A stretch of 64,000 bases of DNA from Nemertoderma westbladi (GCA_032718475.1 JAUCBJ010008261.1:55372-119371); one strand, 5' to 3'; positions 1 to 64,000 are shown, numbered from the stretch's first letter. Program-made: numbers and translations. Notes: generated by a model not told the origin, from the sequence alone.

Positions 1-51
1 TTAACGCTGAAAAGCGACCTTTGCATACAATGATGTATGTAATTTTGTTAC

Positions 52-1065
52 TTATGTCAACTTATCAGTGTTCGGTATGTGAAGAAAGGATTTTATGGAT
101 GCTCATTTATCATATATAATCATTTACTATTTGGAATGTTAGTGAAAATTATTAACAGGTACCGGTACTATACATTTATATATAATTAAAGTTTATTGGA
201 AGTTATTTCCTGCTTGGATGTGATAAGTCTGTGTCTGAGTACGTCTGAGTCCGTTCAGTTTTACTGACCACTGTCGCCATATTTTCTTTGCTAATTTTCT
301 CTAAAATGTCTAAACAGTCTTAGACGTTAACAATTATTTACATAGGCCTACAGTAGCTAGTCCCGTCACTGCAAACTGGACGCACGCAATATGCAAACAC
401 GTGCTGCTTGATTGAATAAAGAAGCACGCATTAACATACATGAAAATAATACATTCTGGAATACGGTAATTGAAGTTGTTTCCATGTTATTGATTACTTT
501 GCAGCGTTCCGTCCTATAGGCTGCAACGCTGCAAAGTAGTACTTTGCACCGTTACGAGTAATTCACCAGAACGCTGTTAAGTTGACATAATGTAACAAAA
601 TTGAATTTAAAATTTAATTTTGTAATGATGCATTGCATTGCATAATGTAATGCAGAATGTATTATTACCATTTATGTTAATGAGTGCTGCTTTATTATCC
701 AGTTTGTAGTGACGGGACTAGCTACTGTATGTAAATAATTGTTTAACGTGTACTGTAATCCATTATGGCGAAACGTCCAATAGAAAACACTAAAATGACC
801 AAAGAAAATGGCGACAGTGTTCAGTAAAATTGAATGAATAACGGACACAGGCGGAGATTGCTTCAGTCGACTATAGTAAGATGGATTAACGATTTATCAC
901 ATCCATGCAGGGGATTACTTCCAATAAACTTTAATTAGATTTAGATGTATAATTAATACTGTTAATAAAATTCACTTATATTCGATATAGTACATGATTA
1001 AAATGTATAAATGAGCATCCATAAAATCCTTTATTTACATACCGAACGCTGATAAGTTGACATAA
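52..1065. repeat. Long imperfect inverted repeat / foldback (MITE-like): arms ~52-380 and ~698-1065
   Basis: ttatgtcaacttatcagtgttcggtatgt (52-80) is the near reverse complement of acataccgaacgctgataagttgacataa (1037-1065); cagtagctagtcccgtcactgcaaactgga (351-380) pairs with tccagtttgtagtgacgggactagctactg (698-727). Confidence 0.85.
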
Positions 1066-1084
1066 TGTAGCAATCTAAAAAAAA

Positions 1085-1790
1085 CCGAATACCTAATAAT
1101 CTCAAGAAAATATGACACTTACAACGATGTATTAATTAGGAATACGGCAATTACACGGGCTCAACACACGAAGTTCTTAGGAATATGGATTGACAAGAAA
1201 TTTATCATGGAAAACCAACTGCTCATACGTACTAAAAAAGATCTCAAAATCAATCGGTATATTTTTTAAACTACGTTATATACTGCCCACGCACATATTA
1301 ACACAACTATACTACACACTAACCCACCCCTACATAACATACGGCCCAGTTATATATGGGGCAAACGCACACCAAGAGTACATTAACCCAATCAAAATCA
1401 AAATTAACAAAATACTAAGAGCAATAACGTTCAACCATTACCGAGCACATGCTCCACCCATCTATAAACAACTTAACACATTGCCAGTCGATAAACAACA
1501 TCAACTAGATTCAGCCAAACTAATGTGGGAAATCTATAATAATAAAAAAAACAATTTATTACAACTCATTTCCAACAAACATCTATAGTACACACATACA
1601 ATACCCGATCGACCACAAACAAAAATTATTTCATACCACGCACACACCTACTACAAACACAACAATCTCTAAAATACCACGGTTCCGTCATCTGAATTCA
1701 CTGTCTAACGATCTGAAACAATCCAAAACAAAATAATACGTTTGCAAAAAACTATAAAATATACTTAATGAATACTATAAGCACTTAATA
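1085..1790 (+). pseudogene. 3' fragment of CR1/L2 (Crack-like) LINE ORF2
   Basis: KFLGIWID..LSWK, KISKSIGIFFKLR, LYYTLTHPYITYG and HTYNTR motifs; same family as the LINE at 36467-41498; frameshifts and stops. Confidence 0.8.
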
Positions 1791-3605
1791 CAGTAATCAG
1801 TTTCTCCTACCTTTACCTTTACCTTCCACTTCTACCTTTATATCTATAATACTGTGTAATATTGTAATATAATCCGCGAATACTAAAAAAATTAAAAAAA
1901 TTTACTGGCTAAGCAAATGAGTATCCCGACGGTTGTCCCAACCCCCCCCCCCCCCCCCCCCCCCCCCGATCACAGTGCTTAGACTGCACAATACTAGTAA
2001 TGCTACTGCGCAGTCTAGTCACGCAAGAAATTAGCCTTCAAAAAAATAAACAATCGGTCTAGTTAATCCAAAACAAAATGTACACGTAACGCAACAGTAC
2101 CAGTTTTATTATTATCATTTAACTAAATGTGCGGTATTATTGAAAAAGATCGGCCTTCTCAATTAAAAGAGCTCTTATATCCAATACAGTTGTTCATCGG
2201 GTCAAAATATTGGCCAAAAATATTGAACAGTATGCCAATAATTAAACTTTTGGCCAATCTTTGACAAAATTTGGATATTTTTGACAATTTTTAAATACTT
2301 ATAACTCTGTTTCTTTTAAATAGAACGAAACCGTTCCACTTGCGTAATATAGAGGGAAGGTGGGAGTTCCATTACTGTTATTGATATTGTGCGTTGCCTG
2401 AATATTAAGGGCCGGAAATTGGGGCCAAATAATGGTAATTTTGGTAATTGACAAAATAGGTTTTGGTAGAAAGTGGTTTTCTCCAAATTATGTCATTATA
2501 TTTGTCTGAAACGTTAACATCACAGATGGAAAATATAGCTCTACATTTTATCAAATTAATGTTAATGCAAAAAGTATTTGCTTACTGTAGTAAATAAGGG
2601 CTAAACTTAAGAAATCTGTATTTTCTGGAAATTTAGCCCAAAATTAGGTACTCAAAATGCCATATATATCGGCTTAAATTGCATTTTTCCGTAAATCCTT
2701 CAAATTATGTAGTTTCTTAGAATTCCTTTGGGCACATCTGTGCCAAATTTCATGAAAATCTGAGCAAGTTAAGTATTTTTGGAAGTTTGGCAAATTTTGG
2801 CCAAAAATATATTTTCACTTTTAAATTTGTTTTTATTTTAGACTCAGATTACATCAAATTATACTATTTAGGTACATCCGTGTGCTGAATCCGAATATGC
2901 ACGCCATTTTCGATTTCGACACTGTGTGTAGGTATGACAGACTAATAAAAAAAGTCCGTTAAATTACCGTCTTTTTGAAAGTTTGAGCTGTAGTTTAAAA
3001 ACTTCCTAGCAATTATATTTTCTAAAACTGTGCTCAATTAAAGAACGTTTTAGGGTAAGAAATGACACTGGCAACAATTTATATGAGTTGGCCCAACCCA
3101 CCCAATTTTACTCCAAACCGTCAAATTTTCACTGATTTTAACGAAATGAACCAATTTTCACCAAAAAATTACATATTTATCAAAAATAAAAGCAACTTCT
3201 TAGAAATTATATTTTTGTAACTTTGGTCCTTTTATAGAACATGATAGTAGAACAAAATTGACATAAAATAATATTCAGAAATTTTAAAGAGTTGCCTGAA
3301 CCTGGTCAATTTTGTGGTCAAATCTGGATTACGTAGCCACAAATTGACAATTCCCGGCACTTAAACTCTTATAGTTTAAAAATCATACCAAATATAAATA
3401 TTTTGAGTATAGTAATTGTAAAATTGCTATTTTGTTGTATTACTTAAACACTTTAAAATTTCCTCCATCAGTCCATTTAAATATCATACCATATGGCCTA
3501 CATCATACACATACCCAACCAATGCTACAGCTCTAGCCAATAACAGATAGTTTGTATCCTAGGATGGTGACACTTCTTGTAGTGTGAGGCAAGGTTAATG
3601 ACGAC

Positions 3606-4848
3606 TGGCGACTCGCCCTCGCGCCAGCAGATGATAGTGGCAATGGTGGAATTGGTCTTTTGATGAATCCAACTGCACATGCAGCATTGGACAAAATAGA
3701 CCAAATCTCTAACCGCATCATCCGTTGCCACTTCTCATGTTCTGGAAGACTGGCTAAGAAGTTTCCTAAGGTGGTTCTGATTGTGTGCTACTCTCCAACT
3801 AGTGTTGCCCCTGTAGATGAGGTATAAAATTTCTACCACAATCTACAAGCAGCTACTGATGGAGTAGATCAGCATGCATTCTTAGCATTCCTGGGAAACT
3901 TTAATGCAAGTCTACATCAATCACCTACATCGCCCTGGGTCTATAGCAATAGTGTTAACCGAAATTCTGTCCATCTTCAGGATTTTATCTCTGGAAATGG
4001 ATTGTTTTCGGCTGGAACCCAGTTCAAGAAGCGAACTGGAAAGCTATGGACTCATAGTGGACCCAGTGGTTACAAGTCCCAGATAGACCATATTCTGTTT
4101 CGTAGGAAATACAGGAGCTCTATACAAGACTGTAATGCATTTACACTTCGACCCTTCTCTAGTGATCACCGCCTTATTGTGGCCAAGGTAAGACTTAGTC
4201 TGCGTGCCAGCAGAACAACGAAATCTGCCTTGCCGCGGCATGACTGGTCCTCTCTGTTGCAACAGCCAAGTGTGAGATCCAGCTTCACACTACAGCTGAG
4301 CAACAGGTATGAGGTTCTTGCCTCTGAGGCGGCAGATCACTGTGAGGGCTATACTGCCTTCACAGAAGCAGTTAAGTTAGCAGCTGCGGAAACAGTTCCT
4401 GTATACCCTCGAAACAGGAAAAGGGCCCCCTGGACTGACAACAAAATTCAGAAGTGCCGAAATGACCTTCATAAGGCGCAGAAAGAGTCCAGACTCAAAC
4501 AGACTACAGCGGCCAAGAATGCAGTTAAGGCTGCATCTAGGTCCCTGAACAGGCAGTACTCTGTTAATCTACAGGAGCTAATAAACCCACAGGTTGATGC
4601 CATCAATGATGCTGACGACAGCAGGCAATCATCCCAGGCATGGAAATCGATCAATTTGCTTACTGGGCGGATAAGCCAACCAACCACCAAGGTTAAGGCT
4701 GAATCACCAGCCGATCGCCTCAATGGTTGGAAAGCCCACTTTGAAAAGCTCCTCAATAATGACAGGGTATTGAATGATAACTTTATAGAAGTAAAAGTGT
4801 CTGAGTCTGTACTCCCAGATATTCCCATTGGCGATATCTCCTTTGCAG
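3606..4848 (+). mobile_element. RTE-clade LINE fragment (APE endonuclease region), left arm of an inverted duplication
   Basis: VCYSPT, GNFNA, WTH..SQIDHIL and SDHRL APE motifs; near reverse complement of 4861-6103. Confidence 0.9.
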
Positions 4849-6694
4849 CAGCCTTCACTTCTGCAAAGGAGATATCGCCAATGGGAATATCTGGGAGTAC
4901 AGACTCAGACACTTTTACTTCTATAAAGTTATCAGGCAATACCCTGTCATTATTGAGGAGCTTTTCAAAGTGGGCCTTCCAACCATTGAGGCGATCGGCT
5001 GGTGATTCAGCCTTAACCTTGGTGGTTGGTTGGCTTTTTCGTCCGCAAGCAAGGTGATCGATCTCCATGCCTGGGATGATTGCCTGCTGTCGTCAGCATC
5101 ATTGATGGCATCAACCTGTTGGTTTATTAGCTCCTGTAAATTAACAGAGTACTGCCTGTTCAGGGACCTAGATGCAGCCTTAACTGCTTTCTTGGCCGCT
5201 GTAGTCTGTTTGGGTCGGGACTCTTTCTGCGCCTTGTAGAGGTCATTTCGGCACTTCTGAATTTTGTTGTCAGTCCAGGGGGCCCGTTTCCTGTTTCGAG
5301 GGTATACAGGAACTGTTTCTACAGCTGCTAACTTAACTGCCTCTGTGAAGGCAGTATAGCCCTCGAAGTGATCTGCCGCCTCAGTGGCAAGAACCTCATA
5401 CCTGTTGCTCAACTGTAGTGTGAAGCTGGATTTCACACTTGGCTGTTGCAACAAAGAGGACCAGTCATGACGTGGCAAGGCAGATTTCGTTGTTCTGCTA
5501 GCACGCAGACTAAGTCTTACCTTGGCCACAGTAAGGCGGTGATCACTGGATAAGGGTCGTAGTGTAAATGCATTACAGTCTTGTATAGAGCTCCTGTATT
5601 TCCTACAAAACAGGATGTGGTCTATCTGGGACTTGTGACCATTGGGTCCACTATGAGTCCATAGCTTTCCAGTTCGCTTCTTGAACTGGGTTCCAGCCGA
5701 AAACAATCCATTTCCAGAGATAAACTCCTGCGGATGGACGGAATTTCGGTTAACACTATTGCTATAGACCCAGGGCGATGTAGGTGATTGATGCAGACTT
5801 GCATTAAAGTTTCCCAGGAATGTTAAGAATGCATGCTGATCCACTCCATCAGTAGCTGCTTGTAGATTCTGGTAGAAATTTTCCACCTCCTCTACAGGGG
5901 CAACACTAGTTGGAGAGTAGCACACAATCAGAACCACCTTAGGAAACGTCTTAGCCAGTCTTCCAGAACACGAGAAGTGGCAACGGATGATGCGGTTAGA
6001 GATTTGGTCTATTTTGTCCAATGCTGCATGTGCAGTTGGATTCATCAATAGATCAATTCCACCATTGCCACTATCATCTGCTGGAGCGAGGGTGAGTCGC
6101 CAACCACCCCCCATGTCCTTAATCAGAACCTCATCAGTCTGTCCAGTCTGCATTCGGTGCTCTTGAACACCCACTGCACTAAGAGAAAGCTTATCTGCCA
6201 AGCCAGTCAGGAGATAACTGACGCCTGTGAGGCCGATTGTGTCCGGTAATTCCACTGGCCGGACCTCCGCATTACTAATGTAATCCATAGTGGGGGGTTG
6301 GGGGGTGCTTTTTTGCCGAGTCAGCTCTCGGGGCAAATACCACACCCTGGTTTGCCATTCCACAGGGTGGGTGTCGCAATGGAGACAGATATGAGGCCCA
6401 TCACCTATATCTACTCTGGCGCACATGACCCACCATTGGCTGTGCAGCTCATCTGCTGGGTCATGCCCTGTACCCCTGCTGCCAGGTGCAGGTCGCAGTG
6501 AAGTGCACTCATAATGGACATGACAACACTCTACTCCTGACCAGCCATTGGTAGATCACCATCTGCCTGGTCAGGCCATATACCCCTGCAGCCAAGTATA
6601 TGGGTCCTTAATCCAGGACCAAGGGCGTCCTTATCCCAGAACGAAGGGGGTCCTAGTTACAGGACCAGATTTGCCCTAGTAAGAGGGTCTATGC
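4849..6694 (-). mobile_element. RTE-clade LINE 5' portion (5'UTR + APE), right arm of the inverted duplication
   Basis: ORF 4921-6426 with GVQEHR, CYSPT, GNFNA, SQIDHIL and SDHRL; its 5' end matches the copy ending at 51387 (agtaagagggtctatgc). Confidence 0.9.
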
Positions 6695-7188
6695 ACCTCC
6701 TTTATGCTGTATGGAGGTGGCAAGTTTTCTTGATCAATGACCTAGAATACCTGACCTGACCATAATATAATACTAAAGTACTAATGAATTGATATATGAG
6801 AGAAGTGACAATTAATGTAGAAATGCACCTAAGGAATGAAGTACTTGACCAAAAACACAATATAAAACCGCAATAATGACAATAATCACTACCAACATCT
6901 GACTAATCTAGGTATCACCTTCACCTGTTATACACAAATTGTTAGCTACTCTTCCCCAGCCGTGAGTGACCCTGGTATTTCCCTCAAATGTATGTACTAA
7001 TAGTCTCTTTTTACCATAACAAATAATCAGATGCATTGTTCCTCTGTACGTTCATACCTTTCTTAATGGCTATGTAATCATGTCATACCATCACTCACGC
7101 TGTAGCCAATATCACATCCCCTGTTACTACCCTTCTATTTATGTAGCTTATTGGTTTGGGATTACTTCAATAACATAGCTCCTATTAA

Positions 7189-10100
7189 AGCTGCTAAAAA
7201 CGGATTGTTTTAAAGGCTCTGATCTGATTCTTACAGCTGATGGAAATTTGGTGAAAAAGAGAGTTAATGATGGAACCAGACGGGATGGTAACGATGGCGG
7301 TACAAATGCTTAGGAATCCAGCCCTCAACCTAACTTTGGTGATGGTATTATTAGTTTAGGCTGTTATAATGTGAATGGTTGGACTGTTTTTAACAAGGAA
7401 CTACGACAAAGTATTATAGGTAATGAGAACTTAAGATATAGTGGTTGTATGTGAAACCCATCAGTCTACTAATGACGATATTTCTTTTTACTTCGATGAT
7501 TTCAAGTATAAATGGTACAGTCATCCTCGCTGTACAGCACACAAAGATAGTTCGCATACGTTTGGTGGTGTTGGAATATTTGTTAAGCAAACTATGTTGG
7601 ATACTAATGGGTATACAGTCCATGTTTTTGATAAAGAGATGGAAGGAATCCTAGGTATAGAATTTAGGCATAAGGCGGAAGCTCGTTCTTTTGTTCTGTT
7701 TTGCGTGTTATCTCCCGCCTGAAAACTCAGTTTATGGCCGTGATTCAAATGAATTCTACGCAAATCTGTTGGCCCGTGTTTTTACTGCTGCAGATGAAGT
7801 AGATCACATACTTATAGCTGGCATACTTATATACTAGCATACTTATATACTAAACAGTAGAATCGGTAATCTAACAGATGTAATTGCCGGTATTGATGAA
7901 GTTGCAGTTGAACGTCGAGCTATAGATACGGTAAAAAATCATCATGGTAGAAACTTTATTGAGTTTTGCAAGGAAGCGCGCGTTTGTATCTGTAATGGTA
8001 GAGGTGACCCAAGCAACGACAATTTCACTCTCGTTAACAAAAGAGGTAGCTCAGTTGTAGACTATTTTGCTGTATCGCACGACGCGCTGAAATACTGTAA
8101 AGATTTTTCTGTTCAATTGACTTCGGAGATAATGGAGAAACACAATCTAGGTAAACTCTGCTCTGAAAAGTCTAATCCTCCAGATCATTCGCTGATTTGT
8201 ATGAATTTTCAACTGCCTACTTACGTTAGTGAGTGCACAGATTTTAATCAACAACATAGTGCCGGTAATCATAGTTCTCACCGTGTTGGAAAAATCAAAA
8301 CCAAAGATATTCCGGTCTCCTTTATGCACAACGCTATTTGGTGGGGAGCGATTGAAGTTCTTTGCAGTAGATTAGAGGAATTTCGAAGCAATCAAATTAA
8401 ATTAGATGATTTGTATACAGATATATGTGACGCGATTATAGATGAAGCGAAGTCTAGCTCTATCTTTGTTACGCCTACCTCAAGCTCAATGAGAAAGAGA
8501 TTTAAAGTTAGAAACCATATAAACCATATGGTTAAACCATATTGGGACGACGAACTACATTCGGCTTGGAAGAACTACAACAATAATGAGAAGATATATA
8601 CAGAAAATAAGCGCACCCATGGACTAGTCGGTTCTGTTAGGGATCTACACTCTGAATTTGTTTCGGCTCGCAATAACTTTGATCGCCTTCTACGATCTAA
8701 AGAGCAAAAATTTAGAGCGGATTTTCGGAATGAAATTAGCGACTTAAACACCAGTCATCCTAAAAAGTTTTGGGAACACATGAAAGATCTAGGACCAAAA
8801 TCAAAATCGGATATTCCGCTTGAAGTTGTTAAAGAAGATGGCTCTATCTTGACTAATCAGGAAGACGTATTATATGCTTGGAAAGAAAATTGGAATGCGT
8901 TGCTAATCCCAGTCCAAGATAAAGTTCCTGAATCAAGTGACAACAATGACGAATATTTCGAGTAAGTAAAACAACATAATGAAGAGCTTGAATGGTTTAT
9001 GTGCACATCTTCTAGGGATAAAGAATCTGATATAAATCAACCATTTACTTTGGAAGAATTAATACGTGTGGTATCTAAACTTAAGCTTGGAAAGGCAGTC
9101 TGTGCAGATTATTTACCAAATGAAATTTACAAACGTGAATCTATTCATATTCTATTATTGTATTTGTTCAATGCTATTTTCAAGGTGGGTATTGTACCAA
9201 GTGTTTGGCTACAAGGATTAAATAAACCAATCCCGAAGGGTACAGCATCTGATCCTAGGAGTCCATCGAGCTATCGTGGTATTAGTCTGCTCTCAATGAT
9301 GTGTAAAGTGTACATAGCGATTTTAAACGAGCGAGTTATAAAATATTGAGATTACAACGACATATTAGCTGAAGAACAGAATATATTTCGTCCAGGCCGT
9401 AGTTGTGATGAGAACATTTATGTTTTACACTCCATTATTAAAACTCGTTTGGATGATGGTATAGACACCTTTGTGGCATTTTTAGACTTTTCCAAAGCCT
9501 TTGATTGTGTGGACTGCGATCTTCTATTGTATAGATTACTTTCCGTTGGCATTGGAGGTAACATGTATAAATCGATGAAGGCGCTTTATACTGGTACACT
9601 ATCTTCTGTTATGGTTAACTCTTTTCGCACAGAGTGCAGTGGTTTAGTACAGATCGGGGTGTGCGGCAGGGCGACAACCTCTCACGAACTCTTTTTAATA
9701 TATTCGTAAATACACTATTAGAGGATGTTAAAAATATAGGCGTTGGGATTCATTTGGGTGATACTCTCTTTAATGTTTTGGCTTACACAGATGATATTGC
9801 ATTAATAGCTGACGCTGAAGAAGATTTACAGCATCTACTTAATGGTTTAGGTGATTGGATATCCAGATGGAAAATGTCCATTAACGCAAAGAAATGTAAT
9901 GTGCTGCATTTTAGAAGCTCTAGAAAGAATCAAACCAATATTAGATTCTGTGTAAATGATATAGAAATAAAGTTGGCCAATTCATATCGCTATTTGGGTG
10001 TCTATTGTTTATTGTTTATTATTTGGGTGAAGCTTTTAAAGTTTTAGCTGATGCTGCTAGGCGAGCTTTCAGGGGTATAATAAATAAGTTAAGTCATTAG

Positions 10101-11193
10101 GAGGCTTTAATTATGATACTTATACTAAGCTATTCTTATCTTGTGTTGTGCCGATTCTGGACTACGGGTCAAGTGTTTGGGGATACGTTGAATCATCAGA
10201 GGCAAGAATGGTTCAGTTAAAAGTGATGCGCTATTTCTTAGGTGTTCATCGATTCTCTCCAGATTTAGCTGTTGAAGGTGATGTTGGGTGGATATCTTCT
10301 AGACACCGACATTATATTTCTATGTGTAGATTTTGGAATAAGCTAGTTGGTATGAACCAATCCAGAATAGCAAAAAAAGTTTTTAATTATGCATATGAAA
10401 ATAACGTTGGATGGTGTAGAGAATTAAAGGCTATATTTAATCCTGTCGAATTTGGTGATCATCTATACAATTCTAAAACTAAGTGCAATTTTTCTAAATG
10501 CTGTTCAAAATATTTCCATCATATTTGGAAGGCAGAAGTGCAAGAAAAACCGAAACTCAGGCAGTATAACAACTTCAAAACTAGTTACGGTGCAGAATCA
10601 TATGTGAAATCTAACCTGCTAGGCAGAAAGCAACGGAGCTTGTTAGCTCAATTTAGATGCAGCATTTTGCAGCTCTAAATGTAGAAGTGGGACGCTACCA
10701 AAATAAGAATACCTTTACAGAATAGAAAATGTAAATTGTGTATATTAGATTATAGATATTGAAGATGAAATACATTTTCTATGTAGATGTCCAATTTATG
10801 ATGTTTGTATAAATTTATTTCCCGATATTATTACAACTTTACAGGATTCTGATAAGATTATATTTTTAATGCAACATGAACAAATATTTTCAGGACGAAT
10901 TATTTCAAAAATGTATGATATTAGAAGAAATAACTTATATAATTCAGTGTAGATCAAGTTGTTATTATTATTACAGTTAGGGTAATTCTTGTATGATTTA
11001 ACGTGTATTATTATATTTATTAGGGTAAATCTGATGTATTATCATTTTTGTAAGATTTAAGGTGAATTTATATTATCTCTAAATATGGTTCAATTTGTTA
11101 TCTTTGTATTTTATGTGTTATTGTTTGCTGTCATGTAAACCATTGTTGGTTGGGGGCAAGAAGGCCCATGACATTAAATTTCAATCACATAGC
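7189..11193 (+). mobile_element. 5'-truncated degenerate RTE-X LINE (end of ORF1, ORF2 APE-RT-CCHC)
   Basis: GCYNVNG, VCETH, YRGISLLS, FLDFSKAFD, GVRQGDNLS, LAYTDD; C-terminal EVGRY..RKCKLC..EDEIHFLCRC; TSD tagctcctattaa at 7176-7188 and 11194-11206. Confidence 0.85.
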
Positions 11194-11581
11194 TAGCTCC
11201 TATTAACCTCTAGGGTCTGTAAGGTAATGAATTAGTTAGTGTTGTATTGTCCTGTTTTCCCTGTCTGGACAGGTGGAATTTGTCCGTGAGCCTATTTTAT
11301 AGGGATTAACACCAGGAAAGGCCCCTGGCCCCACCTGTTAGGATACAGCAATAATTATAGAATAAACTTATTCCTATATTATCTAAATCCCGGAGTATTG
11401 AGTACCGATTTAATTTGAAACCTGCGAAGGATCCAAACTCGACTACACTCAGGATAGCCACATGCCTCGTTTTATCTTGCAGTACCCAATGTGTATTCCT
11501 AGTCAGTGATTCGTTTAGTGTAGCCAGTGCATACGGTGTCACATAGTTACAGAATTTAAATTATTTATATAGTTAACTTAC

Positions 11582-11707
11582 CCCAAATGCAGAATTCACC
11601 ATTACCATCAAAACCACTATTGCATTCACATGTGAAACCACCCATAGTATTTGTGCAGCTGGCATCAATGTGACAATTGTGAGTATTGGTAATACATTCA
11701 TCAATAT
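11582..11707 (-). CDS. Host gene exon (6th in window): calcium-binding EGF module (D)[41 protein letters not shown]
   Basis: 126 nt, acceptor cag and donor gtaagt, phase 1-1, six Cys with DIDEC and CxNxxGxFxC consensus, no stop. Confidence 0.92.
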
Positions 11708-11864
11708 CTGAAGCATAAAATCAATTTTCTGTAACCCAATTAAATCCAGGATATAGAAACTATTTAAATCATTGTATGAAGATTAGCACTTTTCAGCATT
11801 ATGACCCGAGTGAATTTATTGTACTGAGCGAGCGCAGCAAGGAAGTTTACATAAATATACAATA

Positions 11865-13077
11865 TGTAAAAAGAAAGTATTTTGAGCCAAGATTTTGAAA
11901 GATAGTTGTTGTCCTTCAAAAATAAACTGCACTGCATCAGCGCCTGGTGTTTGCAAAAATTTGACCAAAAAATATATGCGGTTTCTGTTTGAGGTTATTT
12001 AAATACACCACACAAATAATTATGGTTCTCTCCCAGAGGTAATTCATAAATCAATATTGAAATTAAATTTCCTTCACCACACAAACGAAACAAATCTTGT
12101 TACTGCCTTGTCCCACGAAGGGAACTATAGAAGCAATCAATTATATATATGGTCTCAAGCATTATGACTAGGCCTAGAGTTCAATGGGGTTGACATAGAG
12201 TTCATAAGTCATGATTGGATTATAACTCATTATCGAGTTTGTATTATGCAGAATGAGTTCAGAAATGTCAAGTTGGGGCTGATCTTTACTCCCATCATTA
12301 TAAAACGAGTTTGAAACGAACTTGAAAGAGTTCACAGCGAGTTCTTCAATGATAATGAGTTTGATTTCCTTTGATAAGAGTTTTCTCCAGAGTTCAATGA
12401 GGATGTCATATTGATCTTTGGCTGTTGTTCGCTCAAGGGAATCCCGTTGAATCCCCCCTGTAGCCCACTCCCTTCCTCGCTCTGAGCATAACACGACCCA
12501 AGCTCCTCCCAAGGAATAAATTCCAAGGGAAGAAAATGACCTCCATGTTGTCCGACTCAAGAAGATCGGCCCATTCTAAACCCAGCGTATCGGTTTTTCT
12601 CCGGATACTGTCGAGGTGGAAGAATTGATCTCAGTCCCAGCCACTGAGATTGGAAGGAAGTACGACCTCGGGATGGGGAATGTAGTTCATCTCACAATCC
12701 GTAGCCATTCCATCTGATACCAAACCAAAGGCTGTCCGGGGATGAACTGGAGCAGCCAGGTTTGGACAGCTATCAATCCAACCTCAGGGTAAGTTAGTAA
12801 TGCATAATCACTTTATACATGAACCAGTATTGATCCACAGTGTAATGTTTCAAAAGTTAGGTGTAATAAGTTGGCAAGGATTTAATAATAAAGTATCTTA
12901 CATAAGACTAAGTCTCAATCAACCCCCACCAAATTGATTACTGATATATAACATTATTTAATCAATAAACAAAGGTCATACATGTTTACAACATGTTAAA
13001 CAAACCACCACCAACAGGGTTACATTAAAATCCACAAAGGCTATACAAGTTTATATTGGGTGAGTATGGACATTACA
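11865..13077 (-). repeat. 3' LTR of Gypsy element (TGTAA...TTACA)
   Basis: On the minus strand the purine tract ggggcaagaaaagcagagg is followed directly by TGTAATG at 13077; the opposite end tgtaa at 11865 coincides with loss of homology to the 25470 paralog; truncated second copy at 18680-19721. Confidence 0.65.
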
Positions 13078-13598
13078 CCTCTGCTTTTCTTGCCCCTATG
13101 GAAATATGAGTCGTTCTAGAACATGACATAGTCTCCATAGTGGATCAGCAAGCGTCGTGTGCATTGCGAGCGTCTCTGAGTAGGCAGTGATTGGTTGATG
13201 TTTTCAGGCCCCCTGTTTGTGGCTTCAACTTCCGATTGGTACACAGTTTCTGGTGAGGTCATTGATATGTTTAGATCTCCATCCAACCAGTCATTCTTTC
13301 GTTCATGGTGATGTTCCGCTCTTCTTTGTCGTATGTTGTCGTAGTTAATTGGTGTGTTTGTCTTAATTTGCTTCCACTTCTGTGCGTCTCTAGTTATCTC
13401 TTTTCCATCCTGATTACCTTTTATTTGGTGGCCAACGACGTCTGTGACAGTATGAGGCTTTGGATCGAAAGATGGATCAAAATTGATTTTGTCTGTTTTT
13501 GTTTGAGCAGCACTTGGTCTCCTTTTGAAATTTCATGTGGCTTTACGAAGTGTTTGGCGTATTTGTATCCTTTCTGTTTTTCTTTGGCCAACATGTCA

Positions 13599-15084
13599 CA
13601 GTCAGGTCAGGTCCCCAGATCCTGCTACCACTATGGCAGTAATGTGGTACTACCTGTAGCTGTCAGCCCAGTAGGGCAGGCCCGATAAGCGCCAGTAGCC
13701 TAGTCATTATTTAGTTTATCAAGAGTGGGTTGGTAGCCCCATCAACTAAATAAGTCATTGAGGGCTATAGTGCCTAGGGCACCATTGAAGGCAAAGGCTT
13801 GATACGCATCTGCAATAGAAATGATACACGAGCTGCTCTGTCTATACTGGATACCTAACCCAGGAGGCACACTTGTTTCAGGGTGTAACAAAAGGAACCC
13901 TACAGTCGGCAGCAGGGCTGTGGGCCATGGATAGGCAGAAGGTAATCGGAACCAATGGCTAGACATGCTGACAAGGTCAGCGGAAGGTAATCAACCAATG
14001 GCAACCTACTGCGAAGACGCTTATAGGAGTTGCGATAAACAAGCAGTTTAGTCTCACAACTGATGGGCTATGAGTATGAGAACCCTCCAGGAGAAATACC
14101 GGCTCGGTTGTCGCCAGGGTCAACAAGGACCGCGTCCCTCAGTGGTACACCAGGCTGGGGTCGACAAATTGGCTACTGGAACAGAAGACAGAGAAGAAAG
14201 AAGAACCAACCTGTTGAAATGTAAAAAGATACTAAAGATTGCTACAATGAACGCACGCACGCTGAAAGCACATAGTGAACAGGGTGACATGGTCGTTCTG
14301 GCTATGGAATACAACATCGACATCATCTGCATCGAAGAACATTGGATTTGTCATGAAGACTCTGCCATGAAGTACAATGACATTGGAGACAGTGGAGAGG
14401 GCTGCTACGGAGGTTGGATTGCATATAAATGCTACTAAGACTGAATTCATGACATTTAATGTTGATGGAAACTTGACAACCATTTATAATAATCAACTAA
14501 GTAAGGTCGACGATTTCCAGGACCTTGGATCATGGATAGAGAGTAGCAAAAAGGACATAGAAGTTAGGAAAACAAAGGCTTGGGTAGCTCTATCAAAAAT
14601 GAATACAATCTGGAAATCAGATCTCTCCAGGCACCTGAAGACTAAGTTCTTTCGAGCCACAGTGGAAAGTGTATTTTTATACGGAGGTGAGACCTGGACA
14701 CTGACCAAATCACTTGAACAACAAATTGATGGTTGCTACACAAGACTACTAAGGGCAGCCCTAAACATCAGCTGGAGACAACACATGACAAATGCCGAGC
14801 TTTATGGTACAATACCACTTGTATCAACCACCCTCCATGAACGCAGATTAAGATTCAGTGGGCACTGCTGGCGAAGTAAAAACGAGGTCATACCAGATCC
14901 ACTTTTCTGGCAACCAACTCATGGAAAGCATAGTGGTGGATTACCGGTCATAACATATATAGATCAACTTGAAAGGGATACTGAACTTGGGAGAAACGAA
15001 ATTGCGACAACTATGGAGAATCGGGAAGCCTGGAAGGATCTCATTTCCACTGTCCGAGTTCGCTCGACCTAGTAGTAGTAGTAG
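13599..15084 (+). mobile_element. Internally deleted RTE element (5'UTR + APE N-terminus fused to RT C-terminus + (TAG)n tail) nested in the Gypsy integrase
   Basis: IATMNARTL..ICIEEH joined at ~14380 to GLHINATKTE..RRLRFSGHCWR; tail tagtagtagtagtag; 15-bp TSD ttggccaacatgtca at 13584-13598 and 15085-15099. Confidence 0.9.
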
Positions 15085-16536
15085 TTGGCCAACATGTCAT
15101 TGAATCGGGCTTCCTTGATGTCTTCACGCTCGAAAGTGTCAGCGGCATTGGGAGGCAGTTTTGGAATTTCCTTCCGAAGAGTAGTTCAGCAGGAGATTTG
15201 TTTCTCGATATTTGAGGCGATGCTCTGTACATTCGAAGGTGTTTGTTTAGTTCTGCTGTGGGATTTTTCTTCTCTATTATGGCAGTGTGCCATGTTTTCT
15301 GGCAGTGCTTCATGAAGCTTTCAGCCAGTCCATTGGCTTCTGGGTCTTCAGCACTTTGAGTTCCCTTGTGTTTTATTCCTGCCCATTTAATATATATTGT
15401 TGTAGCTCATGGGAATCTGATCCATTGAAGGGTGGTCCATTATCCATTTTAAGTGTTTTGCAGAAGCCATGCCGGGATGAGACCTCGTCAAATGCCTCAA
15501 TGTCTTATCAGAACTGGTACCATTTACTACCATTACTTCTGGGTACTTTGCAAGTTCATCAACAATGACCAGAAGAAATTTTCCATCTTCTTTTGGACCC
15601 CAGTGATTTGTGGATATATAATGCCATGGTTGCATGGGTGGTGTTTATGGAATGAGTTGGTCTGATGGTGGGTCTTGGTTGCCGCCTGGCAGGCGAGGGA
15701 ATTATTTACCCTAGATTCAACACATTTGTCCATATTTGGAAACCAAACTCTTGATCGGATGTGGCGTTTCATGGTGACAATCCCTGGATGTCCTTCATGA
15801 GCTGCATCAATGATCCATTGTCTAATGTTTACCGAACCTGGAAAGAACTCTCCATCTGGGACGACAATTTTGTCTCCCCTAATAACTAGGTCTGCAACAA
15901 TGCATAGTGCATTCCAGACTCGTCGATAGCCTTTGAGACTGCTTTCTGTTGGATGTTTGCCTAAGCGTAAGGTCTGGATTAGTTCCTGGTAAGTTTTGTC
16001 AAAGTGAGAAGCAGCTTTGAGTTCTTTGGTTGTTATTGTCTCAGGTGAGTCAATGATATTGAGTTTCTTGATGTAACTCTCTTTGCCTATGTCAATGCCC
16101 AGTCGTTCTTGCTGATCCTCGCTTAGATGTTTGATGGGGGTTGGATGCATGCACAGGGCATTTCCATTCCAGGAAGATGTTTCATTTTGAAGTTGAGGTC
16201 TTGTATCTGATCATGGTGTTTGGAGATTCGCTTGGAGGTTGCATTTTTGGAGTTGTGTAGTGGTATCAGTGGTTCGTGGTCGCTCCAGCTTGTGAAAAGT
16301 CCCCCCAATAAGTAGTACCTAAATTGTTGCATTCCCCACAATTGTGCAAGGCTTTCCCGTTACATTGGTGAATAATTATGTTCAGTCTGTAAAAGTACTC
16401 GGCTTGTATGTTCTACTGGTACCCATTTGTTCTGATCTTCTTCTTGGTATAAACTGGCTTGAATGCCAACTTCAGATGCGTCTGCCACAAAATGTGTTGG
16501 CAGTTCGGATTTGTAGGGTCGCAGTGTAGTTTCTGA

Positions 16537-16774
16537 CCCCCTGGTGGTAATAACATTCGGAGTGGTTGTGTTATCTGAAATTTCGCACTGTTGTGTCCCT
16601 AAGCAAGACACTTTAGACATTAGAGCCTACACCAACCCAGCGGTATAATGGGAACCTGGCTTTGCTGGGGTAATGATAATAAAATTTAATACGGTAATTT
16701 GATAAGGTTGTAAGACCCCTAAAGGCACCTGCTATAACAAATATAAGTACAATTATTATTATTATTATTATTAT
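16537..16774 (+). mobile_element. SINE-like insertion (Deu/Nin-like core, (ATT)n tail) in Gypsy RT/RH
   Basis: ttgtgtccctaagcaagacactt...acccagcggtataatgggaacc core followed by an (att)n tail; interrupts pol. Confidence 0.65.
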
Positions 16775-18679
16775 CTGTTCGTATGAATCAGGTACAGTGG
16801 GATGGTCGAAAGCGAATTTGGCATTATACTGCCATGCCATTAAGAGAGACCAACATCTTCGACACGTCCTGCTTCAATGATTGTTTTTATTTTCTTTGGA
16901 TCAGCAGCAACACCATATGGTGTAAAAGTACGACCATACCATTCAATTTCATTCATACCGAATGTGGACTTGCTTAGTTTTAGTGTGATCCTTAGCTAAT
17001 CCTGCCAGTGCTTTTCTAACCCCATTGTGGAAGATGCCACTTGATGCTGTAGGTCCGACATATAGGTGTTCCATGCGGTGTAATCCTTCATGTGTTTGGA
17101 ATATTGCCTTTTCTTTTGACTCTTCATCCAATTCAATTTGATGAAATGCCCATCCCATGTCCATTTCTGAAAACACTTTTGCCTCCTTTAGTTCATAACG
17201 GATCTCCTGTGGTGTCTGTACATGGAATTTGGTGCATTTCATACCATTGTTCTGGGGAGTGTTGTCGATGATCATTTTGTATTCCGCCAGATTATTTGTC
17301 AGTTATTACGATGTTCATCACACAGTCATATGACTTTCTTGGATCTACATCAGTGATAATCTTTTCCTTATGGAGGAATTTGATGAGTTCACTCACTTGG
17401 CCACGATAATATATGGGTATGTGGTGATGTCGGGGTTGTGTTGGTATAAAATTTGGGTCATAATCCAGGTGAATAGGTGTGGTGCTTTTCCCTATCTTGT
17501 TATTAGTAAAGACTGAGCCCTTATGTTTTTCGACAACCAACATTATTTCTGCCAATTTTCTCGGTGGAATTGTTGTTAATTATGGCCGCTCTGTGAGAAC
17601 CATCATATGAAGACCTTCTCTGAGTTTTTGAGGGATGCAATGTTGACTAGATATTTGATCTTTCTCTGTGATGGAGCAAACTCTGTTGGTGTCGCTAATG
17701 AATTTATTGTATGTTATGAATCCGAGATCTCTTGCATAAGAGGTCGCCAAGGAGTGGTTCAGGTTGGAATCCATCAACTATGTATACATTGCTGATAATC
17801 GAGGCCCCCCTCTGTGTTGCTAAGGTGGTATTGATCATTCCCTTGACATTAAGATTAGAGTTGCTACCCCATGCTCGCGCAGGTATGTGTTAGCCAGAAC
17901 TACTCTCCCCATTGTTGGTGTGTAGTTGGATGGTGGAATTATTGTAAAATCGCTCCCAGTGTCGATGAATAGGTGTTGGACAACATCCCCAATCTTGATA
18001 TCCACCCATTTGGAATCCTCAGATTTGTTTTTGAGTCTTCCAATGAGACATATCATTCTGAGGTCATGAGTGCAGTCTGAACATACACCAGGCCAATCCG
18101 AAATCTGTATTTGTGATATTGGTATATTCATGGCTCTTTCACCATAATTTATGGAGTATCTGTGTTGTCTAGCTCATGTTCGTGTATTCTATGAACCGGT
18201 TTGGGGCAAGCAGGTGTCCTCCTGAAGTGGTTGCGCCCTCCACAAGTGAAACATTCGTTGCCATTTGCTGGGCATCTCCTAGGAGCATGGGCTCCTCCAC
18301 AGTTGCAACACCCAGTCTGTTGGTTGTCACTGAAATCTGACTGTCGATCTCCTATGTTCCTTGAACTGTAATTTCCTTGTCGTCTTAGCTTCATGACCCT
18401 AAGTGTTTCCATTATCTCGTCAATGTCGTCATCATTTATGGCTTGCGCAGTTGTTGTTTCATTTCCAACCCGGGGTATTTGTCTCCCATTGTCATCCAGG
18501 GTGTGCAGTCCCACCCTACCTGTTTCCCTGGCCTGGCCCCATTTGAGAAGAGTATCTAGATTGGGGTCTTAGGCAAGGGCCTTTTCCTTTAGACGAGTGT
18601 CAGTCATGCCGAATATTGCAGCATCTCGTACTGCATCGTTATGGTTGTATGGATGTCCATCAAAGTTGAGAATGTACGA

Positions 18680-21600
18680 ATTGAAATTAAATTTCCTTCA
18701 CCACACAAACGAGACAAATCTTGTTACTGCCTTGTCCCACGAAGGGAACTATAGAAGCAATCAATTATATATATGGTCTCAAGCATTATGACTAGGCCTA
18801 GAGTTCAATGGGGTTGACATAGAGTTCATAAGTCATGATTGGATTATAACTCATTATCGAGTTTGTATTATGCAGAATGAGTTCAGAAATGTCAAGTTGG
18901 GGCTGATCTTTACTCCCATCATTATAAAACGAGTTTGAAACAAACTTGAAAAAGTTCACAGCGAGTTCTTCAATGATAATGAGTTTGATTTCCTTTGATA
19001 AGAGTTTTCTCCAGAGTTCAATGAGGATGTCATATTGATCTTTGGCTGTTGTTCGCTCAAGGGAATCCCGTTGAATCCCCCCTGTAGCCCACTCCCCTCC
19101 TCGCTCTGAGCATAACACGACCCAAGCTCCTCCCAAGGAATAAATTCCAAGGGAAGAAAATGACCTCCTCCATGTTGTCCGACTCAAGAAGATCGGCCCA
19201 TTCTAAACCCAGCGTATCGGTTTTTCTCTGGATACTGTCGAGGAGGAAGAATTGATCTCAGTCCCAGCCACTGAGATTGGAAGGAAGTACGACCTCGGGA
19301 TGGGGAATGTAGTTCATCTCACAATCCGTAGCCATTCCATCTGTTAACCAAACCAAAGGCTGTCCGGGGATGAACTGGAGCAGCCAGGTTTGGACAGCTA
19401 TCAATCCAACCTCAGGGTAAGTTAGTAATGCATAATCACTTTATACATGAACCAGTATTGATCCACAGTGTAATGTTTCAAAAGGTAGGTGTAATAAGTT
19501 GGCAAGGATTTAATAATAAAGTATCTTACATAAGACTAAGTCTCAATCAACATGATTATCCATTAGTCTCATCCAAATTGATTACTGATATATAACGTTA
19601 TTTAACCAATAAACAAAGGTCATACATGTTTACAACATGTTAAACAAACCACCACCAACAGGGTTACATTAAAAACCACAAAGGCTATACAAGTTTATAT
19701 TGGGTGAGTATGGACATTACACCTCTGCTTTTCTTGCCCCTATGGAAATATGAGTCGTTCTAGAACATGACATAGTCTCCATAGTGGATCAGCATGCTTC
19801 GTGTGCATTGCCAGCGTCTCTGAGTAGGCAGTGATTGGTTGATGTTTTCAGGCCCCCTGTTTGTGGCTTCAACTTCCGATTGGTACACAGTTTCTGGTGA
19901 GGTCATTGATATGTTTAGATCTCCATCCAACCAGTCATTCTTTCGTTCATGGTGATGTTCCGCTCTTCTTTGTCGTATGTTGTGACCTCGTCAAATGCCT
20001 CAATGTTATTATCAGAACTGGTACCATTTACTACCATTACTTCTGGGTACTTTGCAAGTTCATCAACAATGACCAGAAGAAATTTTCCATCTTCTGTTGG
20101 ACCCCAGTGATTTGTGGATAAATAATGCCATGGTTGCATGGGTGGTGTTTATGGAATGAGTTGGTCCGATGGTGGGTCTTGGTTGCCGCCTGGCAGGCGA
20201 GGGAATTATTTACCCTAGATTCAACACATTTGTCCATATTTGGAAACCAAACTCTTGATCGGATGTGGCGTTTCATGGTGACAATCCCTGGATGTCCTTC
20301 ATGAGCTGCATCAATGATCCATTGTCTAATGTTTACCGAACCTGGAAAGAACTCTCCATCTGGGACGACAATTTTGTCTCCCCTAATAACTAGGTCTGCA
20401 ACAATGCAGAGTGCATTCCAGACTCGTCGATAGCCTTTGAGACTGCTTTCTGTTGGATGTTTGCCTAAGCGTAAGGTCTGGATTAGTTCCTGGTAAGTTT
20501 TGTCAAAGTAAGAAGCAGCTTTGAGTTCTTTGGTTGTTGTTGTCTCAGGTGAGTCAATGATATTGAGTTTCTTGATGTAACTCTCTTTGCCTATGTCAAT
20601 GCCCAGTCGTTCTTGCTGATCCTCGCTTAGATGTTTGATGGGGGTTGGATGCATGCACAGGGCATTTCCATTCCAGGAAGATGTTTCATTTTGAAGTTGA
20701 GGTCTTGTATCTGATCATGGTGTTTGGAGATTCGCTTGGAGGTTGCTTTTTTGGAGTTGTATAGTGGTATCAGTGGTTCGTGGTCGCTCCAGCTTGTGAA
20801 AAGTCCCCCCAATAAGTAGTACCTAAATTGTTGCATTCCCCACGATTGTGCAAGGCTTTCCTGTTACATTGGTGAATAATTATGTTCAGTCTGTAAAAGT
20901 ACTCGGCTTGTATGGTCTACTGGTACCCATTTGTTCTGATCTTCTTCTTGGTATAAACTGGCTTGAATGCCAACTTCAGATGCGTCTGCCACAAAATGTG
21001 TTGGCAGTTCGGATTTGTAGGGTCGCAGTGTAGTTTCTGAGCTCATGGTGGTAATAACATTCGGAGTGGTTGTGTTATCTGAAATTTCGCACTGTTGTGT
21101 CCCTAAGCAAGACACTAAGACATTAGAGCCTACACCAACCCAGCGGTATAATGGGAACCTGGCTTTGCTGGGGTAATGATAATAAAATTTAATACGGTAA
21201 TTTGATAAGGTTGTAAGACCCCTAAAGGCACCTGCTATAACAAATATAAGTACAATTATTATTATTATTATCTGTTCGTATGAATCAGGTACAGTGGGAT
21301 GGTCGAAAGCGAATTTGGCATTATACTGCCATGCCATTAAGAGAGACCAACATCTTCGACACGTCCTGCTTCAATGATTGTTTTTATTTTCTTTGGATCA
21401 GCAGCAACACCATATGGTGTAAAAGTACGACCATACCATTCAATTTCATTCATACCGAATGTGGACTTGCTTAGTTTTAGCGTGATCCTTAGCTAATCCT
21501 GCCAGTGCTTTTCTAACCCCATTGTGGAAGATGCCACTTGATGCTGTAGGTCCGACATATAGGCGTTCCATGCGGTGTAATCCTTCATGTGTTTGGAATA

Positions 21601-23520
21601 TTGCCTTTTCTTTTGACTCTTCATCCAATTCAATTTGATGAAATGCCCATCCCATGTCCATTTCTGAAAACACTTTTGCCTCCTTTAGTTCATAACGGAT
21701 CTCCTGTGGTGTCTGTACATGGAATTTGGTGCATTTCATACCATTGTTCTGGGGAGTGTTGTCGATGATCATTTTGTATTCCGCCAGATTTTTTGTCAGT
21801 TATTACGATGTTCATCACACAGTCATATGACTTTCTTGGATCTACATCAGTGATAATCTTTTCCTTACGGAGGAATTTGATGAGTTCACTAACTTGACCA
21901 CGATAATGTATGGGTATGTGGTGATGTCGGGGTTGTGTTGGTATAAAATTTTTGTCATAATCCAGGTGAATAGGTGTGGTGCTTTTCCCTATCTTGTTAT
22001 CAGTAAAGACTGAGCCCTTATGTTTTTCGACAACCAACATTATTTCTGCCAATTTTCTCGGTGGAATTGTTGTTAATTATGGCCACTCTGTGAGAACCAT
22101 CATATGAAGACCTTCTCTGAGTTTTTGAGGGATGCAATGTTGACTAAATATTTGATCTTTCTCTGTGTTGGAGCAAACTCTGTTGGTGTCTCTAATGAAT
22201 TTATTGTATGTTATGAATCCGAGATCTCTTGCATAAGAGGTCGCCAAGGAGTGGTTCAGGTTGGAATCCATCAACTATGTATACATTGCTGATAATCGAG
22301 GCCCCCCTCTGTGTTGCTAAGGTGGTATTGATCATTCCCTTGACATTAAGATTAGAGTTGCTACCCCATGCTCGCAGGTTTGTGTTAGCCAGAACTACTC
22401 TCCCCATTGTTGGTGTGTAGTTGGATGGTGGAATTATTGTAAAATCGCTCCCAGTGTCGATGAATAGGTGCTGGACAACATCCCCAATCTTGATATCCAC
22501 CCATTTGGAATCCTCAGATTTGTTTTTGAGTCTTCCAATGAGAGATATCATTCTGAGGTCATGAGTGCAGTCTGAACATACACCAGGCCAATCCGAAATC
22601 TGTATTTGTGATATTGGTATATTCATGGCTCTTTCACCATAATTTATGGAGTATCTGTGTTGTCTAGCTCATGTTCGTGTATTCTATGAACCGGTTTGGG
22701 GCAAGCAGGTGTCCTCCTGAAGTGGTTGCGCCCTCCACAAGTGAAACATTCGTTGCCATTTGCTGGGCATCTCCTAGGAGCATGGGCTCCTCCACAGTTG
22801 CAACACCCAGTCTGTTGGTTGTCACTGAAATCTGACTGTCGATCTCCTATGTTCCTTGAACTGTAATTTCCTTGTCGTCTTAGCTTCATGACCCTAAGTG
22901 TTTCCATTATCTCGTCAATGTCGTCATCATTTATGGCTTGCGCAGTTGTTGTTTCATTTCCAACCCGGGGTATTTGTGTCCCATTGTCATCCAGGGTGTG
23001 CAGTCCCACCCTACCTGTTTCCCTGGCCTGGCCCCATTTGAGAAGAGTATCTAGATTGGGGTCTTAGGCAAGGGCCTTTTCCTTTAGACGAGTGTCAGTC
23101 ATGCCGAATATTGCAGCATCTCGTACTGCATTGTTATGGTTGTATGGATGTCCCATCAAAGTTGAGAATGTACGCCTTTTTCTCCAATTCGTTTATGAAA
23201 TCCATCCAGTTGCGTTTGCCTTGTTTAGAGTTTAGTAAATTATGTATTGCCATTGTCCTATTTACCAATTGTCGAAGCCCTGCTTTTGTCTTTTCGATGA
23301 CTTGAGTATAGGTGTCCGCGGGAACAGCGATATGGTTTGGTGTGGCAGCAATTTCTTCGAATTGAACCTTAGCATGAGTCTGCATGAATTCAACTAATTC
23401 GGTTCCACCACATGATTTGATGAGTATGATTTTAGCCTTGTCGCCCATTGTGCCAATATATGTCAAAATATTTCCTTTGTTCCATAGCCCCTGTGCTATT
23501 TGAATGGCCAATCAGCACAA
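18680..23520 (-). mobile_element. Degenerate Gypsy element, copy 2 (tandem duplicate with more gag; IN deleted at ~19983)
   Basis: Near-identical to 12056-18678; gag ORFs 23134-23511 and 22644-23009; lacks 13340-15480 of copy 1. Confidence 0.9.
21041..21271 (+). mobile_element. SINE-like insertion, duplicate of 16537-16774
   Basis: Same sequence and same position within the duplicated Gypsy. Confidence 0.65.
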
Positions 23521-25183
23521 TTTTCACTTTACGGATTCCTGAGAGTTTGTTTACATATGAATATGCCGCAATGCGACAGAATCATTCACTCTAAGCCAGA
23601 AGGCCTTAGACCATCAGTGGCTAGAGTTATAGAGCTCAAAGTAAATTATCTCTCCACTCTCTGCACTGCACTGCATGCACATCCTGACATCTAAAAACTT
23701 GGACTGTTGTACCGGCAAACATCTGATTGCTGATTAACTGCCGAGACCGCATATTTGATACTGTCTTATAATGGTATTCATTGTTGTTTGGTAACATATT
23801 TAATGGATGTTTATATTTGGAGAATACATATGAATAATCGATAATCCCAAATTACTTTCTTTATTATTAAGAAGTAAGCAGAAGGGAACATTAGTAACAA
23901 TTGCTTTGCTCAAATTACAGTGGTCTGTATGATATTTATGCTATTTCATAACCCGCGAGCTAAATTGAACATTGATTTGAATTGAAAATTGAACAACAAA
24001 TTTAACTAAATGAACAAAATTGGTAACAGTCAGCAAATTAGCGTGTTTCAGTATTATTGTCAGTAAAGTGAGTGCGAGTGAATAATTCTACATTCCTAAA
24101 GAATGTAAAATCGTGATGCTCTTTAAACAACTGTTGTAATTAATGTAAGTCATAGCTCTGTCTGATATTTAAAGCGCAGCATCTGATAGGAACTGTTGAT
24201 ATTACCCTGAAATTAAACATAGTTTTTGGAGATTATATAGTAGAGATCAATCAAATAATACAAAGTAGCCTACCCAACTCTCGCCGATAGAATTCAGTCT
24301 CCCATACACGGTGGGTCATACGCCACGCTAGACTGTCTTCTACTGTGGTCATATATTGTCCGGGCTGTTAGACAACATAAGACACATAAATTAACATGTT
24401 AAACTGTTAAAGCTCTAAAAGCACGAACACCTCCTACTGCAAACTTGAGGTCGAGTCCAGCTTCCCTAATCTTACTCGTAATATACCCACCCACCCATGG
24501 CTGAGATTCTATGTACTTCATATATAATTTGAGTTACCTTGTATAAGTGGTGGTTTATTCTACTCAAATATCTACTTATCTCATCGATGTTGTTCCTCAG
24601 ATCCCCGACGATCTCCTTTTCATCTTCCTTTTGGGGCCATCATCCCCTCGGTGTGGTTAAGGATCGTGTCGTTGATGATAGTCGTTGTCTAAAGGTAGGA
24701 GGTAGACTCGCTCCACTGATGGAGTCTGAGTCTCTGGGAAGCAGACTTCAACCTCACTCCCCCCATCGCCCACTGTTAGGGACCTCCCACTGGTGCCTTG
24801 GAACAGAGCTCGCCTTCCCCCCGCAGGGTAGGGTCGCTCGACTGGTCCTCAGACACCAGTCTGTCCTTGTTTAAACACTGCATTGCGATCTCGTGGGGTA
24901 TTAATGGGGTCTCCATCTGAATCAAGTCCTCGGGATCCTCTACTCCACCGATCGCACTGGCTACTATAGTGCCATCGATCGATCCAGGAGTAGTGAGTAG
25001 CAATTTAATTTGAAACCTGCGAAGGCTCCAAAACTCGACTACACTCAGGATAGCCACATGCCTCGTTTTATCCTGCAGTACCCAATGTGTATTCCTACTC
25101 ATTGATTAGTTTAGTTTGGCCAGTGCATACGGTGTCACATAGTTACAGAATTTAAATTAAGCCTATTTATATGGTTAACTTAC

Positions 25184-25309
25184 CCAAAGTGCAGACTTCA
25201 CCATTACCATAAAAGCCACTATTGCATTCACATGTGAAACCACCATTAGTATTTGTGCAGCTGGCATCAATGTGACAATTGTGAGTATTGGTAATACATT
25301 CATCAATAT
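25184..25309 (-). CDS. Host gene exon (5th): cbEGF module (D)[41 protein letters not shown]
   Basis: 126 nt, cag/gtaagt splice sites, phase 1-1, open frame. Confidence 0.92.
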
Positions 25310-26239
25310 CTGAAACATAAAATCAATTTTCTGAAACCCAATTAAATCCGGGATATAATAACTATTTAAATCATTGTGTGAAAATTAGCACTTTTCAACA
25401 TTATGGCCCGAGTGAATTTATTGTACTGAGCGAGCGCAGCGCAGCAAGGGAGTATTACATAAATATACAATAATATGTCTTAAACGCTAAATAGTAGCCT
25501 TGTTACACAATGATGTACGTACGTAATATTGTTAAATTATCGGCGTTCTGAATGCTTAACTATGAGCTTTAATATTGCAATGTTTAGGTGAATTATTGAA
25601 AATCGTCACTTTATGCAATTAATTGCAGTTGCAACTGTACGGTAAATTAATCTACTTACACTCACAGCCTGCTACAATGTCTATCATCAATGGATATTAA
25701 ACCAGACGTTTTATAGAAGTTTAATGTTATTACGTTAATCATTACTTTTGCAGCTTTCCCTCCTATATGCCGCTGCCAAGCCGGAACAATGCAAAAAGAT
25801 AGCTGCGTTATGACGAGTTTATCACATGTTCTCACTTATTTTAGCGGTTGATATATTGTTTATCACACCGTGTGATATACAGTTAGCTATATTCAAAAAT
25901 TATTTGAAACTTGTATTACTAATTAATTGCGTTTTTTTTAATATCAAAAATTATATACTAGCTAGATTTTGCTATTTTAATATTTTGTGTAGGCCCTACA
26001 CAATGTTCGTTATTAAATATAAAAAAAAGTTCTGGAACAATTTTCTGGAACACTTTTTATATAATACCGGTAGATAAGATTGGTCTTCTATTCTAAAGAT
26101 TGGTTTTCTAGAATTTGAATTGAACTAGCTACGTTTTTGTGATTAGTTCGAAATGTTTTAAATTTTAATAACTGTTATTCTTTGTTTTGTTTACCATAAT
26201 GAAATTTAAGAATGAAACTTAAGATTTAAAAATGAAACT

Positions 26240-29200
26240 TATCCGAATACACCTACAACACAATGGATGCAATATCCCCTTTCTTTTGTCTATTCAATTC
26301 ACAGTACCGTACAACCAAAATCAGCCCCTGACATGGCCGACAACAGTACCATTTGCCTCTCTGAAAGCATCCTCAAGCACGATCCGCCTCACAGATCCGC
26401 CAAATCCTTCTCCCTAGCTGGCGTCTCCATCTCCGAAGACGATATTGCTTCCCTGAACGCCAAAGGTTGGCTCACCGACAATATCATTGAAGCAGTAGCC
26501 CAATACCACATCAATATCCACCATGCCAGAGATCGAGCGAAGGTTTTCACCACCCATTTCCTTACCAGGTTTCGTTCAAGTGGCTTTCAAGGTGTTATTA
26601 ACTGGACCAAGCCAAATTTACTCCAAATGGAACACCTGCTTTTCCCCATCCACGTTGGGGGAAACCACTGGACGCTTGCTATCCTATCTTTGCATCCACC
26701 CACACTCCAGTATTTCGATTCACTTGGGGGCCGTGGTGATGCAGCCATCGAAGATATCAAGTCATGGTTTATTCTCGAATGCCAACGTCGCAACTCACCC
26801 TGCTCCACCATTACCATCAAACCACATCTCAAACGAGTTCAATTCAACAATCACCAGTGCGGTGTCTATGTCTCGAGGTTCATCGAGCTCTGTCTAGAGG
26901 GTTCATTAGGTCTCACCCGGGTCAATGATGGCACCATCCAGCCCTACAGAGCACATCTCCAGCACCTTGTCTCCAGGAACTCGACCTGCATCCCTCCACT
27001 CTCTCCGCCCAGACCAACCGAACCCACTGCTGAATCACCCAGCTTCCACCACACTGAGCCCGACTTTGTATCTGGTCCCACCACCAATTCGCCACTCCAG
27101 TCATCTGGCCAACCGATTGGCGAGCCCTTAGTCCCTTCCTTTTGCTTGCAAGACCTGGAACCTGGCACCATACACAGCATCACCAGGGATACTCACTGCA
27201 ACCAGTCATCCGATCTTACCACCACCAATTTACCCTACTCCCAGCATTCTGGCCAACCAGCCTGTGGATCGTCCACCATTTCATCTAGCCTGATAGATCA
27301 GGATCCAGACACAGTGCTTGTGCAAGATTCCACCACCGAATTACCCAGCAACCAGTCTCCCGACATTACCACCACCGATACACCACCTTGCTATTCTTCC
27401 AATCAATCAACCGATGAACTAGCCCAAACTACTTCCAGCCGGCAAGAACTATGCCCCATCTGCAACACACCCTTTCGCCGCAAATGGCTGGCTCACTGTA
27501 AGTCTTGCCTTGTCAAATTCCACGGTGCTTGTACCGGGCTAACGAAAAAGAACTTCGAGCTAGACCCCAACATGTCTGCGAACTGGCTCTGCAAGACATG
27601 TCGTCATTTCCCCACATCACCCACCCCCCCACCCTTTGGTACACAGCCAACAGTACCTCCACAACCCTGTCTAGATGATGTCTTCCGACAGGTATTCCAT
27701 GTCCTTTCTCTCAACAAGACTCTTCCACGTATCCCCCGAGGTGCCCGATCAAAAGCGTCATCCATTTACGTGAATCTATGTGAATCAGTGGTCCGGGAGA
27801 ATACCCCACGAACATGGCTTAATCTTCTGGCTTTCCCCTACAGCCTCAGGATCCCACAATCAACATCCAAGAAGCGTAGAGCCACTAAACCGTCAAACCA
27901 ACAATCCCTAACAACCAAGGTCAAAATCCAGCTTGTTGAGTATGTTAAGTTGACCAACGACCCGACCCATCCAGAGTTGCCGGAACCCAGGAAACCCCAC
28001 CAAAGGCCATCTACCAACTTGCCCAAATCCGTTGATGAAAAACTCGGTAAGCTCATCTCGATGAAGATAGAAGAAGGAAATGTTCGCGCCGCTGCCAGAC
28101 TAGCTTCTTCCTCGGCAACCATAGCTCCCCACAACTCTGAAACGTTACACTCTCTCCAGAAACTGCACCCATCCCGTCCGCTCGACGACTTCGAGGGAGT
28201 ACCAACCATTGAGGAGGCAGAAGCGCCTCTACTCGACCTATCTCAACCCGAAGTGGTCAAATCCATATTTTCGTTTCCAAATGGATCAGCAGCCGGGCCC
28301 GACAAGCTTCTCCCTCAAGTTCTAAAAGACCTTTGCTCATCCTCGGCAGGTGAAGCAGGCATGTGCTGTAGGAAAGCAGTAACCTCCATCGCCAATATAA
28401 TAGTCAAGGGTTTAGTACCCAAAGATGTCTGCCCCTACCTCCACGGAGCGCGCCTCTGTGCTTTTAATAAACCCGAAGGTGGTATCAGACCTATTGCTGT
28501 GGGATGTACACTACGCCGTCTCGCTGCCAAGACAGCCTGCCGAATGGCAGCCAGCCATTCTGACTACAAACTTGCCCCTCATCAACTCGGTTTCGGGACA
28601 CCCAGGGGGGCAGAGGCCGCAGTCCACTCTGCAAGGAGCTTCCTTGAGTGGTCCAACCACGAGGAACCTGTCGTGTTGGTAAAAGTCGACTTTGCGAATG
28701 CCTTTAATAGTGTACACCGAGGGCCTCTTTTATGGTCTGTTCTGGAAAATCTCCCACCACTGTATAACATAGCCTATCAGTCCTATGCCGCTCCTACATA
28801 CCTATTCTATGGCAAGGAGATTATTAACTCCGACAATGGCAGCCAGCAGGGTGATCCTTTGGCTTCCCTCTTCTTCAGCTCCGACATCCACGGGTTTGTG
28901 GACTCTTTAAACTGTATCTTCAATGTTTGGTTTCTTGACGATGGCTCCCTAGGTGGGTCTGCCCTTTCAGTTGCTGAAAATTTGAAGACCATCATCAGTG
29001 AAGCAGCTAAGTTGGGTCTATCGATCAAACCCTCTAAATGCGAACTCATCTTCCACAAGGACTTTCCTGCGAGTTTGAAGGAATCCACCCTCGCCACATT
29101 TCAATCCATCACCCCAGGCATTAAACCATTTGATTTCGAAGAATCCATCCTTCTAGGGGCACCACTTGGTGATAAGGCCTTGGAAACAGTCTTGGTGCAG

Positions 29201-30662
29201 AAACAGCTTGAACTATCTACCTTCGCTAGCCGTCTTCATCTACTTTCTGCACATGATGCCCTTTACCTTCTGAGACACTGTTTTGCAATCCCGAAGCTAA
29301 TGTACACACTTAGATGTGCTCCATGCTTCACATCACCACAGCTTGACATCTTCGATGAGACCATCAAAAAAGCTCTGGAAATCGCACTCAATATCCAGCT
29401 GGATGACATCACTTGGCGTCGTCAAGCCTCTCTACCCATCGCTCTTGGTGGCCTTGGGGTAAGGAGTACGAGGGACATCTCAATACCGGCCTTTTTGGCT
29501 TCGTTCTCAGGATGCGGTCCCCTACTCCAATCCCTTCTTCCACCACCGATCATCGAAGCACCCAACCACTGGTTCGACCAAGGCCTGAGAGCCCTTCCAA
29601 CAGACTACGAAATACCTATCAACCCCATATTCCAGAAAGCCTGGAGCAATCCATTGGATGTTACTGCCTCAAAGAAAATCCTCGATGGAGCGAAGTCCCC
29701 ATCACACAAGGCACGCCTTCTAGCTTCAGTGGCAGACCATGCAGGCGACTGGCTCCATGCCATCCCAATCTCATCTCTTGGTCTCCGCCTCAAGGATGAC
29801 CAGCTCCGAGTAGGTGTAGCGCTGCGTCTTGGAGCCCCTATCAGCGTCGAGCACAACTGCCGTGGTTGTGGCGGTCTAGTAGACAGATGGGCCACCCATG
29901 GCCTCTCGTGTATCCACAATTATGGGAAATTCACCCGTCACGCAGAGGCCAATGATATAATCCATCGTGCCCTAACCTCTGCAGGAGTTGTTTCTACCCT
30001 CAAGCCGCGAGGTCTGTCCCACGATGGTAAGGTGCCGGATGGAATGACTCTTGCACCATGGGCCACAGGAAAACCTCTCGTGTGGGACTTCACATGCAGG
30101 GACACCCTGGCCGCGTCCCACCTTCCAGGAACTTCCTCTACAGCAGGTGCCGCTGCCGCATCTGCCGAATCTGCAAAATTAAGAAAATATACCGAGCTCC
30201 AGCACAACTACCACTTCACCACTATTGCTGTCGAGACCCTAGGTGCTATCGGTAGCGAAGGAACACAAATCCTTCGAGAGATTGGCCGCCGCATCTCGCT
30301 AAAATCCGCCGAACCAAGGGCGACCACATTTCTCTTCCAGAGGTTGTTGATGGCCATTGTCCGGGGAAACGCCACCGCTGTGCTTGGTACCCTTCCAGCC
30401 AAGGCAGACCTCAACGAGATCCTACTCCTCTAGAGCCAACTACATCCGACCCCAGCTCAGCCTTCCACTAAATCCAATTTAGACCCCAACTTACCAACTA
30501 TTGATTGATCAATGGATTCGATTACCTACGAACTGTACCTAACTGAGTTTGTATTTATGTGATGGTACTAAATAATTGTATGATAATTAATCATATTAAC
30601 TACATACCATTAACAATATAGATGTATACCGGTAGCGAACTTGTTCTTAAATAAAAAAAAAA
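26240..30662 (+). mobile_element. Apparently intact CRE-like (RLE-bearing) non-LTR retrotransposon with poly(A) tail
   Basis: Single long ORF, short 3'UTR, aataaaaaaaaaa at ~30650-30662; GC-richer than flanks; 5' boundary approximate and no TSD seen. Confidence 0.8.
26267..30433 (+). CDS. 1388-aa polyprotein: Ulp1/SENP (C48) protease - S/T/P linker - PHD finger - reverse transcriptase - CCHC - restriction-like endonuclease
   Basis: WLTDNII, FTTHF, NHW (H134), YFDSL (D151), QFNNHQCG (Q192/C198); PHD CPIC..CKSC..FHGAC..WLCKTC; RT IRPIAVG, DFANAFN, SQQGDPL, WFLDDG; CRGC..HGLSC, RH, PDG..WDFTC..ESAKLRKY. Confidence 0.95.
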   Translation: MQYPLSFVYSIHSTVQPKSAPDMADNSTICLSESILKHDPPHRSAKSFSLAGVSISEDDIASLNAKGWLTDNIIEAVAQYHINIHHARDRAKVFTTHFLTRFRSSGFQGVINWTKPNLLQMEHLLFPIHVGGNHWTLAILSLHPPTLQYFDSLGGRGDAAIEDIKSWFILECQRRNSPCSTITIKPHLKRVQFNNHQCGVYVSRFIELCLEGSLGLTRVNDGTIQPYRAHLQHLVSRNSTCIPPLSPPRPTEPTAESPSFHHTEPDFVSGPTTNSPLQSSGQPIGEPLVPSFCLQDLEPGTIHSITRDTHCNQSSDLTTTNLPYSQHSGQPACGSSTISSSLIDQDPDTVLVQDSTTELPSNQSPDITTTDTPPCYSSNQSTDELAQTTSSRQELCPICNTPFRRKWLAHCKSCLVKFHGACTGLTKKNFELDPNMSANWLCKTCRHFPTSPTPPPFGTQPTVPPQPCLDDVFRQVFHVLSLNKTLPRIPRGARSKASSIYVNLCESVVRENTPRTWLNLLAFPYSLRIPQSTSKKRRATKPSNQQSLTTKVKIQLVEYVKLTNDPTHPELPEPRKPHQRPSTNLPKSVDEKLGKLISMKIEEGNVRAAARLASSSATIAPHNSETLHSLQKLHPSRPLDDFEGVPTIEEAEAPLLDLSQPEVVKSIFSFPNGSAAGPDKLLPQVLKDLCSSSAGEAGMCCRKAVTSIANIIVKGLVPKDVCPYLHGARLCAFNKPEGGIRPIAVGCTLRRLAAKTACRMAASHSDYKLAPHQLGFGTPRGAEAAVHSARSFLEWSNHEEPVVLVKVDFANAFNSVHRGPLLWSVLENLPPLYNIAYQSYAAPTYLFYGKEIINSDNGSQQGDPLASLFFSSDIHGFVDSLNCIFNVWFLDDGSLGGSALSVAENLKTIISEAAKLGLSIKPSKCELIFHKDFPASLKESTLATFQSITPGIKPFDFEESILLGAPLGDKALETVLVQKQLELSTFASRLHLLSAHDALYLLRHCFAIPKLMYTLRCAPCFTSPQLDIFDETIKKALEIALNIQLDDITWRRQASLPIALGGLGVRSTRDISIPAFLASFSGCGPLLQSLLPPPIIEAPNHWFDQGLRALPTDYEIPINPIFQKAWSNPLDVTASKKILDGAKSPSHKARLLASVADHAGDWLHAIPISSLGLRLKDDQLRVGVALRLGAPISVEHNCRGCGGLVDRWATHGLSCIHNYGKFTRHAEANDIIHRALTSAGVVSTLKPRGLSHDGKVPDGMTLAPWATGKPLVWDFTCRDTLAASHLPGTSSTAGAAAASAESAKLRKYTELQHNYHFTTIAVETLGAIGSEGTQILREIGRRISLKSAEPRATTFLFQRLLMAIVRGNATAVLGTLPAKADLNEILLL

Positions 30663-31536
30663 GAAGCAATTCCAAACATTCTTAGGCTACGTTCACTAAA
30701 ATATAATCAATATATTTTTCCAAAATATGTTCTGGAATAAAAAATATTTGTAACTGAAGGTTCATTTTTTCAAAATAAATAGCTAGCATATTCTAGAACG
30801 ATTTCTATACAAAAAGCTAAAAGTACTAGCTATAATAAAAATTTGGAGAGGAAAATACTAAATTGTGGAGTGGGGTTCGCTTTACCTTATAATGCAGGAT
30901 GGCCCTCTTCGTGTTCAACAAGTTCGAACACATGTGATAAACAGAATATCAGCAAATAAACTTTTTATAATAAACTTTGTATAACAACCTCGGCCTTCGT
31001 CATCGGTAGTTATACAAGTTTATTTGCTTCAGGTTGATATATATTGTATATCACTCCTAGAACATGTGATATTCTCTGTATATCACTAGATCTCTGATAA
31101 GTTGACATAATGTATTTTTTGCATAAAGCTTTGGTGCTGGTACTAAATATTTCACCCACCATCGTTATATGCAAGTTGGAGATGTCTTGTCTAGTGCCAT
31201 TTCATTTATTCCAACGTAATCATAACCCCAAAATATCGATGTAACTTAAAAATAGAGATTATACAATTATTGATATTTCATGCAATTGAATTTTCAAAAA
31301 AACTTTTCGAAAATTGTGACAAAATGTAGGGTTGAAAAATGGTGCTATATCATCATGTGGCAATAAAAACTTCACAGTTTTATTGAATTTTCTGCATTTC
31401 ATTTAAATCAAATGGTTTAAATGTGATAATTTTAATAACAACCCACTATCAAAGCCTACTGCGTGTTTGTAATTTGTTGCATGCCAGATGATGGGCCTCT
31501 CACACTCAAATGAAATCGAATGTCTAGTTAGCTTAA

Positions 31537-32264
31537 GGGGGGGGGGGGGGGGGGGGGGGGTACACCATTTTGGTCAAAAATATGTCGAAATTTTTTTTAT
31601 TATCTATTATAATGCACCATTGAATGGTGTTTTCAAATCTGAAAACCGCTATTTAATAGCTCTTTTAGTTTTTAAGTTATAACAATTTCCATTTAGGGAT
31701 TCCTATTGAAATTACTATTACTATGTATAATGAAAGGTCGATTATCTCAAAATATTTTTTTTATGAAATTGTCAACTTCAAAACCCTACTACTTCTACAA
31801 TTTTTGAGCAATTAGTCTGAAACTTTCTGTGGGTGTCTACATAGCCACCCTGCATAAACGTATCAGACAACTTTTCGAAATTATTTGTTAATAAAATTTA
31901 ATACTATTTATAACAAACCTAAAAATTAGGCATAAATTTGCAGCGCCACCTAGCGGTGCAGAATTATTTTTACAAAATTTCGCCTGATATTTATGTTGCC
32001 CCATCTTTGATCTATCATATAAAAAAACTTTCATGTGATTAGATTCAAAACTGTAAAAGCCTTAGGGTTTTAAGCGCAACCAAGTTTTTTTTGTTGTTAA
32101 CTAGTATTAACTAATATTAAATAGCGAAAAATAAAAATTTTCTAATCTGTCATGTAGAATAGCATCTTAGGCACCTATATACCAAATTATAGCCAAAACC
32201 AAACAATTTTGAAACGCTGAGAGTGATAAATCGAAGAGTTGTCCGAAAATGATGTACCCCCCCC
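31537..32264. mobile_element. Non-autonomous Kolobok-like DNA transposon
   Basis: TTAA on both sides; terminal inverted repeats (TIRs) gggggtacaccattttgg / ccgaaaatgatgtacccccccc with RR...YY termini. Confidence 0.75.
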
Positions 32265-32994
32265 TTAAAGGGAAAAGCTGGTCAGCTAAATGCATTTTTT
32301 GTTATCGAGTACTGCTGACAGCAAGAGAGTTGACTGCTCTATAATCAGTGCCGGATTAAGCCTCTGGTGGCCCTAAGGCACATTTTAGTAATTTCCAAAA
32401 ATGACCCGAAAATTGATAATTTTCCGCAAACCCTTTCAAAAGAAAAAGCTGCTAAAAACAACTGAAACTGTGAAAATGTTGCGAAGGAAATATAAAGTAT
32501 TTTCGTTGGATGACTGCGTACAAATAAGTACTAAGTACTATTTTGTGATAGACACAGTGTAGCAGTTACAAAATCGGTTCTAGAAGATCCAAATGGCCAT
32601 GTTTTACAAACCAATATTCACGATTGTAGCCGTAAAGATGCTAAACATTTTGTATAGGTTTAATGGAAATTGAGTAAAAAATAAAAAAGTAGTAGGGAAT
32701 TTAGTGATGAAAAAAGTCAAAATTGACAAACTGATAAAAAGGTTGTTTTATACAGAGAGGCATAAATATCAGTATTTATTATGTAGTTGAAAAGAGCAGT
32801 TTTGAGGTCAAAAAATAATTCAATGTCGAAAACCGATATTACCTTTTATGAAAGCCCTTCTTTCAAACAGCAAATAAATTGTGTAAATTTTCGAAAATTT
32901 CATTTCTGTAGGGGTTATAGTGAGCCCCCTTAAAGCTGACTGGTCCCTGTAGGTATTTAGCAATTTTGATCGGATTGTGGGAATGTGTTATTTA

Positions 32995-34131
32995 TGCATG
33001 CTGCATTGCAGCTGCATTTTTAAGAAAGCTGTGCCGGCTTGTCATCAAAATTGCGCCGCCACAACTCCCTATCACCCATGACATTTGCTAGAGCATCTGC
33101 ATCTTCAAGGCCAGTGTCCTTTAAGATGCGTCTCAAGAAAGTCATGGGCTGTCCACCATGCTTATTCACTCCATGAGGCTGCCAACACAAGATTATGCAC
33201 TGGCTGGTCCTCACGGCGAAAGCAATGTCCTGCAAAGCGGAAGCGACATTGTTCTAGTGTCAAGCTTGGGGGAACCAATGAGACACCTCCAATGTTATAT
33301 AGTGTCTGGTTGGAGATGTGTGCATTGTACTTGACACAATGAACCCGGCATAGCATTCTTGTGAATGTGTCATCCAAAGATTTGGTGTCCTCAGCAAGTA
33401 GAGCCCAGGATGGACTCCCATAGAGGAGTACTGGAACTACTGCTGCTCTAAATAATCGGACCTCAAGTTTCCGATTAATGATCTGTGACTTACAAATCCT
33501 GGAAGCCTATTCAAGGCTGGCAAAAGCATATGATCATTTGAGCTTATGCTCATCCGGTTAGAGACTTTCTGGGGACTTTCAAAGTTAACTGTCAAAATTT
33601 CGGTCTTTTTGGAGTTAATTTGGAAGAATACGTCAGCGAGAGACTGAATCAAAGGCCTTGAAGAAGTCAACAAAGATAACAGCCAGATGCCTGTCTTTCT
33701 TTTTTGATAACTCTTCAATTATCCTTCTAAGTGCCAAAATGGACTCCATGGTCCCACGACCTTTATGGAACCCATTCTGGAGCAGTCTCTCAATGGGATC
33801 CCTGATGCGATTTAATATAATTATATTGTATAGCTTTGCAGCAATCGATAATGAGATTCCCCGAAAAGATCCATAGAGTGTTGGGTTACCCTTCTTTGGA
33901 ACTGGCACCAACTTATTTGTTTTCATTTCTTATGGGACTCTTGTTGTTCTGTACATGTCTACTATGATGGGATAGATAAGCTTAAAACACTCAGGTATTT
34001 TAAAGACCTCAGGGGGAACACCATCTACTGCACTGGCACGATTGGTTTTAATGCTCTTTGCAGCAGCCTTCACTTCTACAAAGGAGTCACCAATGGGAAT
34101 ATCTGGGAGTACATACTTAAGACACTTTTAC
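32995..34131 (-). pseudogene. RTE LINE RT/3' fragment with internal deletions (same family as 3606-6694)
   Basis: VPVPKKG, FRGISL, FVDFFKAFDSV, RFRFAGHCFR; overlaps the DISFAEVKAAAK segment of the 4850 element. Confidence 0.85.
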
Positions 34132-34479
34132 AGACACAGACTGTGATTGTAATGGAAACGATCGTAACATCTAAAAAATACCTAAGGACCAAGCAATTAC
34201 CTAGGTAAAGTACTACAAAATTTAAAAGCTTTAAACAAAATTAAAGCACTTCGCGTTTACCCATTACTGATGTTTGTTACCATCACAATGTGATGGATTA
34301 AGGATCAGGAGGTGGTCCCTCCTAGGCTTCCAAAAATTCCATAAGTAATACAGATTGGCAGGCTTTATTTTAGAAAAGATATCCGACACCATAGTGATTA
34401 AAAGAATTACTTGCCTTCCAGGGAAACCTGAAATATTGTCATACACAACAACTTCTCCCAATGAATTGCTTCTTTGATT

Positions 34480-35200
34480 CAAAGGAATGATACAGAATTC
34501 GTGGGAAGATGACACATTGCGATCATACATATGAATTTGGAACAGATTCAAGGATTTAAAAATGGAAGTGTTTTCAACCTCCTCGGTGACAGTTCCAATC
34601 GACTCTGTGATATATTGGGGTGCTTTATAACCAAGCTAGACAAGAATGGCTACTCGCGAGTGACCATTTCAAACGTCATGTACACATGTCGGCAATTTCT
34701 TTGCCACATAAGATATTGAATGTCACAGATCCAACAAAAAGCTTATTTGTAACAAGATGTTTAGCTGGTCTTGGAAAAGGGGGGCAATGTCAGAGATGTC
34801 ATAATGTCAATATTCCATCAGGGATTATTAGTTCGATTCCAGTAATTTATGTAGATAATTATGTTAATGATTTATGTAGAGTAGCATTTTTGTTTGCATT
34901 TTATGCATTTAGGAGAGATTTTTCCCATCTTACATCAAATATAGAAATAGGTGATCATTAATTAGTCAGCTTTAATATTTTATAGTTATAACAGCGCCCT
35001 AATTCCACATCTGGTAACTTTCTTGTTTGGCAAAATGGTAATCCCGTATTTCGACATGAGTTTATAGCTGTCTTAAATAGAACACTGTTATTTAATAACC
35101 TCCACACCAATAATGCATACAAATCGCATAGCTTTAGGATTGGTGGGGTCACTGCATGGTAATAAACATTGATATTTGCAGTAATGTTATGGACCATAAG
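34480..35200 (+). pseudogene. Tyrosine-recombinase remnant of a DIRS/Ngaro retrotransposon
   Basis: SWEDDTLRSY..WNRF, SAISLPHKILNVTDPTKS, AFLFAFYAF and YKSHSFRIGG (catalytic HxxR motif); frameshifted. Confidence 0.7.
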
Positions 35201-35350
35201 CAGGCCATTTATATTCTTAATAACAGATACGTGAATACAAAGAAAGTCAGGTTTTAGAAGATATTGCAGAAATCATTTCAGATGATATACCGTATATCTA
35301 ACATAAAACAGATTTTAAATTAAAGTATGAAATATGCTAACATAACTTAC

Positions 35351-35473
35351 CAGTGCATGATTCACCATCACCAGAATAGCCATTATTGCATTCACATGTG
35401 AATGAACCAACAGTATTTGTGCAGCTGGCATCGGAGTGGCAGTTATCAGTATTGATATCACATTCATCAATAT
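35351..35473 (-). CDS. Host gene exon (4th): cbEGF module (D)[40 protein letters not shown]
   Basis: 123 nt, ctgcag acceptor, gtaagt donor, phase 1-1. Confidence 0.93.
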
Positions 35474-36466
35474 CTGCAGCATAACATATGGTTTAATTAA
35501 TTAAATATTAAGAGGAACGACACCACATGGCGGTGCAACTTTGTTGATAAGCCGGCATAGCATTCTTAATGCACGCTGCATTAGGCTTGCCAATTGTAGA
35601 TGCATGGTGTTGGTAAAATTATTTTGTTAAGCCGTAGCATCTCAATGTGCAGTCTCAATGCAGCAGGTCGATTATAGTAGTAGTAGTAGTTTGTAATCCG
35701 TCTTCCTAATGATATTGATTCCTCTCACAATGCTATCAAAACAAATTCCCCGCACTTTCTAACCTTACGAACTCTAATTACGACATAATAATTACTGGCG
35801 ACACTAATGTAGACTTACTAGACCCTAAAGACAAACCACATGAATACATTAACCTATTAAATACTTACGGCTTCTTACAATTAATAAACGCACCTACGCG
35901 ACTCACTCCATGGACCGAATCCCTTATAGATCACATTTTTACAAACATTACAATACAACATCCACAACCACGTCTGGCACTTTTCGAGTTAAAATTGGCA
36001 CCTCAGATCATCAACCAACCTTCACACCTTTTCATAACTATTCTTGTTTTTTTCAAAAATCCAGAGCCAAATACAATTTTTGATTTCTCCAAATTTAACA
36101 AAGTAAATGTTCTTAAAGATATTCAATCGGCTTCGAGTTGGTCATATACTTCGAATAAAATTAAAAAAATAGACAAATTTGATATTTTTGATAAACATTT
36201 AGAAAAAATTTGTGAAAAAAATGTTCAGAAAAAATAGTATCACCTCGAAAAATGCCCGATAAACCTTAGATGACTGAATCTCTTGTATCCAGTACCATAC
36301 AAAAAAATAAGTTATACCGGAAGTACTTAAAAAACCCAACAGAATCAAAACACTCAATAATTAAAAATTAACATCTCAACGTTCAGCAGAAAAAATATAC
36401 TACCATAAACAATTTCAAGAGAACTCAAACAACATAAAAAAACATGGTTGATTATAAACTCTGCTC

Positions 36467-39400
36467 AATTCAATATTCAATATATTTTATTTTATCCTCA
36501 AACTAACAAGTAATACATATTAGATCAACATTCGCACTCCGGCACCATAGATAAGGATGATATTTCTTGGTGAATGAGAATATGATGATGGATGTTTTGT
36601 GACCAGGTGAGAGTAGCGGTGAATGGAAAATTGTTTAAGGAATGGATGGTATCAAAATAGCGAAGCTAGTAACCTGATACCAACCAGAGATGAGATTAAT
36701 TATATTTTTACATTGAAATATGGTACTTGATTGATGGTGAGGGGGGGGGGGGTGGATCAATAAGGTAAGTGGGTGGGGTGGGGGTGTAAAGGGGAAATGG
36801 AGGGCGGGGGGGGGGGGGGGGGGGGGGGGGTGCAATGCAAAATAAAATTGTAAATTAAACGAAAAGTGATGGTTCCATATATATGTTCAGTAGGCATGAT
36901 GGCCTATTTGCCGTGCGTGACATATCACCCACAAAGCAGCATTCAAGCGACGGAACTGGGTGTATAAAAGTTGCTATTTCTTAACATAAAGGCTTACTGC
37001 ATAGATACGAGAAAGTGATGTTTTAAGTGTTTGGAGAAAGACGTTTTCGACATTTTCTGTTTAATATAATTTGGGATGGTGTTCCATACGGTGGGGCCTA
37101 GAAAACTTATAGATCTCTGTGTAGATGAAAGACGGAAAAGTGGTGTGTAATAGTTACTGTAAGTAACAGAACGAGTGTTGTATTTATGTACAGTAGAGGT
37201 TTTCGTAAAGAGAGAGCCAATGGTTGACGACTTAGAGATAGTGTTATTGTTTATATCATACATAATAAGTGAAATCTGATGCTTAAATAGGAGATGTAAG
37301 GGGAGAATGCCAAGGGATTTGTATAGCGGGCTAGAGGAGGACCGAGAGTGACTAAAAGTAATACAACGTAGCAGTTTATTAATTTTTGTTCGTAGCGGTT
37401 TTAGAGTTGAAGTGTATGTACCACCCCACAAGACTATGCCGTAATGTAAATATGGGTGTACAAGGGTTAGTAAAGTTGACGTAGAATTCGGAGTGGAAAA
37501 ATGTTACGTAATTTATAAAATATTCCAGAAGTTTTCGATATTTTTTGGAGAATGTATTGTATGTGGGCTTTCCATGATAGTTTGCTGTCCACTAGCACTC
37601 CTAGAAATTTAGTAAAGTTAGTTTGGCGAATGGTTTGCGACGAGATGTGTAGGTTTTGTAAAGTGGAATTGGTGGTGTTAGAAAATATAGTGTACTCCGT
37701 TTTTGAGAGATTTAGTGATAGACAATTACAAGACAGCCATTCTGCGATTTTAGATAGTTCTTTGTTCGTGTTGCTGATGAGAGTATTAGAGTCAGAGTTA
37801 GAGTTCAATAGGGTTGTGTCATCAGCAAATAGCGTTGTTATTAGAGAGGTAGCGTTAGGAAGGTCATTTATGTACAAGAGAAACAATAGCGGTGATAGGA
37901 CCGAACCCTGCGGGACTCCACAGGTTAGTGGTTCTATAGATGATACGTAACTGCCAATACTAACAGTTTGGGAACGGTTAGATAAAAAACTAGATATTAG
38001 TTGGTTAGTTGGTTAGGTAAGCCACGAATCCCATATGCATTTAATTTATTTAATAGAATTTTATGGTTCAAGGTATCAAAAGCTTTTTGAAGATCTATAT
38101 ATACGGTGCAGGATGAGTTTTTATTGTCTAGTGCGGCGTGGATTTTTTCAGTAATTGAAAGAAGAGCATGAGTAGTTGAGGTTTTTGGTCGAAAGCCATA
38201 CTGGGATTTAGTTAATATGTCATATTTAGTTAGATAGGATTGAAGTTGAGTGTTTATAACTTGTTCATATAGTTTACTGATTAGGGGAAGCAAGGAGATA
38301 GGTCTATAATTATTAGGATCAGTGGAGTCACCTCGTTTGAACAGAGGGATGACTTTAGCCGATTTTAAGGAATCTGGAAAATAGCCTGTAGTGATAGATA
38401 GATTTATTAAGTAACTAATATGAACTGATAGAGGCCCCGCAGCGAGTATTAGGAGTTTGGCAGGAAAGGTATCGTTGGTGGAAGATTTGGGATTTAGCTG
38501 CGATATTAGGTAATGTACTTCAACAGGTGTTGTTTTAATTAATGCGAATGAGTTCGATCGATTGTTTGTTATGTACCTGAGTGGAGAGCAAGTAGAAGGA
38601 GTTATGTCGTCCGCTAGTTACGATCCGATAGTAGAGAAATACTTGTTTAGTAAGTTGGCAATACGGGCTGGCTCTGTAACTGTTTCAATGGAGTTGCCAG
38701 TGCGCGTGATTAATTTTTTTGGGTAAGTGAGTTTTTGCGTTCTGTTCAGTGCTGTGTTAATGATCAGCCAAGTCTTGCGGATGTTAGTGGCATTTGCATC
38801 AAATTGTTTTGAGTAATAGTTTTTTTCAGCGTTCCTTAAAGTTGTGGTTAATTTGTTTCTATATTTTTTAAATGTAGCATGATTTGCCTCAGTGGGGTTG
38901 TTTATATATATTCGATACAATTTGTTTTTTGTTATTGTGCATCTGACTAAATTTTGTGACATCCATGGTTTTAATGGAACTTTACGGGGAAATGCATTTA
39001 GTTGGGACGTGGAGAGTACAAATGTCTTCGAGTTCTTTGTAAAAACAGTCGTATTTATTTATCTGTGTTTCTAATTAGGTTCGATGAATATTTCCAGCTT
39101 GCATTTTTTATTTCATTAAAAAAAAATTTTTCATTAAATTTTGTGAAATCAAAAATTGATGTCTCAGTATTTTTGTTACAAAAATAATTATAATTTTGTA
39201 AAACTGTAAAAATTGGATAGTGGTCAGTTGTGCCAATTTTTAGTTCGAAAACACCTGAATTAGTAGCGGTAGTAGTAATGTTAGTAAGTATGTGGTCAAT
39301 GAGTGTTTTGCAGAAAGGAGTAACTCGTGTAGGTTTAGTAATTAGTTGTATAAATCCGTAAGAGTTGATTAAGTCAATGTAGTGTTTGGATTGGGTTGTA

Positions 39401-41498
39401 GATTTTAATAGATCAATATTTGTGTCACCAGTGATTATAACGTCGTATTTTTTATAAGTGAGTGAGGTCAAAATAGTATCTAGTTGAGTACTAAATATGT
39501 CGTAATGTATAGATTGAGTACGGTAGATAGTGCCTACGATTAGAGGTTTGGCACGAGGACGATCTATTTGGATCCATAAGTTTTCTAAGCCTTGAATTTT
39601 TAAATCTTCACGCTCAGATACTTCCAAGTTATCCCTTACGAAAATTGCTACTCCTCCCCTATGTAATTTACCTTGGGTCCGGTTGTCTGTGAAAGGACCA
39701 TTATAGCCACTAATTTTTAGTATGTCTAGTAAGTCGTTATCACTTAAAAAAGTTTCAGAAAATGTTATGACATCAAATTGAGAGTTTAAAGTAAGAAAAA
39801 AATCAATAGTAGCTGATCTATTGGTGGGGAGACTTCTACAATTTAGATGAAATACTGACAGTGGATTTGATTGTTTGATATCCATAAATTCTTCATTAAA
39901 TTTTTGTTCACTAAAATATCCATTGTCAATATTTAAGTTGGTGAGATTATTATCTGTGTTAATTTGGCTAAATGTTTGGCTGAACAGATTCAATGAAGAT
40001 GTGTCTGATTCCAATGCTTTCATCGTTGGAATCTAACTGAAATACATCATCGTCAGTAGAGTCAATATGGGAAAAGGGAAAAATGTTTGAATAGCACGTA
40101 ATACAAAATATACCGTAATCTTTAAACTGCAATTCAGTGGCCTCCCGCGCTGTCAGATGACTACCACACGATAAGTGAAATGTATTCGCACAAGTTATAC
40201 ATGAGAATGTCAAATCAGATGAACAGAATTTTGCATAGCAGAAATTACAGGATAGGGGAATGGGTTGCGGGATAGCATACATTCAAATTCGGCAGAATAT
40301 AGGAGTGTGGGGGGGGGGGGGGGGATTGATACTACAGAATAAATGTACGTGAAGTATGGGTGATGCCACATATGAAGTAAAATGAAAATCATGCATGATG
40401 TTAGTAAGAGATTATTACACCTTCTTTAATTAAAGAAAATTAACTGAATAACTGAAACTGATTGACAGAAAGGAATAATGTTGGGGAATACGTGAAAGAA
40501 ATATGAAAGGCTAACGTATAGGCCTAGCAAAGGATAAACGAGAATTTCTTAATAAGTACATTTTAATGTTGACTGGCAGTGTTAATTAATTGTAAGGTGT
40601 TTCTTTATGTCTTAGCCGACGTGATAGGGACCGCCATACTTGTAGCGGTTATCTTTGCCATGACATTACCGTTAAATGTGAAAGCTGTATGAATTTTTTT
40701 TCTTTTTTAAGTTTGACGATGTCCCGCAGTAGGCCCGCACGATATGTTGTTAGGTTCTCGGTAAGAAACACTGTTGGGTAAGCCACCGATAGCTTAGCTT
40801 TCGATTTCAGAACTTCAATACGTTTGCGTTGCGATAAGAACCTAATTATTACCGGACGAGGTTTACCTTGTTTCTTCTTTCCTAGACGATGCATGATATC
40901 GATGTCTTGGTCAGATACGTTAAGCGATTTAAGTACACCTTTAACCGTATACTCTTCGTCTTCTTTGATGCCATGCAACAGCAGATTGTATCTACGAATG
41001 TATTGTTCGAGATTGTCTAGTTCCAATCTTGGAGCCGATAGTTGAGCGAGATCGTCGACCCTTTGTTCGACGGACTCAGTGCGCTTTTCTAACAGAGACA
41101 TGTCGTCCGGGGTTGGTGTAGTTGCCGCCATTTTAGATTGTTCCTTCCGAAGAAGTTTAACTTCCTGTCTAAGCGCATCAACTTGGTCGGTTAGTGACTT
41201 AATAGCGTTCATAATGTCGCTACGTTCTTCCGAATCTTCACGCGTAATCGAGTTCGATTTCTTTGGAGGCATTGTATTGGATTTACTTTGCTACCTTTAG
41301 CTGTGGTTATTTAATTGGGAGCAATCGTGATATTACTCGAGTAATAAGTTTACCCCGTAGTTAGTTGGTTTAGTTAAATAAATTTAACAATAATCATCTG
41401 TCTGACAGTTGGCATAAAAACTGAAGACGGGCCTATCTCTTACTAGTAAAGTACGTGTTACAGCATTATTCTATTATCCAAATCGTAATCTATCTATC
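36467..41498 (-). mobile_element. Full-length Crack/L2-like LINE (ORF1, ORF2 PHD-APE-RT) with frameshifts
   Basis: ORF1 41272-40649; ORF2 pieces 40282-36994 with CNFC..CITC..FHLSC..CITC, HLNCRS, SETFL, DHYP, PQGSVLSP, LFADDT; tail (ttgaata)n; TSD ctgctc at 36461-36466 and 41499-41504; empty site at 59686. Confidence 0.9.
40649..41272 (-). CDS. LINE ORF1 (coiled coil + RRM-like, L1/Crack type)
   Basis: ATG-initiated 207 aa; LEQYIRRYNLLLHGIKE, IDIMHRLGKK..PRPVIIRF, VFLTENLT. Confidence 0.8.
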   Translation of the reverse strand: MPPKKSNSITREDSEERSDIMNAIKSLTDQVDALRQEVKLLRKEQSKMAATTPTPDDMSLLEKRTESVEQRVDDLAQLSAPRLELDNLEQYIRRYNLLLHGIKEDEEYTVKGVLKSLNVSDQDIDIMHRLGKKKQGKPRPVIIRFLSQRKRIEVLKSKAKLSVAYPTVFLTENLTTYRAGLLRDIVKLKKEKKFIQLSHLTVMSWQR

Positions 41499-43702
41499 CT
41501 GCTCTATCTAAATCTAAGAAATTAAACATTCCACGTCAGTTAACAGTTCGATCAGATAACGCAATAGAAACTATCACCGATCCTTCCAGAATAGCAACTA
41601 TTCTAAATAATCATTTTGCTACGATAGGACCACTACTTAATAAAAAAATCCCTTCATCAAACCGCTCCCCACTGCGCCATATCCAACACTCTAACAGACA
41701 TTCTAACTCTTTTTCATTAGTAGAAACTTCACCTGTAGAAGTGCAATACTACCTTCTTCATCTCAATCCTAAATCCGCTTCTAATGATACTCTTCCAACT
41801 AAACTTATAATGTTAGCAGATCAACCTATTTCTATCCATCTCAATTACTTAATAAACCTCTCCATCTCTCTCGGCTTTTTTCCAGACTCACTTAAAATTG
41901 CGAAAATTATCCCATCTTTCAAATCTGAAGACCCATCCGATCCAATCAATTATAGACCCATATCCCTTTTGCCTGTCCTTAGTAAAATAATAGAACAAAT
42001 AATCAATTCACAGTTACTTTCATATCTCAATAAATTCTCAATTATCTCATTCTCCCAATATGGATTCCGTCATAAAATCTCAACTTCTCATGCACAAACT
42101 TTCAGTAGTTGAAAAAATCCATCAGGCCTTAGATGATAAGAACTCAACATGCGCCATTTACATAGACCTGAAAAAAGCATTTGACACCATCAATCACGAG
42201 ATTCTTCTCAAAGAACTGAAAAGTAATGAAAAGTAAAGAAAAGCAAAGAATGTTATTGTTACGTTATCCGCGGCATCCCCTTACAATTAATAACTAGTTT
42301 TTTATCATCTATTCCAATTTGTTTCTATCTCTAATCATCATTCATCCCTTCTACCTCTAACCTGTGGTATGCCGCAAGGCGGGGTTCTGTCACCATTACT
42401 ATTCCTTCTATATATTAATGACCTACCTAAATGTACTGACCTACTAACTACTCTCTTTGCCGACGATACGACTCTCTTTCAGTCAGCAAACAATATAACG
42501 AACCTAATTACTGATACTAATATATAATTTAACAAGCTAAGCTGTCTGATTGTTTGATCGATAATCGCCTCTCTCTAAATCTCTACAAAACTGAATATAC
42601 TATCTTTACGATCTACTGGCAAAATTTAGACAATTTACCTCCAATAAAAATAAATTCCAATAATGTAAAAAATCCCAATGTACAAAATTCTTAGGCATCT
42701 ATGAAGACAATAAACTCTCATGGAAACCTCACATAAAATATATTACTAAGATAATCTCTAGGACTTCAGGCATTTTTTATAGATTGCGCCATATTTTTTT
42801 TTCCTCTGAATATTCTACGTCAGCTGTACTTTACTTTGATACACCCCTATCTATCCTATGGACTAATTCTGTGTGGGAGTACATACTCTACTATAATAAA
42901 ACCGCAAAAGCGTACTAAAGTAAATAAATTAATCAGATGCATAACATTTTCTCAATATCAAGCCTCTTCAAATCCCATTTACAAAACACTTCACATTCTA
43001 CCTCTTAATCTACTATATAAACATCAACTTGCGCTCTTCATGTATGACATAAATAACTCTCTATCCAGTATTACTGATATAGGAATTTTTTTTAGAAAAA
43101 CTGAATCAATACAGAAGTACCCTCCCTACACGCTCTTCCTCTCGCGGTGATTATTACATACAAACTGCCCGACTCACGTCTACCCAACAATCCGTAAGCT
43201 TCCAAGGCCCCCTGATCTGGAATGTCATCCCACCCTACATCAGGGAAAATAAATCCAAAGTTTCATTTTACCGAACATACAAAAAATTACTGTTCTCTAA
43301 AATATAATAGGTCTCCACTAATTCCATTTATTTAATCTCAAAAAGTCCTTTACTATATCCTTCCCCCACTCTATATTATTATATTCAAATTTATAAAATA
43401 AATCCAAAATATTTTACTTCATGTCTGTTTCGCTAAATTCTAACAGACTAGACGAAATTCACAGGAAAAATTTTAAATTCTAAAATACTGTTATCTAAAG
43501 CATTTGTAAATTAGAAATAAAAAATTAAAATTATTTATTGTGTGCGATTTAATTTTATTTGATAGATATGAAAGAAATTATTATACTTGATCCTGATACT
43601 CATAATTTTATTTGTATGGGCTCTCGGTGAATTTGATTATTGGTTGGTTACCAGATATAATTATTCAATATTCAATAGTGTATGCTAATATAACTAACTT
43701 AC

Positions 43703-43825
43703 CAGTGCACCATTCACCATCACCAGAATAGCCATTATTGCATTCACATGTGAATGAACCATAAGTATTAGTGCAGCTGGCATCAGAGTCGCAGTTATCA
43801 GTATTGGTATCACATTCATCAATAT
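43703..43825 (-). CDS. Host gene exon (3rd): cbEGF module (D)[40 protein letters not shown]
   Basis: 123 nt, ctgcag/gtaagt, phase 1-1. Confidence 0.93.
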
Positions 43826-44481
43826 CTGCAGCATAACATAGATTTTTTAAATTAATTGAAGTTTAAGAGGAAAAAAGACCACCACATAAAATTAAAGAAC
43901 ATCATAATATGAAAGAGACAGGATGGGTGGGATACCCAGTAGGGTGGGTCATAAAATGTAAAAGTTATGCAATTGCTCCACAAGTTGTACCAGGGAGGAG
44001 GCTTGGTGTGAGATGAAAAAATACCAAAAATTGAATAAATTGAATCACCCCTTGGGGGTCCTCCAACTGGTCACATATTGGGGCTAGCGGGCGGTTCCTT
44101 ATAACGGGTAAGTGGTAGATAATCGACTAATTTAAAGAAATAATATGTTAATCTGCTTAGATTTCGTTTTCTTGTCTACTAAAACTATATCCCTGCCTTC
44201 ATCAACATCACTTTTGAGGGACCCAAAGTATCACAATTTGGTAAATAATCAAACAGCCTGAAAAAAACAATAAACTTAATATTTTCGATAACATTCATGA
44301 ATTACCACTATTTCTTTCCACCTCTAACACTTTATGCTGTTAGTTCGAGTATTCAGTCAAATTTCTGCATATTGTGTTGTGTATGGAAATTATGCAACAA
44401 TCCAATTTATAAAAATGTATCCTTTCTTTCAGTGAATGAATACGACAGTACCAGTATCACTGAATTATCGGGGCTCTTTAG

Positions 44482-45800
44482 TTATTTGTGGGGCGAGCCA
44501 CGAAGTTGGCGGAGCCTTAGCGAATTGACACTGTTAGGGGGTGGGTCAATTTATGCAAATAGTTGTCGTCGTCGTTGTCGTCATCGTCGTCGTCGTCGTC
44601 GTTGTCGTCGTCGTCGTCGTCGTCGTTACGATTTTGACATGCTAATAACTTTGTCGGATTTAAAGCTGCCAAGTTGAAAATTTGTAGGTATCAATATGAG
44701 CAAAAGTTGAGATTTTTGAGAGACTTTCAGACACCATCAGTGCAATGGTCTCCCGCTAGAGGGCCACATGTCTAAACATTAAATGCCCTCCCATTTCTTT
44801 GCTTTTAATCCGTTTAAGCTGAAACTTGGCAGATATGTATTAGACCATTAGCTGTGATTTTCAAAGGAGCGAATCCATCTGCAGTTCTCCAGTCTGCCGC
44901 TAGAGGGCCAAAGGTCTGAAAGTGAAATCGTTGTCGTCGTTACGATTTTGACATGCTAATAACTTTGTCGGATTTAAAGCTGCCAAGTTGAAAATTTGTA
45001 GGTATCAATATGAGCTAAAGTTGAGATTTTTGAGAGACTTTCAGACACCATCAGTGCAATGGTCTCCCGCTAGAGGGCCACATGTCTAAACATTAAATGC
45101 CCTCCCATTTCTTTGCTTTTAATCCGTTTAAGCTGAAACTTGGCAGATATGTATTAGACCATTAGCTGTGACTTTCAAAGGAGGCGAATCCATCTGCAGT
45201 TCTCCAGTCTGCCGTTAGAGGGCCAAATGTCTGAAAGTGAAATCGTTGTCGTCGTTATGATATTGACATGCTTATAACTTTGTCGAATTTAAAGCTGCCA
45301 AGTTGAAAATTTGTTTTGTTGAAAATCAGTTCAACAGTCACCCGCTATAGGACTACTTTATGCCTGAAAGTGAATAGATTCTCCCGTCTCATTGATTTTA
45401 ATCAGTTTAAGCTGAATCTTGCCATATATTCTGGACCACATGCTGCGTCTTTGTGGGGGGGGGGGGGGGGGGGGAGATTTAATCGGTCTGCCGCTATACG
45501 ACGAAATTTCTGAAAGTGAGATCCGTCTCTCATTTCGTTATCCGTTATTCAAGATGAAACTTGGCCGATGTACGTATGTACTATTCATCCATAGGCTGTG
45601 TCTTTGTGGGGCTGGAGACCCTAATCCATCTTCAGTTCTCACTATACCGCTAGAGTCAGAAATGTCTGAATAGAAATGAAAGAGGTAAAAAGTGATTAGG
45701 CGAAATCTGCTTAAAATTTGCTAATACAGTAATACTTTCGAATTAGTACTTAAATTAAATTTAAGTCACGTGCTGCGCGAAGGCCCCACTTCGTGTAAAA
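44482..45800 (+). mobile_element. Helentron-associated non-autonomous element (HINE/DINE-like) nested in the hAT
   Basis: 5' ttatttgtggggcgagccacgaagt, (GTC)n microsatellite at 44563-44625, ~315-bp tandem units (44626, 44940, 45255), 3' gcgaaggccccacttcgtg complementary to the 5' motifs. Confidence 0.6.
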
Positions 45801-47944
45801 CTATACAATGTAATCGATCTTGGAGTCAAATTTGGGTCTTTGGTCCCGGGCATCAATTCGTGACTTTATCAGTTGATCTCTCTTAACCTTACCAACGACT
45901 TGTTGAGAAGCCTCTGTGACAACCCGTACCATACGCTCAACTAACTGCTGATGACAGGGATATCCAATTGGTAATGGGACGAGTTCAGGTTGATTGGTAA
46001 GTTGTGTGAGGATCTCATTCGATATATTTGAAAGTATTGGCGGCTCAGTCACAGTCAGATTTGGATCCCACCACTTCACAAGACTAGTGTAGTCGTCTGC
46101 TTCAAGGTTAAGTTCTGGTGTAACAAAGCAACGAACAGAATCGAGCTTGTGTTTCTCCCGAGCCTTTAGAATGCGTCGCACAGCTAATTCACGAATAACA
46201 GGACTGGGGTCGTATACCATAGCAAGTAATATATTCTCGGGGTGAGCAAAAAAGCAGTTCCGCTTTAATACTTTATCCACAGTTTCTTTCTGAACTCCAG
46301 TAAGATATCAGCTCCACTTCACAAGGGAGAAGAAATTGCTTGGCCCTTGCTGAAGGTGATGCTCCCGTTTTATCAGAAACCACATGGGAGAATACACCAA
46401 TTAGATGAATGTTGTTAGATCCACTAGTTCTCTCGATGGGTTGTCAACGCTCACATATAGTCGGCAAATACGATTAGCAGTGGTAACCCATCGTGAATGC
46501 GCCATTCTACCAGGCTCTAAGATGGAGGTGTCACCACTGCACTGTCCTGTAGAGATTGCTAAGGTTATATGATACAGATACTTCTGATCTGCACTGAGCG
46601 AATTTATTACATTCTCATCTAGAACCAGAAAGTTGGGAGAAGGAATGGGAGTATATGAAACAACTGGTTTATCAATCAGGGAACCTTTTATTTGAGTGCC
46701 AATTGGTCCTTTGAAAGCGCTTGGACCTTCCGTTGGACCATCTAACTGACTAAAGATATGGCGGAGTGGCAACTCATTAATATGCAAAAGACATACCATC
46801 CATTGCACTGGTGACATCTTCTCTTCTTCAATCAGTCGAATTATGCCTCCAACTCGACCCGTATTTACATTTGTTCCGTCACACCCGATGACAAGTATAC
46901 CACTTATATCCAAATTATTCGCCTCAAAGAAATCAAAGAAGGATCCTGCAATGTCAACAGCTTTTCCCGACTTTGGACAAACATGTCCTAAATACTTACC
47001 AACAGGTTCTTCCACCAGAACATAGTGTTCCTCAACACGAAGCTTGACAAAATTTTGTGATTGCTCATGTTTAACTAGTGTACTATTTTTTCTACCATCG
47101 AAATAAATCCCATGAATTGGACTATATGATCGATCCAGGTTACCAAGATTCTCTCGCCTTTTCTCCGTAATATGGCTAATCTTGTTTTTATCAACAATCT
47201 CACTGGAACTATAATCCAATGTAGCATCCTGGAGAGTGGCAGTTACTACTGCTGCTACAGCACGATTTGATAATCCATATCTATCGGCTTCACGGGCTAC
47301 CAGGGGGAACTTGCTATCTGGGTACCGGTACCAGTAATTTGGCTTCCACTTGATATCCCAGAAGTTCCAGGTTGGGGGTTTGATAGTCCATCATCGACTG
47401 CCATTGTATCAGTAAGGATTTCACTAACACGCTTCGCTTCTTTTTCCTCCCTCTCAATAAATTGCTGCTGCCGATCCACACACTTCTGAATTGCTAAGGA
47501 TTCTTTCCGGTCAATACCACCGATGAACATTCGTCTCATTCCACGTTGATCTTCAAGAAATGGCCGTTCAATTTCTGGAATCAGTTCGCCAGAAACATCG
47601 AACATACATATTAAACGGCTATTACATTCTTCTACCCGATCAATGAAATATGGCTTTGATCTACGCTGATGAGGAACCTTATCAATATCACGGATCTTAT
47701 CACTGTCATTTAATATTTTCCAAATAATTCCTTCCTTTGTTATTGTAGGGATTGATGATTTAGTATAAAGAGCTATAATATCCTGAGCTACAGCTTCTGC
47801 AAGCTCACGCCGTGACGGGTGACTTTCACTTTTTTTTAGCCGAACATATTCAAAATGCCGTAATTCATCACCAAGAGTTGGTAGCTGATTACAAGGCAGT
47901 TCAGTTGGATGACCACATAAACTAGCTTTAGATCGCAATGCCAT
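45801..47944 (-). pseudogene. hATm transposase, disrupted
   Basis: QLPTLGD, YFDGRK, EEHY..EP..YLGH, GCDGTNVNTG, CLLHINELPLRH, HSRWVTTANR, PCHQQLVERMV; frame break at ~47297, stops at ~46402 and ~46307. Confidence 0.88.
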
Positions 47945-48679
47945 TCTAATTTTTTCAACTTTAATATAATACCGGTAATTAATTGTGATTATTTTCCTTA
48001 CAACTGTTAAGTAGCTTTAAGTAGCAGCGGATTTATCCACGATTGTAACCGTTTGATACATGTAATAGCAATAGGCCTACCGGTATTTGAAATGATGAAT
48101 ATAGCTTTGTACGTCACATCACCAAAAAGTCAAGATGCTGAAAGTAAGACTAAATCATTTTTGAATTTCCCACCCAGATAAGCTCTTCACTCAGTACAAA
48201 TTGTCGTCCAATAAAATGTCGTCCAGGCAACTGGGGATGTTGGAAACGTTACTAATCGTGTTTGTGGTCAAGAAACCAAATTCTGAGCACATAAACATAA
48301 TATTCTTTAAAATTAGTCGATAATTTATTTAATGAAAAAACCGCTCGCTAGCCACAATATGTGACCTGTTGGAGGACCCCCAAGGGGTGCTTCATTTTAT
48401 TCAATTTTTGGTATTTTTCCATCTCACTCCAAGCCTCCTCACTGGTACAACTTGTGGAGCAATTGCATAACTTTTCCATTTTATGACCCACCCTAATACC
48501 CAGCAAGCAGATAATAGTAAGCTATGGCAGTGAAAAAAATCCTTGTGAATCGAATTTTTTATAATAATCATCCACAGGAAATTGTATTCTCTCTCAGGAA
48601 ATGGCGATTCATATCTTCAGATTACAATGTGAATTCTGTCTTCTTATTTACGCATGATTCTGATTATTAGATTACAAGG

Positions 48680-48790
48680 TCATAACAGATCTACTTTTCT
48701 GACAACCAGAGGAAAACAAGGTAGGCGTTCCCATGGACGACTGGTTATGACATTTATAGACCAACTTGAAAGGCATACTGACTGCACTAA
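48680..48790 (+). pseudogene. Short RTE 3'-end remnant (also at 63360-63470)
   Basis: GRRSHGRLVMTFIDQLERHT resembles ITYIDQLERDT of the 13599 RTE. Confidence 0.55.
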
Positions 48791-49679
48791 ATTTGTAGTA
48801 TTTTATTTCTGAAATGACTGTCTACTTAGTAAAGAGTAGGAGGTACCGTTGGAAACATTAGAAACCGTGAGAAACTTAACAGACTCATTTATCTTGGCAA
48901 TCTGGGTACTTATCAGGAATGGGTGTGATTGCAGAGTGTTGCTACGAAGTGTCAGCTATCCATCCGGTTAATACCGAATATAAAATTATATACACAGCGA
49001 GTGAGGGATGCAAGGATAAGCTCATGAAACTATATATGACACAGTCAGCAGTGAGCGCTCACTGGAAATAATAGAATGAATACGAGTCGCGATATACTTT
49101 GGAGTATGCGTCATAGTCATTCTCTTTAAAATTCCAGTCATATTGATTGGAAGATGCATGATCAACTCTGTTGTGGGTATCATCATTATTGTTTCGGTAC
49201 ATAAGCCGGAAGAAACCACGGGATTGAGCCCAAAGCAGGACTATCTGTGTGTTGACGAATGGATAGGTATGTTTGAACTATTGTGAAGTCATGCAGCATC
49301 AATACCCATAGCAGGGTTGCAGTTGATGCTCTTGATATAAGCTTCCGACCTTTACAAACTGCTGTGCTCTGGTGTCTCGCTTGGCATTGGAATGCTGTTA
49401 ATGGGGGGAAAGTGCAATTAGTATCTCCAAGGCTTCCAGGACGTTTTAGCCAATCAACATCTGTACTCTTGGATGATCTGGGATAAATTGGGGACTTTGT
49501 ATTTATGGGTGAAAACGTCATCATTCCAGTAATAATCAATCCTTAACCCTATTAGTACCGGGCTATAAAATGTTGTACAAACACCGGGGAGGGGGGTGTC
49601 ATATTGACCCCACCCCCTCTAAAATAAAAAAAAGAAAGACCCCACCCCTGCAAAATACATTGGAAAATATTTAAAAATG

Positions 49680-49828
49680 GGAAGCAGGACAATTCGGTCC
49701 CGGACAATTCGGTCCGGACAATTCGGTCCCGGACAATTCGGTCCCGGACAATTCGGTCCCATTAATTTTGTGTTTTGGGACCGAATTGTCCGGGACCGAA
49801 TTGTCCGGGACCGAATTGTCCTACATCC
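49680..49828. mobile_element. 149-bp foldback MITE with 15-bp subterminal repeats and 9-bp TSD (MULE/FB-like)
   Basis: (ggacaattcggtccc)x5 facing (gggaccgaattgtcc)x3; TSD ttaaaaatg at 49671-49679 and 49829-49837; empty site in the other piggyBac copy (~59018). Confidence 0.85.
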
Positions 49829-50528
49829 TTAAAAATGATATGATTACTATAAATGGCTGTTTAGTCCTCTCTGCATAGGAAAAAAAAAACGAAAAAAACA
49901 AGTAACCAGCACTTTTCAGTTAGAACACAAAATTTTTAATTCACTTATACGATGCTACAAATTCACTTTTTCAGGCTTTCTAGGGCGCTGATTCTAATGG
50001 AATACATTTCTAATATGCCAGATCATTGCTACTTGTATTTTCCGGCGTAATTTGGCAAATTTTGGTGCTAGCACCAAATTTCGTACCCATCACGAAAAAG
50101 TACAAGTTTGCGATGTCCAGTGCTGTTTTTATTGATTCCATCGGATTCAGGACCCTCATAAACCCGTATAACGCAAGAAACAAGGTGATACTATCTACTG
50201 ATCAATTTACTTATTTTCAAAAATTTGGTGCTGGCACAACTATTTTCACTCACCGGCGAAAAATACAAGTTTGATAACTCTTATGAAATTTTTACTGATT
50301 CCATTGAATTCAGAACCCTCACAAACCCGTAGAACGCAAGAAACAAGGTGACACAATCAATTGATATATTTGATGGTTTTCAAAATTTGGTAGTAGTAGT
50401 AGTATCGGCATGCCCTTAAAATGAAATTTTTACTGATTCCATTGAATTCAGAACCCTCACAAACCCGTAGAACGCAAGAAACAAGGTGACACAATCAATT
50501 GATATATTTGATGGTTTTCAAAATTTGG

Positions 50529-51387
50529 TAGTAGTAGTAGTATCGGCATGTCCTTAATCAGAACCTCATCAGTCTGTCCAGTCTTCTTTCGGTGCTCTTG
50601 AACACCCACTGCGCTAAGAGAAAGCTTATCTGCCAAGGCAGTCAGCTCACCTTGTCGCATTGGGGACCCGAGTGTTAGGGTGTTTACTGAGGCTAGTCTA
50701 GTGACTTGCCTCAGATTCACCAATGGCTTTGTTGGTCGGGGGGGAACATGAGAGTAGCCTCCAACTCCAGAATCCTTCTCCCCCTCACAATCTGGCCTCC
50801 CTGGTGACCCAGGGTTTGGGCCAGAAAGGTCATCAGGAAAGGGACTCAAAGAATTGTTGTCTTCTCTCTCTCCAGTAGGGGGTGATACAGGCAGCCAGTC
50901 AGGAGATAACTGACGCCTGTGAGGCCGATTGTGTCCGGTAATTCCACTGGCCGGACCTCCGCATTACTAATGTAATCCATAGTGGGGGGTTGGGGGTGCT
51001 TTTTTTTGCCGAGTCAGCTCTCGGGGCAAATACCACACCCTGGTTTGCCGTTCCACAGGGTGGGTGTCGCAGTGGAGTCAGATATGAGGCCCATCACCCA
51101 TATCTACTCTGGCGCACATGACCCACCATTGGCTGTGCAGCTCATCTGCTGGATCATGCCCTGTACCCCTGCTGCCAGGTGCAGGTCGCAGTGAAGTGTA
51201 CTCAGAGTGGACATGAGAACACTCTACTCCTGACCAGCCATTGGTAGATCACCATCTGCCTGGCCAGGCCATATACCCCTGCAGCCAAGTATATGGGTCC
51301 TTATTCCAGGACCAACGGCGTCCTTATCCCAGAACGATGGGGGTCCTAGTTACAGGACCAGATTTGCCCTAGTAAGAGGGTCTATGC
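50529..51387 (-). mobile_element. Bipartite mini-RTE: ~840 nt of 5' end joined directly to the 3' tail
   Basis: Matches 6112-6694 plus a segment deleted there; joined at catg to ccgatactactactacta, the family 3' terminus (cf. catgccgatcctagtag at 52789). Confidence 0.8.
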
Positions 51388-52339
51388 TAGCACCACATTT
51401 TGCACCCACTTCCGAAAAATACAAGTTTGAGATGTCTAGTTCTATAATTATATATTCCATTGAATTCAGAACAGCCATAAACCTCTAACGCAAGAAATAA
51501 ATTGTCACAAGCAATTTTATCTATTGAATGGATTTTCAAAATTTCGTGCTAGCACCAAAATTTTCACACAACACCGAAAAATACATGTTTGATACGCTTG
51601 GTGCAACTCGTATATATTCCATCGAAACCAGAACCCAAAAATCCCCAATTGCGTAAAAAACAAGTTTCAAACAATTAATTTACAACATAGACATATTTGA
51701 AAATTTGGTGCTGGCATCAAAATTTGGCACCCGCCGAAAAAAACAAGTTTGAAATTTCTAAATTAATTTATATGAATTCCACCCAATTGCTAACATCAAA
51801 AAACAGGTGTAAATCAAAAATAGAGATGTTACAAATCATATTTAATGAAATGCAATTTTCAAAAAACGTCTCAAAAAAAGTGCCAAAAGTAGGGTTAAAA
51901 AATGGTGCTTTAATTCGAAAACTACCCAATATTTTTGTAAACGGTTTTTACTACTAGGAAGACAATAGATTTTTAGGAAAAGTCATAAAATTTCAGATTC
52001 CCAACTGCGTTTGTTTCAGAATTATTATAAAAAAACCACGGGGGGGGGGGGGGGGTCATAATGACCCCCCCCCCCCCCCCGGGATTAATAGGGTTAACCA
52101 TAATTCTACCAAATTTTTGATTATGATAATCTTTATAGTATCCATGGTATGGACTGCGTTAATTTCCAGTTACAATGTTAGTTTCATAAGATGGTCCTGT
52201 TCTTTTCCAAACAAGGACCGTGCAAGATCTGCACCAATTAAAGTACCCATACTCCCTGTGTCCATAACAGGTTGTTATAATAGTAGTATAACATAATAGG
52301 TTGCTTTTCAGAATTAATCGGAAAATTAAGGTCCAATTA

Positions 52340-52810
52340 TTTAGAACAGCAGAAGTTCCAGTACTCTTCCATGGGAGTCCATGCTGGGCTCTTACTGCTG
52401 AGGACACCAAATCTCTGGATGGCTAGAATGCTACGCCGAGTTCACTGTTTCAAGTACAATGCACACATCTCCAACCAGACACAATATAACATTGAAGGTT
52501 TCTCATTTGTTCCCCAAAGCTTGACACTAGAACAAAGCTGCCTATGCTTTGCAGGACATTGCTTGCGCCATGAGGACCAGCCAGTGCATAATCTTCTTGG
52601 GCTTTGGCAGCCTCATGGAGTGAATAAACATGGTGGACAGCCCATGACATTCTTGAGATGAAGCTTAAAGGACACTGGCCTTCAAGATGCGGATGATCTA
52701 GCAAATGTCATGGGTGATAGCGAGCTGTGGTGGCGCAATTTTGTCGACAAACCGGCACAGCATTCTTAAAAATGCAGCTGCAATGCAGCATGCCGATCCT
52801 AGTAGTAGTA
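52340..52810 (+). pseudogene. RTE 3' fragment with (TAG)n tail
   Basis: CFAGHCLRHEDQPVHNLL..WQPHG; ends gccgatcctagtagtagta. Confidence 0.85.
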
Positions 52811-53865
52811 TTGTACTAATTGTAGCTAATTGTAGCTAATTGTAGCTAATTGTGTAAGCATAGCGTTTTCTTGTTGCATTATTGTTGAAGTCTTATTATC
52901 TGAGTGATTGGCACTCTTTTCTGGGCTGATGGTCAGGAGATGTGTGCTTACTTCGTCCTCAAGTAAAATTTATAAATGTGTCCATGTCCATTGCCTGTGT
53001 TGCCTTTTGCATATCATAGCAAGTTGGTCCCATCTAGAGCCAATGGAACACGATTAGTTAACAATGACAGGAGGAGAGCCTTATTAAAGGCAAACCTTAC
53101 TGTAGCTAAGAAACAGGCATGGTGTAGTCGTACTAAATCTTTAGTTTATGCAATATTAACTATACTGTATTGAACGACCATATAATATTTTGTCTCTTTT
53201 GGCCAATGAGACGAAATTTAAGACCTTAGCCTAACAAATTTTGTTTCATCTGACTAATGAAATGAAACTTATTACTGGCAAACTTTCTCTCATCTAGCTA
53301 ATGAGAAAAGGATTTCGACTGACGAATTATTTTCTCATATAGTCAATTAGAAACTATTTCTGACTTTAGACTAGACACAGGACTGATTTACGAGCATCAG
53401 TATAATTATATAAACGTGTACAGAGTAAATATACATACGGAAGAGATACTTGGGTCAATGTATACATGGGTGCGTATGCGACTCGTAAAATAAAGAAAAT
53501 ATTTTATTTAAAGTGATATTTGAATCGCGACTTTGGACAAGAACAACCAATATAATTATTACTTACGACGACTTAATTATATAAGTGTATACAGAGTGTT
53601 ATGCAGCAGTGTTTAAAGTATGTAAGTAGTGTATGTAGGCCTATGCGAAAGAATGCTATTAAATCAATGCTCAGTGAAAAATGAGTAACATTAGTGTGTG
53701 AGGTGTAAGAGTACTGCAAGCGATATTGAAAATTAAAATTGATTTAGGAATGGCGAATATTGAATCTACAGGTACAGGTGATGATGAGTTCTCAATCCGT
53801 AGGGCAATTAAATGTATGTGCCGAAGAACATGGCTTAAACCCAGCTTAGAAATTCTACGAGATTG

Positions 53866-55316
53866 TAATACTAGGATCGGTATACTGCATTGAAGCTGCA
53901 TTATTCAAGAAAGCTGAGCCGGCTTGTCGTCAAAATTGCGCCGCCACAACTCCCTATCACCCATAACATTTGCAAGAGCATCCGCATCTTCAAGGCCAGT
54001 GTCCTTTAAGATGCGTCTCAAGAAAGTCATGGGCTGTCCACCATGCTTATTCACTCCATGAGGCTGCCAAAGCACAAGATTATGCACTGGCTGGTCCTCA
54101 CGGCGAAAGCAATGTCCTGCAAAGCGGAAGCGACATTGTTCTAGTGTCAATCTTGGGGGAACCAATGAGACACCTCCAATGTTATATAGTGTCTGGTTGG
54201 AGATGCGTGCATTGTACTTGACACAATGAACCCGGCATAGCATTCTTGTGAATGTGCCATCCAAAGATTTGGTGTCGTCAGCAGTTAGAGCCCAGGATGG
54301 ACTCCCATAGAGGAGTACTGGAACTACTGCTGCTCTAAATAATCGGACCTCAAGTTTCCGATTAATGATCTGTGACTTACAAATCCTGGAAGCCTATTCA
54401 AGGCTGCCCATGCATTTCCCTTACGTATTCGAAGGTCCTCATCTGACTTCCGGATCCATGATACCAGGTAACAGAAGTCGTCCACATGCTCAAGCATACG
54501 ATCATTTGAGCTTATGCTCATCCGGTCAGAGACTTTCTGGGGACTTTCAAAGTTAACTGTCAAAATTTCGGTCTTTTTGGAGTTAATAAAAAGACCAACA
54601 CTAGAAGCAGCCTGTTATAATGAGCTGATGAGCCATTGGGCTCCCTCTAGTGATTCTGAGAGTACTCCTAAGTCTTCGACTTAGATTTCCTCGACTTCTG
54701 GAGCCAGTTGGTGGAGTTACCATCACCCCATCATCATTATGATGATCTAAGGACATGCGTAGAACATTGTCAACCACAATTATGAACAAGAATGGCACCT
54801 TGAGTGTCACCTTGGAGGACTCCCCATAATACTTCAAATGGTTATGTCTCACCATCAACAGTAGACACAAATGTTGTCGAACCATCGTATACTGATCTGA
54901 TTGCTGCAATAATTTCATCAGGAATCCCATATACATGAGCGAGAGACTGAATCAAAGGCCTTAAAGAAGTCAACAAAGATAACAGCCTGATGCCTGTCTT
55001 TCTTTTTTGATAACTCTTCAATTATCCTTCTAAGTGCCAAAATTGGCTCCATGGTCCCACGACCTTTACGGAACCCATTCTGATTTCCACGGAGCAGTCT
55101 CTCAATGGGATCCCTGATGCGATTTAATAGAATCCTATTGTATAGCTTTGCAGCAATCGAGATCAATGAGATTCCCCGAAAAGAACCATAGAGTGTTAGG
55201 TTTCCCTTCTTGGGAACTGGCACCAACTTATTTGTTTTCATTTCTTGTGGGACTCTTGTTGTTCGGTACATGTCTACTATGATAGGATAGATGAGCTTTA
55301 AACACTCAGGTATTTT
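53866..55316 (-). pseudogene. RTE RT/3' fragment, paralog of 32995-34015
   Basis: VPVPKKG, NQNGFRKGR, FVDFFKAFD, PFLFIIVVD, RFRFAGHCFR. Confidence 0.88.
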
Positions 55317-55339
55317 GTGATAACTACTACTGTGATAAC

Positions 55340-56560
55340 TAAAGGAGGGAGACCATGCTAGCGGAGTCTGTGGCAGCCCACTTGGCGGTGAGATACAGTA
55401 GACCAGGGTGTGGCGGCCATAGTAGAATAATTATTGGTTCCTGCTTTATATCGTTGGCGAGTTTTAAATGTCTTGATGGCATCTTCTCTGACTGATTGCG
55501 AATGTTCTTTTGCAAGAATATTTGCGAAGACATTGCACACTGCACTGTAGTGAAAATAGTAGAAGAATATGAATGGCGTTGACAGCCAATTTCTAATGAT
55601 GGACTATTTCCAAGAATATGTTGCAATATAGCAAGTGCTGCTGGTCGAAATGGGAGAGAACGCCCGCGCAGTAGTGTCTCCACTTGTGCCAAAACTAAAA
55701 AAGAATCTTTGACAATCTCGCGGAGATTCGTTGCTGGATATGTTTATCCCCCTTGATTGAGTAGATCGAAGAATGGCCGGTCGGTTGCTCTTGATGATGT
55801 ATCCTCAGCAATGGTATCGTTGCATGTTTTGCAAGAATGGCCGGTCGGTTGCTCTTGGTGATGTATCCTCAGCAATGGTATTGTTGCATGTTTTGTATTT
55901 AATGCTTTTTAGTAGTTTGTGAGCAATGTAACCAGCAACGCATACGGTGGCTTCCTTTGTGGCTTCATCTGTTTCGTATACGAATTCAATATGATCCACG
56001 CTTTCACAGAGTTCCGTGTAATTGTTAGTTTTACTTTCCTCGATAACTTTTTCCAACGATATGCTCTCCTTTAGTATTGATTTCATTCGCAATATATTTT
56101 CAGAGCGCAAAACCTCCATTAAACTTACCAAAAATCGGCCTCCACTCATCTGTCTGTACTTCGAGTAATGACGCTCCAATGGATCAGTTTGCAATTTTCC
56201 GGTAAGCACATACTCAAAGCTGCTATCGAGTAACTCGGTACACAAGTTGGCAATACCCCGGTTTGTCTGAATCAAGGCGCTTCTAGTTTCTTTAGTTTTA
56301 ACAACTTATGAGCTGGTTTTTCAAGCCAATCAGAAAAGTTGTTCAGAAAGTCAACTTTTCTTTCCATCGCCTTTCACCATCATCGCATTGCCAATAGCTA
56401 GAGGATGGAATCTCTCTTTTGCGTGAACACGATCCAGTTTTTATACTGGGCTGAGTCATGCGAAGGGAAACCGAACATAGATATGGATTCAACTGCTGTG
56501 GACAAACCTCTTCCGAAGGAACTCTTTTTGTATCCAGACCTGCATCCTTTCACATTACAA
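55340..56560 (-). pseudogene. P-element/THAP9-like transposase fragment
   Basis: YVLTGKLQTDPLERHYSKYRQMSGGRFLVS and VAGYIAHKL motifs; small internal tandem duplication at 55771-55890. Confidence 0.8.
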
Positions 56561-56983
56561 ACTCCTACATCAAATATAGAAATAGGTGATCATCAATTAG
56601 TCAGCTTTAATATTTTATACCTACAACAGCGCCCTAATTCCACATGTGGTAATTTTTTTGTTTGGCAAAATGGTAATCCCGTATTTCGACATGAGTTTAG
56701 CTGTCTTAAATAGAACACTGTTATTTAATAACCCCCCCACCAATAATGCATACAAATCGCATAGCTTTAGGATTGGTGCGGTCACTGCATGGTCATAAAC
56801 ATTGATATTTGCAGTAATGTTATGGACCATAAGCAGGCCATTGATATTCTTAAAGAACAGATACGTGAATACAAAGAAAATCAGGATTTAGAAGATATTG
56901 CAGAAATCAGTTCAGATGATATACAATATATCTAACATAAAAATATTTTAAATTAAAGTATGAAATATGCTAACATAACTTAC

Positions 56984-57106
56984 CAGTGCATGATTCACCA
57001 TCACCAGAATAGCCATTATTGCATTCACATGTGAATGAACCAACAGTATTTGTGCAGCTGGCATCGGAGTGGCAGTTATCAGTATTGATATCACATTCAT
57101 CAATAT
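56984..57106 (-). CDS. Host gene exon (2nd): cbEGF module, nucleotide-identical to 35351-35473
   Basis: 123 nt, ctgcag/gtaagt, phase 1-1. Confidence 0.93.
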
Positions 57107-57748
57107 CTGCAGCATAACATATGGTTTAATTAATTAAATATTAAGAGGAACGACACCACATGGCGGTGCAACTTTGTTGATAAGCCGGCATAGCATTCTT
57201 AATGCACGCTGCATTAGGCTTGCCAATTGTAGATGCATGGTGTTGGTAAAATTATTTTGGTAAGCCGTAGCATCTCAATGTGCAGTTTCAATGCAGCAGG
57301 TCGATTATAGTAGTAGTAGTAGTTTGTAATCCGTCTTCCTAATGATATTGATTCCTCTCGCAATGCTATCAAAACAAATTCCCCGCACTTTCTAACCTTA
57401 CGAACTCTAATTACAACATAATAATTACTGGCGACACTAATGTAGACTTACTAGACCCTAAAGACAAACCACATGAATACATTAACCTATTAAATACTTA
57501 CGGCTTCTTACAATTAATAAACGCACCTACGCGACTCACTCCCTGGACCGAATCCCTTATAGATCACATTTTTACAAACATTACAATACAACATCCACAA
57601 CCACGTCTGGCACTTTTCGAGTTAAAATTGGCACCTCAGATCATCAACCAACCTTCACACTTTTTCATAACTATTCTTGTTTTTTCAAAAATCCAGAGCA
57701 AAATACAATTTTAGATTTCTCCAAATTTAACAAAGTAAATGTTCTTAA

Positions 57749-57759
57749 CCCTATTACAC

Positions 57760-57790
<31 letters not shown>

Positions 57791-59337
57791 TCAATATGAC
57801 CCCCCCCCCCGTGGATTTTTTATTATAATTCTGAAACAAACGCAGTTGGGAATCTGAAATTTTATGACTTTTCCTAAAAATCTATTGTCTTCCTAGTAGT
57901 GAAAACCGTTTTCAAAAATATTGGGTACTTTTCGAGTTATAGCACCAATTTTTTAACCCTACTTTTGGCACTTTTTTTGAGACGTTTTTTGAAAATTACA
58001 TTTCATTAAATATGAATTGTAACATCTCTATTTTTGATTTACATCGGTTTTTTGGTGTTAGAAATTGGATGGAATTCATATAAATTGATTTAGAAATTTC
58101 AAACTTGTTTTTTTCGGTGGATGCCAAATTTTGGGGCCAGCACCAAATTTTGAAATATGTCAATTTTGTAAATTGATTGTTTAAAACTTGTTTTTTACGC
58201 AATTGGGGTTTTTTGGGGTTCTGGATTCGATGAAATATATACGAGTTGCACCAAGCGTATCAAACTTGTATTTTTCGGTGCTGTGTGCAAATTTTGGTGC
58301 TAGCACGAAATTTTGAAAATCCATTCAATAGATAAAATTGCTTGCGACAATTTATTTCTTGCGTTTTAGAGGTTTATGGCTGTTCTGAATTCAATGGAAT
58401 ATATAATTATCGAACTAGACATCTCAAACTTGTATTTTTCGGATGTGGGTGCAAAATGTGGTGCTAGCACCAAATTTTGAAAACCATCAAATATATCAAT
58501 TGATTGTGTCACCTTGTTTCTTGCGTTATACGGGTTTGTGATGGTTCTGAATTCAATGGAATCAGTAAAAATTTCATAAGAGTTCTCAAACTTGTATTTT
58601 TCGCCGGTGGGTGAAAATTGTTGTGCCAGCACCAAATTTTGGAAAATATGCAAATTGATCAGTAGATAGTATCACCTTGTTTCTTGCGTTATACGGGTTT
58701 GAGGGTCCTGAATCCGATGGAATCAATAAAAACAGCACTGGACATCGCAAAATTGTACTTTTTGGTGATGGGTACGAAATTTGGTGCTAGCACCAAAATT
58801 TGCCAAATTACGCCGAAAAATACAAGTAGCAATGATCTGGCATATTAGAAATGTATTCCATTAGAATCAGCGCCCTCGAAAACCTGAAAATGTGAATTTA
58901 TAGCATCGTATAAGTGAATTAAAAATTTTGTGTTCTAACTGAAAAGTGCTGGTTACTTGTTTTTTTCATTTTTTTCCTATGCAGAGAGGACTAAACAGCC
59001 ATTTATAGTAATCATATCATTTTTAAATATTTTCCAATGTATTTTGCACCCCAGAAAACCTGTATTGAAAAATAATTAGCCGAAAATGTAACTTTCAAAT
59101 TTTGTGAAAATTGTGCTCTACTTGTAATTTTGGTGCTGCAATATAACCACCCCAGTACAATTTTTCGAAAATTTTTTTTTTCGGTTGGATCCAGACAAGT
59201 GATACCTACGTACAAACAAAAAATCAGACGTTTTCGTAAATATTTGTAGATTTTAGAGGGGGGGGGGGGGGGGGGGGGGGTCAATATGACCCCATCCCGG
59301 TATTTGTACAACATTTTATAGCCCGGTACTAATAGGG
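57749..59337. mobile_element. Non-autonomous piggyBac element, opposite orientation to 49547-52093
   Basis: TTAA-CCCTATTA...TAATAGGG-TTAA; the paralogous empty site tcttaaagat at ~36113 has a single TTAA. Confidence 0.93.
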
Positions 59338-61565
59338 TTAAAGATATTCAATCGGCTTCGAGTTGGTCATATACTTCGAATAAAATTAAAAAAATAGACA
59401 AATTTGATATTTTTGATAAACATTTAGAAAAAATTTGTGAAAAAAATGTTCAGAAAAAATAGTATCACCTCGAAAAATGCCCGATAAACCTTAGATGACT
59501 GAATCTCTTGTATCCAGTACCATACAAAAAAATAAGTTATACCGGAAGTACTTAAAAAACCCAACAGAATCAAAACACTCAATAATTAAAAATTAACATC
59601 TCAACGTTCAGCAGAAAAAATATACTACCATAAACAATTTCAAGAGAACTCAAACAACATAAAAAAACATGGTTGATTATAAACTCTGCTCTATCTAAAT
59701 CTAAGAAATTAAACATTCCACGTCAGTTAACAGTTCGATCAGATAATGCAATAGAAACTATCACCGATCCTTCCAGAATAGCAACTATTCTAAATAATCA
59801 TTTTGCAACGATAGGACCACTACTTAATAAAAAAATCCCTTCATCAAACCGCTCCCCACTGCGCCATATCCAACACTCTAACAGACATTCTAACTCTTTT
59901 TCATTAGTAGAAACTTCACCTGTAGAAGTGCAATACTACCTTCTTCATCTCAATCCTAAATCCGCTTCTAATGATACTCTTCCAACTAAACTTATAATGT
60001 TAGCAGATCAACCTATTTCTATCCATCTCAATTACTTAATAAACCTCTCCATCTCTCTCGGCTTTTTTCCAGATTCACTTAAATTGCGAAAATTATCCCA
60101 TCTTTCAAATCTGAAGACCCATCCGATCCAATCAATTATAGACCCATATCCCTTTTGCCTGTCCTTAGTAAAATAATAGAATAAATAATCAATTCACAGT
60201 TACTTTCATATCTCAATAAATTCTCAATTATCTCATTCTCCCAATATGGATTCCGTCATAAAATCTCAACTTCTCATGCACAAACTTTCAGTAGTTGAAA
60301 AAATCCATCACCTTAGATGATAAGAACTCAACATGCGCCATTTACATAGACCTGAAAAAAGCATTTGACACCATCAATCACGAGATTCTTCTCAAAGAAC
60401 TGAAAAGTAATGAAAAGTAAAGAAAAGCAAAGAATGTTATTGTTACGTTATCCGCGGCATCCCCTTACAATTAATAACTAGTTTTTTATCATCTATTCCG
60501 ATTTGTTTCTATCTCTAATCATCATTCATCCCTTCTATCTCAAACCTGTGGTATGCCGCAAGGCGGGGTTCTGTCACCATTACTATTCCTTCTATATATT
60601 AATGACCTACCTAAATGTACTGACCTACTAACTACTCTCTTTGCCGACGATACGACTCTCTTTCAGTCAGCAAACAATATAACGAACCTAATTACTGATA
60701 CAAATATATAATTTAACAAGCTAAGCTGTCTGATTGTTTGATCGATAATCGCCTCTCTCTAAATCTCTCCAAAACTGAATATACTATCTTTACGATCTAC
60801 TGGCAAAATTTAGACAATTTACCTCCAATAAAAATAAATTCCAATAATGTAAAAAATCCAAAAAAAAAAATGTACAAAATTCTTAGGCATATATGAAGAC
60901 AATAAACTCTCATGGAAACCTCACATAAAATATATTACTAAGATAATCTCTAGAACTTGAGGCATTTTTTATAGATTCCGCCATATTTTTCCTCTGAATA
61001 TTCTATGTCAGCTGTACTTTACTTTGATACACCCCTATCTATCCTATGGACTAATTCTGTGTGGGAGTACGTACTCTACTATAATAAAACCGCAAAAGCG
61101 TACTAAAGTAAATAAATTAATCAGATGCATAACATTTTCTCAATATCAAGCCTCTTCAGATCCCATTTACAAAACACATCACATTCTACCTCTTAATCTA
61201 CTATATAAACATCAACTAGCGCTCATCATGTATGACATAAATAACTCTCTATCCAGTATTACTGATATAGGAAATTTTTTTAGAAAAACTGAACCAATAC
61301 AGAAGTACCCTACGAGCTCTTCCTCTCGTGGTGATTATTACATACAAACTGCCCGACTCACGTCTACCCAACAATCCGTAAGCTTCCAAGGCCCCCTGAT
61401 CTGGAATGTCATCCCACCCTATATCCGTGAAAATAAATCCAAAGTTTCATTTTACCGAACATACAAAAAATTACTGTTCTCTAAAATATAATAGGTCTCC
61501 ACTAATTCCATTTATTTAATCTCAAAAAGTCCTTTACTATATCCTTCCCTCACTCTATATTATTA

Positions 61566-62636
61566 TTAGGAGCCCGCTTGACAGCGGTATACTTACTGTA
61601 AGAATCTCAGGGATACTTTCTGAAAAAATCTCAGGATATATAACACTGACTGACTGACTGACTGATAATTATCCAGGTTCAGGCACTTCCTGCCTGGCGA
61701 TTTTGGTGAAATTTTGCAAGTACATTGCTTTGGTGGTTCATAATCGCGTTACAAAATTTCAGATCGATTCTATGTGTGGTATTTGATATATTTAGTTTTT
61801 TGACATTATTTTGTCGCGAAATTAAAAGCAATGGTAAAATAACAGCTGGTGTTCATGATGAAATATGGCTTAATATGTTATACACAGTCATAGTAAAACG
61901 TGTTGGTTGCCAAGTTTTACTAGTAGGCTATAAGGAAAGGCAATGTTTACTCGCACATAAGCTGTTGGTTTCTAATGTATTACGCCATAAGCTGATTGCT
62001 CTCCCAGTGCTTCCTAACGGTATATCTACAATAAGGTTACTCACTCTGCTATGTTAGGGGGTGGATCAGGAGAATGAATTTTAGTTACACAAAGCAGTGT
62101 GTTGTGTCCTATTGCAGTTGGTACTCACTGTGGATTGCAAAATGTTTTATACTGTAGTTGACCTACACTATATAATACAGTAGTAGTTGCATGTATTTAA
62201 GGAGCCCGCTCTGGCCTACCTCCTAACTTAGCAGGAGTATATTACATATTCACATAGAATTCACTGGGAAGAGATATTCCGCTTGACGACGGGGTAAACC
62301 TATAGAAGGAAACTAAATTTGTTATTTGGCTCTATTCGTTGTTATTTATCTGGTTGTGCATCATGGGCATTTTTTATAAATATTTGGTAATCTTATCTTA
62401 TACTGTATCTTGTAAACGTGCTTGATAATGAAGTTATTTGCTTCATATTATATTTTTGTTAGTGGTAGCTAAATTGCATTTTTTATTATGTGGGCGAGCC
62501 ACAAAGTCAGCTAGCCTCACGCCTTGCAGTTTAGACAATTTTAGTCTGACTTCATCTGACTGACACAGTTCTTTGTAATAGTCTTGGCTAGGATTTTTCC
62601 CCCGGGCTCCTTCCAGCCAGCTTGCTGGCTTTCTAG
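61566..62636 (+). mobile_element. Non-autonomous Helitron/Helentron-type element
   Basis: Inserted between A and T with no TSD (empty site ctatattatta|tattcaaat at ~43381); ggagcccg/cgggctcc subterminal inverted repeat, hairpin agccagcttgctggct, CTAG 3' end, (ACTG)n near the 5' end. Confidence 0.8.
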
Positions 62637-62952
62637 TATTCAAATTTATAAAATAAATCCAAAATATTTTACTTCATGTCTGTTTCGCTAAATTCTAACA
62701 GACTAGACGAAATTCACAGGAAAAATTTTAAATTTTAAAATACTGTTATCTAAAGCATTAGTAAATTAGAAAAAAAAATTAAAATTATTTATTGTGTGCG
62801 ATTTAATTTTATTTGATAGATATGAAAGAAATTATTATACTTGATCCTGATACTCATAATTTTATTTGTATGGGCTCTCGGTGAATTTGATTATTGGTTG
62901 TTCACCAGATATAATTATTCAATATTCAATACTGTATGCTAATATAACTTAC

Positions 62953-63075
62953 CAGTGCACCAGTAACCATCACCAGAATAGCCATTATTGCATTCACATG
63001 TGAATGAACCGTAAGTATTAGTGCAGCTGGCATCAGAGTCGCAGTTATCAGTATTGGTATCACATTCATCAATAT
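62953..63075 (-). CDS. Host gene exon (1st in window): cbEGF module (D)[40 protein letters not shown]
   Basis: 123 nt, ctgcag/gtaagt, phase 1-1. Confidence 0.93.
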
Positions 63076-64000
63076 CTGCAGCATAACATAGATTTTTTAA
63101 ATTAATTAAAGTTTAAGAGGAAAGACCACCACATAAAATTAAAGAACATCATAATATGAAAGAGACAGGATAGGTGGGATACCCAGCAAACAGATAATAG
63201 TAAGCTATGGCAGTGAAAAAAATCCTTGTGAATCGAATTTTTTATAATAGTCATCCACAGGAAATTGTATTCTCTCTCAGGAAATGGCGATTCATATCCT
63301 CAGATTACAATGTGAATTCTGTCTTCTTATTTATGCATGATTCTGATTATTAGATTACAAGGTCATAACAGATCTACTTTTCTGACAACCAGAGGAAAAC
63401 AAGGTAGGCGTTCCCATGGACGACTGGCTATGACATTTATAGACCAACTTGAAAGGCATACTGACTGCACTGAATTTGTAGTATTTTATTTCGGAAATGA
63501 CTGTCTACTTAGTGAAGGGTTGGAGGAACCGTTGGAAACATTAGAAACCGTGAGAAACTTAACTGACTCATTTATCTTGGCAATCTGGGTACTTATCAGG
63601 AATGGGTGTGATTGCAGAGTGTTGCTACGAAGTGTCAGCTATCCATCCGGTTAATGCCGAATATAAAATTATATACACAGCGAGTGAGGGATGCAAGGAT
63701 AAGCTCATGAAACTATATATGACACAGTCAGCAGTGAGCGCTCACTGGAAATAATAGAATGAATACGAGTCAAGGTATACTTTGGAGTATGCGTCATAGT
63801 CATTATCTTTAAAATTCCAGTCATATTGATTGGAAGATGCATGATCAACTCTGCGGTGGGTATCATCATTATTGTTTCGGTACATAAGCCGGAAGAAACC
63901 ACGGGATTGAGCCCAAAGCAGGACTATCTGTGTGTTGACGAATGGATAGGGTATGTTTGAACTATTGTGAAGTCATGCAGCATCAATACCCATAGCAGGG

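Follow-up and report, generated by a model that had tools for sequence, protein, structure and literature searches.

Single-ORF retrotransposons in which a reverse transcriptase (RT) is followed by a CCHC knuckle and a restriction-like endonuclease (RLE) make up the CRE clade (SLACS, CZAR and CRE1/2; the fungal MoTeR, Cnl1 and FoTeR; animal CRE families), whose members also share internal repeats and target duplication according to the accessible text of PMC12278014, PMC3636483 and PMC12857005. The CRE descriptions in that text make no mention of a protease. An N-terminal Ulp1-like protease on a single-ORF RT–RLE protein is known from nematode NeSL elements and Utopia-1_TSP (Kojima and Jurka 2015, PMC4640811), for which the main text of that paper mentions no PHD finger. 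Dualen-1_GCr (PMC5029228), also a non-LTR element, combines a C48 peptidase with a chromatin domain (SET), RT, CCHC and RLE. Ginger1, Mutator and Helitron elements carry Ulp1, PHD or OTU domains ('either OTU or Ulp1, but not both'), Ginger1-9_HM has Ulp1 and PHD on one protein, and the ubiquitin pathway has already been proposed to take part in transposition (Bao et al. 2010, PMC2836005). Why Ulp1/OTU proteases are found on transposons has been a standing question since the NeSL-1 and Ginger/Mutator reports, and we found no test of it in the literature searched.

Here we analyse an element in a 64,000-nucleotide stretch of the Nemertoderma westbladi assembly (GCA_032718475.1 JAUCBJ010008261.1:55372-119371; hereafter the window, with positions counted from its first letter), in which a C48 protease and a PHD finger stand N-terminal to a CRE-like RT–RLE core, where the accessible CRE descriptions give one or two zinc-finger-like motifs. 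A sequence-only reading had not recognised this architecture as characterised, which agrees with our literature search, made outside Repbase, in which C48 was nowhere described for a CRE element. The parts are nevertheless known: Ulp1 occurs on NeSL, Utopia and Dualen, three non-LTR groups, Ulp1 occurs with PHD on Ginger1, and PHD is common among the relatives of the element (21 of 253 related proteins). Dualen-1_GCr differs in its length of 5287 aa, its APE and RNase H domains, its membership of the Dualen group and its cryptophyte host. Ginger1, Mutator and Helitron elements are DNA transposons and the Ginger1 domains are C-terminal, whereas the present element is an RT–RLE retrotransposon whose lineage adds USP as a third option. 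Taken alone, the element is only one further carrier on the known list. What is new is its lineage, in which USP domains of several subfamilies (8 of the 253 relatives) and an OTU domain (1 of 253), fusions known from proteins only, are predicted on separate branches.

The element and its insertion site

The element is a recently inserted retrotransposon with limits at 26074 and 30625, flanked by 10-bp target-site duplications (ATACCGGTAG; 26064..26073 and 30626..30635, + strand) whose sequence is found in the window only at these two places. It lies in a MITE-like host repeat with short inverted-repeat arms (25815..31076, unstranded, outer limits approximate; inverted repeats I3, I7, I13 and I19). 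The empty form of the site is seen in paralogous repeats: contigs of runs X1 (three) and X2 (seven), which have loose ends, carry one ATACCGGTAG copy and pass from left-flank-like sequence straight into 30626. Joints that skip the insertion, such as 26058 to 30636 and 25470 to 31093, also occur in contigs, and run X5, in which neither 26102-28237 nor the left flank is covered, counts as no finding.

In this copy, an AT-rich 5' untranslated part (26074..26266, +) separates the left duplication from the first ATG, and a 3' untranslated part (30434..30625, +), from which some other copies diverge after 30564, precedes the right one. No poly(A) was present ahead of the right duplication, and an Rfam scan of 25000-32000, flanks included, gave 0 matches at E ≤ 1. 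The trypanosomatid CRE traits of insertion into a spliced-leader RNA gene and a poly(A) tail are thus absent; this junction and a MITE-like target, in place of spliced-leader genes or telomeres, set the element apart from the CRE elements of the accessible descriptions.

Between the untranslated parts runs a stop-free ORF of 1388 aa (26267..30433, +; alternative start at the second ATG, 26333, M23). It is indeed the sole long uninterrupted ORF of the window, as had been claimed, with no other stop-to-stop frame above 544 aa among 27 of at least 150 aa. The description of the element as intact holds for the open reading frame but not for the protein, where conserved positions are decaying: K1246 stands for E in 185 of 191 aligned rows, V1256 for R in 176 and L1361 for S in 147. 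At 1246 and 1361 the conserved residue is present in contigs of three runs.

A CRE-like RT–endonuclease core

The core comprises a conserved pre-RT region common to CRE-like relatives (aa ~480-733, 27704..28465, +), the RT with QQGDPL and WFLDD (aa 734-929, 28466..29053, +; Pfam RVT_1, E 2.7e-12) and a CCHC knuckle with the RLE (RH..E..PD..D; 29858..30430, +), in which K1246 and V1256 occupy conserved positions. All the features listed for this part were recovered, namely RT, CCHC and a PD-D RLE with the QQGDPL, WFLDDG and PDG...PW...WDFTC motifs. A YLDD/YADD motif is a mark of CRE elements. It was not found in the accessible text of PMC12857005, which gives the SLACS/CRE endonuclease pattern as RHD/N, E and R/K; at these positions this copy reads RHA, K and V, respectively.

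The CRE-clade layout, in which one ORF encodes RT, then CCHC and a PD-D RLE, is present, and the 10-bp duplication is likewise a CRE-clade trait. QQGDPL occurs in 195 places and [WF][YF][LM]DD in 169 places among the 253 homologs, and a 42%-identical homolog (P0004) bears the source label 'Retrotransposable element SLACS protein'. The duplication, the SLACS-labelled homolog and the QQGDPL/WxLDD motifs of the homologs bear out a CRE-like rather than NeSL-like RT–RLE. We provisionally file the element as CRE-like, not SLACS-type, by motifs, duplication and homolog label and not by an RT tree with reference elements. A search for PDB relatives of the RT–RLE part gave none of use (best E 0.29).

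NeSL membership was considered and rejected given the target duplication, the cellular-type protease and the absence of an Rfam target. NeSL elements are marked by a spliced-leader or U2 target, in contrast to the Rfam-negative site here, and target deletions are reported for them in the accessible text of PMC3636483. NeSL and Utopia have a reduced protease from which the cellular 'FF...GY.GV.RWTK' segment is missing (PMC4640811 S5 Fig, 12 rows), whereas the protease described here largely keeps this Ulp1/SENP1/2 segment as 'F..F...GF.GV..WTK'. We infer that its capture was probably separate from that of NeSL/Utopia. The top Atlas cluster for the whole protein (score 0.87), with RVT_1 in 100% and C48 in 28% of 50 members, may be of NeSL type or of this type.

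A SENP1/2-type protease at the N-terminus

The C48 (Ulp1/SENP) protease spans aa ~45-235 (26399..26971, +; Pfam PF02902) and matches Peptidase_C48 over aa 68-212 (E 7e-14, 52.6 bits, cut-off 20.7). The catalytic set H134, D151, Q192 and C198 lies at the positions claimed, and W68, D71, W113, H129 and W135 are present. A SENP1/2-like core, also claimed, is confirmed by the best PDB matches (SENP2, E 3e-17; SENP1, 8e-16; followed among others by yeast Ulp1, 1e-12, ChlaDub2, 6e-6, SENP8, 0.05, and Ulp2, 0.22) and by catalytic spacing equal to that of SENP1 (H134-D151, 17 residues; Q192-C198, 6), whose catalytic residues are His533/Asp550/Gln597/Cys603 in the accessible text of PMC10882314. The protease shares with cellular SENP1, SENP2 and Ulp1 the catalytic His-Asp-Cys, the oxyanion Gln and two tunnel tryptophans; unlike them it has no N-terminal targeting region and is fused to an RT, and its identity to SENP2, counted on the alignment, is about one-third. 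Its 30 nearest Atlas clusters are all C48. It belongs, on these matches, to the Ulp1/SENP1-2 branch of Peptidase C48, and SUMO cleavage is predicted. A single-sequence AlphaFold model (pLDDT 40) was unusable.

Five of the seven pocket residues named for SENP1 in the accessible text of PMC10882314 are kept and Arg511 is lost. SENP-conserved positions are altered at Phe496 (H97), Arg511 (N112) and Val532 (N133), and the Asp that precedes the catalytic Cys in SENPs is Q197; the protease may therefore act on a substrate other than SUMO. A shift of the protease to ubiquitin or NEDD8, as in bacterial CE-clan enzymes, which would give it the function that USP and OTU domains have in the relatives, would explain the changed SUMO-contact positions and would match every other captured protease of the lineage, all of deubiquitinase type; we nevertheless regard this as scarcely probable, as SENP2, SENP1, SENP5 and Ulp1 (E 3e-17 to 1e-12) rank well above ChlaDub2 and SENP8.

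The family carries the protease stably. It is covered by the dominant contigs of X1, X2 and X3 at 0-1 differences, and contigs from two other samples have it almost unchanged; frameshifted copies (at 26724, 26753 and 26874) exist at lower depth. Its coding part has no intron, lies inside the unit bounded by the duplications and has a GC3 (0.545) similar to that of the remaining ORF (0.49-0.52 in the core). An accidental in-frame join with neighbouring DNA was discarded, the protease being inside the duplications and in other samples. Word-limited searches with the protease alone, which do not imply absence elsewhere, returned one protein (P0002, without RT) and no match in metagenome and viral contigs. 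A search with a two-row protease alignment returned one giant-virus locus.

Captured proteases among relatives

No C48 domain was found among the 253 related proteins or 80 related loci, a weak match in locus L040 (E 0.024, within the core region) being taken as chance. The USP domains differ in subfamily (USP2-like, E 3e-91; USP35-like, E 7e-53), the longer ones being 21-38% identical to one another, and keep the Cys and His boxes where complete. USP and OTU carriers fall on at least four separate branches of a quick tree made without an AU test. Proteases are absent from 244 of the 253 related proteins, many of them truncated, which indicates that a protease is dispensable in the lineage. 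Judged by these domain matches, the CRE-like lineage has repeatedly captured tag-removing proteases, which makes a genuine SUMO/ubiquitin substrate more likely than self-cleavage.

Polyprotein processing was the alternative raised in the sequence-only reading. In such a scheme the C48 domain would cut itself or the PHD finger off the RT–endonuclease, as viral CE-clan proteases do. Processing fits the N-terminal place of the protease, the altered SUMO-contact residues and the 160-aa low-complexity linker that follows, which is rich in Ser/Thr/Pro (aa 236-393, 26972..27445, +) and contains weak internal repeats (families D1 and D2). Gly-Gly pairs, however, occur only within the protease (131 and 154) and the RT/RLE core (738, 896, 1061 and 1202), with none between residue 156 and the RT, linkers included, and Gly-Gly is missing from 7 of the 9 USP/OTU junctions in relatives. 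Moreover, relatives have USP and OTU domains in the same role, neither of which is to our knowledge a polyprotein protease, and most have no protease at all. Processing is weakened by these observations, and we consider it quite unlikely.

The absence of C48 from the related proteins and loci would also suit a passenger, that is, a SENP mRNA fragment that template switching fused in frame and that a small, young family retains with no gain. Copy number in the family seems low, frameshifted protease copies exist, and the sister protein P0003, cut off at its start, cannot show the domain. A passenger is nonetheless very unlikely in our view: the protease has diverged to about one-third SENP2 identity and lost near-invariant SENP residues, yet all catalytic residues remain in frame, which suggests long residence under selection, and repeated capture of one enzyme class is not expected of passengers.

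A broader reading, which we consider less likely than not, is that CRE-like animal retrotransposons are serial collectors of such enzymes (SENP1/2-type, OTU and at least four USP kinds, on separate branches and with swaps between sisters), all of which would defeat one hitherto undescribed host restriction step, either SUMO-primed, ubiquitin-dependent removal of the RT–endonuclease from the target or the silencing of new insertions by SUMO/H2A-ubiquitin. If so, this lineage would amount to a swap experiment done by nature, one that bears on the reason transposons have such enzymes.

A proposed role during insertion

Elements of this kind insert by target-primed reverse transcription and strongly prefer to act in cis. 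Proteins that linger on damaged DNA are cleared by SUMOylation and subsequent SUMO-targeted ubiquitination. We propose, giving it slightly less than an even chance, that this CRE-like element carries a SENP1/2-type protease that stays on its RT–endonuclease and deSUMOylates in cis during insertion. The protease, likely taken from a host gene, would remain joined to the RT–endonuclease and, at the nicked target, take SUMO off the element protein or proteins next to it. Enzymes that remove SUMO and enzymes that remove ubiquitin would be interchangeable because either kind interrupts the same SUMO-to-ubiquitin clearance chain, and the PHD finger would keep the complex on chromatin without reading H3K4me3. 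Stripping of host tags during insertion would be the likely function because relatives carry unrelated ubiquitin-removing enzymes instead. The cis and insertion steps are put forward conditionally, as identical data would be compatible with anti-silencing.

Should the enzymes protect the insertion complex, they would reveal a host restriction step, which could matter for gene-insertion tools based on RLE retrotransposons. In this compact single-ORF lineage, C48, OTU and USP replace one another and most members have none, so that the reason for carrying them could be tested in one assay by deleting and swapping domains.

The PHD finger and a proposed anti-silencing role

The PHD finger (C4HC3; aa 395-445, 27449..27601, +) is identified by Pfam, PDB matches and ligand pattern. 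The HMMER check suggested for the protein, satisfied for Peptidase_C48 and RVT_1, fell slightly short here (aa 396-445, E 2e-4, 21.7 bits, cut-off 24), but eight of the eight claimed C4HC3 ligands are in place and the best PDB matches are the PPS and DIDO PHD fingers (E 3e-4 to 9e-4). The cage-Trp position, W in PPS and DIDO and in 5 of 16 PHD fingers of this lineage, is Lys. An H3K4me3-reading PHD finger was accordingly rejected, its invariant cage tryptophan being replaced by K. Readers of unmodified H3K4 have an acidic cluster before Cys1 and a hydrophobic residue before Cys3 (PMC3241642), and one Glu is found among the six residues preceding Cys1 here. Read differences in the PHD region come from a copy in decay, interrupted by a stop at codon 427, and are uninformative on selection.

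The element had been put forward as a self-encoded anti-silencing system, whose protein would go back to chromatin via the PHD finger and deSUMOylate silencing factors at its own loci, so that copies stay transcribed. USP2/21-type enzymes act on ubiquitinated H2A, which counts for such a role, as does the joint presence of PHD and protease in this element and in 4 of the 8 USP-bearing relatives, although that overlap is confined to one clade and is not independent. The accessible texts report that Panoramix SUMOylation is required in Drosophila Piwi-guided transposon silencing (bioRxiv 10.1101/2021.07.27.453956) and offer a precedent encoded by a transposable element, VANC21 (PMC8616336); against this, yeast Ulp1 represses Ty1 instead of freeing it in that of PMC8585004. 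Systems of the VANDAL/VANC type act sequence-specifically at loci of their own and lower the silencing marks there, and the decay of this copy points in the opposite direction. We hold anti-silencing to be unlikely and the claim unsupported, considering the Lys at the cage position, the single acidic residue ahead of Cys1 and the lack of any domain seen for binding the element's own DNA. Decay of this copy is also CpG-biased: CpG sites hold 9 of its 14 private transitions compared with 15% expected (p 5e-5, best-supported rows only), which implies that copies of this family do get methylated.

Architecture and clade placement of the element

A single stop-free open reading frame of 1388 residues (26267–30433, forward strand) encodes a C48 protease (residues 68–212; Pfam Peptidase_C48, E = 7e-14), a PHD finger (residues 396–445; E = 2e-4, 21.7 bits with a cut-off of 24) and a reverse transcriptase (RT; RVT_1, residues 734–929). 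The frame is, as that reading held, the sole uninterrupted long one of the window: of the 27 frames of at least 150 residues, none of the other 26 exceeds 544 residues. Its GC content is about 50% and that of its flanks 32–34%. The protease–PHD–RT–endonuclease architecture is real.

Core searches yielded 253 distinct related proteins (109 plus the best 150 of 20,308 at E ≤ 0.001). The QQGDPL and WxLDD motifs are common to these listed relatives, one of which carries the source label ‘SLACS protein’. The endonuclease fits the SLACS/CRE pattern given in PMC12857005 apart from departures at K1246, V1256 and L1361, and the insertion is flanked by a 10-bp target duplication; duplications are reported for all known CRE elements and deletions for all described NeSL elements (PMC3636483). 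We class the element, proposed earlier to be CRE-type, as CRE-like, with membership of the CRE clade likely. The sister of the element in both trees is the related protein P0003 (48% identical, support 1.0 and 99), whose sequence ends before the accessory region.

A SENP1/2-like protease and a divergent PHD finger

Ranking against the PDB places SENP2 (3e-17), SENP1, SENP5 and Ulp1 (1e-12) at the top and ChlaDub2 (6e-6), SENP8 (0.05) and Ulp2 (0.22) far lower, and the catalytic residues H134, D151, Q192 and C198 are present at the positions first assigned to them, in agreement with the SENP1/2-like identity proposed from the sequence. In SENP1 numbering (PMC10882314 and PMC12652906), the domain keeps Trp465, Asp468, Trp512, His529, His533, Trp534, Asp550, Gln597 and Cys603, and differs at Phe496, Arg511, Val532 and the Asp preceding the cysteine; we regard a protease of changed specificity as highly improbable. 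The domain largely has the FF...GY.GV.RWTK segment, in contrast to the 12 NeSL/Utopia rows of S5 Fig in PMC4640811, from which we infer that it was captured separately, out of a cellular SENP1/2-type gene. No Gly-Gly occurs from residue 156 of the frame to the RT. In word-limited searches, the only matches to the protease alone were P0002, whose 1054 residues include a C48 domain at the N-terminus but no RT, and L081:701–1156, a related gene (33% identity) from a giant-virus contig.

The PHD finger retains all eight ligands (8/8). The cage Trp of its closest solved counterparts, PPS and DIDO, is Lys in the element, and one acidic residue precedes the first Cys (criteria as in PMC3241642). Of the histone H3 reading suggested earlier, H3K4me3 recognition is thus not predicted, whereas binding to unmodified H3 is possible. 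As PHD fingers occur in 21 of the 253 listed relatives and in 8 of the best 80 of 377 related loci, the finger is an ordinary accessory in the lineage. In two CRE-like proteins that are tree sisters, P0113 and P0121, a PHD finger is accompanied by a DNA-binding domain of the RFX type (E = 6e-11 and 6e-12 by Pfam), possibly a target-recognition module.

Ulp1-like domains have been described on NeSL and Utopia-1_TSP (PMC4640811) and C48 on Dualen-1_GCr (PMC5029228). Ginger1 and other DNA transposons carry Ulp1 and PHD, as does the element, or alternatively OTU, and a role in transposition has been proposed (PMC2836005). The view that Ulp1 plus PHD is uncharacterised on a CRE-type core therefore holds in part: in the literature searched, no CRE element was described as bearing C48, OTU or USP, but the pair itself is known from Ginger1. 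One Atlas cluster, represented by 50 members, combines RT and C48 in 28% of them.

Unrelated tag-removing proteases on related cores

The weight of the finding comes mainly from repeated protease captures within the lineage. C48 was detected in 0 of the 253 listed proteins and 0 of the best 80 of 377 loci, which mostly reflects short or cut N-termini, since just 25 of the 253 have at least 150 residues ahead of the core. With Pfam applied to 50 chosen relatives and local profiles to all 253, a C-terminal USP domain was found in eight and an N-terminal OTU protease in one, the CRE-like P0063, which also bears C2H2 fingers. The USP carriers, all with CRE-like RT–endonuclease cores (P0114, P0131, P0147, P0142, P0153, P0136, P0130 and P0202; cluster members P0257, P0260 and P0299), span several subfamilies: P0131 is USP2-like (E = 3e-91), P0142 is USP35-like (E = 7e-53), P0153 and P0202 are near neither, and the longer domains share 21–38% identity. 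Five domains are full by Pfam, a sixth is full in P0257 and two are cut short. Contigs of several USP/OTU carriers, which are known from proteins, measure 4.3–4.7 kb, the size of a collapsed element. On a 31-row tree built by a quick method from all carriers and chosen neighbours, leaving out 160 of 191 rows, the ten carriers need eight changes, six of them forced by starred branches, and sister elements carry different USP kinds. Because some non-carriers are truncated, the safe statement is that carriers occupy at least four branches.

The presence of three unrelated tag-removing protease families on one core argues for a SUMO or ubiquitin conjugate as substrate; it also speaks against processing of the polyprotein by the protease, which is decidedly unlikely, and we hold it still less probable that the protease is a passenger. 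Retrotransposon RT protein is made in small amounts, and the RNA on which it acts at the target is the one that encodes it. Fusion of the enzyme to such a protein speaks for action in cis during insertion, and we tentatively favour removal of tags at that step. Either enzyme type, deSUMOylase or deubiquitinase, would serve, because both would interrupt a single SUMO-to-ubiquitin clearance chain, which is known to exist.

Insertion site, copies and decay

The window has two copies of ATACCGGTAG, starting at 26064 and 30626, and in its 64 kb six of the palindrome TACCGGTA (160, 26065, 30627, 47323, 47970 and 48078), whose frequency led us to consult other data on the ends. Left-flank-like sequence is joined directly to 30626 in contigs of the sequencing runs X1 (n = 3) and X2 (n = 7), and in runs X3 and X5 position 26058 is linked to 30636 across ten other letters. 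These insertion-skipping joints show the empty form, probably in further copies of the host repeat and not in an orthologous allele. The element is 26074–30625 with a 10-bp duplication, and lies within a repeat bearing short inverted arms. TACCGGTA is the core of the duplication and could be a preferred target; one insertion site is too few to show target specificity. The junction has no poly(A) and some contigs diverge from the window past 30564, so these limits are those of the window copy and need not hold for the family.

Three runs from two samples each contain 61–79% of the sampled words. Main contigs of X1 (26253–26616 and 26645–26982), X2 (26303–26709) and X3 (26297–26493 and 26495–26799) cover the protease with 0–1 differences. 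In X1, contig depth is 136–149 across the protease and 162 across the RT, and 40 in a flank contig; X2 and X3 give comparable ratios. Contig depth is not copy number, but the values point to a small number of copies, the majority of which include the protease. Copies with frameshifts or stops are also present.

Eighteen differences from the window, drawn from the best-supported rows, are common to all three runs; 14 of them are transitions towards the window sequence (C-to-T or G-to-A), 9 of these at CpG versus 15% expected (p = 5e-5). One such transition yields K1246 in the window copy, where 185 of 191 aligned rows have E; V1256 (R in 176 rows) and L1361 (S in 147) depart likewise. Given these CpG-biased changes and three departures at conserved positions, the copy first called intact has an open, stop-free frame, yet is likely methylated and impaired. 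SUMO-dependent Piwi silencing (bioRxiv 10.1101/2021.07.27.453956) and VANC21 (PMC8616336) provide precedents for the self-encoded anti-silencing originally proposed, but the element is without a targeting device, and both the CpG decay of its window copy and the yeast Ulp1–Ty1 result (PMC8585004) weigh against that role, which we now consider an unlikely rival to tag removal in cis.

Neighbouring sequences in the window

The remaining long frames read like broken retrotransposons and transposases, a content that suggests an animal genome. A 2.5-kb palindrome (3606–6102, 95% identity) holds a broken APE-type retrotransposon and is a true foldback or an assembly artefact. A tandem duplication of 4.5-kb period (98.5%), in sequence resembling the pol region of a broken LTR retrotransposon, pairs 15478–18678 with 19981–23174 and 12056–13339 with 18680–19983. 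Broken LINE-like stretches recur at 97% identity (41499–43382 and 59686–61566; 34928–36116 and 56563–57748), and three adjoining minus-strand frames at 45801–48016 read like a broken DNA-transposon transposase. A very high-copy repeat at about 31450–32500 reaches a summed contig depth of 10^4–10^5 in X1–X3 and stays below 10^3 in X5.
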